Made by a program: the position numbers and the translations under genes
Assembly (NCBI GenBank): GCA_054600435.1
Contig: BAAIJX010000075.1
Span: 1 to 64,000, forward strand
Source: Neophaeotheca triangularis
Lineage: Eukaryota
Direction: 5' to 3'
DNA: 64,000 nt
Shown: positions 1 through 64,000 of the stretch, piece after piece
How positions within the stretch are numbered: position 1 is the first letter of the stretch
How the letters are laid out: each line of letters begins with the position of its first letter
The notes under the pieces: generated by a model
What the model saw: only the letters and a program-made list of their open reading frames with translations
Databases searched by the model: none
What the model was told of the DNA's origin: nothing

Positions 1-1028
1 TTTTAAATACTATTATAATGTAGTAGTAGTCTAATATAATAGCGCTAGTCTAGAGATAGTCCCTAAAGTACTTTACTAGTAAGAGAGACCTTATTCTAAT
101 TTAGTCTTACTAGTACTACTAGGGGCCTCTACTACTATAAAGAGACTATTAATATACTCTATTAATCGATAAAGATCTATATAAACCCTAAGAATACTAT
201 TACTTATATATACTAGAAATTAGTCCTAAAATGCTTTTATTATCCTTAAGATTCTTTACTTTAAACTAGATTTAATTCTTTAATAACCTTAGTATACCCT
301 TTAATACTTATATAGGCTTAGTATATGACTTCCTAAAGGGTTTAAAAGGCTAGGGTAAAGTTCCTATTAAGTATAAACCCCTCCTATATTTTATAAGGCC
401 TAAATTCCTTAATATCTCTAACTCTAATCTAAAAGCCCTATTATTTAATTACTATACTAGGTATTCCTATACTTTTAAGCTATAAAGTAGCTATATAGAC
501 CCTAAAGAAGAAGACTATAACTTTAGATTTTACAAGATAACCCTTTTTAGAAATTAGGGTTATACCCTAAGGTCTAAGGCCTTTACCTTACCCTATTAAG
601 AGACTTAAGTAAATCTAATGTTTTAATATGTTTTCTAGGGTATTTAAGCCCTTAGGAATCGATTCCTTACCTTAAAACATCGAAATTCCCGGTTCTACTA
701 CTAAAAAAACACAAATTTAAATTTGCCGGTAAAACGGATCGCTTTTTACCGGTATAAGTCAGTTATACCACCGAGCAGGGTAGTAGATCATTATCTAAGA
801 ACATCCTAGCCTCCGTTTCTATTACTACCTTTAGAAGCACTCTTAAGTCGAGTAAGAGGCGAGTAAGGGTTGAACAAGTATGATATATAATCTTGACAAG
901 TCTTAGGCTTGATGTGTTTGTAGAAAGTATCGGGATAATGCTTAAGTGTAGCATAAATTGCGCTACGATAACGCGCTACATCAATCTGCTACACTAACCC
1001 GCTACACCAATATGCTACTGTCGCTACA
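1..1028. mobile_element. AT-rich, RIP-degenerated repeat/transposon remnant, truncated by the window start; class not determinable
   Basis: Strong TpA excess (tag/cta/tta/taa) and CpA/TpG depletion over ~1-700, with no credible ORF. Composition switches abruptly to ordinary GC after ~1030. The right edge has a GCTAC(A) repeat array ending ...TCGCTACA at 1028. Confidence 0.75.
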
Positions 1029-1118
1029 ACGACCACCTCCACTCATCTCCAGGTTTCGCTCACTGTTGTCTATAGCATCATGGTAAAAGTCGATCCGTCA
1101 AGCCGTATTCGAGTAGAG

Positions 1119-1817
1119 CTACTGGTTCAGCTTGTAGGAAGCGTCGTCGATAATGAGCGCACTAAGAGAAGGTGGCGTAGTGGCCTGAACTATTGCGATA
1201 TCAACTCTTTCGAGGTTAGACCAAGTTTTAGGGAAGTTGGCCTTGGTCAATTCGCTTCGAACGGGGTTATCCGGGGTGAATTGCATGTTGATGGTTTCGA
1301 AGGCACCGTCTTGCCCACGCCTGTGGGCCGTGAAGGCAATGGTGCAGGATTGGGGTACCCCAATCAAGCTTGTGACAGAGTTGGCGGCGCAGCCAAAAAA
1401 GACGGACTGCAAATCGAAGGACTTGAAATTGTCGTCATCGACGATGAAAGCAGGCGAGCCAGTGAGAAGGGTCCCGGTGACTGAGTTGGCGGCGTAATTG
1501 CGCTGGGATCGGGGCTTCAAGCCAGGGAGTGCCCGGTCGAGTGGTATGCCCAGGATGCGAGGGGGTCCTGCGAGGAGGACGTTGAAGGAGTTAAAGTCAA
1601 TTCCCACTGTCAATGTGTTAGTGGAAGTCGTTCAAGGTCAAATTCATGAAGGGGGCGTACTGTAGGTTCCTACTGGGTTGACCTGAGAGACGCCGGGTAT
1701 GGCTGCCAAGTCGTCGAAGTTGGCGACTCTTTGGACGCTGGTGCGCTTCTCGACATCGACAGGAGAGGCGCATGCGAGGGCCGAAAAGGCGGCTCCGACA
1801 ATGGCTGAATATTTCAT
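1119..1817 (-). CDS. Small secreted hypothetical protein, ~214 aa; exons 1661-1817 and 1119-1606
   Basis: Signal peptide MKYSAIVGAAFSALACASP followed by a Kex2-like EKR. The 54-nt intron GTACGC..CACTAAC..CAG (1607-1660) joins the two ORFs in frame. Two Cys lie in FFGC..PQSC. Confidence 0.8.
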
Positions 1818-4405
1818 GATGATTGAAGGGGTTTGTTGAGGAAGAGTGCTGATAAGGATATTGCTGACGAAGTACAGTGCAGCGAAGTATGATGGATGTC
1901 TGGGAAGGTTGTTGTAACAGGAGGCAAACGACGCGATATATATAGCTGCGATGCTTACAGTCGAGCCAGTAGACCATGCGTTCGAGATGATTTCGCCAAG
2001 GCGTGCCGATGTAAATGACCACCTCGCGCTAATATTGATCGACACTGAGGCTCCACGCGTGGGTTATGCTCGGAGATGGTGCTCGGCGCCTAATTGGACT
2101 CCGGATCGTCAATCAAACCACCTCCTCGCCGGTTCTCAACACTATCGACGATCAGATCTTGATCGTCCAAGATGGCGCGCCACCGACTTGGGAGACACCG
2201 CAGCTAGAAGTGGACTTGTGTGGTATGACGATTTGAATTCTTTCCCTCTACATTCGATTCGGCGAGGAGCGATCATTGGTGTTGACGAATGCCTCAATGG
2301 CTGCGGTCAGTCGTCGCATCGTCCGTCCGCGGCGCTTTACGCGTCTCCACCACTTTACTACAGTGCCTCGATTCGTCTTTAGTTTGCGGTATATTTCTTG
2401 CTACCTGCATGTCTTGCATCCTCGCTGCAGTGAACGAAGCCCCTAGCACGCATCCATACTTCAGTACATCAGAAAGGGCCGCTCGTGGGTAGTCTTTGAA
2501 TATCATTGCAATCTCGAGCTCAATTCGACTCGCGAGAGACTCGGAGGGCTTTCTCATTTCTTCCCCCTAGATGGGGCGTACGGCCTTCAGCACGTGGTTC
2601 AGGTATATTGATCAAATGAGTCTTCGTCTCTACAGTAGGTGTACCGCGGGCTACTAGAAAGTAAACTCTAGAGCATGAGACTCTTACGGACGAGTCAGTG
2701 AACGCTTCGGACGATGTGCTGTCTATTCATTGTGGTCATGACGTGCGTTAGTAACAGACAAACAGCCCCGGACAAGACTAGAGGGACATGTCGTCCCCAC
2801 AGAAGCCTCACGAGTAAGAAAGATCGACGAACCCGTGCCGTCTCCATCACGACATGCTCGTGCATTAGCGGCGTTCGTGGATTGGGGTTCGAAGCAGCTC
2901 AATAGTCCATCGCCCAACACCATGCTACCGTGTCCATCAACAAACAGGAAAGATCGACGGCGCAACCCTCTCCACCACGGCACGTCGTGCGTGATTATAC
3001 TGTCGCCTGCAGGCTACAAGTGACTCGCAGCGACGATAGAATCGATCCTTAGAGGCTCACCTCAATATCTGAAGGGATGGGATGCAGTTCACCAAAGTTT
3101 TATTTCTTTAGACTTTTCTTAGCTCGTTTACTCCACGTCTCAGTCTGATTCCTCGATACTACATGTCGATCCCATCTTTCATGCCGCTAACGCAAATTTC
3201 CATCTTTGGTCTGCGTAGAAGACAGTCGATGGGCGCAAATATTGAATATCATTCGATTGGACTTCGTCTTATTACTGACTCTCCTGAAGCGGGTGGGTTG
3301 GCTTTCAAGTTTATACAATCACGACGGAGGGATAATTCAACGAACGCTGACCGGTGGAATCTCTCCCCAGCCCACGGGTCGATCATGGGTCGATCGCGAT
3401 TTCTAGGCCCGCGCCGTTAGTCTCCACCTTCAGTCAAAAGCGTGTGTAACAAAATAATGACCCGGTTGGTGGAACTTCTTTTTTATTTTTTATTTTTTAC
3501 CCTTTAAATTCTTTCGTCGATATCAGCTCAGTGATGAGAAAAAACGTGGGTCGGGGCCCACGCAGCATGGGGATCGGACTTGATGCTTCTCTATCAAGAG
3601 CGTACCTCACACGGCGAAAGAGCGCTGTCACGCCGCTTCGAGTAGGGGCAGATGGCTTCGGTCGCAGGCTCCCTAATTGCTCATCCTCTATCGACTGGCC
3701 AGGCTCGATAGGTTCTTTGCTTGCGAACTTTTACCAGGATCGGAAGTACTCTTGTTAGACTTAAGGTCCCCACGAAACAGACAGGGTCCGTATCAAGCAG
3801 TCACATTCCATTTATATGGACGGGAAACTACCCACACAACAGGCCCACTCACAGCTAAGATCCGCACAAATGCCTGGGGCCTTCAAAGTTCCACGCTCAG
3901 ATCCTACATGCGATTGCAAATCATCGCTGCCTCCCAGGTTGCCGGGTTTGAGAGAGCGAACCAGCCGGCGCGGAACTAATAAAACACTTTGGATCGGAGA
4001 TCTGCTCCACGCTGGTCGTAGCTGCTGAGTGGTGGTTTTGCGGAGGCCGTTACAGAGCGACAAGTAGGTATACAGGTACCTATTTACAGGATCTACATGC
4101 CTGACTAGGTATAGCAAGGTTTTGGCTTGTCCTTTCCTTCCTCTAGAAAGACAAGTGAGGTGGTGGCAGAGCTGGAGGATCGATCGGTCTTGCTAGCTCG
4201 TCGGCCGGGAGATAAAGGGAAGAGGGCGGGAGACGCAAAAGGATCCGCTCATGCCATCTACTCGCAAGCTTCGATCGATTCGGGGAAGTAAGGGTTTGGG
4301 GCTTTTTGTAGAGTAGTAGTAGCGACAACGTCGGAGAGAACTTCTGCTACCCTCTGACCCCGCCACCCCACCACTATATCTCGTAACTAGAACAATGCTA
4401 CTCGA

Positions 4406-5923
4406 CTAGAAAGCCGCGACAAGGACACCCGTCCCTAGCACCCCTACCCACTGCCTCAAAAATCCAGCCATTCCTAACCTCGCATCCGCGCCGCTCTCTC
4501 CTCCGTTCCCATTACCCTCATCAGACCCGCTGGCCCCTCCCCCTCCATTTACCCTCCATACAATCCGCACTTCTACCTCTCGCTGCTGCTCACTAGCAAA
4601 AAGATCTCCCTGTTGCGTACCATGTGGTACGGCATCGGCGCCAAAACTGTCACTGCCTTGCCAGACCAACTCGGCCTCGTCGTTTTGAGAGAAGACCGCG
4701 GGATCGGTGACACTATTGCCGCACGTTAGGGCGCCGGAGTCGGAGGCGAAGTTGCAAGCTCCTTTAGAGGTGCGGAGGGTGAAACAGTCGGACGAGTTTG
4801 AGTCTGAGTTGGTGGTGTTGTCGCCACAAGATGCGGACGAGGCGGTGTAAGTCGCGCAAGTTCCCGAGACGTACCACTTCCCGCCCGAGATGAGGCAGCC
4901 ATCAGGGACACCGTTACTGTCGGCGGGGATAACATCTAGATTGCCACGACCGGTGAAGGGGGGTCCGGTGGAAGTTGGGGCAGCGGAGGTGTGAGTTGTT
5001 GTTGTGGCTGTTGGATTAGGAGAAGTGTTGCCGTTTTTAGGCAGGTATTTGATGCCTCGCGATGGACAGCTGTGACTGGGTTTGTCCGGGTCGGCGGGGA
5101 TGAAGTCGCCGGTTTGCACGGAGCCGCGGACGTTGAAGAAGTACCAGATCTCATTCAATTCGCCGGAGCGACAGCCGAGGTGGACGTCGTGGTCTTCGTG
5201 CTTGGATGATAGTGCGGACTGGATTTCGCTAGAGGTGTAGGTTTTGGAGGTTGAGGGGGTGATGCCGGCGTCGCTGAGCCATTCGTAGGTTGGGAGAGAG
5301 TTGAAAAGGCGGACTGTGCGGTTGAAGAAATCGGGGACCTCTTCGGTGGGGTTGTAGGAAGTGTAGCACGAGGGCTCGAGCGTGCTGATGCAGGTGCCGT
5401 GTTTGGACCATTCGTGCTCCCAGAAGGTTTCGTCACGGCCGTTGTAGTCTTTCCAGTAGGTTTGCATGGCCTCGAGGGTTTCGCTGTCGCCGGATTCCTT
5501 CATGATGGAGGTGATGTTCTTGTAAGCGCGGCGGTCGTCGCAGTTGGCGTCGTAGCTGCCGTCGCAATTGTCCGGCCACAGTCCATGGATTGTCCAGCTG
5601 TCGTCAGGGCCAGTGGCGGGGTGGGTATCCCAGAATTGCGTCAGCAAGAGTAGACCTCCCGGTGCGTTGAAGCAGCAGAGATTATCAACGTTGGTAGAAT
5701 TGTGACACGATAGAGGAGTGTTTCCGCAGGTGGCGCTGGCTCTGGTATCGAGGACTCTGGCGTTGTGAGGCGATGTGAGGCCAAGAACGGTTTGTGTGGA
5801 CCCAAGGCCGGTCATGAGCATGGACTTGAGAGATAGCGCGTTGTCTGTAGGGTCGAAAATGTCCTTGACCGATGACCAGGCATCTGCGACATGGGCATTG
5901 AAGCCGTTGTGTAGGCCGGCCAT
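4406..5923 (-). CDS. Ribonuclease T2 family protein (Rny1-like) with S/T linker, C-terminal domain and hydrophobic tail
   Basis: CAS I WTIHGLWPD and CAS II FWEHEWSKHGTC motifs with conserved Cys; single 505-aa ORF. Confidence 0.95.
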   Translation of the reverse strand: MAGLHNGFNAHVADAWSSVKDIFDPTDNALSLKSMLMTGLGSTQTVLGLTSPHNARVLDTRASATCGNTPLSCHNSTNVDNLCCFNAPGGLLLLTQFWDTHPATGPDDSWTIHGLWPDNCDGSYDANCDDRRAYKNITSIMKESGDSETLEAMQTYWKDYNGRDETFWEHEWSKHGTCISTLEPSCYTSYNPTEEVPDFFNRTVRLFNSLPTYEWLSDAGITPSTSKTYTSSEIQSALSSKHEDHDVHLGCRSGELNEIWYFFNVRGSVQTGDFIPADPDKPSHSCPSRGIKYLPKNGNTSPNPTATTTTHTSAAPTSTGPPFTGRGNLDVIPADSNGVPDGCLISGGKWYVSGTCATYTASSASCGDNTTNSDSNSSDCFTLRTSKGACNFASDSGALTCGNSVTDPAVFSQNDEAELVWQGSDSFGADAVPHGTQQGDLFASEQQREVEVRIVWRVNGGGGASGSDEGNGNGGESGADARLGMAGFLRQWVGVLGTGVLVAAF

Positions 5924-6473
5924 CCCTTTCTTCTAAAGGGGTTTCTTCCGTTTAGGGTCGGGCAGAAGATCTATCGACAACCAATGCTAGGGCCAAAGAA
6001 GCGTTCGTAGCTAGCAGAAGCGTGATTTCCAGAACGAAACCGATACTTTGATCTCAGGGATGGTCGATTCAAGTAGGAGGTAGCTGGGTAAGTTATGCCG
6101 CGATCTGAGACACATCATCAGCCAGTCAACCCATTGCTTTGCGAGCGGTCTCGGATTACCTTTCAGCGGACATACGTGACGCTGGTCTCCTGACAGAAAG
6201 ATGCTGGCGATACTCCCGATAAGGTAAGCAGGTAACTCGTAAGGAGCAAGGTAATGTTGTATGTGTCGCTACTAGGGAGGGAGGCTCATTGGATGCCTTC
6301 TGTGCCTTTCGTGGGTAGTATCGATGTGTAACGGCTCGAACGGGTAAGCCGTCTTATCGCATCGCTTATCGCCTACCTCGGCACCAAGTTAGCTCTAGCT
6401 CCAGCTGCTCTTTACTGTCGTCTCATCTTGGAAGAGCTCCAAGTCCAAGTCCAATGCGTCGACCACACCCAAA

Positions 6474-7454
6474 ATGTCCCTCCTAACCCGCCCAACCGCC
6501 CTCCCCCGCCAACTTTTCTCCCGCCGCGCCCCATCGCTCCTACGAACCTACGGCACCGCTCTCCAATCGACTCTCAAACTCAGCTCCATCCCCGCCCCCC
6601 ACGCCGGCAGCATAACCGTCGTCTCCCTCAACCGCCCCCGTGCCCGCAATGCCCTCTCCCGAACCCTGATCTCTGAACTCAGCCAAGTGGTCGAGAGCAT
6701 TCACGCCGAAAATGGCAAAGGCAGCACGCGAGCGCTCGTTATTGCGAGTGAAAGCGATCAGGCCTTTTGCGCCGGTGCCGACTTGAAAGAGCGGCTGGGC
6801 ATGAGTCCGGAAGAGTGCGTCCCCCAGCCCGCCGGATAACCACACAGAATCCCACTCTTCCTAACTAACCACCTTCAAAACAGAACCGCCGACTTCCTCT
6901 CCCGCCTCCGCTCAACCTTCTCCCGCCTCTCCACCCTCCCCGTCCCCACCTTCAGCGCTCTAAGCAGCGTAGCTTTCGGCGGCGGTCTCGAGCTAGCCCT
7001 CTGCACGCACTTCCGCATCTTCGCATCGACCGCGACCGTCGGACTGCCGGAAACGCGCCTCGCCATCATCCCCGGCGCGGGGGGAACATACCGACTACCT
7101 GCGCTGATCGGGCAGAACCGCGCGCGCGACCTCATCCTAACCGGGCGCGCCGTTGCAGGGCCGGAAGCGTATTTCATCGGGTTGTGTGATCGTATTGTTG
7201 AGATTGGGGAGGAGGAGGCTAAGGCTGAGGGGGCCGCGAGAGGGAGGGTTTTGGAGACGGCGGTGGGCGTTGCGAGGGATGTGCTTGAGGGTGGGCCCGT
7301 GGCTACGAGGGCCGCGATGCAGGCGGTTGAGGGGTGGGAGAGGGGGGAACAGGCGGAGAATGAGGCGTACGGACTTGTTTTGGGGACGGAGGATCGGGTT
7401 GAGGCTCTTAGAGCTTTTGGCGAAAAGAGGAAGCCGAGTTTCAAGGGGAGGTGA
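6474..7454 (+). CDS. Mitochondrial enoyl-CoA hydratase/isomerase, probably methylglutaconyl-CoA hydratase; intron 6815-6883
   Basis: Crotonase motifs LNRPRARNALS, AFCAGADLKER, AFGGGLELAL and GLPETRLAIIPGAGGT, with C-terminal FGEKRKPSFKGR. Arg/Ser/Leu-rich presequence. Confidence 0.92.
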
Positions 7455-7913
7455 TGAGAGAATTTGGATGGTGGGGATAATGTTGTGAGACGGATTTTTG
7501 TTGATAGATCAGTATTTTCTGATGAGTGATAATAGTTGAAATTTGCTTCTAGAACGCTCATTAGCCTTCGCCTGTCGCACCTTGTTCCAGGGCACCTCGT
7601 ATCCTCTGACGGGTAAGTTGAGTTGAGTAGCTTCCACACAGCCTTACGTCAGAGCCTGAACAACCTTCAGCCTCTCACTTGCACATCACCACGTTGAGTG
7701 GTACAATCGCCAAGCTCGAAACATTCCCTTCCTTCCCTTGCTTTCCTCGTGACTCCGTACAACTTTCGTCTCAACAACCACGTCGCGCTCTTCGACCATG
7801 CTGGCCGGCAAACCGAAACATCTACACATCATCTCCTTTCCATCCCTCACCTCTATTCACTAGTTCAATGCTCACTCCTCCGGCCCCCTAGACCCAGCTC
7901 TAGCGGGCCCAGC

Positions 7914-9061
7914 TCAGGCACCAGCTCCATCCCCCACGCCGGCCCCGGCTCCGCCGCCTGGTTTCATGTACTCCACATCATTCTCGCGCATATCCGCACG
8001 GGCCTCGCCGATCATTTTGTCGATGCCGCGGTCTTTGAGGGCTTTCTGTATCGTAAAGACGGGTTAGAGGTCAGTCAATGAGTCCTTGAAGGTTTTTGTG
8101 GAGAGCAGAAAGGGCAAGGGGATGGAGAGTGTGTGGAGGGGGAAGTGGAAGGAGGCTTCTGTGGAAGGGCAAGGCAGGGTAGAGGTGGGTGAATTAACGG
8201 AGGAGAGGAAATGAGAGCGAGAAGGCGGTCCGTGCTATCAGAGTCGTGGGAGATTGCCGATGGAATGAAGCTCAAGAAAAAAGGAAGCGGGCATTGATAT
8301 CGGTGATCGATTGAACACGGCCAAACAAGGGCCTGGATTTGGAAGGCTCCGCCGGTGCTTTGGTGGTTCAAACTCACCCCAAGGCATTCTTTATACTGCT
8401 TGAACAGCCCATCGCACTCGTCGGTTTTGGCGGCGTTGCGGAGGAATTCTGTACGGATAGAAGGATTAGCCCCCGTTGAAGTCACGCCTACTTCAGTGCA
8501 CTTTGCAAGCATATCGAACTGCTCTGGAGCCAAGAGATATTTGTCGGAGACGAAAGAAATGCTCGCCTGCGCGGTTAAAGGTTGAAGTTTGGAGGGGCAA
8601 GCCGGCTTGAGCGGTGGCAAGGGGGCGTGGCAGAAGACTCACTCTCGCTATACCACTTCAGAAAGCAGGAATCGTAGCGTCTGTCGTAGTCGAGAGAGGT
8701 TAGTCAGGATTGTTCTTAGATCTCTTTCCCCTCTGTTCTCAGCGAGGGGGTCTTTTGATGCGGTCTTGACTCCGAAGATTTAGCCAGCTCAAGTCTCTCG
8801 ATTGCGGTGCAGTCTAGTCCAGTCCAGTTCAATGGTATCGAAGCCAATTCCAAACCATCACTCAACCAAGCATCTCCACTGGTAACAGGACTCATATGAC
8901 AGAGGGCTGATCTCCAGATAACCGTGAAAGCAGCAAGCAAACACGCGGAATTGCCCAACGAGCCCCATACTCCCATGGCCGGGTCAAGAAAAATGAGAAA
9001 GCGAAGAGGTGAAAACATACTCCTTGAACTCATTGCACTCTGGCGCAATCGAAGCAGACAT
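7914..9061 (-). CDS. MDM35: Mdm35/TRIAP1 twin CX9C-type mitochondrial IMS protein, ~93 aa; exons 9021-9061, 8643-8680, 8378-8448, 7914-8045
   Basis: The spliced translation is MSASIAPECNEFKERYDSCFLKWYSEKFLRNAAKTDECDGLFKQYKECLGKALKDRGIDKMIGEAR... All three introns have canonical GT..AG ends and preserve frame. Confidence 0.92.
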
Positions 9062-10110
9062 TTCGGGTCACAACTCTTCGCTCCCTTTTCTCTAACGCCC
9101 TATAAATCGCAGCGGAATTGAAAAGCTCCTGTCGCCCCTTCAAAGCAAGCAAAGACGACCACACGTCTAACGCCTGAAGAACGGCCGTATAGGAGGAGCT
9201 GCTTGAACGCGAGGCGATGGCTCCGGGGTTTCAAGGATGGTGGGATCAGAACTGCAAAAGGTGTAGGTATTCATCCTACCTAGTCCCACCTCCTAGATAT
9301 GGTGAAGTCGAGTCTAAAGGCTCACCGCCACAACAAACGCCACACAACTTTACGAGCCACGTACCAGCCAGCCACGAGCCCGCGCCACGCCATTACACAT
9401 CCTTTGAAGCCCCCTCCTTCTAGTGGCGTCGAGTCTTCAGAATGACAGACAGTAAGGTTTCAGACATGGCGGGAGTGCCTGAACCCGTGTCAAAATTCCA
9501 TATGCCCTTTTTCCCGATCCCGGAAGACAGAAAATGTGGAAAGTTTGTGTTGACTACATTCACAATTTCTTTCAGACAGCTGGATTGTACGAGAGAGAGG
9601 GGTTGATAAGTTTGTTCGTGTACCGTATCGTAACCCTCTGGAAATTCGTAAGGAATGGCATGTACCTAGGTAAGTGGAACGCTAGGTAGACGTTGTTGTG
9701 ATGGTCATGGAGCTTGCTAGTTGCGGGCGTAGAGGTTGTCGCTACCTACTAGGTACACCTGGCAAACAGCTGATGGAGACGACAAGGAGAGGCTACAGGC
9801 ACCGACAGAGCGACGCGATCACAAGCGACAGTGGGTCTTACAGAGTCGCAGCATTCAATTCAGAACAACAGTGTCATTCAAAGTGGTATCATAGGTTAAG
9901 CTCTCAATCCGTCCCAAATAATCATCAACCGGCCGGGTACCGTTGAGCATGCCATCGTAAAGAAACCGCCGTCATCCATCAACTACCCTCCACCATCCTG
10001 CATTCATCAATCTCCACGCCGATAGGTGGGAGTTGCAAGTCGTGCAATCGGGTCATAGGGTGTGAAGATGGAGAGACGGAGGAGGCAGTAGAGCTCGCTC
10101 GAGGGCGGGT

Positions 10111-10438
10111 CTACTTGTTCTGGCCCATGCCGAGGGTGTCCTTGGCCTAGAAGCACGAGTCAGTACTATCCTGTCTAGAGGTAGTGATGGGTGGTGGTGT
10201 CTAGACATACCTTGTCAACGATGCTCTCGCCGCCCTTGTTGGAGTCCTTCTCGCGGCCGGCCTTGTCGGCCATGGACTGACCAGCCGACTTGTTGTCGTC
10301 GCTGCTCAGGTCGCGTTGAGCCTTGTCGGTGGTGTCGGTGACGCCCTCCTTGAGCTTGTCGGTGGTGGACTTGGAGGACTCGGGAGTCGCCTTCTCCTGC
10401 ACCTTGTCGGAGAGATCCTTGCGGCCGGCTTCAGTCAT
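10111..10438 (-). CDS. HSP12: Hsp9/Hsp12 family stress protein, 87 aa; intron 10147-10210
   Basis: MTEAGRKDLSDKVQEKATPESSKSTTDKLKEGVTD...SIVDK|AKDTLGMGQNK matches the Hsp12 pattern; canonical intron. Confidence 0.9.
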
Positions 10439-10580
10439 GATGGCGGGTGGTGTGGAGTTGTTGTTTGGTTTGAGTGAAGTGGGATTGGATTGGTTTGGGT
10501 TGGGTGGATAAAGTTTGTTGTGTGAGAGGAAAGGGAGAGAGGGAGGAAAGACAAGGCAAGGTGTAGAGTAGGAGGGGCAG

Positions 10581-10746
10581 CTTTATGTAGTGACTGCCCG
10601 CTTCAGCCCTTGCCGGCGTCACAACGGTAGTAGGTGGCAGGTGGCAGGTGGACTCGTGACAACAATGGGCAGTGACGTATGTAAGACCTCACCTTAACAC
10701 GCAACTGCCCGTGACCGTGAGTCGTCACCTCTAGCCCGAGACGTCA
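10581..10746 (-). promoter_or_regulatory. HSP12 promoter: TATA-like TACATAAAG and four CRE/ATF half-sites (TGACG)
   Basis: CGTCA/TGACG occurs at 10617, 10673, 10723 and 10742, upstream of a TATA-like element at 10581-10589. ATF/CREB control of stress genes is established in fungi; function of these sites is inferred. Confidence 0.45.
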
Positions 10747-10897
10747 AGCTGATGAAAGAGAGACGCGGACTAGCTAGAAGGCAGTAGAAGCACGTAGCAA
10801 CGCAAACAAGCAAGCAAGCAAACACCGAACCACTGCACGACTCGACGAAGTGCGTAATGGCATTCCTTGATTTACTGGCTGCTTTCAGTTGTCTAGA

Positions 10898-10925
10898 CTT
10901 GCCTTGCCTTGCCTTGCCTTGCCTT
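10898..10925. repeat. (CTTGC)n pentanucleotide microsatellite, ~5.5 copies
   Basis: cttgccttgccttgccttgccttgcctt read directly. Confidence 0.9.
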
Positions 10926-11842
10926 GTACAGCGGTGGTGAAACGTGGCGATCCCAATCAAAGATGGAAGGTTCTGTCATCACCGCGCTATTTGTTGTTGT
11001 CTTCTTTGTCCCGCCTACCTAGCTGACCACTTCACCCTACCAAGGTACCGTAGTACCTGTACGTCCGGAGGTAGAAGGCTTCGTATCCGGCTATAATGTA
11101 GTTTTGATTAACGAACGCACCTGGGCACTACTGCGTGAATTACCTGCAGAGACCCACGCAGCTTATCATCGGACAGTTCAATTCAATCAACCATCATGGC
11201 ATTCTTGCATCACCCCTTCCAATATTAATCCGTCAAGCAAACACATTCCATCTCAACCGAAGCCCACCTGACAGTCGGCCGGGGGGTGTGCGATAACCTC
11301 GGGAACGTCGATTGGAAGTGCACCTGCAGATGGGCTGGAACTGTTCCACACCTCATGCAAAGGTGGGGGAATGTGACGTCACCTGTTTGCACCGTGCATG
11401 GACTTGCAGCTTCCCGTCCAGTTTGGAAGGTGGGGCAATACTTGTGATTAATGGAGGAGTGTTCGTTGTCATGGAACTCATGCAAGAGAAGGGCACGCGT
11501 ATCAACAACAAAGGAAGATGACACCGTCCACGGGTGTCTGTCCCGAGATCAATTATGTACAGTAGGCAATAACTGTCCACCTTTCTCGACCACCCAAAGA
11601 CCACAATCCAATCCAGGTAGGTACCAAGTGTCAGAGAAAAGCAAAGCAGCCATCACCGCATAGCAAAGCTCACCAACCGTTCCAATAACCACACACACTC
11701 AGAGCTCGGCCAAGTACTCTTCCGTCTCCTCCTTCCCAATCACCACCATCATTCCCATCACCCGTCATCACTCCCATTCCACCCATCTCATCCTCAACGC
11801 CTTCCAACCACACCTCAAGACCCCAACCCCAAGACCACCACA

Positions 11843-12386
11843 ATGCCCCCCACTCCCCGCTTCAAACTAATCCTCTACACCCCCCCACTAGCTCTCGAGC
11901 CCATCAAAACCGCCCTCTTCGCCACGGGCGCCGGAACCCACAACCAATACACCCAAGTCTGCTTCACAACGCCCGGCGTCGGGCAATTCAAACCCAGTGC
12001 TGAAGCCAAGCCTGCCGTGGGGGAAGCCGGTGGAGCGGTGCAAGAGGTCGGCGAGGTCAGGTTGGAGACGACTTGCTTGGGCGAGGAGGGGGTTAGACGG
12101 GCAGTGGAGGCGGTCAGGGGGTGAGTGTCGTGGTTTACTCTTTTTGCGCTGGTCCTGGGAGGCTTGCTTTTCGCGTCGCGGTGCTCGAGGTTCGAAGAGC
12201 TTGGAGTTGCGAGTGAGGGGGTTGGGCAAACGCTGGGGGGCAGAGAGGCTGCCGCCATGTTTGGGTTGTGCGCTTACGGTTGCTGTGGGCAGACGCTTTT
12301 GGCTTTGCGGGTGCTGACTTATCCCTGATAGAGCGCACCCCTACGAAGAGCCGGTTTATGAGGTCTACAAGATGGAAGACTTTTAG
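11843..12386 (+). CDS. Small Nif3/YqfO PII-like-domain protein (stand-alone); intron 12121-12331
   Basis: N-terminal FKLILYTP..ALFATGAG..YTQVCF..G.GQFKP, and after splicing C-terminal AHPYEEPVYEVYKMEDF, the signature of the YqfO/Nif3 PII-like insert family. Confidence 0.85.
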
Positions 12387-12741
12387 CGAGCGCGGGTAAA
12401 GGGGCTCGCGGGCTACTGACAGTGGAATCTGTGTTCGGATATAAACATCTGGGACTGGCAGGTCGTGGTGGAGCGAATGTGACCTCTGCTCGTTGGCTTA
12501 CATTTGTCGAGCCGACGGCTATCGGTGGGTTTGAGGGGCGATTGGCGGACGCGTTGAGAAGAGCAAAGCTTGAGGTGTAACGATATCGTACACAATACTT
12601 TACACATTGGGGCTGGTGCATTTCCCTGTCATATTCGACTCTTTGGCGCTTCCCTCCGCCCACGGCTATGTTGACCACAACGCTTACCAATTTAAAGCAT
12701 GGAACCATTTCTTCATCACAACCACTCTAACCACCTCTCCA

Positions 12742-13695
12742 TCACACCCCAGCATCCTCAGGCCTTACATTCAAATCCCAACATATCTCCCCCTCCTCCC
12801 CATACCGCTCCCTCAACCACTCATTCGCCTTGCGAAAATGACCCCCATCAAAAAACCCCTTGTGCGCACTCAACGGACTCGGATGCACACTCTTAAGAAC
12901 CAAATGCTTACTTCCATTGATCCTCGCGCACCGCTTCTGCGCGGGCGAGCCCCAAGCTAGAAACACCACACCCCTCGTGCGCTTGGCTGCGACCGTGTCG
13001 ATGACTTTTTGCGTAAACTTCTCCCATCCTTTGTTGGCGTGGCTGTTGGCTTCGTGCGCGCGTACCGTGAGGCAGGTGTTCAGCAGCAGCACGCCGGCGT
13101 CGGCCCAGGGCGTCAGTAAGCCCGAGTTACCGGGCGGTGGTTTGAAATCGGGATAGTCCTTCTCCAGGGCTTTGTACATGTTTTTGAGCGAGGGCGGGGC
13201 AGGCGTAGGTGGGCGCACGGAGAAGCAGAGGCCGTGAGCTTGGTTGAGGTTGTGGTAGGGGTCTTGGCCGAGAATGACGGCTTTGACGGAGGGGAGCGGT
13301 GTGTGCCGCGACCAGCTGTAGATGTCCTCGGGCGGAGGGAAGATTTTGGTCTTGCCGGTGGCGGTCTCGCTTTTGAGGAAGCGTTTGAGGTCGAGGAATT
13401 CTTTCGATGTGACTTCGTCTTTTAGTGCGGCCAGCCAGCTTTCGTGGAGGGTTTCGATTTCGAGTTTGAGAAGGTCCTTTTGCTCGGGGGTGAGTTTGGC
13501 GATCCAAGCCTCTTTGTCGAATGGGGTTGGTTTGGTGGACGGGGCTGTGGGGGATGAGGGTGGGTTGGACGGGTTTGTCGAGGAGGTTGGAGGGTTGGTT
13601 TTGGGTTGGCCGAAGAAGGAGGTTATGGAGCCATTGGCTTTGGGCTTTTTGGCGGCTTCGGTGGCGATCTCGGTGGTTTTGCGTTTAAGTGACAT
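12742..13695 (-). CDS. UNG1: Uracil-DNA glycosylase (family 1)
   Basis: GQDPYH, AHGLCFSV, PPSLKN, GVLLLN and HPSPLSA motifs; PIP-like ITSFF and a basic NLS at the N-terminus. Confidence 0.97.
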   Translation of the reverse strand: MSLKRKTTEIATEAAKKPKANGSITSFFGQPKTNPPTSSTNPSNPPSSPTAPSTKPTPFDKEAWIAKLTPEQKDLLKLEIETLHESWLAALKDEVTSKEFLDLKRFLKSETATGKTKIFPPPEDIYSWSRHTPLPSVKAVILGQDPYHNLNQAHGLCFSVRPPTPAPPSLKNMYKALEKDYPDFKPPPGNSGLLTPWADAGVLLLNTCLTVRAHEANSHANKGWEKFTQKVIDTVAAKRTRGVVFLAWGSPAQKRCARINGSKHLVLKSVHPSPLSAHKGFFDGGHFRKANEWLRERYGEEGEICWDLNVRPEDAGV

Positions 13696-13724
13696 GGTTG
13701 TCGATTCGTGAAGTTTTTAAATGG

Positions 13725-13833
13725 CGCGAAAGAAGAATGAGGAAGACGGAGAATGGATTTTAATATTTGGGAGCTTGATATTTGGAGCGGACGGGATGCT
13801 CCAGAGAAGACGCGACTCAATGTCGTCACGCGT
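13725..13833. promoter_or_regulatory. MCB/SCB-like G1/S elements upstream of UNG1
   Basis: ACGCGT at 13828-13833, ACGCGA at 13810-13815 and CGCGAAA at 13725-13731, all within 140 bp of the UNG1 ATG. MCB control of DNA-replication and repair genes is established in yeasts. Confidence 0.55.
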
Positions 13834-14295
13834 TATGGGAGCCACTAGCGCGATCGGAACGACAGTACCTAGCTAGCGGCAAGCCTTTGCCCCCACGATG
13901 CCGAGATTATCGCCCTTACTAGAGGTACCCAGGAGCATGAACTTCACCTTCAATCTGTACTACCTTATCTCCACATGATTTCCTACCACGTTCACCCTCA
14001 AATCACCAGCTTAACGACCGTAATAACTTAGCCATTCGCCCCGAAGACGGCCTCGGACCCTTGTCAACGTTTGCGGCCCTGAATATCCGCAAGCATGTCT
14101 CGTACGTTTAGACAACGTGGGCATCCTAGGATGTCGTCGCCACTATTTCACCGCCACTATTGACGCCAGAGCATCAATCCTCTTCCTTGGAACGATCATC
14201 GCACGAATCTTCTTGAAATCATCATGTACCACATTTTATCTGTATTGGTATCTGGTAAAGCATCCCAAACGCCCGAATTTATCACTCTCAATTAC

Positions 14296-16123
14296 TCAAA
14301 TGGTATACCTAAAGTGCTTATCACCCTGCTCAAGAACCTTCTCACCACGCTCAGCCTTCTTGTTCTGCACCCGGAAAGCCAGAGTGAGGACGCCGACGAG
14401 GAGAACGATGATGACTTGCGCTCCCATGGCAGTGGAAATGCCGGGGATGTAATCAGGCCCGTCCTCGGAACGGAAAGTCGTCGATCCAACGATACCACCT
14501 AGAACGGAAGTGTTAGTCGGTAAACGATAGGTTACTTGACCTTATTATGGATAAAAACTTACCAATAGCACCGGCACCGACGAGCGTGGCCGAGCAAAAG
14601 GCACGCTTCCACTGCCCGCGAATGTTGTTGGCCTGGTAGGTCATGGTGCAGGGCACGTTGGCATTCGCTCCAGCCGTGGCAAGGAAAACTCCAAAGTAGC
14701 GAACCGCGCCGTCAGTGTCCCAGCCGATGATGGCCAAGCCGATGATGCAGAGCAGACCGTTGAAAGCTACTTGCGGACCTCTGAGCTGGAACTTGTCGCC
14801 AAACCACCCTTCGCCGTACATGACGATACCGGCGAAAACGTACGGAGGGGCGATCAGACACTGGCTAGTTCCTGCGTCATAGCCAAGACTGCCGCTGAGG
14901 ATCTGAGGGAGGAAGTACGCCAGAGCGTAGGAGACAGTGGTCGTGCATCCGAAGATCATGGCGTAGACCCAGATCTAGTATCGAGTTAGCGGTTTGACAC
15001 TCGCAGATGGGGATGGAGATGCCGACCTTCCAGTCCGCGCCACCACTGAGCCATCTCTTGAATGTAAAGGCTTCAGCATCCGCGTCGCCGCGGTCCTGGT
15101 TCACGCGAGCGATGATCAATTGGCGCTCTTCTTCCGACATGAACTTGAGAGAACTCGACGTCTTTTGGTCGGGGAAAGATCGAAGATAGAGGTAACCAAG
15201 GCCGGCAATGATGCATGTCAAGATACCCTCGATGATGAAAATCTGAAAGGGGTTAGTGCAAGACGCTCGCTTGAGTTTGTAGTTTTACTACTCACCCATC
15301 GCCAACCACCATACCCTGCAACACCCTCCATCTGGATGAGACCGAATGCAAGAATACCACCAAAGGCCGAAGCGTTGCAGCCAATGATATAGAAGAAGGC
15401 GTATCTCTTTCCGACTTCGTAGCGGCGGTACCATGTCGAGAGCAAGTAGACGACACCTGGGAAGAAGCCTGGTACATTCCGTAAGTCAATGGCCATCAAT
15501 TAACCTGCAACAGGACAGATACCCACCGGCCTCAAAGATACCCAGGATCAAACGCAATGCCAGCAAAGACGTCCAGTTATTGAGGAAGCCCATACCAATC
15601 ATGACAACACCCCAGGCTAATGTGATTGTCGAAAGAAAGACTCGGGGCCCGATCTTTCGGCACAGGACAGTCGCGGGGGGCTGCATCAGGGTGTAGGTGA
15701 TGAAGAAGACGAGGGTAACGATGCTGTATCGATCGACACCGTTGACGTCTTCTAACACGAGCTCATCGCATAACCCAGCGATGCCTATTCACGGTTAGCT
15801 GGCAGCTTTGCAATACTGTCGATGCGGGTAGGGCTACGAACAGGCATTGGAGAGGTTCGTTCCTGCGGTCGATGATTGTCAGCGTGTATTCCTTCTGCGT
15901 GTACTAGATGGCAGGGAGTCGACTCACTATCGAGAAGCGAGACGCAGTACATGGCACCACAAATGGGAATGAGACGAAGGTCGACTCTACGCATTAACTT
16001 GCGGGTCTCCTCCACCGTGAAGGAGTTGACAAGTTCGTCGTCTTCTTTCCGAATGTCCTTGCCCTCGAAGACGGGCGACGGCGCCATCTCGAGCCGATCA
16101 TCCTGGTATTGGTTCTTCTCCAT
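14296..16123 (-). CDS. MFS transporter, anion:cation symporter (allantoate/nicotinate/phthalate permease-like), multi-intron
   Basis: RRVDLRLIP, DRTNLSNA (21-nt mini-exon), RLILGIFEAG|FFPG, STWYRRYEVGKR, GWRW|IFIIEG, YQANNIRGQWKRA and C-terminal HFRYTI*. Confidence 0.92.
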
Positions 16124-19100
16124 GGTTGCGATCGAAAGTCCAGAGGATTGTCGCAACTGGGGCAGTTCGAGACGTCTAGGGTAGATACGCAACAATGTAT
16201 TGCAAAAGCAAGTGCAAAGTTCTGAGCGAAGTGTGATGAGGAGCAGTCGACTTCCATTATTATTGTTACCTTATGTACGGGCGGCAGTCAGAGCATCTCC
16301 ACCTCCAACCCGCAGTAGTGTCATGACAGGCGCATGTAAGTGGTGCCAAGCAGAGAGGCGACAGACCAAGGCCTTGGTATGGGGAGCGTAGATTCAAGAG
16401 AGCTACTACTATAGGTACTAGTAGTAAAAGGTACCTTACCTCCTACCGTTTCCAGACGAATGCCGCTACGGCTCTCCGGCGAGTCCAGAGTCCAGACTGC
16501 CGCTGGCTCTGTGGGGCGGGCAGAATCGAAACACGGCAATGGCACTCGGCCTCGACATGTACGCTGCTGTGTCTCAAGTCATCCATCCTCTCTCCTCTCT
16601 TTCAAACGAAACGTGGCTTCCAAAATGATACGGAACGCCCATACAATTCAAAGCCATTCATGCATCAGCAATTCGATCACACACGTTCGGACTTGGGTTC
16701 TTTTGCAATTCGCCAATTAATAACAAACTCCCGCGCACGAGGTAGGCGGTCGTGCCAAACTTTGTCCTAAGCCAAGAGACCTAGCTACACTAAGTGACCA
16801 AAGCTCCAATCTTTCTCCACTTGGCTTGTCTTAGCTCGTCGTGGGGAGCTTGGGGAAACAAAGTGGGGTGGGTATAAGTGCTACTACTACCTACTAGCTT
16901 ATAAATCTGCCCAGTCTAGGTTCTGGCTCTTTTATTTTCTCCTAACAGTAGTACCTCCGGACGGCTCCACGGACACCTTTTATTAGGTATGTTGGTCGTC
17001 GTCGAAATTCGTTGTTTGTAAGTCGGGTGGTTGGCCTGCCGGAAGTCACAATGCGACGAGACGTCCGTCGCCCTCCGTACGAACAAAGCTATCATCAAAC
17101 GTTGCTGGCCGTTTGCTTGCGTGGTAGTAAGGAGTAGAGGTCACTTTCGTCTCTCGCTTATCTCATTCCAAGTCATCGGGCTTGGAATAAGAGACACAAG
17201 AATTCTGCTGTGCCTCGGTCAATCAAACTTGGTTTTGCTTCGCCCGAATCCTTCAAAACCGCCACCACGGCTGTGGCTGTTCTGGTGGCTTGCCTTGCTG
17301 TGACGACTACTATTCTCGACTCTCACCAGTTACCACTTTTGCTACGTAGCCTGGATGCTGTTTTGCTTCCGTTGGAGTTGAGACGTGAGCCGTACAGTAG
17401 GACAGGTACCTCGCACTGGCTGTTTCGCTGGGACGAAACGCGACACCGCCGAGGTAGAGGTAGACTTCCGGCTATTTTCGGTTGCAGCAACAGCGTGCGC
17501 GAAACGTGAGTAGCACGCTGGCGGTAAAGGTTACGAGTGTCTAGTCACTTACCGCATCAAGGCCCTTCCCGGTCGCTGTCGCTAACTAGTATGTAGGCGC
17601 CGTTGCGTTTCCGGAGTCGACAAACGAAGTTTTAGCCTGTTGTCGGATCGACACGGCTTCCCCGACGATCACGAGGTGCTCTGGTGGTTTTAAGCATGCT
17701 ACCACTACTGTCGTTACGATCAGCGGTGGACTCGGTGCGACTCGCGGGCTCTGGTTACTCCCACCTAAGTAGTAGCCACTGTGTCGAAGTTCAGCGCTCA
17801 GATGCCGTAATAGCTATCATGACTGCCGCTCCAATTGTCGCAAGGCTCCCGGAGTCAGGTCAGGTCAGCATGCCGTCGACCACGCTGAGAAGGAGCCGTT
17901 ACGAACACCCGCGGAATTTGACGGCAGGGTTCTGGTTGGTCGAAATAAGCGATGACTCGATGAGCCGTCTACGGCCATGTCCCATGGACGTAAATGCAAA
18001 CGCCATGTCTGCTTCCTCGGTCTTTCTACATCGCGACCTTGCCGACTTATTTTAGTAGAGATGTCACTTCGCAGATGAGGAACTGAAATTATTGAGCCAG
18101 GTCGTTTTACTTTGGTCTTCTTCTTGGAACGGGGGAATACCTTGCGGTGCCTGGAAGTCCAATTACCTCTATCCACTCGTCATCGGAAGCCGCGATAGTA
18201 GGCTGCGAGGGCCGTTGTCAACATCTTAAATCCAACGGCTAAGGTTGCTGCAGTCGGGCTAATGGCTAAGACGACTCACCAGTTACGGCGATAATGTCGA
18301 CCCGTTCGTGGTAGTAGTCGAAACCCTTCTTGAATAATAGGTAGCAGCCAAGGTATCGGTCGAGCACTAAGCTGCACTGCCGATCCCCTGCTCATCCAAC
18401 CCTCGAACAAAGCTGACCTCGAGTTTAATGTCTATCGAGGCGAAATGTATGTGCGTGCGAGCAAGCCGAGTCGATGAAATTGCATGGATTGTTCTCTGGC
18501 CCCGTTTCTCAGGCAGATCAAGACGCGACGATTGTATGCTGCACCCGCAAGTGCACGTCTTTATCGTCAGGCGGCATTGGTAGGCCGTTGTTTCTACGGC
18601 GGCTCTTGAGCTGTCCGCACTGTTATACCCGATTCATCAGTAGGAGGGCGCTGATGGTGCTGTCGACATCTGACCTCAATATCGAAAAGGTTGCTCTCCT
18701 GACTGACAGGCCGGCCTTGCAAAGGGACTTGAGTGTATTGGCTCGAATGAAGGTACGTCCGTCTGACCGTCTGCATTCGTTCCACTACGGTACGTTCACG
18801 TGTGCATTTTCTGAGTAATCCCGCCGTGTTTTTCCTTTTTTCCAATCACTCGAAGGATTTGTCTCTGCCGCAATCACCGCTCGGCTCCTATTTCTTTTTA
18901 TTCCTTCTTATTTCTTCCTTCTCTTGCTTTGTTGATCGTCCGGGACTGGCATGGCTCTGCGATGCTGAAATACCATTAGGCGTTCAGTCTTCGAAAACTC
19001 TCCACATCTCACATCACTTTCTCTAGACGTGGTCGACGAGCGCTCTAGTGAATCTGGTCTGACCTCGAACTCTGAAGGCTTGTGAAGGATAAGGAAACCA

Positions 19101-19926
19101 TCCCTAAACGAAAGCCGGGCAGGATACGTAGGAAGAACCCTCCCGACTCCTGACGGCGCAGCGATACACGCAAAGACGCTTAGCGGCGTGGCTTCTACAG
19201 ACTACAGCATCTGTAACTTCTCCGATTCGGACTCTACAGCCGGCCACAAGCATTACCGAGATTTTGGCTATCCATTCTAATGCCACAGGTCGATTTGAAC
19301 AACCTAGGTGCACATCCTATGTGTCCACAACTTCAGTGAGTCTTTCAATCGAGCTATTCTGCTCGTATGACAAGGTCGACTCGCAAGGTAGAGATTTGCA
19401 ATCGAGGCTTGCTATTTGCCACATGGCTGCGCTTCCACCTTGCAGGACGTCAGTGCCATCAACTTCCCTTCGGACCTTGTGTGAAGTTGGCTAGGGGTTG
19501 AGCGCTTAGGGTTTTTGTAAGGGAAACGGTGTCTTTGGGGGGGCTTGGAAAGATGGAAGAAATTCGAGGTATTATATCTCCACTGCGTATTGGGGCTATT
19601 TTGATATGGTTCTCTTCGGAGTTGGTAGACAACACTCGTGACTCGTCGGGCTTTTCTGTCATTCGGTCGTGTGGAGAAACTTGGGGGACACAGCCACACA
19701 AGATTGAGGCGATCTTGAGTACAGGTGTGGCGTTAGCTATCATGTCGTCACTCCCGTCCCTCGTCTTCCACCATCGCCTGGGCACCTCATCCCTCCAAGT
19801 TTTGGCCTCGTGCAAGAAGTAATCATTCAACTATTCTCTTACTCTCACTATACCTTGTTATCTGATCGGGACCTAATCGAACGCAACTTCATCCAATCGC
19901 ACGCTCCAAATCACACAACCTCAATC

Positions 19927-20989
19927 ATGGCCTCCAACGAGATACCTGCAGAGGCACCACCTCCCTACACCGAGTCAGCCTCGACGACCAACAACAACAA
20001 TACCTCCTCCTCAAACCACCTAACCGTCCCTGGAGATGATCGAAATGGCATCTCCGCTGCTCACCGCCGCAGCATGGAAGACGAAGCCCGCCCCCTCCCC
20101 GACGGCTGGGTACGTACCTTCGACCCGGAAACCGAGCACCAGTTCTTTGTCGATACAACCAAAGACCCCCCTCGCAGCATCTGGACCCACCCCTACGACG
20201 ACGAAGAATACCTCAACACCCTCAGCTCCGAAGACCGCGAACGGCTGCAAGAAGACACGGTGCGTGGTAGGCGCCACCCAAGCCGCGAAGACATCATCGC
20301 CGACCACACAGACATCGACGACGACGACGCGCCGCCGCCGCCGTCCGTGCAACAGCGCCAGCAAAACTCCAAAGGCTCCGCTGAGCTCCCCCCACGCCCG
20401 AATCAGAACAGCAGCAACGAGCCCGGCGGCGCCAAGGGTTTCGGCCGCAAACTCAAAGACAAGCTCACAGGCACCACACACACGGAGCGCGAATCACAGC
20501 GCGCGCGTCGCGCGGAAGAAGAGCGCGAGGCTTACAGACGGCACATGGAGATTCGCAAGGCGATGGCGCGGGCCATGCAGACTGGGGAGCCGCAATTGAT
20601 CGGCCGCGACAAGCAGGGGCAGGACGTCTACTTGCAGCCTCCGCAGTACGGGAGCCGTGGCGGCGGAGGCTATCCCGGCATGGGTGGCGGTAGGATGTAC
20701 AATCCGTACGGTGGGGGAATGTACGCGGCGCCGCATGCGCGGTACGTGCGGCCGGCTATGCCGTATGGACGGCCGTATGGGGGTGGTAAGTCTAGACACA
20801 CACAATTCTTCGTCTTTTGATTGGGACGTTTTGCTAACGCTATTCGTAGGTTATGGTCGGGGCATGGGCATGCCTTTGGGCTTGGGGTTGGGAGGTGGGA
20901 TGATGGGCGGCATGATGATGGGGAGTATGATGGGAGGCATGGGTGGAGGCGGAGACTGTGGTGGGGGTGACGGTGGTGGAGGGGAGTGA
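19927..20989 (+). CDS. WW-domain protein with Gly/Met-rich C-terminus; intron 20786-20849
   Basis: WW domain LPDGWVRTFDPETEHQFFVDTTKDPPRSIWTHP and KGFGRKLKDKLTGTTH motif; the canonical intron joins the GYGRGMGM...GGGGE* exon. Confidence 0.85.
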
Positions 20990-21964
20990 GAGGAGACGGG
21001 GCGGTGTTTGCTCCTTGACGACTGGCTGTGTTAACTGACTACGGCTTGGTGCACGCAGTGATATGTCGTGCGGCCCTGGGTATGACCATGACTGATGAGT
21101 TTTTGTGTAGCATATATGTATCACGACGCCTACAGCACCTAGTCTCCTTGTTGCTGGTGAACCACCGGAATCGTACGCGTCGGCTCTCACAATCCAGGAA
21201 CCGTACCACCACTATCCATAGGGATTAAACACATACCGAGCCGTCTCCCTTCTCGTGCACATCCCTCTAGGGTGCATGTAATTGAATGATGATCTTGGAG
21301 TGTTGGTCCAAGGTATGTAGGGCACTTACTAGGTTATGGCTGAGTCGAAGACGTAGTCGACGGGTATACCTACATGTAAGTACACACAAGACAAAGTACA
21401 CGTACGCAATGCGGCGTGGGGTTGCCGAAGCCGTGTAGACTGTAGCAGACGGGAGATAAGGTGCCTACCTACCTGATGTGGCGTAGCGTCTTTTGGGGAA
21501 AGGACCAATGTCACTTGCACTACAAGTATAAAATTATTGTGATGCGAATTACTTTTAATCATTGTCCGTCCACTGGACAAATACATACTGCCTACCTAAC
21601 GTTAGATAGTACAGTATCCGGGGGTTTTTGTAAAAGGCACCTACCTATAGAAAGAAAAGAATAATGAAAGCAGCTCCCCATAGGAGGTGGAACGAAGCCT
21701 AGGGCCGACAACCGAACAGACACGCATTTGCCGCCGTCTCCTCCCCTTGGCCCACTTGTTCTTCTACGCCGTAACGCACCTCAATCAATCTTGACTCGGC
21801 AGTGGGTGAGGGGACGCGCGCAACAGCCAAACGGTGATCTCATGCCCAGCGTCTTGTAATTTGCATCTCTTGGGTAGGTAGGGCATCCGCGTACAGGAGG
21901 TGGGAGGCAGGGGACAGCCAAGGCCACGTCCGCGGACACTACCTAGGTTATTCAACAGATGAGG

Positions 21965-22013
21965 TACTACTGCTACTGCTACTACTACAGTACTACTATT
22001 ACTACTACTTACT
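21965..22013. repeat. Imperfect (TAC)n trinucleotide microsatellite
   Basis: tactactgctactgctactactacagtactactattactactacttact read directly. Confidence 0.8.
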
Positions 22014-22344
22014 GTGAGTAGTTGCGAGGAGGGTGATGGCGACTTCTTGTTTCATCATCATCATCGTCGCGGCACGGTGCATCGCTGCTTCGTCTTTCCA
22101 TCCCTCCCAATCATAAGGTAACGTACTTACTTCCAATATCTTTCTTCTCTTGCAACAGGATACTAGACTACTAGTGATCTGGCCGCCGTCGTCCCCCTCA
22201 TCAGATGTTTGATAGGGCTCTCCCAGATGGTGGCGCAGGGAGGTCACGGCTGTGAATAAAATAACAATTGGATTCGATTCGATTCGACGTTACGGGTCCG
22301 AACCGAAGACGAAACGACATAACACACCGCAAACGACTTGCGCC

Positions 22345-24626
22345 ATGTTGCCATCACTGTCGTTTTCTTGGTCCCTTTCCGCCAACAACTCCACCGCCTC
22401 GACGCCTTGCTCTCGCTTCGTTTTCGCCAGTCTCTGCCTTCTGTTGCTGGTGGGGCAAGCACTCGCCGATACCAAAGAAGACGAGATTGAGGAAGAGGCT
22501 CATGATCTCGGTTTGTTTAACTTTGTCAGCGTAGGTGCCATCCATCTTCCTGCTTGCGACCGAGATCAAGTTGAGCTGACATGTTTATCCCAGAGACCTG
22601 ATCTGAAGCCGCCACGGTGGAACATCACAACCTACGATGAAGATGCGCTGGATGAGGGGTACTGGTTTCTGGGACCGGTAAGTCCGACAGCGTCGAGTTG
22701 GTGCGGAAACGGTGAGAAAGAGACGCTGACGCTGACACTTCTACCCTCCTCCAGTACAAGAATCTCAACGAGCCCGAGAACGCCGGACGAGGTTGGATAG
22801 GGCCGCATATCTACGATGGCAACGGGGACCTCGTCTGGAGCGCCGCAGACATCACCGACAACGGCAACGTCGAAGACTTTACGATTAGCAATGTCAACGG
22901 CGAGCAAATGCTCACTTTCATGTGGCAAGCTGCCGCTGCTGGAGTCCTGATCGATGAGACTCTGACCGAACGCGAGCGCGTGCATTTCGATGGCCATGTC
23001 AATACTCATGAATTCAACTTTGTCGATGATGGGACGAGAGTGCTTGCTGTCAAAACGGATACTATGGATGCGACTGAGGAGCAGTTGAGTCACTTGGATG
23101 AGGATATCGACGCTTGTATTGTCCATTGGGATGGCTTTGTGGAGTTGGAGGTGGGGACATGGGAGGAGACTTTCCGGTGGAGGTCTGGGGACTGGGTCGG
23201 ACTCGACGAGAGTACTGATAGATGTGGTGCCGGGCTCGAGAAGTTGTGTGAAGGATGGGATTACATGTACGTGGGCACCTCAGCCCCTGTGATCTTCTCG
23301 CCACGCTGTGCGCCCCACTAACACAACAGCAGCCATATGAATTCGATCGACAAAACCCCAGAGGGCGACTATCTCATTTCCATGCGCCATGCCGATACGA
23401 TTCATAAAATCTCCAAAGACGACGGTCACCCCATCTGGAGGCTCGGGGGGGCCAGGAGCGACTTTGACATGGGCAACCTCACTTTCACCCGTCAACACAA
23501 CATCCGCTACCGCGGCAGCAACGACACGCACACCTTTGTGAGCATTCTTGACAACGCCCTGGGACAAGATCCCTGCGAGCCCTCTCACGAATTCTCCCGA
23601 GGCCTCCTCATAGCCCTCGACGAGGACAAAATGACAGCTACAGCCATTGCGAACTACGACCACCCCTACGGCCCCGACAACCACAGCCCCCGCCGCGGCA
23701 ACTACCAAGCCCTACCCAACTCCAACGTCTTCATGGGCTGGTCCGAACAAGGCCTCCAAAGCGAACACGCCCCCAACGGCACCATCCTCCAAACCGCCAA
23801 CCTCCGAACCGAATGGCTCGGCACCTACCGCAGCTACAAACTCCCCTTCACTGGCCGTCCCGCTTACCCACCCGATGTCGTCTCTACTGCTCTCGGCAAC
23901 GACACCGAAACTGGCACTTCGACCGTCGTCCACGTCTCCTGGAACGGCGCCACCGACGTCGCTTATTGGCGCCTGCACCACGCTACCCCCGATGGCAAAA
24001 TCACCGAACCTCTCGTCTCCCAATCCCGCGCGGGCTTCGAAACAGCCATCACCTACAACGGCTACGCGCAGTACGTTGTCGTCTCCGCCCACGATGCCGA
24101 TGACTCTGAGCTCGGCCGCTCGGAGATCACCGAAACCAACATCACCGCCGGCATTTCCCCTGTCGCCGTTGCCGAGGATAGGGCCTGGCAGCTCCAAGCG
24201 GGTGGCGGGGGCCACGGGTCTAGAGGGCCTGCGGCCGAGCATCCAATGCTCGTTTTCGGGGTTTGTGGGTTCCTGGTCGGATGCGTGGTTTCCGCTATCG
24301 TGGTTCTGGGCTGGTGGGCTGGGAGGTCGAAGGTATCGGTTGGAGGTGTTTCCGCTGGGGTTCAGGGGAAGGGACTGCCGTTTTGGTATCGGTATCAGAG
24401 GGCTTCTGATGTGGGGCATGGGGAAGGGGGGGTGGAGTTGGGCAAGGGAACGGGGGAGAAAGGTGGAGGGGGAGGGAGTGAGAGCGACGACGACGACGAT
24501 GAGAAGGATGTTGGTGCTGAAGCGAATGTCGCGGCTGCGGAGCAGACAAGCGCGTTGCTGGCGGATCATCGCGTGGAGGAGGGCAGGCAGGTGGATGATC
24601 GGGCTGGGAGCTATCTGGATAGGTGA
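22345..24626 (+). CDS. Arylsulfotransferase (ASST-domain) protein, secreted with C-terminal TM helix; 3 introns (~22531-22593, ~22678-22754, ~23267-23331)
   Basis: FVS|RPDLKPP, GPHIYDGNGDLVW, HEFNF, WDY.HMNSIDK, YLISMRH, WRLGG, QHNIR, SYK and VSWNGATDV motifs; hydrophobic signal and C-terminal TM segment. Confidence 0.88.
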
Positions 24627-25391
24627 GGGAGCTGACTAGCTACTTGGCTCTGCTCTGATGTGAGACTACGCGCTTGGTATGATTTCCTTGGAGGTGGGTT
24701 ATTCTGGTCTTAAGAAAGCATATTGTGGATGTAGCCTAGCTAGGGGGATATCGATTGTGCTAGACATGCTGAGGCTCTGTCTGATATCTTCTAACAGTCT
24801 GCTTTCATCGTGGATGTACAGTAAGGGTTATTGATTCCATCCAGCTTCGTTTGTTACTTAAGGGTAATAGACGATGTAATCCCGACACGATTCCAGATTC
24901 CAATTGCATGTGGTTCCAACTGTATAGAATTGCCTACCTCGCGAGGGGAGCATACCATACGACTGTACCCAGAATAAAACACGGTTGGTGTCTATATCAA
25001 GCCATTGGCCGAGTAGAAATCGCGCGAATCCCAAACTCGGACCCTATGGTATTCTTGGCGCAGCGGGGATGCCGGTCTCACTCGTAATCCATCATCAGCA
25101 CCCGACCCATGGATAGGAATCTTTTCAAAACGCATTGTCTCAATAAGCCGAGGCACTACCTCCTAGAGCTACCAGTAGGCCATGGTCTCCTTATTGACGC
25201 TCGACCATGACGCTGGACGTTCCACTCGCGCCAAAGCGGAAGACGACACGAGACAGCCACACGAAAAGCATTAGGCTGAGAACTAATGGACACGATAAAA
25301 CACAACTTTTGGCATCAACTACACACTCGTGCTATGAACAAACCCCGTAATAATGCGGACCCCACCGAGCACTGCGCCAGACCACCCTCCC

Positions 25392-27486
25392 CTACTGCTC
25401 CGACTCCCCATGGCCATGGTTGATGACAGTGCTCTTGGAAGTGACACGGCTCGACGACATCTTGCTCTCGCGGTTGCTAGCCCAAGCCTGCTGCAACTGG
25501 CTCGACTTGCTCTCCTCCAGCCTCTCCAACTCCCTGCACTTCTCCTGGTAGCGGGAGACGGAAGCGTCCCTCTCGCGGTCGGCGGCGTTGCGGGCCGAAA
25601 TGGCCAGCTCCTTTTGCTCGCGCAGGTCGTGGATCAGACTGCGCATCGACTCGATCTCCTGGCGCAGCTCTTCCGAGTCGCTGCCCCAGTCCGTCATCGT
25701 CTCGGTCACTTCTTGGTATTGGTACTTGACGTCGTCGAGCTCGCCGCGGATGGCGTCGCGGTTGGCGGCGAGGGTCTCGTTCTCGGCGATGGCGGTGGTG
25801 AGTTTTTCCTTGATGGCGTTGATCTCGAGCTGGAGCGTGTTGACGCGCTGGTAGGCGTTGTCGCGCTCCCTCTCGGTCTCGCGGAAGTTGTCCGTGAGGG
25901 TCAGGATCTCGGCGCGCAGGTCGGAGACGGTGTTGTCGGTCCTGGACACTTGCTCTTGCAGGGTGATGACTTGACGCGAGTTGTCCGTCACCTTGCGGCG
26001 CTCGACCTCGAGGTCGTCTTTGGCGTTATCCCTCTCGAGCACCATGACGCGCCACTCTTCTTGCTTGGTGTCGAGCTGGGTGCGGACGGAGGAAATGTCG
26101 ATCTCCAAGATGCTCAGTCTCTCGAGCTTCTCGGTGACCTCCCTCTTGGACTGGCCGAGCTTGAGGCTTGTTTCGGCCTGGAGGCTCTCGATCTCTGTAA
26201 GACGGGTCGTCTTGGTGTTGTTGTCGTGCTGACGAATTGATTAGCAATGGTCATGGTTTGTTGGGATATGAACGAATTACCCTCAGTCTGTCGATGGTAG
26301 TTTGGTACTCATCACGCTCCAGCTCAACGTGGCGAACTGTCTCCCTGACTTTGTGGAGCTCACGCTGCATGGCGTCGTGCTTGTCGATGGAGTCTTGGAA
26401 GTCCTTGGAAGCTTCGTCACGGTAGACAGTCATACGCCTGAGCTCCTCAACGAGACGATCCTTTTCATACATGAAGTCGGTGCGCTCGCGCTCCCAGCCA
26501 TGAACTCTTTCGGTCAAGGTGCTGTTCTCCTTGCGGCTCTGTTCCAGCTGCGAAGTGAGCTCGGAAATTTTGCTTTTGAGCTCCGAATTGTCGCGCGTGG
26601 CGGCGCGAGCATCGTTGCGCTGGCGGTCGGCGTCAAGCCTGGCGGAGTCGCGCTCGCTTTCGCGTTCAATCACCGTGGCCTTTACGGCGTCGTAATCGAA
26701 CTTCACCTTGTCGACGTTGTGCTGGAGAGTGTGGTTGGTGTTTTGCAGAGTGGCGTACTCTCTGCGCGAGTACTCGATCTGGTTGTCTCGGTCGGCGACC
26801 TTGGAACAGACGTCAGTAAATCGCGACAAAAAGGGGCAGTGTTCTCTTCATACCTTCTGCTTTTGCTCGGTTACAGCAGCCATGGCGGTGGTGACCTGCA
26901 TCACGAGCTTTTCGACCTCTTTCCTCCTCTCGAGAAGCTCACGGTGCTGGCCTTGGTGATCGCCATCCTTGGCCTCGATGATTTCGGAAAACTCGTCAAT
27001 AGTCGTGAGCATCTCCTCCCTCTCGCGGTTGAAAGATTCGCGGTCTGACATCAAAGTCGTCCAAATCTCTCTGAGCGACGAAGCCTCCTTGGAAGCAGCA
27101 CTCATTAGGTCCATGAGGGAAAAGAACTTGTTCTCGGCCTGCGAGGTCATCTCCGAAGCCATCTTGCTCCGGTGGCTAGCGATGAAGGAGCTGTTTCGGC
27201 GCGAGGCTGAGCTGGAGCTGCGGCCATGTTTGGTCCTGGCTACAGCTTTCGACGAGACGCTGCCGGCTCTCGACATGCCGCTGGACCTGGCCCCATTGGA
27301 CGACGAGAAGTCGGAACCACCCAGACCGGAGGAGCGCAACTTCATCATCGCCAATTTGTCAGTTGCGAAGTCAGTGTTGTTGCCGCTCATGGTGCTGCCG
27401 TTCAGTGTGCTGCCGTTCATGGTGCTTCCACCGTTCAGAATGCTCGAGCTGTGCCCGGTCTCAAGGCCTGGTGCGACAGATGCCAT
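25392..27486 (-). CDS. Long coiled-coil hypothetical protein, ~662 aa; exons 26854-27486, 26281-26799, 25392-26228
   Basis: Two phase-0 GT..AG introns join three ORFs. An S/G/N-rich N-terminus precedes SQAENKFFSLMDLMSAASKEASSLREIW and then ~500 aa of E/R/K/L heptad-rich sequence. Confidence 0.85.
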
Positions 27487-28513
27487 AGTAATTGCGTTGG
27501 AGGCGGTGTTGTTCAAGGGAGATTAACGTGGGAATGCGTTGTTCGACGACAGTCGGAAGGAGGTTAGAAAACGGACGATAGGTCTTCTACTAAGTTACTT
27601 GGGCTCTCGTCTGATTGAAATCTGCGATCGCGTTGAGCCCGGTGGGTGTGCAGCACATAGCTTCTCACCTTGACTACGTCAATGGTCCCGATGATCACGG
27701 TCTTTTCCATCTGGTTTCGACAACTCAATGCTGCTGCTCGGCCGTTGATTTGTGGTGATCTCGGAGGACACCTACGCAATTCACGCACCGCTTTTACTGT
27801 GATTGTGGTAGATCTTACAACCTTAGCTACTAATAAGGTGGATCTCGAAAGCTCCGGCAGTACCATTGACCTTGTCACGAGTCATCAGGACCACATTTCG
27901 AAGACAGCTGGTAGAGCTGGAGTACTGAATTTCCGCTTTAGGACGACCAAAAGAGTGCTACTTTACCCAAAGGGGGCAGCACACCATCTTGCTAGCGGAT
28001 CGACCAATCTGCGGATCCGGGGATAGAAGTTTGCGCCAGCCCCTAGGTGCATATAAAAGCTGCGCACTTGGATGCGAGATGGCCTCACTGCGAGTGAACA
28101 TCTCCACAACGACAGCAATTATTTGAAATGATTTTGATGATCTGCCGACAAAAAATGCCATTGGTATTATTAGTTTCGTGGCTAACCCGGTATACCCATC
28201 TACGGAACTCAACAGCTGTCAACCATGAAAAGTTCTGGTGCCATGACGAAACATGTTGAATCCAAAATGTCCCGTCAGTCAGGGAGGGATTCTGGGATAG
28301 GTTTGGTTCGCAGCCAGGCCAACCTTGGTCTTGGAAAATCTCCGATTTGCAGATTACCTTCTCCATACAGGGCTCGTTCTGGGTCCGGAACTGCGGGTAT
28401 TACAGAGGCCCGCCCCAACCCCGCGGTAAACCTTGACTTAGCTAGCTATGCAAGCTTACAAGTTGCGATTCCACGTCTTCCTTGTGATTTAATTCTGGGG
28501 CAAACGGAGGTCG

Positions 28514-28547
28514 ATGATGATGATGATGATGATGACGATGATGATGA
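28514..28547. repeat. (GAT)n microsatellite in the divergent intergenic region
   Basis: gatgatgatgatgatgatgacgatgatgatga read directly. Confidence 0.9.
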
Positions 28548-29607
28548 GGGACCAGCATGAGTAATGATTCTCCATTGCTTACCCAGGCTATCTTCTGAAC
28601 GTCTAGGAAGAAGAGATGGTCCAAGGTACAGTACATTATTATTGGTATTGCCTCAATAATGTAGATGTGCCAATGGCATTGTTTCTCCTAAGTTTGAACA
28701 GTCCCAGGGTCCGTCCCATGATGGCTTGCGTGACGTTTGCGACGTGCCGGCACGAGGTCGGGTGTTTGGCTAGCGGACGGGACCCCCTCGCCAGGTATTA
28801 TTATATTGATCATTGATTTTGATCATTAATCAGGGCCAACAAGTACCGTACCGTCCGTACTTTAGATCCGCTTGCTGAGCTTGCGCAAACTGCTCCACTA
28901 CTTTGAACTCACCCTTGCTTCTTGGGGTGGTAGGGTGGGCGCTGCTAATCAAGAAAATCATACTTTCGTCATCGGCCGTGTGCAGCACGTCGACCCATTC
29001 AGGTTAATGGACGAACTGGGCATTTACGGCGAGCGTTTGTTGCCTCTTTGGGAGCTCACAGTTCCCCGAAAACCGTGCTCAAGCTCTTCTGTTGACTCGT
29101 TCTTGCAGCTCGACTAGCACTACCTCCTACCTACTCGATCCACCATGACCATCACAACGTAGCCATCCTGTTGGGCGCTATCAACCTGTGGGCTAAACGT
29201 CTTCTCAACACCAAATCGCACGCCTCCTAATGATGTTAAGGAGCATCACCAAGATGGCGACGATCGGCGCAGAGCGTACCGTCCTTGAGGCATCGCGCCG
29301 TGGCAGTGGTCATGAGCACTCGAGAAACCCTGACAATCCAGGCGTCAGCTGCATACCACCTTCATCTCGACCCACTGATAGGCATTGAATCTAAGATGTT
29401 GCATCGAGATCCTCGCGCGGATCCCAAATATCCCTGCTCGCTTTTGTCCGAGAGCTTTAATCCCTACAGGAGCTCTATGAGGGCATAGGTTCTTTTGCAA
29501 GCTCCCTCTTCCTCTTCATCGCTCTCAGTCAACTTCTTTCCTACAAACAACTCCCTGCTTTTCACATCAATATACCCTGTACTTGTAGCGCTTTTCCCTT
29601 TTAAAAG

Positions 29608-32600
29608 ATGCCTGCCGCAACCATGAAGATGTCTGGAAGCTGGTCGAGCTCGGCCAATGGCTACAACGGACATTCGAGGACCTCGTCCAGCACATTTTCC
29701 TTCGCCAACGGTGTCAATGGCACCAAAACCTCCAACAAGAGCAACGCGGGCAAAATCTCGATTGTTTCCGACTCCGCTGCTGCTCTCAAGCGCAAAAGCG
29801 CATCAGAGCTCACCAAAGCGGTATCATCCTCGGTCGGTGAAATGAGCTTCATCAAGCTCGTTCAATGGATCCGCTCCGAGCGCCTTGCCTCGTTGCCACA
29901 CCAGGGAAGCACCTGGGACACTGTGCTCATTCGATCTCTTCACGTCGCCGAGCGTCTACACAAATTTGAAACCTCCATCCAGAGCTTTGCCGCCGACAGC
30001 AGCTCCGCCGGCGAGCTCGCTTACTCCCACCTGAGACTTTTGATGGAGATGGGCCACGAAAACTCTCGCCCGCTAAATAAGGCGTTTGGCCTATTCTACA
30101 GGTGCTCTCTGGTCATCAATGCTCTGCTCGAGAGATCAGAGTTGCTCTCCGCTTCTTACGAGATCCAGGAGCAACTTTGCACGATGTTTACCGATCTGAT
30201 AACCCTGATTGTCGAGGTAGCTATCCACTTCCACAGGTCAGTCGCGGGAATGGAATCCGGCGACTCTTCCGTCAGTTTGGACCTGTACCAAGTTTTCGGC
30301 GACACTTTGCAGACGTATGATGACCGACGCAGCCGGATTACGGACTTGATCTGGTCTTCTCAGACCGACAGGCTTGGTGGCGAGGTCGACGAAGGTTCGT
30401 TCCTTCCGGCGCGAACGTATTCTCGTGATGGGCCGCAGATGCTAACTATGCGACAGTGATTCCCATTGACGTTCTTCGTCGCTGGCTTATGCCGCAAGAC
30501 CGTGTTCTCGATTTGCTAGGCAACGATCACACCGTCTTTGCCGATGACCTTGCCGAGTTCACGGGCTTGTGGTTGCAAGATAGCCTGCTGAAGTTCGTCA
30601 AGGGTAACGACGAGTGCATGTTGGTCAATGGATCCTCGGGCAGCGGGAAAACCACTCTTGCCGCAACTGTCATGGAGAGATTGCAACGCCCTATCGCTAG
30701 ACAGACTTTCCAGTCTGTTTTCGTGACTATTGGTAAGCTTCGCGATCGCCTCGGAGACAACGTATTTGCTGACACGTCCCAGGCGAGGTACCGGCCCAGG
30801 CCACCTCACTCCACCTGGTGAAATCGATCCTCCACCAGCTCTTGCAGAACCGCACTGGTAACTTGAAGTTGTAAGTGTGACCAGTCACCAATCAACCTAC
30901 TCGAGACTTGCCATGTGCTAACATTGGATCCCTCAAAGATACACCACGCTGGTCGAGGCCCATCAAGAAGCTCAGCGCACCGCTGACCCGGAGGCTTACG
31001 AAAACTGTCTCTGGTCCGCGCTCAGCGATGCCCTTCAGAACCCCCTCCACTCCTCAAACCCAACTGTGTTGGTCATAGACGGCCTGGACGACATCAACGG
31101 TAAAAAGCCCGCCGGCCAGAAGCTGCTAGAAAGATTGGTGAATGCGGTCGGCAAGGGACAAAAGACCAAGCTTATTGCATTCTCCGAATCGCTTAGCCTG
31201 CCCAAATCTTCACGAGGCACACAAAGGACGATCACTCCTGAGGACACACGTGACGACAGCCACCTCGTTGCGATCCGTGCTCTTGCTCGATGCTCGCAGT
31301 TCGTACAGCGACCAGGCCCGGAACAAGACACCATTCTCGCCACTATTCTCGATGCTGGCAAAGGATCGTTCACATGGAAAATCCTCTTCTGCGAGTGTCT
31401 GAAGGCCGAGAAGACCCAAGATGCCTTCAACAAGACCTTGGGAACGTTGAAGAGCACGCCCCCTTCGGTCGACGATCTTGTCCTGAAGCTACTAACGACT
31501 CTCCAACCCTCCCTCGACTCATGCCTGGCTCTTGCTTGGCTTAACGGCGCAGCCCGACCCCTGACCTTTGAGGAAATCTCGAGTCTACTCTCTGTCAACG
31601 TTGAGAAGGGCGAGATGAGCAATTCCTCCTCTACCGTGGAGCGTATCTTGGAGAGCGTTAGACCTTTGCTCTCGATCTCGTACAACGTTGTCCGTACGAG
31701 GCATGGCCGCATCGCCGAGGCCTTGCAAAAGAACCTCCAGTCCCTCATCGACCAAGGCAAGATTCCATTGTCTCACAAGAACACCCAGATCGACCTGCTG
31801 CTCAGGTGTATGATCTTTGCCAAGGACTGCCTGCCAGAGTCCAGTGCACCAACGCTCGACCCCGACTATTCTCTACCCGCGAGGTTGTTCCCGAAGCACC
31901 CTCTACTGGAGTACGTCGTAAGATACTGGCCTTACCACCTTGAGCACACACCGTTCAACCCAGCCTCTTCTGGCTCGCCGAAGCTGCCCGAGGAGTTCAA
32001 GAAGGTTTTCCCAGCCAGCACCGCCATGCCATGCCTCGAATACCTCTGCTGGGCCGAACAGTACCCTGGCTCGCAAGAGGTCAAGCTGCACACAACGGGA
32101 TACCAGCTGCGCACCACCATCTTCACGCAAAACCACCCAGCTGTCATGCAGGGTTACATCAACACTGCCCTTTACTACGGTCCCATGGGTAACGACAAGG
32201 AGACCAGCAACGCCTACTACACGGCATGCATTATTGGGAAGAATGTGCTCAAGCCGTCTCACCCCGTCACCGTTGCTTGCGCCAACCACTACCTCGACCA
32301 CACCTCGACCATGGTTACTCCTAGTCGCAGCGAGATCATGACACACCGCGAGCAAGTACTCCAGATCTTGGTCACAGCTTATCAGCAACAATTTGGCGTC
32401 CACTCCGAGATGGTCATTACGACGAAGCAGCAGCTTATCCAGCTCTACTCCTACATCCGCGAAGAAACCAACGCAAACAGCTTGAAGAGCCAGTTGGAGT
32501 TTGATACGGGCACCGGATCTCAATCTTCGTCTGAAAAGGTGTATCCCTCGTCGCTTGGCGGCGCTTTGAACACCAAGCTCGTCTCACGCCGTACGGAGGA

Positions 32601-35600
32601 GAGTGACAAGCCAACCATCAGCTTGTTCGAGGACGAAGAAGAGGAAGAAGAGGACACTACTCTCACCCTCGACACGGCCAAGTCGATGATGGAGAAAGCA
32701 AAGTCGTTGACCAGCCAGAACCAGTTCAAGCAGGCTGAACTGTTGTACGTGCAGCTTTGGCGCCAAATGTCCTCCATTTGCCAATCTACCATGGCCGTAG
32801 AATGGCACCGAGCGAAGATTGACACTGTCAACTCATACGCTCAGGCTTTGAAGTCGTCGAAGCGTGAGTCCGAGAGCTCAGCCATCCTTATGTCGGTTGC
32901 GAAAGAGTATCAACAGCACGAGCTTAGCTACTCGCAGAGCATTGTTTCGAGCATCACGGAATCCGCCGACATCCTCAAGTCGGTTGGGCATGCTGCAGCC
33001 GCTCTGTCCATTTACCAGCAGAGTGCTTCTTACTACTCCAGCACGCACAAGACGGACAGCAAGGAGCTCAAGCAGATTGAAGAGATGATTTCTACCACGA
33101 CTGTGCAGGTCTCGAAGGAAGCTTCTTCCCGCAGCGAGTCTTCCAGCTCCCAGCTATCGGAGAACTCGCTCGAGGCGATCTTCCAGTCTTCCATTCTCAA
33201 CCGCAACTCGAAGATTGAAGCCTCGACCTTTACGTCTGTCAATCGCCTCGTCGAGAAGCACATGTCAGCCATGCAGTACGAAAAAGCCGTGGAAGTCATC
33301 CAAGCCACTTTGCAACGCACCTGGATGGCCTTCACAGCCGACACCACTCACGGCATGTCTTTGGCAAGCGTTTCCTTCCAGAAGGAGTCGATTGCTCTGG
33401 TTGAGTCCCTTTACCAAGCCTACACGCGCTCGCGCAAGGTTGAGAAGGCCATGGATGTGTACCTCAGATTGTACCGTGCCACCGTGCCTGTAGCCAAGGA
33501 GCAGCCTCAACTCTTCGAGAAGCACTACAAGCAGCTCGTTGCCCTGTACGATCAGTACGGATACTTTGACAGGGCCATCACCATTCTGCAGGAGGTTCTG
33601 CCCATCTATACCAACACCTACGGAGCCACCAATGACAAGGTCATCGACTTGCTGTTTGACCTTGGTGACCGATGCCGCAATCACGCCCGCACTCACGCTT
33701 ACTACCTTGAATACTACCAACAGATTGTCAAGGCAACGACCAAGGACAACAAGGTCGTTGGTGCCAGGGCCTTGGAGGCGCTCAAGATCGTTTCTGTCTC
33801 CTACTGGGAAGAGAGGCGCTACATCGAGGCACGCCAGGCTTACGGTCTTCTCTGGGCTACTCTCATCGACACGCATGGAAAAGTCAGTATCACCAAAGAC
33901 CAAGCAACTTACCTGCAAAGCTTGTACCAGCAGTACTACCAATGCCTGGAAGCGACGCAAACAGATTTCGAGACGCTGTACGCTGTGACCGAGCAATACC
34001 ACAACACATGCAAGGCCGTGTTTGGCGCCAACCATGAGGTTACCGCCGCCTCGGCCCAGGCCTTTGCTCAGGTTTGCCAACAGAGCGAGAAGAGCCAAAG
34101 CAAGGCTGTTGAGATGCTCGAGCAGGCATACAGCAACATGTCGTCGAACAGCCGTGCCTCAAGCACGGAGTCTCAGCAGATCACGCAGCAGCTTATCCAG
34201 ACGTACTCTAGGAGCATCTCGCAATCCAGCAGCGCTAGTACCGAGACTGTTGAGAAGTTGAAGACGATGCACCAGAAGCAGTTCCAAGCTTCCTACCAAG
34301 AGTACGGCTACCGCAGCGAGACCAGCATCAACAGCATGAAGGAGATCGCATCGTTGGAGTTCCGTCAGGGCAAGACTGAAGCCGCCATGAAGCAAATCAC
34401 CTCTGCTACCCAGGAGCTCAACACACTGGATGTTTCAAACGAACACATTATCCAGAGCGCCGAGACCATTGCCAGCGTGTTCCAGGCCAGCAACCGAAAT
34501 GAAGTTGCGCGCGAGTTCTTGTCAGACCTGCGGTTGCAGCTGGTTGCGCACGAGAAGCGAGCCGACTCTCGCTTCCAGTTCGACGTGACCAAGTCGAACA
34601 AGGCTTCTTTGGTGTTCCTGGCTACGCTCGAGTACCAGCTGAGGAAGGACATGTCTCTTACCCAGTCGGACATCTACACCGACCTCCTCAGCGAGCGCCT
34701 CTACTACAATGAGTTCTACAAGGTCATCCAGGAGCGATCCTCCTTCGAGGCACTCATCAAGGCTGCCGCACCTCTCCGCCACTACCTGCTGAAGCGCGAC
34801 CGCAAGCAGCAAGCCCAATCTGTCGTCAGCCGCGTTGTCACCATCGCCAACGAACACGACTTGAAGAGCTTCTCTTTGGAAGCAAAAACCACGTCGCCGG
34901 CTATCTTCATCACCGGCATCCTCGACTACATGGGTCTGCGCAGGAACGCGGCCTATGAGCGAGCCGTCATCCTCGCCACCAACAAAGTCTTGCGCGGTCT
35001 AGTTCAGAACAAGAAGTTCGCAGAGGCTTTCGACATTGCTTCGATTGGGTTCAAATACGCAAAGGCCCACGAAGGCTACTGGAACATTGGCCTCCTCAGC
35101 AGCGGCTTCGCTCTCGCTTCTCAACTCGACGGTCGTGGCGTGAACCGCTGCCCTGACGAGACTTTGCGTAAAAAGATGCTGCAGCTCTCCAACACCGTCG
35201 TCAAAGACCTTTTGCAAGTTGCCCGTAAGCAAGGAATCGACTTGGCTCAAGTCCAGCTTTCCGAGCTCAACGAGTTGGTCGCTATGCTGGGCGAGCAAGG
35301 CGACTGGGACACGCTCGAGTCGCTGCTGTCTTCGCTGTGGAACACCAAGAAGGCGCAGCAGACCTGGCCGTCCGACGTTCTTCTGCGTCTTGGTTCCCGC
35401 TTGATTGCCGTCCGCTACCTCTCGGGACAGCCAGTCAAGGCCATCCGCCTGTGCGAAGACATTGCCTACAACCTGCGTCGCACCCAAGGCAACGCCGACC
35501 CTGCCACCTTGGACACTTACAACTTGCTCGTCCAGCTCTACACCAGCACGGCTCAGATGTACCAAAAGTCCGCCGGCAACGACAAGTCATCCGCCACCCT

Positions 35601-36036
35601 CGCCAGCGACTACTTCAAAAAGGCCGTGCTCCTGGAGGAAGACATTCTCCGGCGCTTCGCAAGCGAAGGCGCCAACGGCGAGGCCGGCGACGACGAGGAC
35701 GAAGAGGACACGGCCGCCGCCATCCTGGCCGAGCACGGCGTGCAAGCCGACGGCGTTCCGCACGCCGCCAACGGCCACGACAAGGCCGACCGCAGCGCCA
35801 ACGTCAAGCACCACTTGCGCTTGCTCAAGCTTGCCCACCAGCGTCTGGGACAGTGGCCCAAGCCGGCTCAGGTGTATGAGCAGCTCAACGCCAACATCTA
35901 CCGCTTGTACGGCGACCAACTGAAGGGTGTCGACGGGGTTGAGAAGTGGCAGACCAAGGGCTTTGGGGGAGGCAAGGCTGAAAGCGGCGAGGGCACTTTC
36001 GAGGCCCCGAAGCAGTGGGATATTGTTGTCGCTTGA
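29608..36036 (+). CDS. Large NACHT/STAND P-loop NTPase with C-terminal TPR-like helical repeats (NLR-like), ~2082 aa; introns 30395-30456, 30733-30782, 30871-30938
   Basis: Walker A LVNGSSGSGKTTLA, Walker B VLVIDGLDD, AARPLTFEEI and LLEYVVRYWPYH (typical of fungal NACHT HD/WH regions), then AEL/LY..LW-type helical repeats. All three introns restore frame. Confidence 0.9.
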
Positions 36037-36382
36037 AGGGGATTTACTAAAGCTTGGACTTGTAGTCGGCAGGAGCTTGGGGTGGTTAGAAGGTCAGGAG
36101 TTTGTCGATGGGTTTCGTTTTATGATTTTTTTCAATCACTCGGTCTTAGGCGCTAAAAAGTTCTTCTACTATCTTCCAAACGGGTTCCAACCAGTATCAC
36201 TGGTAGTCTGTCATGTCCAAAACTGTCACGATTGTACCACGCATCGGCTCTCCGCGTAAAAAGCTACCGAGCGCGTTTGCCCATCATCATTAATCACTCC
36301 GTACACTAAGTCACAAAGAATCTGTAACATGCGCAACAGAAGCGGCCTGTTTTCAAGCCCATGCTCCTTCTCCACTCTCAGC

Positions 36383-37012
36383 CTAACCCAACCAAAAAGT
36401 GCCCTCGACCTCCACAATATCATCGTCGTTCAATCGCTGAACCTCCACAATCGTCCTGGGCGGAAACAGCACCTGGCCACTGGCATTCAACCTCCCCCAC
36501 ATCTCCTGCTGCACCTGATTGACAACCGGCCGCCAGCGATACATATCCGAGACATAGACGACCAAACGCACAGCCGAGGTCTGCCGAGAAGAACGAAGAA
36601 AAGGCGTCAACAAAAACCATTCAATTACCCACGACCAGCCGAGCACCGAGGCGCAATTGTATAAGTTAGGAAACTTGCTTACCAAATCCGTGCCCGCCAT
36701 GTTAGCGAGCTGCTGCATATTCTCAAACGCTTGCCTGACACGCGGGTAGCCAGACTCGACTAGAGTGTTGTTGGCTGGCGAGAAACCGCGCATGCCGGCG
36801 ATGTAGAGGGTCGGGCCGGCTCTGGACATGAGACTCCAGGGCCCGTTTGGCTCGAAGCTTTGGGAGGGGTTGGAGATTTCCACTCCGAGGGGTGAAGTGT
36901 AGTTTGCTCCCGGGGGCGTTGTGGATGGGTACTGGGCGTGTGTGTCTTGGGCGGCGGTTGGGGTTGAGAGCGTTGCGCTGAGCGCGGTTAGGACTGCGAG
37001 TGGGAATTTCAT
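36383..37012 (-). CDS. RidA/YjgF/YER057c/UK114 family protein with N-terminal signal peptide; intron 36581-36682
   Basis: GPWSLMSRAGPTLYIAG, RQAFENM, VVYVSDM and FPPRTIVEV..L....VEVE motifs; MKFPLAVLTALSATLSTPTAA signal peptide. Confidence 0.85.
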   Translation of the reverse strand: MKFPLAVLTALSATLSTPTAAQDTHAQYPSTTPPGANYTSPLGVEISNPSQSFEPNGPWSLMSRAGPTLYIAGMRGFSPANNTLVESGYPRVRQAFENMQQLANMAGTDLVSKFPNLYNCASVLGWSWVIEWFLLTPFLRSSRQTSAVRLVVYVSDMYRWRPVVNQVQQEMWGRLNASGQVLFPPRTIVEVQRLNDDDIVEVEGTFWLG

Positions 37013-37764
37013 TGTTATTGCTGGATTTGTCGGAGCGGTAGGGTTGCGGTTTTCCGTTTCGTCCTGTGGTGGGAGGCGGAAGCGGTTGAATCGAGGGTTG
37101 GCAGCGCGACATCCTGGCTGCTTTGGTTTTGTAGATCGAGAGCCAAGTCGAGTGCGAATGCTTCCTGCCAGATGACGTTGCACATTCTCATGAACCCCGA
37201 TCTGGGGAACATGAAGTTGAGGTGAGACAAAGGGGCTGCGGCGTGCACCAAACAATCGGCTTGTAGAATAACCGTCGGGCGTTGATGATTTGGGTGAAGA
37301 AGCGTGTGCGACCCTTTAGTGATGGGGGCTTCTTCTCTGTGAATGAGAATCAGGAGCTGTCCTCAAACAGGCTTATCCGGTGCCGACAATAACGACCAAG
37401 TGAACCGTGTAGATCCGTTTTCGACAGTCGATGCTCGCCCAAGTCTTACTGACTCTCCATACTCTTACGAGAGATGATCTCGCAGATGGTTGAATGCATC
37501 GGTGTGGAACAGTAGGGAATTATGGCAAATCAGAGATAAGGGAATGAGAGGCTGAGATGCCGGAAGAGCGTTGTATATTCTGTTTCTATCCAACGTCTTC
37601 TAGGTCATCATGTTATGCAACTTTTCCGTTCATGTTCATGGCCAAGAGAGTAAGTAATTGCGATTCTCACAACGACTCTCTCCACCTCCGGTCGATAGCT
37701 CGTCGTTAGGCTAGCCAGCGTTGACAGTAGCACCTGTCCAACTACTTCTCACAAAGCATTCCGC

Positions 37765-38775
37765 CTAAGAGCGGTAAGAAGCACCTCCAGACTCCTTCAT
37801 GAGCTGATTATGACGGGCCTCAGCATCCTGGTGAGCGGCAGCCCTAGAAGCCTTACGCTTGCGCATGACGAGGAAGACAGCAGCTCCACCAACCAACAGA
37901 CCGCCGAGAATGGAGCCAACGCAGATACCAGCGACAGTGCCGCTGCTGAGACCAGAGCTTCCTCCGTTGTCGTCGTTGCTGTTGTTGGGCAGGTTCTCCT
38001 CATCCTCATTTTCGTCCGAGTTGGCGCCGCGAGAGGCTGCGACAGGCTCGTTGGGACATTCGCCTTCACGGTAGTCAAACCAGGGACCGACAAATTTGTC
38101 GCAATTGCTGAAGGCGCGTGGGTTAGGTGGAGGCTGGTGGGAGGTGTGTGACTTGATGAGGAGACTTACTCGTAGAGGCAGGCCTTGACGTCGGTGGCGA
38201 AATCGGCGTTCTCGCAGAGGCAGGATGTCTGGTTGCTGTGTTGATGTCAGTGTGCCGTGCGCAAGCTATGCACACGAAGCGGGAGAAACCCAACGACTTA
38301 CTAGTTGCCAGAACCGCACTGGTCCTTGCCAGCTTGCTCCTGGCAGTCGAGACCACACTGGGTGAGCCATCCGCCCACGTCGTCGAGAGTCAGACCCTTT
38401 CCACCTTGAGCGGTCTCTTGTTGTTCGCCGTCACAGAAGTCGTCGACATTATCGTAGAAGACGCTGACGTCGCTGTCGCAGTTTTCGTTGTACAAGCAAG
38501 CCTTGACACCGTCAGTGAAGTCGGACGAGCAGTAGCATGCTTTGGTCTCGCTTTTGGGAACTCGTTAGTGACTAGTTGTGGATCTGCGAGGGAGGGCAAT
38601 ACGTACTAGTTGTCGCCACAGCCAGCCTCTTCAGCAACGGACGATTGGCAGTTGATAATGCAACTCGAGAGTCTGGACATGTGGGTTAGCATCCATGTTG
38701 GTGTTGTGGGAACGAATGAGCATACGCATTGGCGGCAGCAGCGCCGCTGAGAACGGCGAGAGTGGTCCACTTCAT
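37765..38775 (-). CDS. Type I membrane protein with two tandem CFEM-like 8-Cys domains; exons 38726-38775, 38607-38672, 38302-38550, 38170-38235, 37765-38107
   Basis: Signal peptide, two C-x3-C..C..CxC..C..C..C blocks, TM helix GTVAGICVGSILGGLLVGGAAVFLVM followed by RKRK; four canonical introns preserve frame. Confidence 0.8.
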
Positions 38776-40286
38776 GTTGGCTAGAATAGTCGATGGACCG
38801 GATAGGCGATTGTTAAAGGACTGCAAGATGTTGGATTGGCAGGATGCTAAATGCTGAAGAAAGACGAGGACGTTGACGGCCCTATATATGTCTTCTATAC
38901 CTAGTCCATAGCAGCCAAGAACAGGCGGAATCGTTCCATGGGACTGCAACATGCCACTTTACCGGCTTGCCCTTCTGTTTGGTAGCCAAGAGGCACCTGC
39001 ATCGCATAATGTGGGATATTGCCTTTGCACTTGGTAATGGAAAGGCACGAAGGTAGCAGTAGTGTTCGAGTGTTGGGAAAAGGTGGACTGCGAGTGTAGC
39101 AAGTTCTGGCGCCAGAAGTGATCTGATAAGATGATCATCTTATCTGATTGGATCTGATAGCCAGAGGCTCCGCTTGAGTCTGCTTCTGGCGAGCCAACCC
39201 TACGCCAGCCCTAGATGCAGCTCCACGCTGTGCCGAAGGAGAAACTTGCTCGCCGACGTCGCAGCGGCTTACGGCCGTCTGCGGAGACGGTCTGCGCGGG
39301 ACATCAAGCTTGGCGAGTTTTATCAGATCTTGTGATTGCTCGGAATCAGTTTTCTTGACATGGTGCCAAGTCCGCTCCTCTGCCTTTCGTTCCGCCGTCG
39401 TGACGGGGGGTCTGGAAGAGGCAAGAGTCCCACCAACCGGCTCAAGGGTCTTGTAGGGCTGATACAACAACACATGGTCCCGAGGCATTCCGTCGATGCT
39501 ACTCGCTCATTCATTGCAGCGTTGAGTTGCCAAGCGTAACAAGGGTGGTCGTTGTCGGCAGACGGTCGTTGGCTGAGGAGGGAGCTACCTCAATACCTAC
39601 ATAGCTTGCATACTTGGTACATTGGAAGGGACGAGAAGCCCCAGCACTCGTAGAAGGTTAACTACCAGCATGGCATCGTAGGTAGAAGCGAAGTCATATC
39701 AGAATGGCGTGCTTTTGATCAAGGCATCGCATCGCTCTAGCATCACATCGCTTGGGCGATCCAATAGTACTTCTTACGTTACTGGGGAACGCTGATGTTT
39801 TCAATCGCGCAGTGTCGGTGTACTGAGGACGATGGCTCGCTGGTGACACTCTCCACCCGTGTGCCTGAACGACTCCTAAGCGATATAATTCATACATGGT
39901 CAACGGTCCTCCGGTTCTGGGTCAGCCGTGCCTTCCAGAGCGTTGAGAAGAACCACCCGTTGCAGCACCCGAAGAGCAAGGTTCACGGCTTGGCCATAGA
40001 TGGTTCTGCATTGCCGGCCATGGCAGATGCGGCTCTGGTTGCAGTCGTGCGGACTCGACGGACTCGTAAAGCTGTCTGGTTACAGGGTTTCGGGCGATCG
40101 TAGAGCTCCATCAAGTCAAGCGGCTAGATAGAACGGCATCTAGGTATGCCGCTTCGAGCTTCGAGCGCATTTCATCCCACACTTGGTAACATGACTTCCT
40201 GAATCTCAATTTTCACGGCTTCGGTGGTGTAGCGTGATTGGGGGTGGAAGGCCGAGGACGGGGCGCAGAAGGAATCTCCATCCTCC

Positions 40287-41158
40287 CTACAGCCTCCTCA
40301 CACTGAACATCAGCCTCATGACTGGGCCTGGCGAGTCCCCAGTTGCATTCTTGCGTTCCGTGCTCTGCCACTGCACCAGTCTCCCTTCCGTCTGGAAGCG
40401 AAGACCACCCACCTCTTCCCCTACTTCATCCCACAAGCGTCTCCAGCTATCCACGTTATGGCGATACATCAGTCCACCGCCCTGTCGCTCTGTCTCGTGA
40501 GGGTGCTCCGCCCCGACCATCCTGCCCACCAAGAGCGAATTGGACTCCTGTCGCAAGAGCCTGGCGACACGATGCGCGACCATTTTCTGCTGTTCGTAGC
40601 CAAAGAGGTGGAAAAAGGAACTCGCGACAACGATGTCGACCTTACCATCCAAGGTGGAAAGCCTCGAAGCCTCGTCGAAGATGTCGGCTTCGATGAAGCT
40701 GGACTTGAGCCAGTTTCTGTCTCTGAAGAGGTCGTAGCCAAGCTCCATGAAAGGCTGTTGCAAGTCGCAACCGTAGCAGTTTGCCGAGTCCACACCGTCC
40801 GCTACGAGTCGGCGGATGTCCTGTCCAAAGCAGCACCCGAGATCGAGAAGAGTTTCATTGCCAGTTTTCATGCGTTGTAGGACTTCAGGGTAGAGATCAT
40901 GGTGTCCGAGGGAGAGCTCGAGGAATCGCCATTGACCGATGCACGGGTAGGGAAAGATTGCCCAGGCTTTTTCGCGCTACTCTTCGCATGAGATGGGACC
41001 GCTGTCGAGATACTACTGTATGTCTGGTTTTCACCTACCACTGCCACTACATGGTCGTTGACCTCGCCGGGCGCAATCTTGCTGTACGACTCGAGCAGGT
41101 CTCGGGTCGGCGCGGGAATGTCGCGGAGCTCCATGTCATACCATCGCTCGGGCTTCAT
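40287..41158 (-). CDS. Class I SAM-dependent methyltransferase (AusD/Trt5-like family); intron 40977-41038; start codon uncertain
   Basis: LLESYSKI, REKAWAIFPYPCIGQWRFL, LLDLGCCFGQDIRRLVADG, SSFFHLF and HNVDSW motifs. Confidence 0.88.
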
Positions 41159-41571
41159 GTCGCTAACGTATGGTATCAATGTAAATGTTGGAATGGGACG
41201 AATGACTGCACATGCGTTTCGTTGCTGGTCTTACAGGTTCGAGGCGTTGCCACCTACTACATCATCCGTCGAACCGACAGTTGACAGCCAACCAACTAAA
41301 AGTTATCTCCTCGGTGCAGTGTTCATTCATACAAGGTTGGTAATCACCTACGCGGGGTGTGACGCCAGCGCAATCGACGTCATATCAACAGCGTTTGAGT
41401 GCGGCCAAGGACGGGCTCAAAGGGTAAAAAGGTAAGTTAGCTCCCGTTGAGTTATTCAAAGTCTCTCTCGTATCTTGCGTCGAGCAATACCTTACCCGCA
41501 CAAATCTTTTCCAATCCAATCCAGTCCAGTCCAGTCCGACAAATCCACGACAGAAGCAGCATCAAGAAGCC

Positions 41572-42390
41572 ATGTCTTCCCTCATCGACAAAGCGAAGAG
41601 CAAGCTCTCAGGCGACAAGGGATCCGGAGGTAGCGACAAGCCCAAGGTCCTCTTCGTCCTGACCTCCCATAACAAAATGGGCGACACCGGCAACCCCACC
41701 GGCTGGTACCTACCCGAGTTCGCCCACCCCTACTACAAGATGGAAGGCAAAGCCGACATGACCATTGCCTCGCCCAAAGGTGGCGAAGCCCCCCTAGATC
41801 CCAGCTCAGTCGAGATGTTCAAAGAGGACGCCGAAGCGCAAAAGTTCCTCAACGAGAAGGAGAGCCTGTGGAAGAACACGCAGAAGCTTAGCAACTTTGT
41901 CGGCAAGGCGAAGGATTTCGATGCCGTCTTTTACGTCGGAGGCCACGGCCGTGAGTCTCTACCCATACCTTCTTTCTCCAACGGTGTTTCTGGAAAACTG
42001 ATATGAACTTTTCAAGCCATGTTCGATCTCGCCACCGACTCGCAGTCACAAGAGCTGATCCGCGAATTCTACGACCAAGGCAAGGTCGTCTCGGCCGTCT
42101 GTCACGGCCCGGCGGCTCTGGCCAATGTCAAGCTCAGCGACGGCTCCTACCTGATCAACGGCCAGGAAGTCACTGGTTTCACCAACACGGAAGAAGACCA
42201 GGTCGGGCTCAGCGCCGCCATGCCTTTCCCGCTGGAGACGAAATTGCAGGAGAATGGCGGCAAGTTCATCAAGGCGGACCCGTGGGCGGCCAAGGTCGTA
42301 AGCAGTGGCAAGGATGGCAAGTTGATTACGGGACAGAACCCGGCGAGCGCGGCGCCCATTGGGGACGCGATTCTCAAGGCCATCTCCTAA
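41572..42390 (+). CDS. DJ-1/PfpI family Hsp31-like glyoxalase III; intron 41951-42016
   Basis: KVLFVLTSH, TGWYLPEFAHPY, VGGHGPMFDL, SAVCHGP (nucleophile Cys) and LITGQNPASA motifs. Confidence 0.95.
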
Positions 42391-43179
42391 GTCTTTGAGG
42401 ATGCTATACGTTAGATTACGATGAACGAGTCTTCGCACGACTGAATCCATCTGCCTCTTCGATGTGCCCGAATCTTGTGGAGTCTTGTAACCGTTTCCCC
42501 TGTGCAGAATTCGAGAGCTAATACTGCTGACTACAGCCCAGCACTCTCGCGGCAATCAGGCGGGACCTCCACGGCAAAAAAGGCGCGACTCGGATAATGG
42601 GAGCACGGTAAGGGTAGGGAATCCAAGTGGTATCAGCAGTCTTGCAAGAGGCTTTTACGACGCGAGCTCTCCTGATAGTTTCAATCTACTGTTGAGTAGG
42701 GTAAGTGTGAATCCCGCTTGAAAACTCCCCCTCTCTTCTCTTTTTACCAATCTTCGCCTCGCTCTTTACCATTGTCATCGTTTTGTTTCGGTTAAATTGC
42801 CTTTTGAATTTGTCATCTGGATTTTACAGGACGGTGCTGCGATGAGGGTGGCGAATAAGGGCCCGAGGTGTTGTTGACGTATTCCACACGCAATGGGTCT
42901 AATCCATCGCACAACAGGAGGGGATATGATATGCCAAAAAGCGGAAGATTTGTCTACGTCCAACTTTATACCTCACATGGAAGAAAAGAGGACACGGTAG
43001 ATGAAAGACAGAGAAATGTCTACCAACTTCCTATCAACTCAACCTAACCATCCACCACTAATCCAGCAGATGGTAACAATCTACCACCCACCAAAGGAAA
43101 GGAGCAACAACTCCAATCCTCGAAGTCTCCGAGTTCATTCAGACCCAAAGCACCATCAGAATTTGCCAAAGCAGTGCAC

Positions 43180-43795
43180 TTAAGCATAAGCAGCAACCGC
43201 CTCAGCAAAATCACCATCAATAGTATCAAGAGCCGCCTGCCCGCTCGCCTTGGTCTCAGCAGCAGCCTTGTCGATCAAAGCATCACCAAGATCGTTGGTC
43301 TTGCCCCTCAGGGTGTTGAGGTCGCCACGGACGGTGCCGGCGAGCCCAGCGCGCTGGAATTGCGACTTCTTGGCCACGAGGGCGTCGAGAGTGGCTTCAA
43401 TGTCGGGCTCGAGAGTGTCGTTGATGTACGCGATGATGGCTTGGGAGTCGGAAGCCGAGAGCGGGTTGCTGGCTTGCGCGGTAGATGTGGCCGCGTCGAT
43501 GTCGTCTTCGAGTTGGGATTCGGAGCTTTGGATCGGGAGGGCTGCGAAGAGGCCGCCGTTGTACTATGACGGGGATGTGGGTTAGTCTTGGGTCCCTTTT
43601 TTTTTTTTCTTGGGGCAGGGAAGTGTGAGACTGGGGACGACGTACGCCGTTGACTTGCGAGGTCAGCTGGCGGAGGTCGGAGTCGATGGTCTCGAGGCTG
43701 TTTTGGATCGAGGCGGCGTCGCGCTTGATGACGCTGGCGGAGACGCTGGCAGAGATGGCCAGGGCGCCGAAGATGAGGTTCTTGACGGACAACAT
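43180..43795 (-). CDS. Hydrophobic surface binding protein A (HsbA)/cell-wall mannoprotein-like secreted protein; intron ~43564-43645
   Basis: Signal peptide plus KRDAA, then L..QVNG|YNGG..AL and LDALVAKKSQF..AG...V..DL; helical HsbA pattern, ~177 aa. Confidence 0.85.
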
Positions 43796-46125
43796 TGCGG
43801 TTGATTTGAGACGGTGGAGTCTGGTGGATTTGAAGTGTTGGTTGTTGGAGAGACTGGTGATGGCTGGATGATAATCTTTTTGTCTCAGAGGCGACTTGAT
43901 TCTTCTTATACCTTCACGCCCTCGCTCTTAGGGTCTCTTCCATGAGGAGGCCTAACATCGTTCCTAGTCACCTTGACGTCCTCGGTACTCGGTCGAGATC
44001 GGTAATACGAAGTCATTTTCTAGTGAAGCAACGGTATGCGACGTCTAAGTCTGAGCCAATGTCACTGCAACGTGAGTTTGAACTCCATACTACTCCATAC
44101 ACCAGACTTTTGAGCCTGTCGATCACCACTCTACAGACTTGGACAATCTCGCGCGAGCACACCAAGCCGACGAATCTCCCCAAGGGACAGCCTCGTCGAG
44201 GAAGAATACCCCTCAATCCAAGGAAAAGGAGAGCTTCAACAAGAAGACGGCTGTCGGAGACCAACGTGAGCTTGGGGGTTAGGCTGTCAACCTAACTCGT
44301 CAGAAGCTGTTGCAGATCTCTTATTAGACGCTCACCGCCGCGCCAGAGCAATATGTCCGGCGACAGGTACTATTTGTGAGAGGTGCCTTATGCGTTAAAG
44401 CACTCGGGAAGGTCTGCGGTGCGGGCCTGTTGATCGGATGGCGCAAGCCACTCGCAAGCCAGCCGGATCCCACGGAGATTTCATTTTGGCGATCTGAGCG
44501 GTGGCAGGCAAGGCACGATTAACGTTTGTCAATAAGGTTGAAGCATAAGAGGAGAAGAGGGGTTTAGCGGAGATGGTTGTCCTGCGGGGAAGAGTTTGGC
44601 GCTTTTGGCTTCGATGCTTGTCGGAACTTGCCTTGCAGTCTCCACTCCGTAGCGTCTTGTTTGGTCTTTGCCTATCATTTCTTTCTTGCGACAATCTTTT
44701 GCTAGTTGACTGCTGCATCCGTCTTGCTTGCTTGGGCATACGGAAGTATTTTACTTTGGAAGAGTTTGATCTTTGAAGCTGCAAATTTTACTTCTAACCC
44801 CAGCTGCAATCACACCGTGCAGTACCCGAGGTCCTAAGGCGACGACCACCCCAAGGGCCGAGGGTATCATGCCAGTGTGTCTTCTTTCGGTGAAGGCGCT
44901 TAATACGCCAAAGACGCACAGTGGATTGCAGAGTTGTCGTCCGCAGCGCCTCTGCTGGCCCAAAAATGGAGATTAGCACTTGACATGGGGTCCAAGGCGA
45001 CACCCAGACCGAGGATGATTTCGGTATGCCAATCCTCCTCCTCCTCCAGACTATAGCGAGGTGTAGCATTGGCGGAAGCCGGTGCTGTTTCCAGAGCCAG
45101 TGCTTCAGCTGCAAACCAGACCGCTCGGAGATGCTCCAATCCAACGAGGAGGGGTTGTAACCTTGCGATTCGAGAGTTCCGTTGCGCGGAGCATGTGGTG
45201 GACTTTGAAGGAAAAGGCTCCCTGCCGGACCGTCTCGTACCCCCGGTTGGCCCTCCCAGCGACGAGCAGCTGATAAGTAGACGGGTATGAGCGAGCTTCT
45301 TGCTTACTCTAGAGCCGTCGACGTTCCTGAAGATCATGTGCGCGAGACTGTCTATTTCAGAGGTCATGCGACTTGCTCGGCACCTTTGACCTCTCGTGGT
45401 CGCCATCGAGCAGGAACAACAATGATCTCCCCGTTAGGTCCACAAAGGCTCTCACTCGACAGGGACAAGTTTTTTCAACGCCCTGAAGAGCATTACTGAA
45501 GCTAGGCACGACGTTGCAACAAAGATCGCCGTAATGCAGGCCGAAAGTGCCGCGATGCCTACAACTGAAGCTCTTCTCGATTGCTCCCCGTTTCACAACA
45601 AGGGCGGGACCCTATGAGATCAGCTTGCTTCGCTCAAAGCAAACGGAGGCAGCGAGAGCAGACAATGCCTAGGGCAAGATAGCAAGCCGTCCTCTTTTCA
45701 GCAAAGATTGTCAAACCTCGCAAGTAGCAACGAGTAGTCTTCGGTCTCCCTGTACCACTTACATTCTACCACCTCACCCGAATTGCAGACCTCTCACCCC
45801 AAATCTCGCAATCACTCCCCTACAGTAAGGTAGAGCCAAGTGCTCATAATAAAACTTCATCGTGCAAGACTGGCAATTCGAAGACCCCATAGCGGTAGGT
45901 CTACTTTTCCCTCTCAGCTCACAAGCCTCGTAAACTGAAGTGTTAGGTTGTTCCTTTCAAAGTAGGAAACGAACGATTATTCAAGCAGAGCCATTGCCAT
46001 CCGAAGAAGAAAGGTGAAAAGTCAGAAGAAAAACCTGCCTAAGGGGTATGGCTAGCGGCTTACGAATCTAGGCAGAGAGAAAAACCAGAGATTAGAAACA
46101 GAAAGGAAGAGAATGCAACGACCAC

Positions 46126-46242
46126 ATGTGCAAAGTGCACACGGCTATTGTACAAAAATGTTTATAGTGTATCTTTACATATATGTGCAAAGTGCACACG
46201 GCTAATGTACAAGAATGTCTACAGTATATCTTTACATATATG
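46126..46242. repeat. Direct tandem duplication of a 57-bp AT-rich unit (46126-46182 / 46183-46239)
   Basis: atgtgcaaagtgcacacggcta(t/a)tgtacaa(a/g)aatgt(t/c)ta(t/c)agt(g/a)tatctttacatat, two copies with 5 mismatches. Confidence 0.92.
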
Positions 46243-46438
46243 CGTACATGCACAACAAGGTTCGTTCGACACCACGGCGACTAAACAACCATTCAACCGA
46301 CTTCCCTGAGCGACAAACTCACCACTGGTACCAGACGCCCCGCCGCTGCCGCCCTCCCAAAGCGCCTCGCTAATCATTCAAGACCACCCTAATCAACCAA
46401 CCTCCCCCCCACACCCTTCGCGTCCCGTCACCTCATCC

Positions 46439-49400
46439 CTACCAGAGCCCCTCAAACTTCCAATTACTCGCCTGGCCGCAATAAACCGCACACTCATCAT
46501 CTCGCGGCCAGCCACCCCATTCCTCGACCCCCTCAACAACAGACCTCAAGTCCCTAAGCACCCACGCAGGAGCCGGCGACCTCAGTTCCTCCAAAGTCCC
46601 AACACGAGCTGGTTCAGAAGCGGAAGCAGTCGTGGAATTCTCAGCGCTGCCATCCTCTTCCCCATGTTCACCAATCTCATCCGGCACCCCACCGACCTCT
46701 TGCGGAAGAAACGCGCGTTCCCCCATCGCTCTCACAGCAACGATGGCCCGACGTTGAAGTCTCTGCCCATTGAAAGCTTCTTTGACTTGACGCCGCTGTC
46801 TTAGACTGTCTTCATGCCGAGCCATCCATCGGACTAGAATGAGGATTTCTGGCCACTGGGCTGAAAGACCAAGGGCGCGGATGAGAGCGTGCAGGAGAGC
46901 TGGGGAGGGGGGTTGGAGGAGAGGGGCTTGCTCGTCGCGGTGGTCGGGGTCAACATGCTCGTCATCAGTCATGCCGATTCCCAACACTCCCCTCGCTACC
47001 TCCCACAACCTCCGACACGAGTGCAAAGTCTTCTTCGCCACTTCGACGGCCGGGTCTGTAGGTATTTGCTTCGCTCTCTCCGAGCTTGGTGGGTCTGGGT
47101 CGCTGAGTAGGATTCGCCAACAGGCTAGAGTGGTGTTCTCGACGACAATGCAGAATGGTCTCAGCATGGCTTCGTCGATATCACCGTGCAGATTGCGGGC
47201 AGCGTGGAGGGTTTGCTGGGCTAGGCGGAAGTTGACGATGTGGGGGAAATTGGGGTTGTAGGGTTGCGTGAGGGAGCTTTGGGAGATTGTGGGAGATTGA
47301 TTGGCGTCCTGGGCTTGGCTTTGGGTTCGTATTGGTTGGACGAGAGCGAGAGCTGGCTTGTGGCTGGGTGCGAGTTGGCTGTGATATTTTGCTAGGCCTT
47401 GGAGGAGAGTGTGGAAACTCGGGGGATGGAAGGTGGGACGTGAGGAGACGAGTTTGGTTGCGTGCACGAGGGAGTGGACGGGGTTTGCGCGGAGGAAGGT
47501 GTCAGCTTGATTGTGTTCCCGGTCTAGAGCCTGGTCTTGGTCGGAGCGGGTGGTGTGTCTGGTAGTGATCCATCGCGATGGAGGCCGGGCATGCATGTGT
47601 TTGCACAACGCGGCTATGAAGGCGTGAAAAAGCTTGTCGGGGAGAGTGTCGAGGCTGTGGTCGTGCCTCCAGCCGAGCAGGTCTAAAATGGCTGGGTGGC
47701 GATCGCTGGCGGAGCGAAGGTACTCGACAGAATGGCGGAGCATGCTCGCGTTGGCTACAAGAAATGCTAGGCAGCGATCTTGTAATTGGACGCCTCTTTC
47801 GCTGAGGTTGCGATAGAAATCGTCCATAGACGGTGGTTGGCTGCGTGTATACGTTTCTAGATGCGTCGAGGGGGGTAAAGGTGCGATCTCCCGAGCATCA
47901 CCTGGGTAGACGTGGCGAGTCGCGTAAAGATTCGTACTGCTTACAGTCTCTCCATCAGCCATTGCCCAATGTCGCCGTTCTTCCTGGTGAAGCTTGCGTA
48001 AGATGGCAAGATTGACATCCTCTGAAGGCGGCAGCTTCATATCTTCGTATGCCAAATAACAAGCCCAGGCCTCCTGGATTGTGCGCGTGGTTTCAATACG
48101 AGCGGCCCAAGGCAAGGATTCGCGGTCCCTACCCTGAAAAGCTGCGCTAGGTTTGACAAACAAGGTTCGTGTTTGTATTGTAGGCGTTCCATCGGGATCC
48201 CAGCCAGCGTACAATTTGGCGGCCCTCTCCCACGCTCGAGGTCCATAGCCAGCTTCTGCCATTCGGAACAAGGTGTGACCAGCTCTCGTTGTGCCATAAT
48301 CGAGACCAATCGAGGCGTCCATTGCAGTACGCTCTTCTTTCCAAGGTGGCCATGATAACGCTTTCAACTCAGCCCACTGCTTTTCAGATGAAGTCTTGCC
48401 CTGCGCTAGTTGTAGACGTATCACAGCGCGGTAGCCTTCTCGATTGAGAGCAAGAGGTGGCTGAAAGTCGGCCATATATTTCAGCACCCCGAGCAAAGCC
48501 TCCTGTTGATGCACGTTGTTCTTGAAAGGCGACTCTGAGGCTGGGAAAGATAATAGGCTGAGCACTTTGTTGGTGCGGTGGGTTAGTAGGGCTAGTTGCT
48601 TGCGGTTCAAGCCTTCTTCGTTTTCCATATCGGGCCGAGGCAAAGACTGCAGTAGTAAGGCTGTTATGCTTTCTATAGCTTCGGGCAGTACTTCTTTGGC
48701 GTGTCGAAGCATACGAACGAACGTAATCATGGAAGTATTCGAAAGGGAAGACGCTGATCGAGAGAACGAAGATGAGTGCCACGCATGATTGAGAAGTACA
48801 CGAATTGCACTTGAACCAAGGTATCGGCGGCGTAGAAGGTAACGCAGAATTGCATCGGACGGCTTAATGTCCCCGTGGGCTCTTGAGGTTTCAACCAGCC
48901 TGGTGGCAGCTTTCAGAGGGTCCGCATCCTGCAGTATCGAGGACCACGCCTCAATGTCTTGTAGGGAGCAGTCATTAGCCCGTAATAGTTCCTCCTCCTC
49001 GTTCGTCAATTTAAAGTAGGATGCTGCAACTTGTCGGTCAGTCGCAGAAGTACCAGCATGCATGATGTATCGTGCGACAATAGAAGTGAGTGATATTGTC
49101 AACACGCTGTCCGGATGCGCAACCCAATCATTGGCGTGTCTTTTAGCATTTTTCGCGTCCACCTCCCTGCGTTCTCCGGGGTTGCCATGAGACAGGTCGC
49201 GCGCGGTTGTTGGCGGTGGTTTGGGTAAGACTGCTTCGTTCCCCGCAGTGTTCAAGGCAGTGGTGATAGGGTGCTGCCACTTTCGCCGGCGGTTGCGCGT
49301 CTTCTTCGATATCGCTCCTCCATTTTCCGAGTGAATGTTGCTGTCAGCTTTTTGTCGAATCGTGCGTCTGCTGACAGTGGCCTTCCGAGATTCCAGGGAA

Positions 49401-49552
49401 GACGCTGTGGAGCATCTTCTTGGGCTATGTCGATCATGTCCAGCAGTTCGGCATTCGGACAGGGTTATCGAAACGAAAGAAGGTCGAGGATGGTGAAAGT
49501 TACGCAGAACAAGGGACAGTTGTCTGCCGAGTGGCGTCAGTCCATGTGGCAT
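46439..49552 (-). CDS. Conserved-looking fungal hypothetical protein, 1037 aa, probably mitochondrial with PPR-like helical repeats
   Basis: Long intronless ORF with an Arg/Ser-rich presequence-like N-terminus; helical blocks such as WPPWKEE, GWDPDGTPTIQTR, WAARIETTRTIQEAWAC and LHALIRALG. The PPR-like call is inference. Confidence 0.75.
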   Translation of the reverse strand: MPHGLTPLGRQLSLVLRNFHHPRPSFVSITLSECRTAGHDRHSPRRCSTASSLESRKATVSRRTIRQKADSNIHSENGGAISKKTRNRRRKWQHPITTALNTAGNEAVLPKPPPTTARDLSHGNPGERREVDAKNAKRHANDWVAHPDSVLTISLTSIVARYIMHAGTSATDRQVAASYFKLTNEEEELLRANDCSLQDIEAWSSILQDADPLKAATRLVETSRAHGDIKPSDAILRYLLRRRYLGSSAIRVLLNHAWHSSSFSRSASSLSNTSMITFVRMLRHAKEVLPEAIESITALLLQSLPRPDMENEEGLNRKQLALLTHRTNKVLSLLSFPASESPFKNNVHQQEALLGVLKYMADFQPPLALNREGYRAVIRLQLAQGKTSSEKQWAELKALSWPPWKEERTAMDASIGLDYGTTRAGHTLFRMAEAGYGPRAWERAAKLYAGWDPDGTPTIQTRTLFVKPSAAFQGRDRESLPWAARIETTRTIQEAWACYLAYEDMKLPPSEDVNLAILRKLHQEERRHWAMADGETVSSTNLYATRHVYPGDAREIAPLPPSTHLETYTRSQPPSMDDFYRNLSERGVQLQDRCLAFLVANASMLRHSVEYLRSASDRHPAILDLLGWRHDHSLDTLPDKLFHAFIAALCKHMHARPPSRWITTRHTTRSDQDQALDREHNQADTFLRANPVHSLVHATKLVSSRPTFHPPSFHTLLQGLAKYHSQLAPSHKPALALVQPIRTQSQAQDANQSPTISQSSLTQPYNPNFPHIVNFRLAQQTLHAARNLHGDIDEAMLRPFCIVVENTTLACWRILLSDPDPPSSERAKQIPTDPAVEVAKKTLHSCRRLWEVARGVLGIGMTDDEHVDPDHRDEQAPLLQPPSPALLHALIRALGLSAQWPEILILVRWMARHEDSLRQRRQVKEAFNGQRLQRRAIVAVRAMGERAFLPQEVGGVPDEIGEHGEEDGSAENSTTASASEPARVGTLEELRSPAPAWVLRDLRSVVEGVEEWGGWPRDDECAVYCGQASNWKFEGLW

Positions 49553-50071
49553 GCATCAATTGTCGTCCGTCGAGAGACAGCAAAGGTGCCAGGAAGAGAA
49601 GAGGAGAAAGATGAAGGTGATAGGGTGCGGGATGGGATGAGGTCGCAAAGAAAGACGAAAGTGGAAAGAGGTCGCATTGCAAAATTCTGGGGAAGGTAAG
49701 CCGAGGCAAGGTGAAGCCAGGGACGGACTCACGGTCACGGAGATGGCGGTACGAGACAACAGAAGAAGCGACGACAACAACACCAAACGTCTTCTTCTGA
49801 AGGTCCATAACGCGTACTACTTTACATTGTCCGTGTCTTCTAAAATCATTCCTCACACATCAACACTTCACCACCATCATAAGGTACTTACTAGTATTAT
49901 TGCAACAACAACTTTGACCACGTGACTGAATCCTCAGGCTTGGCGCAAAAGTCCGCGTCGCGTTGACGAGTTCCGCCCGCTGGCTGCCTCTCCACGTCTG
50001 AAGTGGTTGTGAAGCTTCAAGTGACTACAGGACCCCCTCGCGGCATCCACTCCTTTTACCTCTCGCGCGCC

Positions 50072-53000
50072 ATGGCTTCTACCGCCGCCGCCGCCGCCGC
50101 CGTCGTCAATGGCACCCATTCCGCCGCTCCCCCGCCACCGGCAGATGCGACAACATCCACCCATGCCACTGCCACCACCAACGGCGTCACTTCCCAAAAG
50201 CGCAAACGCGATGATGATGCCGACGGCGACGCGCCAGAAACAGCAGCTCTGGCCAATGCCAACCAACAAACTCAGCGCGATATCTTCGACATACTGCGGC
50301 AGTAGGTTCCGCTTGTCAGCCGTTTGCGCATCTTCCTATACTAATAGTTACCAGATACGACACCTCTCCCTCGTGCCTTTCGCATCCCTTTACCAATGCG
50401 CATCTCTCCAACTCCACAGGCCCTTCTCAGAAAAAGGCCAAATTGACTGACGCGCCAGCCAAGGGCAGTGACATAGCTTCGCGACTGCGATCATGCGACT
50501 ACGATTCCCTCGTCGAGCTGGTCACTGATGTCCAGCATGTGCGAGAAGACATGGTCGAGGAGCTGCGCAATAAAGACAAACAGGCCGACGGACCACCTGC
50601 GACACGGCCTTTGGTGGAAAATCTCAAACAAATTCAGAAAATCCAGGCCTTTGAACAGCTGGTCAAAAATGTCGTGAAGCAGGTGGAAGAGCACGAAAGA
50701 AAGAGGAACCCAAAAGCCAACGCGCTTTCCAACGGAGAAACCAAAGTTGCCAACTCATCGAACAAGGGCGGCACCATTCTTACCCTCTTTGGCAATGCGC
50801 CAACCCCAAAGCAGCTCTTCTCCAGTCTGCAGCACTCCTCGAAGCCATCCGACACCCCAATCAAGTCTGAGCTCCCCGTAGAAGAGATGGGTCTCCCAAC
50901 TGGCTTGACTGGCACCAAAATCGTTCCCGCACCAACAGCCAGCCAACAAGGTCCGACATTCGGCGAATCCTTCCCACCAGCACATAACCTAGCTCCGCTT
51001 AACCCTCCCAAGTTACACAAACGCTCCTCAACCCGCGATACCGTCATCAATTGGGAAGTGAAGGAGCCCGCGAAAGGAAGCAAGCGTGGAGGCTACACCA
51101 CGCAGAAGATTACGTCTGCAGACTGGCTAGGCTGGGGGGGTGTGGATGCTGTCGAGGAACCGCAATCTCCGAATGCTAAGCGCAAGCAGCGAGATCGAGC
51201 CTTGAGTGGTGGTGATCGCGATGAGAAGGAGGGAGGCAAGCAGGATGCCGAGGAAAAGTTGCGCAAGCAAGAGGAAGCCTTGTTCAGGAGGGCCTACTCA
51301 AGTTTTGCGCCGAGTCACGACAACTCAAAGGCGCTCGTACCAGCTGAGACGATGAACATGATTTGGTGGCAGAAGGTTGGCGAGGAGAGGTATAATGAGC
51401 GGTTTGCGATTGACCCTGCGCTACTGGACGGCGCGCCTGCATCCAAGCAAGACGGTCTCGCCACTATCGATGGGGTCGAGCTGAATGAGGAGGATCTGGG
51501 CAAAGCTATTGAAGAGCTTGATCAAATTCAAGATCTGCAATACGACACCACCCACGACAAGACCGACTCGGAGGAGGTGCTGCGCCGGATATCGGAATTA
51601 CTGGAGACGCTCGCCTCTCAGCAACGGATCCGCAACTCTTCTCTACCTGCACCCTCCTCCACATCACGTACCCCCATCAGCCCGGCCCCTCACGCAATGA
51701 CAAAAGCCGGGACCCCATCCGCCCCTGCAGAAGAAGAGGTCGGCACCTACAACACGCTCCGCCACGAACTAGCCTACCTCATCCTCCAGCTTCCTCCCTA
51801 CGCCGTAGCAAAGCTGAATAGCGATCAACTCTCTTCCCTAGGTGTCAGCAAGCTGCTTCCCCTTGAAACAAAAGATATCAAAGGCACTATGGAAGACGAT
51901 CTCGTTGCTCGTTTAGCCAAATACCAAGCGGCGGCCACCCAAGCGAGCATCGCCACCCTCGCACGTCCTTCGTCTTCCTCCACAAGTCAGCATTACTCCA
52001 CAACAGCGAATAGAACTCCTGCCATTGGTAGCGCTGCCAACACCCGCTATGGTCAGTCCGCCAACTACAACACCGGCCGAACACCCTCTACAGCGGCCCC
52101 TGCCTATAATCGCTCTATTAGCAACCAGTCGCAGCCGCAAGCCTATACCCCAACCGCTGCACCCGCTAGACCAACCCAACAAACTCCCTACACCCGTCCC
52201 CCACCTCCACAGCCCTCTTACGGCTCGAGCGCCACCAGCCAATATTACCAACAACAACGCGCCCAGCACCAGCAGCATCAGCAACCACCCCCTGCCTATC
52301 CCTCTTACAACCAGCAATACGCCTCGACCCCTCAACAACAGCGACCTCAATACCCACCCACCGCCTCCAGCCAACCATTAGCGCAGTATCAAGCGCGTTC
52401 CCAAGCAGCAGCGCAGAATGCAATAAGTTACCAGACAAACTCCAATGCCAACAATACGCCAGTTGCTAACTATGCCCGCACTGCTTCCCCCGCAATGGGC
52501 GTTAATAACGCGGCCGGGTACGCTACTTCCCAGCAGCAACAGAGGTCAGGCAGCGTGAGCCAGCAGTACGGCCAGCCGCTGCAGCAGTACCCTGGACAGC
52601 AGCCGCAATACCAGCAGGCCCCGTCGGGCTACGGTCAGGCACCACAGCAATACCCTCAGCAGCACCATCAGTACCCGCAGCAGGCTTCCCAACAATACCC
52701 CCAGCAGTCACAGCAATACTCTCAGCACCAGCAACCGCAGCAATATCCCCAACAGTCCCACTCTCAGTACCAACACCAGCAACACCAGCACCAGCAACAA
52801 GGCAGCAACCCCCCCTCCGGCCGTGCTACTCCTGTTTACCCTCAGCACCAACAGCAACAGCAACATCAACCCCCAAACCAAAACTACTCTCATCACGCCC
52901 AAAGCCAGCCAAGTACCCCTCAACCACCCGCTGCCCCCGCCGGTATTGGTGCGGGCTACGGCCAACAAGCGAGTCTCACGCCGCAGCCGCCTGGGGGTAT

Positions 53001-53085
53001 GGGTGGAGGTGGCGCCAGTGCGAGTGCGAGCATGACGCCGCAGCCGCAGCCGCACGTCCAAGGTCTGGCGCCTGGCGGGCAGTAG
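50072..53085 (+). CDS. Conserved nuclear hypothetical protein with Q/P/Y-rich low-complexity C-terminus; intron 50302-50354
   Basis: The intron joins MASTAAAA..KRKR (NLS) to the 880-aa ORF; blocks LTLFGNAPTPKQLFSSLQ, YSSFAPSHDNS and LILQLPPYAVAKL. Confidence 0.85.
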
Positions 53086-53970
53086 GCATGTACCTGTGTT
53101 CGGGAAGGAGTTGAATTGCGAAAAGTGGAGGGTGGGTGGAATTGGGGAGGCAATTTCGGGCGCGGGGGTCTTACACTGTTGCGCTCGGATCGAATCGGAC
53201 TCTTGGGTCGACTAGGGACGGCCGGACGGTCTTTCCGGAACGTTGCCGTCTCAGAATGGGATGTGGAGGAAGAGGAATCAATGGCCTTGGGGCGAGAAAG
53301 AAAAAAGAGAACGAAAAAGTGCGTTAAATTGGGGTCGATGCCAATTTAACTGGTTTCGAAACACTGCCCGAGTTTGACGTCTTCCGCTGGGTCGCGGAGG
53401 TTGGGCTTTCTTTTCTGATCATGTGCACTTGCGCAGCGGACAGGCGTAGCGATTGGAGCGCAAGGAGCGGAAGCGTCTAGATTCGTGCCGTAAATTTCTC
53501 TCCAAGCAAGTTATCAAATTGCAACCGTTTACCTCACCTCACCCCACTTTATGCCGCCGTCGTTGTAATCTATCGCTCCATCGCACCACTGCCCGACCTC
53601 GGAAATCCAAACAAGCCACCTCCCAAAACCCCTCGAGATATTCTACAACAGCGAGCGCTCTGCCTCTGACTGAGCCATCGCCAATTTCCGCTCAATAGCA
53701 ATAGTATTCGACGGCAAGTTAGGGTTGAGCAAGTACCCAGCCGGCAGCGAGACCAACCAGCAAAGCAAAGCTGTAGTTACGAGGAAAGGAAGCGGGAATT
53801 AAGCGGCCCTTCTCGACCACGAAACCGCACGTCGTCGTATCCGAGACTACTAGTAGATTGAGGTACGATTGACTCGGTTTTACTCAGAATTCCCATCGGA
53901 TCCACAAAGACAAGGCAACCAACAGAGCCATCGCGGCATCAGATGAAGCATGTCAGCCTTCCACAGCCCA

Positions 53971-56429
53971 TCAAGACATTCTCCTAAGACTACATCCCCA
54001 ACCCCCATCACAAAGCACCCTTCCCTCCCTATCCACAAACCTAACCTCCTCCATCCCCCTCCTCATAACCTCCACCCACCGCACCAAGCCCTCCCCATCC
54101 CACCCGAAATCCACAACTCCTCCGCCCCTAACCCTCAAACCCCTCACGCAACCTCCCTCCCAACTCCCCGGAATCGCCGGCCCAAGAACCACAGTCCTGG
54201 CCCCGTCCTCCGCCCGCTCCCCCAAACCCCCGGGCAAATCCACAACCAACATAGCCAACACGGCTCCCACGTAGCCGAAGTTGGCATCAATTTGAAAAGG
54301 CTCGTACTCGCCACTATACATAGCGAGCGCATTCGGGGCCCAATTCTCCTGCAAAGCCAACCGCAGCTGGAAATGCGCTTGCGTCGTGTCATTGAGACGG
54401 GCCCAGCAAGCCGCGCGCCAGACTTTCTCCCACCCGGCATTGGCGTCTTCGATGCCGGGGCCGCGAGCGATGAGGCTGTTGCGCACGGCGCTGGCAATGC
54501 TGGTGTTGGTGTAGCCGCTGTGGTGGGCTGAGAGGGAGAATCCTGGATACCAGCCGTTGAGGTGGGAGAGGTGGCGGTGGGTGGAGTTTGTGTATTGGGA
54601 GTTGAGGGAGGGGAGTTTCCATTCCATCAGGGTGTTAGTTTTGGGTTCGATGTGGAGGCCGGTGTCGAGGCTTTGTAGGGTGGTGTGCAGGGTTGAGGTG
54701 AACGTGGTGTCGGGGTCGTGGGTTAGGATGGCGGATTGGAGGGTCGTGGTTAGGAGCTGGTGGAGGAGCTGTTGGTAGTGCGAGCATGCGAAGGTTGTGC
54801 CTCCATGTTCGGGTGAGTCGCAGGGGTTGACAACGAGCGTGCCGTCGTTGAAGTAGAGGTCCTGTTGTAGCTGGGTGAGCCAGAATTTGGCAACGCCTTT
54901 GAGGAGCGGGTAGCCGGTTTCTACTAGCCAGTTGAGGTCGCGACTGTAGTCGTAGTAGTCCCAGACGTGCTCCATCATCCATGCGGCGCTTGCTGGGTAG
55001 TTGGCCCAATACGCTTCGCCTGTCTTCATGCCGGTGTGCCCGAATGTGTTCATTTCGTTATGGGTCACCCATCCGGAAGCGTTGTAGAGTAGCCGAGCTG
55101 TCTCGGTACCCCTAGGGACCCACGTATCCTCCATGTACGACCAAAGTGCTGACTGCAAGTCTCCGAGTCCGGTCTGGTCAGCCGGCCAGTGGTTCATTTG
55201 AAGATTGATGTTCGCATGGTAATCGGCACCCCAAGCGTTTTCAAGACCATACGCCCACTTTCCCTGCAAATTCGGCGGGAGCGAGTTGTCCCGAGAAGAC
55301 CCGATGAAAAGAGGTCGGCCGTAATCGAAAGCAAGACCTTCCAGATACGGATCGCCGGCGGTGGAGTTTGCCGAATATCGTGCGATAATTTCGGAGGTCT
55401 CGATATCGGCCGAGCCCAAAGGATCGGGCAGCTCAAGGGTAAAGGCACCAGCAAGAGCGGCGTAGTCTTCCATGTGAGCTTTTATTAGATGGTCGGGGTG
55501 CTTACGCGCAGCTTTTGAAACAGTTCGCTCAACTTCGGGGCCTGGTTCTGCGCCTTTAAACGAGTATGAATGTTGGGCATTGCCGCGACTCGCATCATAG
55601 TCCGTTCCGGCTGCGACAACAAGGGTAATCCGTTTTCGAGCCGAGCCTGGGACAGTCAAAATACCATCCCTACAGTGCGAGCGAGCATCACGGCCAGAAA
55701 CTCGAGCAATGGAGTCATAACTCATCCCCGTGTCGGCTCGTGTTCTGCCCGTGAGACGAACGTGGTTCTTGTCACAGGTCGCAGAGATCAACGACGCGTT
55801 TGAGAGCACGTTCTCCATGTAGACTTCAATCTCTGGCAGAGACTGTGTCGATAACACATCGTAAACACACACTTGGTCCGGGTAAGTGCAGTATGTGGAG
55901 CTGCGAATGATCAGTACATCCCCCAACAAATGCAGCTTGAGAGCACTTACATGGTAAACTCAGCCTCTTCGGCCTCGAAAGTAGTCGTATGCACACCCGT
56001 CTTAAGATCGAGGCTTCTCTTATATTGCTCAACCTCATCGACGCCAGCAATCGAGACGCTGAGATTAGCGAGTACGGCATAGCTTCCATAGTTATCGTTA
56101 GGTCCCATCAAGGCACTCACATTGCCAGTGCCGTTTCGGAAGATCCAGTCGCGAATGCCAGGAAGAGCATCATAGACGGGTTCCGTAGGGTTGCCACCAT
56201 TGTAGCTGCTGTTTTCAAAAGGACCCCCTGTCCATAGACTGTCGACGTTGAGGTTGAGCTTTTCGTGACCGGCTTCTCCGAATGGTAGAGCGGCTAAACG
56301 ACCATTGCCGACGGTGTAAGCGGTGCGGATGATGTCGGAGTAATTTGCGGGCGTTGTTGACCACAGACTTTTCCCTTGGATTAGTGGAACAAAGGCAAGT
56401 AAGAAAAAGGAAAGAACAGTGGGCAACAT
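53971..56429 (-). CDS. Glycoside hydrolase family 95 alpha-L-fucosidase, secreted; intron 55901-55950
   Basis: Signal peptide; VGNGRL, NVDSLWTGGP, PPNLQGKW, WGADYHANINLQMNHW, SPEHG, HRHLSHL and PFQIDANFG motifs. Confidence 0.95.
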
Positions 56430-57252
56430 GATGCTTGGAAGGGGGGTTTGGGCTGTGAGGAATATGCAACTCTGACTTAGCAGGACAAGCTGTCTACTTA
56501 TACCAACCACAAGAAGCTCTTACACGGATAATCACAATCGGCGTGTGGAGGAAGCAAGTTGAAACCAGTGGAGAGATGAGTACTTATTCCGCCGAATGGG
56601 AAGTATTCAACTCCGCATGCAGGCTGTGTTATGAGGGGAAACGGACGTCAGTGTGCGCCGGCCAGGCATTTCAGTCGGGTGCCTGTGTAGAAGTCTATGA
56701 AACTAGGTAGATCATATTAAGCGGCCAGCGGACATATCCGGTATGTTTGTGTTGAATGGTATTAAGTGTCATAGTATTCAAAGTATGTAGGTAGCTACGG
56801 AGACACGAAGAAGTAGGAGTGGCTTCGCCAAGCCGCATCATGTGACATTACACGTGACCACCCAGCATCATCAGTGCAGCCCTGAGCTAGCGTGACCGAG
56901 CCTCAGGCCAATCACATCAACAGCCTGTTGTTATTTGGTTCTGCAGAGTACGTCCCGATCTCATCGACGGTGCTGTGGTCGAGACAAGCCGCGATACCCT
57001 CATCGACGTCACGTCTAGAGACAGTAAGGTGTACCTAGGTAGCAATCTTATCAAGTACGCCCGGTACCTACTGGACCTGATAAACCTCTCACACGTGCGC
57101 TGCTCATTTTGCAAAGAGGCAGTACTCACGTGGTCGCCTACCTAAGGTAACCTAAGTGACCAACGTGGATCCGGGAGACAGATACCGTATCTACGTCAAA
57201 GTTCACCTTATCTAGGACTCATTCGTTCAACTCGTTAGCACGACTACCTTAA

Positions 57253-58289
<1,037 letters not shown>

Positions 58290-59348
58290 GGACGCGTCGT
58301 CGGGAGGGGGATGGATTGGGCGGAGAAGCGTGGGCGCTGGGGAGTCGGGTGTGCCGAAAGGCGCGTATAGATACACTGCATTACGCATTTGCCTGCGGTG
58401 GGCAAGGGGGCTCGGGAGGTTCGTAATGCATGTCCAGGCGGATTGCGTGTCTGACGACGAGATGCTGGCGAGGCTCACGCATCCCAGTGGAACACGAATC
58501 TTGGTACCGGAAAATGGGCCAACACGAGAAATGATAGCACACTTAATGATTAAGGTATGGCAACTGGCCGTGTTGAAATTTCCAGACCATGATCGTCTTA
58601 GGTGGAAGAGACTTGCCGCCCGCCTACGTCAAGGTGGCCTTGTTCTAACATGTGCTTTGCTTCAGTCTCTTGTGGCGGTATGGAGATCAACGAGGGGTGT
58701 GTTTAGTGGATTACTGAAGGCAGACGCTGTTCCTACGTTCCGAAAAAAAGTATAGCGCGATCCCAAACGCTGACCCTATGGTATAGCTGTGGTGCCAACC
58801 TTGAGCAATAGTCTATATACCTCTGTCCGAAGATGAAGCAAAGCCCAACAAGTGTTCCCAGGCCGGCAATGCCTACTGCGCAGATATCTCTTTTACCTAG
58901 TGAAATACTTCGTAACACTACCGAACCCGAAATATATTCACAGAGCTCCTAGGCTAGAGTGGCATGGATGCAGATTTCTGTCGTGTCCACCATCTTGCCG
59001 TGGCGATCGTCGGCACTGAATGCTCTGCTCTCTCCCACTCACTCGATCTGGAGCCTCGTGGGTGTCCGCCGAGAGCAATTGGCGGACAGTGTAAGCAATC
59101 GCAGAGTAATTTAGTATTATTAAGTTACAGTACATTGAATGTACTCGAAGTGGCGAATACATGCTCGCCTTGCCCGCACGGCGGACTTTGTTCGGCGCTC
59201 AGGTAAGCAAGTCAACGTCACCCGATGTCCACTGGACACTTCAATGTCACCATTGCCGAGGAGCAGCATCTCATATGTATAAATGACATCTTCTTCCCAG
59301 CATATGAGTTTTGAGTAGCAAATCAACCGTAAGTCGACTCGACAGTCC

Positions 59349-60374
59349 ATGTATCGCACCCTCTCTTCCCTATCAAAACAGCCCTCGATCAAGACCATTT
59401 TCAATCGCTCCCTATCCACCACCACCACCACCACTTCCGTCACCGGCGCCACCATGACAACCGGCAACTTCAAATACATTGACCCCTCAAACCTCTCCGC
59501 CAACGGCAGCAAACCCTGGAGCAAAGTCGATGGCCCAGGCAAATCCTTCAATGAGCTCAACATCTCCCGCCCCGTCCACAACATCCGCTCAACCCCCAAC
59601 TACCACTCCGCCTTCACCACCAACCTTAGCGGTTTCCAAATGCTACACGCCCCCTCGGCCGAAAAATCTTTCACCTCTGACCCCCAAATCCGCGAGCACT
59701 ACTACGCCGAAACCGAAACCCTTCTCCGCCAGCACCTCCCCCCCGGCGTCAAGAAGATTGTTATCTTCGACCACACCATCCGCCGCCGCGACAAGAACTC
59801 GCCCAGGCAGCCGGTGCAACAAGTCCACGTGGACCAAACCCCCGGTGCGGCCGAAACCCGCGTGCGCCGCCACCTCCCCACCGCTGAAGCCGACGAGCTT
59901 CTAGCCCACCGCTACCAAATCATCAACGTCTGGCGGCCGATCGAGAACCCCGCTTCCGACTACCCATTGGCAGTGATAGACTGGCGCTCGACAGTGCCCA
60001 AAGATTTCGTCCCCGTCGATCTCATGTACCCGCAACGCGCCGACAGCCCGCAAACAAAAGACGACGACAGAGGCAAGGAAGTTGTCCCGGACGCTTCCTC
60101 GTACGCTTCGATCGAGAATTACGCCGTCAAGGGCGAGACTTTGGCCGTGGCGCCTAATGACAGTCATCAGTTCTTCTATTGCAAGGATATGACTCCCGAT
60201 GAGGTGATGTTGCTGAAGTGTTTCGACTCGTGGGGCGAGGGCATGGCGGGGTTGGGGAAAGAGGGCATCGCGGTGCGCACGCCGCATACAGCTTTTGAGG
60301 ACCCGAACACGCCGGAGACGGCGCCGGGAAGGCAGAGTATTGAGGTGAGGTGTTTGGTGTTTTACGAAGAGTAG
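59349..60374 (+). CDS. AsaB/CmcJ/NvfI-like Fe(II)-dependent oxidoreductase (hydroxylase/desaturase-like)
   Basis: IFDHTIRR, VHVDQT (HxD), IINVWRPI, PLAVID, LLKCFDS, PHTAF and RQSIEVRCLVF motifs. Confidence 0.88.
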   Translation: MYRTLSSLSKQPSIKTIFNRSLSTTTTTTSVTGATMTTGNFKYIDPSNLSANGSKPWSKVDGPGKSFNELNISRPVHNIRSTPNYHSAFTTNLSGFQMLHAPSAEKSFTSDPQIREHYYAETETLLRQHLPPGVKKIVIFDHTIRRRDKNSPRQPVQQVHVDQTPGAAETRVRRHLPTAEADELLAHRYQIINVWRPIENPASDYPLAVIDWRSTVPKDFVPVDLMYPQRADSPQTKDDDRGKEVVPDASSYASIENYAVKGETLAVAPNDSHQFFYCKDMTPDEVMLLKCFDSWGEGMAGLGKEGIAVRTPHTAFEDPNTPETAPGRQSIEVRCLVFYEE

Positions 60375-61018
60375 ACGGTGGAAGTGTCGAAGCTTTTTCG
60401 GGGGTGCAAGCAGAGGTGGTTTGTTTTGGAGACTCTGCGCGTTATATACGATCCCAACGACTTTGACCAATAATCGCGCTCCGTGACAACTTCCCCACAG
60501 GACAGTGCGTATTTAAATGTTCGGCTTGTACGACGAAACCTGAGCCACCTATCTGCGCAACGATGGGTTGAACAGATTGAACAAAGGCAGAAGAGGGTCG
60601 GAGAGCCGATAAAATCACCGCTCTTGCCGACCTTTCCGTTCGTCGTCAGGCCCTTATAGCGAAAGGCGTGGAGAGTCGTGTGACAGAAAACATTCGAAGT
60701 GCGCAGGCAGTCTATTATCAGACTTGCACGCTGGGAGCAGCAAGAGTAGCCGAAAGAGGGTCAAGGAGCACCAAGTCACACGGAGCCAAGTGAATGTCCA
60801 ATTTCTTGTACACAACAACCCAATAGATTGTGAACATATGATTCCCACCTCGTTACAATAGTTACAGAACGACGAGTACCGCCAACCACACATTCATCAC
60901 AAGCCGACTCGTCAACAAGAGAAACGCCAAGAAACCCCCTTCTCGCCGTGTTAAACAGAATACGCCGCAAAATATGGACAAGCCCGCTCCCTTCCTCCAC
61001 CATCGACTAACACCAACC

Positions 61019-62791
61019 CTAAGCCTTGCTCTTCTTACTCTTCTTTCGAATCTGCTCCTCGGGAACCTGCGCATCCTCCTCGCCACCAGTACTCTTCCTC
61101 TTCTTCTCCTTGCGCTCCTTCTTCAACTGCTTCTCGACTTTCTCCTCACCAGCGGCAGGGTCCTCGCCCTTCTCTTTACGCTTCTTCTCCACCTTCTTCG
61201 CGGCCTTCTTGTCCGCGACAGCGTCCGCATCCTCGACATCCGCCATGCTGGTGTCGGCGACGTCGGATTTGCGGGACTTCTTATCCTTCTTCTTCTTGTC
61301 GCGGACGGCTTTTTCGGTAGCGCCTTCGGTGACGCCTGGGGCCGTGATGCCTTCTTCGGCGCCCGTGGCCGTGGGGTCGACGTCCATTTTGTCATCGGCG
61401 TCGATGTCGCCGAGGGAGGCGAGGGTGGCGTTCATGGCTGCTTTCTACGAGGAGTGTTAGTAAAAGCAGTCATAGGTGAGTGATGGGAAGTGACATACCA
61501 TGGCTACCTCGTTCTTGGTCGGCGCGACACCATCGGAGTAGAACCTCAAACGCTCCTCGACTTGGTCTCTGAGCGCTTCTCCGAATTTGCGGCTGGGCTC
61601 CATGCTGAAGTTGTCAATGCGGGAGGCGATGCTCGTCTTGTTGGCGAGGAAGCGCGAGATGCGGCCCTTGTTCTTCATGCCAGCTTTGCCGATGAAGCTG
61701 CTGTGGTAGATGAGACCGTACTTGGGAGTGTTTCCCTTGGTCTTGAGAGCGCGGAACAGAGCCTTCTCGGCACCGAGAATCTGGACAGTGGAGGCGGGGT
61801 ATTTGGCCAGGTTTGTAAGGGAGCCGGCATGGGAGATGAGGCGCGCGCCGACAGTTTCGCCGATCAGGGCTGCCAGGTTGGGGGCCACGACGCCCATCTT
61901 GGTGACGAGGTAGTTCCCGAGAGACTTGCGGTAGGCAGCGAGTTCAGCGGTGCGGCGGGCAAAGGCCATGACGTTTTCCATGTCGCGCTCGCTGAGATCT
62001 TGACCCATCGACACTCTGGCAGCTTCGATGATACCACGGGCGACGCTCTCATCGTCATCGACAACGGCCGCCAGGTCGTGAAGGGAGTCTTCGGAGAGAG
62101 TCTTCTTGTCTTGGATGAAAAGCGCGCATTTGGCGTATTTGTGGTTGTCGCTGACAATCTTGACCAGTTCGGGGAAATGCCATCCATACCATTCCCTCAC
62201 ACGCATACTGAAAGTGTTGACAGCCTTGTCCAAGTGGTCAATGGTTGCGATAGCCTGGATGATGTGGTTGTCGTTCTTTTGCACACTGAACTTGACTTTG
62301 GCGCGGGAGTAGGCGTGACCGAGACCGAGCTGAGCGCGGGAGATGTCGCCCTCTTGAAGGTTCTTGAGGAGCTTCTCGGAGTGAATGCGAAGACCACGCA
62401 GGAGATCACCACAGAGTTCGCTCGTCTCGCCAGTTTCGCATTCAATACCAGGGAAGCCGGCCTTGATGCTACCAGCCAATGCCTTGTCCCCAACACCAAG
62501 AGTGACCTTCTTGCTAGACTTCTTGCCGGCCTTGGGGAGGTTGGCCTCGAGGACGGTTTGGAGATAGTCGCTCATGATACCTTCGGAGACTTCGTTGGCG
62601 TTCTCAAGAGCGTGCGAGGCGCCTTGGAAGGGAGCAAAGGCGGTGAGTTGCACCATCTTGCCGAAGCGGGCCAGGTCGGCGTAGGCATTCTGCACTTCCT
62701 GCAGGCGTGCGCCTACCGTGTCGGCCTGGAGCTTGACGGAGAAGATGCCGTAGCCCACAGAGGACTCGTGAAGGAGATAATCGACCGACAT
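61019..62791 (-). CDS. NOP56: Nucleolar protein 56 (box C/D snoRNP); intron 61445-61498
   Basis: MSVDYLLHESSVGY, LGLGHAYSRAKVKF, MRVREWYGWHFPEL and KYPASTVQILGAEKALFRALK motifs; KKE-rich tail. Confidence 0.96.
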
Positions 62792-63178
62792 GGCGGGCAG
62801 ATCATGCACTGGTGGTGGAGGTGGATATCGCTGTCGCTACCGTAGCATGCACCGGAGTTAGTGAGTATCCGGTGTAAAGGGGGTGGAGGCGGTGTCGGTG
62901 GTGGTGGAGGTGTCGTCGTCGCAGACAGTTCGAACGGAGCTCTCCAGCAGCAAAGATCGAAAATTGCCAGACGAAGACTTTCGGTCGGTGGTCGGAGTTT
63001 ACAAGCTAGCGGAGAAGCTTGGACCAGTAGCTTAATATTACGCGGGACATCAAACGCGACTTCCTTGGGGAAGATTTCAAGAAGCCAAGCCAGCATCAAC
63101 TACAACTCCCTTCATTCCGCCGCCAACACCCCCCCCCTCTTCTTCTACACATCCCCCAATTCGGTATCGACAGCAACC

Positions 63179-64000
63179 ATGTCGGCCGCACAACTCCTCA
63201 ACCCAAAGGCGGAATCGAGAAGGCGCGGCGAAGCGCTCAAGGTCAACATCAGCGCTGGAGAGGGTCTGCAAGATGTTTTGGCTTCCAACCTGGGACCGTC
63301 AGGAACACTGAAGATGTTGGTGGATGGCGCGGGCGGGATCAAACTCACAAAAGATGGATCGGTGCTGCTCAAGGAGATGCAAATACAAAACCCCACAGCC
63401 GTTATGATTGCTCGGGCGGCGACGGCACAGGACGATATTTGCGGTGACGGCACAACAAGTGTCGTTCTGATGGTTGGTGAACTCCTCAAGCAAGCCGATC
63501 GCTACATCAGTGAGGGTCTGCACCCGCGGGTCATTACAGATGGCTACGATGTGGCAAAGAACGAGGCCCTGCGCTTTTTGGACGACTTCAAGCTCCCCAA
63601 GGAAGTCGACCGTGAGCTTCTCCTCTCTGTCGCCCGGACATCTCTCAGCACCAAAATCAACAACACCCTCGCCGAGCAACTCACCCCAGACATTGTCGAC
63701 TCCGTTCTTGCAATCTTCCAACCGCCCGCACAGCCCGACCTCCACATGGTAGAGATCATGACCATGCAACACCGCACAGCCGCCGACACACAGTTGATCC
63801 GTGGTCTGGCCCTGGACCATGGTGCACGCCACCCAGACATGGCCAAGGATATCCGCGACGCGTACATCCTCACACTCAACGTGTCTCTCGAATACGAAAA
63901 GTCGGAAATCAACAGTGGCTTCTACTACAACTCCGCCGAGCAGCGGGAAAAGCTCGTCGAAAGCGAACGCCGCTTCGTCGATGACAAGCTCCGCAAGATC
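63179..64000 (+). CDS. CCT6: T-complex protein 1 subunit zeta (CCT6), 5' part, runs off the window
   Basis: Translation from ATG 63179 (absent from the ORF track): [63 protein letters not shown]. Confidence 0.96.

Follow-up and report, generated by a model that had tools for sequence, protein, structure and literature searches.

A giant NLR-like STAND NTPase and a divergent coiled-coil gene in Neophaeotheca triangularis: two conserved fungal families whose genes are mostly not neighbours in related fungi

The window analyzed in this study is a stretch of 64,000 nucleotides from Neophaeotheca triangularis, a member of the Dothideomycetes. It contains two genes placed head to head, in divergent orientation, with 2,121 bp between their start codons (positions 27487-29607). 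A preliminary description of this DNA had proposed a divergent pair composed of an NLR of about 2,082 aa and a coiled-coil protein of about 662 aa, separated by a spacer of about 2.1 kb, and our gene models (2,082 aa and 662 aa) confirmed this layout. The remaining genes of the window are ordinary housekeeping genes (RNase T2, UDG, GH95, Nop, CCT).

The NLR gene occupies positions 29608-36036 of the + strand. Splice sites read from the sequence defined four exons, which together form a 2,082-aa frame with one stop codon, the terminal one, and all three introns (62, 50 and 68 nt) are of the GT..AG type. Exon 1 (29608-30394) encodes a disordered segment (residues 1-47) followed by an N-terminal domain, the NACHT/NPHP3_N domain begins in exon 2 (30457-30732), exon 3 (30783-30870) has a length of 88 nt, and exon 4 (30939-36036) encodes the remaining part of the NACHT domain, a post-NACHT region, a TPR-like solenoid of ~1,300 aa and a C-terminal tail that is conserved. 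A database protein, P0007 (2,077 aa), is 100% identical to this model and has the same exons, the short exon 3 included; it is an exact suffix of the 2,082-aa product, its ATG being located five codons downstream of ours. The contigs of sequencing runs X3 and X4 were unspliced, which indicates that these runs represent DNA. A seawater metatranscriptome (X5) yielded a single contig of 526 nt covering positions 31245-31791 of the NLR gene, which contains a strand-switch joint and is no demonstration of transcription.

The protein shows the three parts of an NLR-like STAND NTPase: (i) a central NACHT-type P-loop domain with both Walker motifs, (ii) C-terminal superstructure-forming repeats (a TPR_12 match, an all-helical solenoid model and structural matches to TPR scaffolds), and (iii) a domain preceding the NTPase within the same polypeptide (a conserved helical bundle at residues 52-260, in a spliced model that agrees with the database protein). 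Four Pfam families were matched by P0007 above their curated cut-offs, namely NPHP3_N (60.8 bits; cut-off 24.8), AAA_16 (50.9; 32.6), NACHT (35.4; 26.7) and TPR_12 (42.3; 30.1), which bears out the earlier identification of a giant NACHT/TPR STAND NTPase. The Walker A (GSSGSGKT, 30630-30653) and Walker B (VLVIDGLDD, 31066-31092) motifs, both already claimed (Walker B as VIDGLDD), were read directly in the + strand sequence. In an alignment of 11 homologues, residues G316, G319, G321, K322 and T323 of the P-loop were invariant, as was G427 of Walker B, with D429 nearly so.

A 975-aa stretch of the C-terminal region (32728-35652, + strand) was modelled with AlphaFold2 from an 18-row alignment. 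The model is helix-turn-helix throughout (~45 helices of 13-25 residues each; mean pLDDT 84.3), and the best TPR_12 match lies within it, at 34003-34137 on the + strand (P0007 residues 1401-1445). A Foldseek search with this model returned 243 chains at E <= 0.001, the top matches being long TPR scaffolds (chains of Ski3 at E 2.8e-8, Ctr9, subunits of IFT-A, and Naa15). Self-BLAST of the NLR at E <= 10 returned the self match only, and Tandem Repeats Finder detected nothing above about 49 nt, with no array longer than 27 nt in the NLR coding region. The repeats are therefore degenerate, and the previous impression that they are poorly conserved internally was correct.

The absence of a classical effector domain, noted earlier by eye, also held in Pfam searches, since HET, HeLo, lipase and PNP_UDP gave no match (E <= 1 for pieces of the protein; E <= 0.01 for P0007). 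The N-terminal domain itself stayed below every Pfam threshold, and the search with sequence P0002 gave no relevant match at E <= 10; DUF7708 appeared weakly in 3 of 18 N-domain homologues (best E 0.0023). By protein language model features (ESM Atlas), the domain lies closest to clusters annotated with DUF7708 (in 48-58% of their members), Goodbye and NACHT_N (score 0.94, 208/256 features). The AlphaFold2 model of the domain (pLDDT 75.1) is a helical bundle, for which Foldseek found nothing in the PDB at E <= 0.001 (best E 0.012, generic helical bundles). With VIA-align the top match, to designed helical proteins, had a Z of 10.7, which is under the level advised for helical bundles, and the CC domain of plant Rx stood at Z 7.2, inside the noise; the lack of HeLo/MLKL among the VIA-align rows shown carries no weight. 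Judged from these comparisons, the N-domain appears to be a family-specific helical bundle, with the Goodbye/DUF7708/NACHT_N class as a lead.

The coiled-coil gene lies on the - strand (27486-25392) and consists of three exons separated by GT..AG introns at 26853-26800 (54 nt) and 26280-26229 (52 nt). Exon 1 (27486-26854, 211 codons) encodes a disordered S/G/N-rich start, within which a 15-nt tandem repeat of about three copies (27371-27426) specifies NGST-type repeats, and then a conserved helix with the family consensus ELTxQAExKFFALMDLMSxASREASSLKExW. Exon 2 (26799-26281) has 173 codons, and exon 3 (26228-25392; 278 codons and the stop) encodes the part of the protein that is best conserved within the family, close to the C-terminus, where R565-E607 contains invariant columns in alignments A2 and A4. 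Residues 105-630 have a high content of E, R, L, T and D and only 1.1% P+G, and they lie between S-rich ends. No Pfam family reached its cut-off for the products of the three exons or for four full-length homologues, the many sub-threshold matches of the protein being to coiled-coil families (Fez1, CENP-F_leu_zip, TPR_MLP1_2, Filament). The family comprises 115 proteins at E <= 1e-5, including those of Pleosporales, Zasmidium, Knufia, Capronia, Cadophora, Rhynchosporium and Lachnellula, and its sole sequence match in the PDB was to CCDC40 (E 0.00084), a generic coiled coil. At the level of sequence, this family is conserved across several classes of the Pezizomycotina and carries no named function. 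Among the matches listed by a full-text literature search there was no paper on either family, and SNOG_14963, PTT_06770 and DUF7708 were unmentioned.

The region between the two genes (27487-29607) contains no ORF above 124 aa and gave no Rfam match at E <= 0.1. A poly-Asp ORF found within it (28186-28560) is due to a (GAT)11.7 microsatellite at 28513-28547, at which the contigs of a second strain break.

Homologues of the NLR, collinear over the full length (100% query coverage, 38-51% identity), were found in named Dothideomycetes (Cladosporium, Hortaea, Glonium, Septoria, Ramularia, Kalmusia, Pyrenophora and Patellaria), and a second clade of relatives is distant and paralogous (23-26% identity). 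In the tree, which comprised 59 sequences after removal of 19 of 78 rows for query coverage below 60%, the named taxa of the Dothideomycete clade fall by order, and SH-like support was 1.0 for a Pleosporales-like clade and 1.0 for the clade uniting the window with Cladosporium and Hortaea. A profile of the N-domain retrieved 540 representatives at E <= 0.001; among the best 150 of these, 34 had a length of at least 1,800 aa and the domain at the N-terminus. Ten of the 34 were looked up, and the eight named clusters came from Dothideomycetes, Leotiomycetes, Lecanoromycetes, Eurotiomycetes, Sordariomycetes and Chaenotheca.

The conservation extends over the whole protein. Mean pairwise column identity was 0.57 in the N-domain, 0.51 in NACHT, 0.42-0.54 in the solenoid segments, 0.70 at residues 1801-1900 and 0.60 in the C-tail; thus, the sensor region is conserved to the same degree as the NACHT domain. 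The second strain differed at 87 positions across the 7,848 nt holding the NLR (about 1%), with one 3-nt deletion in addition, and the number of repeats was unchanged.

These data bear on the possibility that the protein is a typical fungal receptor of non-self or allorecognition, which would trigger cell death through its helical N-domain irrespective of the neighbouring gene. Its tripartite NLR architecture and the closeness of the N-domain features to the DUF7708/Goodbye/NACHT_N clusters are in line with such a role, and Goodbye-like domains are reported, in the sections of the paper available to us, to be structurally related to the HeLo/MLKL four-helix bundle (Wojciechowski et al. 2022, PMC9815663). 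However, fold searches with this particular N-domain reached generic helical bundles only, the highly conserved repeats with number polymorphism that mark diversifying NLRs are lacking, the sensor is no more variable than NACHT among the homologues, and the second strain differs by about 1% only. Nor did we find, in the Dothideomycete clade of the tree, the patchy, paralogue-rich distribution and conflict with the species tree expected of such receptors, as the named taxa there sort by order. We consider this explanation very unlikely, and the sequence comparisons show the NLR behaving like a slowly evolving orthologue.

The preliminary description went further and suggested that the two genes form a functional NLR plus coiled-coil module. 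The adjacency of orthologues had been set in advance as the check that could refute this proposal. We analyzed 61 metagenome loci containing a relative of the NLR, with flanks of up to 10 kb, in which the coiled-coil gene was sought by tblastn (E <= 1e-5), with 384 ORFs of the window (E <= 1e-8) and with the family HMM (E <= 0.01). All three types of search revealed it at one locus only (L041); within these flanks the genes are mostly unlinked. After dereplication at 85% identity, the adjacency was kept in 1 of the 10 Dothideomycete lineages whose loci extend 6 kb or more upstream of the NLR start, again L041, and in none of 4 lineages of the distant clade. Both lineages of the window's own clade that have enough flanking sequence (L001 and L004) lack the coiled-coil neighbour. 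In Pyrenophora teres 0-1 the two genes reside on separate contigs, of 4.38 Mb and 3.32 Mb, and separate contigs were seen in two assemblies of this species. The upstream neighbours in other lineages are unrelated, among them genes for GH131, a methyltransferase, a class II aldolase, an alpha/beta hydrolase, a DDX23-like helicase and a DDE transposase, and three lineages of the Pleosporales clade have in common an upstream gene different from the coiled-coil gene. For the most part, this comparison does not support the proposed module.

The exceptional locus deserves attention. In L041 the coiled-coil gene lies at 4127-6212 (- strand) and the open frame of the NLR runs from about 9326 (+ strand), with no evident gene between them. 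This locus belongs to the Pleosporales clade, another subclass than that of the window's organism, and with the 384 window ORFs no further gene in common besides the pair was detected. The pair is very unlikely to have formed a second time by chance, and it has therefore most probably persisted from a time earlier than the divergence of the two subclasses; the parts of Ohm et al. (2012, PMC3516569) available to us date the ancestor of the class to over 280 million years before the present. The retention of the divergent pair in L041 keeps a weak version of the module idea alive.

One version is a functional unit with a bidirectional regulatory region, in which the coiled-coil protein would serve the NLR as adaptor, scaffold or guarded target and selection would preserve the linkage wherever it survives. 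The same divergent layout in two deeply separated Dothideomycete lineages with otherwise unrelated neighbourhoods would fit such a unit, as would the breadth of both families in the Pezizomycotina and the enrichment of functional relations among conserved divergent pairs of fungi, reported in the available part of Davila Lopez et al. (2010, PMC2871058). Against it stand the separation of the genes in 9 of 10 informative Dothideomycete lineages, both informative ones of the window's own clade included, and in P. teres. Moreover, the intergenic sequence of the window has no conserved counterpart in L041 (best E 0.082 with blastn and 0.029 with tblastx), and the spacing is long (2.1 kb in the window, >3 kb in L041), unlike that of typical conserved bidirectional pairs; highly conserved fungal pairs tend toward short intergenic distances, according to the same partially available source (PMC2871058). 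The proteins also have no short motif in common beyond what composition explains: the local score of 43 between NLR residues 1-60 and the coiled-coil protein was reached by 174 to 189 of 500 shuffles. Complex prediction of the NLR N-domain with the products of coiled-coil exons 1 and 3 gave a score of 0.00 twice, in runs with neither controls nor supplied alignments, and speaks neither for nor against. On balance, we regard a functional unit of this kind as unlikely.

A related possibility is that the pair represents microsynteny older than the split between Dothideomycetidae and Pleosporomycetidae, and that selection has kept it in some lineages because the coiled-coil protein is the conserved endogenous partner, as scaffold or guarded target, of an NLR that is non-polymorphic and of housekeeping type. 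We hold this to be quite improbable; if true, fungi would possess a conserved NLR signalling pair that has neither an amyloid motif nor a classical effector domain.

These observations are probably best explained by two independent conserved fungal genes whose adjacency is a remnant of the ancestral Dothideomycete arrangement and not an obligate functional unit. The ancestral adjacency would have survived in the lineage of the window and in at least one lineage of Pleosporales, and would have been broken in most others. By analogy with what is established for NLRs, from which the following steps are inferred, the NLR is most likely a nucleotide-dependent switch: its solenoid would bind a ligand or partner protein, the NACHT domain would then exchange nucleotide and oligomerise, and the clustered N-domains would relay the signal onward. 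Since the whole NLR, sensor included, changes slowly and in step with the taxonomy of the named species, what it senses is more likely to be a partner that is conserved and probably endogenous than a non-self molecule that changes fast. The coiled-coil protein, predicted to be rod-like with serine-rich disordered ends, would most likely act as a structural tether or scaffold.

As a two-gene system the pair is a weak finding; in practical terms, the neighbourhood seen in one genome was no guide to that in its relatives. Variable receptors that shuffle their repeats have been the main subject of work on fungal NLRs, and the papers available to us in part describe their diversity and effector classes and call the Goodbye-like class functionally uncharted (PMC4986451, PMC9815663); a search of PMC12258605 for conserved or core NLRs brought nothing usable. 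The window NLR represents a family of proteins of about 2,000 aa, with named members in several classes of the Pezizomycotina and housekeeping-like evolution. Should a conserved endogenous role be demonstrated, this NLR would offer a useful counterpoint to the picture of fungal NLRs as immune receptors.

In systems of the NWD2/HET-S type, an NLR gene adjoins a divergent second gene, and a short motif is common to both proteins. The window NLR likewise adjoins a divergent second gene, but the shared motif is missing, the coiled-coil neighbour has no HeLo or other execution domain detectable by Pfam, and the adjacency is gone in most lineages. The coiled-coil family resembles SnaD, spindle-pole-body and centrosome-type proteins in being a long ascomycete coiled coil; a cluster named SnaD was the third nearest to the Zasmidium homologue P0128 in the ESM Atlas (0.89, 125/256 features), which is below the level of 0.9 required for more than a lead and has no alignment support. 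With Nephrocystin-3 the NLR has in common the best Pfam match of its P-loop (NPHP3_N) and the TPR-type repeats that follow, whereas TPR_NPHP3 scored 16.2 bits (cut-off 100) and the N-domain and size differ; the two proteins belong to the same domain class and are not orthologues. The order of parts is the same in the Goodbye-like NLRs with NACHT and TPR, as described in the accessible portions of Dyrka et al. (2014, PMC4986451) and PMC9815663. In contrast to these, the window NLR has an N-domain under all Pfam thresholds, is unusually long (about 2,080 aa) and behaves like a conserved orthologue instead of a variable paralogue. Its degenerate repeats nevertheless fit the finding, given in the part of Dyrka et al. 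(2014, PMC4986451) available to us, that proteins combining a Goodbye domain with highly conserved repeats are very rare.

Gene models were built from ORF scans and splice sites read in the sequence, and the exons were joined by scripted coordinates. The gene of the NACHT/TPR STAND protein (NLR; + strand, exons 29608-30394, 30457-30732, 30783-30870 and 30939-36036) has three introns of 62, 50 and 68 nt, all GT..AG, and its spliced frame codes for 2,082 aa, the only stop being the terminal one. The database protein P0007 (2,077 aa; 'hypothetical protein MBLNU230_g7746t1 [Neophaeotheca triangularis]') is 100% identical to the model and an exact suffix of it, and thus represents an independent annotation with identical exons and a start 5 codons downstream. 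The divergent coiled-coil gene (- strand, exons 27486-26854, 26799-26281 and 26228-25392, splice sites likewise read; introns of 54 and 52 nt) encodes 662 aa, and the two start codons lie 2,121 bp apart. The sizes, strands and coordinates in the preliminary description all match these spliced models.

The region between the genes is structurally polymorphic between strains: it carries a (GAT)11.7 microsatellite (28513-28547) at which the contigs of a second strain break, and in that strain 13 nt at 28154-28168 are swapped for 132 other letters. Within exon 1 of the coiled-coil gene, a 15-nt tandem repeat (27371-27426; approx. 3 copies, 79-83% matches) codes for NGST-type repeats in the disordered N-terminus of the product. 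Two sequencing runs labelled air metagenome (X3, 10 contigs; X4, 2 contigs) contain sequences 99-100% identical to the window, spanning 25344-28895 and 30324-36018; these contigs are unspliced across the introns and are therefore DNA, and two loose ends on them resemble library adaptor sequence.

Scanning of metagenome contigs with the NLR alignment yielded 203 pattern-matching stretches, 77 of which encode a relative, and these form 61 loci, each with flanks of 10 kb at most. The coiled-coil gene was found at only one of the 61 (L041) by three separate searches: tblastn with 10 members of the coiled-coil family (E <= 1e-5), a comparison with all 384 ORFs of the window that encode 70 aa or more (E <= 1e-8), and a family HMM run against six-frame ORFs (E <= 0.01). 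In L041 this gene occupies 4127-6212 (- strand), from approx. 9326 the NLR reading frame is open (+ strand), no gene was found between them, and the pair is divergent, like that of the window.

Loci whose sequence extends 6 kb or more beyond the NLR start on the upstream side, dereplicated at 85% identity, were regarded as informative. They represent 10 Dothideomycete lineages (the L001 group, the L004 group, L012/L018/L019, L014, L015, L016/L017/L035, L021, L022/L023, L034 and L041), of which one contains the pair within flanks of up to 10 kb, and four distant-clade lineages, none of which contains the coiled-coil gene. The gene is also missing from L001 (10 kb upstream) and L004 (8.8 kb), which belong to the window's own clade, and from L018, L022 and L042, although these last three, with 3.4-3.8 kb upstream, are only partly informative. 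The proposal that the genes form a two-gene signalling or defence module is largely unsupported by this distribution of adjacent, divergent orthologues (1/10 Dothideomycete and 0/4 distant lineages).

The upstream genes of the other loci are related neither to the coiled-coil gene nor among themselves, and include genes for GH131, anoctamin, methyltransferase, RRP12, class II aldolase, alpha/beta hydrolase, DDX23-like helicase, Sad1/UNC and DDE transposase proteins. Local synteny of the NLR gene is present within subclades, but the partner differs. A gene of approx. 735 aa without a Pfam family is common to three lineages of the Pleosporales clade (L015 841-2277, L019 1311-3503 and L035 445-2664, all on the - strand; 61-72% mutual identity). 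In L034 a DDE_3/HTH_Tnp_Tc3_2 transposase ORF (4154-5275, + strand) lies immediately upstream of the NLR homologue, possibly as a trace of rearrangement at this site. The two genes are on separate contigs in Pyrenophora teres f. teres 0-1 (NLR CFE70_005957, 4,379,536 bp; coiled-coil gene CFE70_006436, 3,318,494 bp), and in P. teres f. maculata the respective contigs are of 4,458,776 and 2,408,443 bp. The intergenic sequence is not shared between the window and L041 (best E 0.082 in blastn and 0.029 in tblastx), and the two window proteins have no short motif in common beyond composition.

L041 falls in the Pleosporales clade (Pleosporomycetidae), and the window organism belongs to the Dothideomycetidae. 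It is very unlikely that chance re-created the same divergent pair in two subclasses, and therefore the adjacency is most simply explained as ancestral to the Dothideomycetes and then broken repeatedly. According to Ohm et al. (PMC3516569), the ancestor of this class is more than 280 million years old, gene order has been reshuffled by intrachromosomal inversions, and some small gene blocks persist, possibly under selection. Davila Lopez et al. (PMC2871058) report that conserved divergent pairs of fungi are more often functionally related, which favours a real functional link between the NLR and the coiled-coil gene, but also that highly conserved pairs have short intergenic distances, to which a spacing of 2.1 to > 3 kb is a poor fit; we regard such a link as unlikely. 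The two genes are probably independent, and their adjacency a remnant.

Elsewhere the window carries ordinary genes (4406-5932, 12742-13716, 23322-24626, 36383-37315, 53971-55959, 61457-62836 and 62846-63997), namely RNase T2, UDG-superfamily glycosylase, arylsulfotransferase-like, RidA/L-PSP-like, GH95 and Nop56/58-type genes and a CCT chaperonin subunit; this is no region of defence or accessory genes. Approx. 4.3 kb downstream of the NLR gene is one for a class I methyltransferase (Methyltransf_25/11/12; 40290-40976, - strand). Its relatives in L060 (998-1600) and L061 (4451-5053), both with 32-33% identity and E ~1e-34, precede distant homologues of the NLR (24-26% identity) by approx. 5 kb. 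It is a second recurrent neighbour of the NLR family, and this recurrence could be due to chance.

None of the three exon products of the coiled-coil gene reached a Pfam cut-off, and all three matched coiled-coil families many times below threshold. E, R, L, T and D are abundant in residues 105-630, where proline and glycine together make up 1.1%, and the ends on either side are serine-rich. A search with the last exon retrieved seven proteins (homologues of 530-720 aa), and the profile built from them detected 115 family members (E <= 1e-5), including proteins of Zasmidium, of many Pleosporales, of Eurotiomycetes (Knufia, Capronia) and of Leotiomycetes (Cadophora, Rhynchosporium, Oculimacula, Lachnellula), under generic names only ('chromosome segregation ATPase', 'HOOK multi-domain protein'). 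Coniothyrium glycines has two members, P0052 and P0103 (ACN47E_007146, ACN47E_005989), and thus paralogues occur in at least one species. Conservation peaks in a helix near residues 110-150 and in a stretch near the C-terminus. The sole PDB sequence match was generic (CCDC40, E 0.00084). In a feature search with the Zasmidium homologue, unnamed ascomycete coiled-coil clusters came out on top (0.91, 0.90), followed in third place by one named 'Spindle pole body associated protein SnaD' (0.89, 125/256 features), which we treat only as a lead. The product is a rod whose ends are disordered and which has two conserved patches, and it may act as a tether or scaffold.

In the NLR (P0007), Pfam profiles exceeded their curated cut-offs for NPHP3_N (60.8 bits vs 24.8; residues 306-458), AAA_16 (50.9 vs 32.6), NACHT (35.4 vs 26.7) and TPR_12 (42.3 vs 30.1; residues 1401-1445). 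Walker A (GSSGSGKT, 30630-30653, + strand) and Walker B (VLVIDGLDD, 31066-31092, + strand) were read in the sequence, and the P-loop residues do not vary across an alignment of 11 homologues. The AlphaFold2 model of the exon 1 product (18-row metagenome-locus alignment; mean pLDDT 75.1) predicts disorder in residues 1-47, followed by a long-helix bundle (52-260). Foldseek found no solved fold matching it at E <= 0.001, and the best hits of a wide VIA-align search (Z 10.7) were designed helical proteins, linking it to no specific solved fold. In a protein-language-model search the nearest clusters were ascomycete ones with DUF7708, Goodbye and NACHT_N (0.94, 208/256 features), and weak Pfam matches to DUF7708 occurred in 3 of 18 homologues (best E 0.0023); the Goodbye/DUF7708 class is a lead, not a membership. 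The 975 modelled residues of the C-terminal region are helix-turn-helix throughout (mean pLDDT 84.3) and matched 243 chains at E <= 0.001, the best being long TPR scaffolds such as Ski3, Ctr9, IFT-A subunits and Naa15, which bears out the description of a degenerate TPR-like repeat region exceeding 1,000 aa. Its remark that these repeats are not highly conserved internally also holds, no similarity among them being detectable: self-BLAST at E <= 10 returned the self hit alone, and the DNA showed no tandem array.

Of 7,999 candidates scored in a word-indexed search, 39 proteins reached E <= 0.001. The full-length hits (100% coverage, 38-51% identity) belong to named Dothideomycetes from a number of orders, and a second tier (23-26% identity) to other taxa. 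In the query-anchored tree (59 sequences; 19 of 78 rows excluded at query coverage < 60%), named taxa cluster by order, and two clades have SH-like support of 1.0, a Pleosporales-like one with Pyrenophora and Kalmusia and that of the window, Cladosporium and Hortaea. P0019, a 2,234-aa homologue labelled Quercus suber (CFP56_37332), is placed inside the fungal clade beside Hortaea and the window, and is probably a fungal sequence within a plant assembly. An exhaustive N-domain profile search detected 540 representatives with E <= 0.001, of which 322 remain at 1e-10 and 77 at 1e-30. The best 150 of these comprise 34 of at least 1,800 aa with the domain N-terminal, five of 650-1,799 aa and 111 of < 650 aa; many of the last cover one profile half alone or stop where the match stops, which fits gene calls halted at an intron, so that they do not make a good case for an N-domain protein that stands alone. 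Ten long proteins were looked up and eight clusters were named (Diplodia, Lasiodiplodia, Coleophoma, Sclerotinia, Agyrium, Aspergillus, Apodospora and Chaenotheca), so the family has members in several classes of Pezizomycotina.

One polypeptide combines an intact, conserved NACHT-class P-loop NTPase, a conserved helical N-domain and a long conserved TPR-like solenoid. By analogy with established NLR and STAND biology, the solenoid would keep this NLR inactive until a partner is bound, nucleotide exchange would drive oligomerisation, and the clustered N-domains would signal. The evolutionary pattern suggests a conserved partner, probably an endogenous one.

Conservation is even along the whole NLR: mean pairwise column identity is 0.57 in the N-domain, 0.51 in NACHT, 0.42-0.54 in solenoid segments, 0.70 in residues 1801-1900 and 0.60 in the C-terminal tail. 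Over 7,848 nt containing the gene, the second strain shows 87 differences and one 3-nt deletion, with repeat number unchanged. That the NLR is a conventional non-self receptor seems quite improbable. Diversifying fungal NLRs, as characterized by Dyrka et al. (2014; PMC4986451), have highly conserved internal repeats and repeat-number polymorphism, whereas the window NLR evolves in the opposite pattern.
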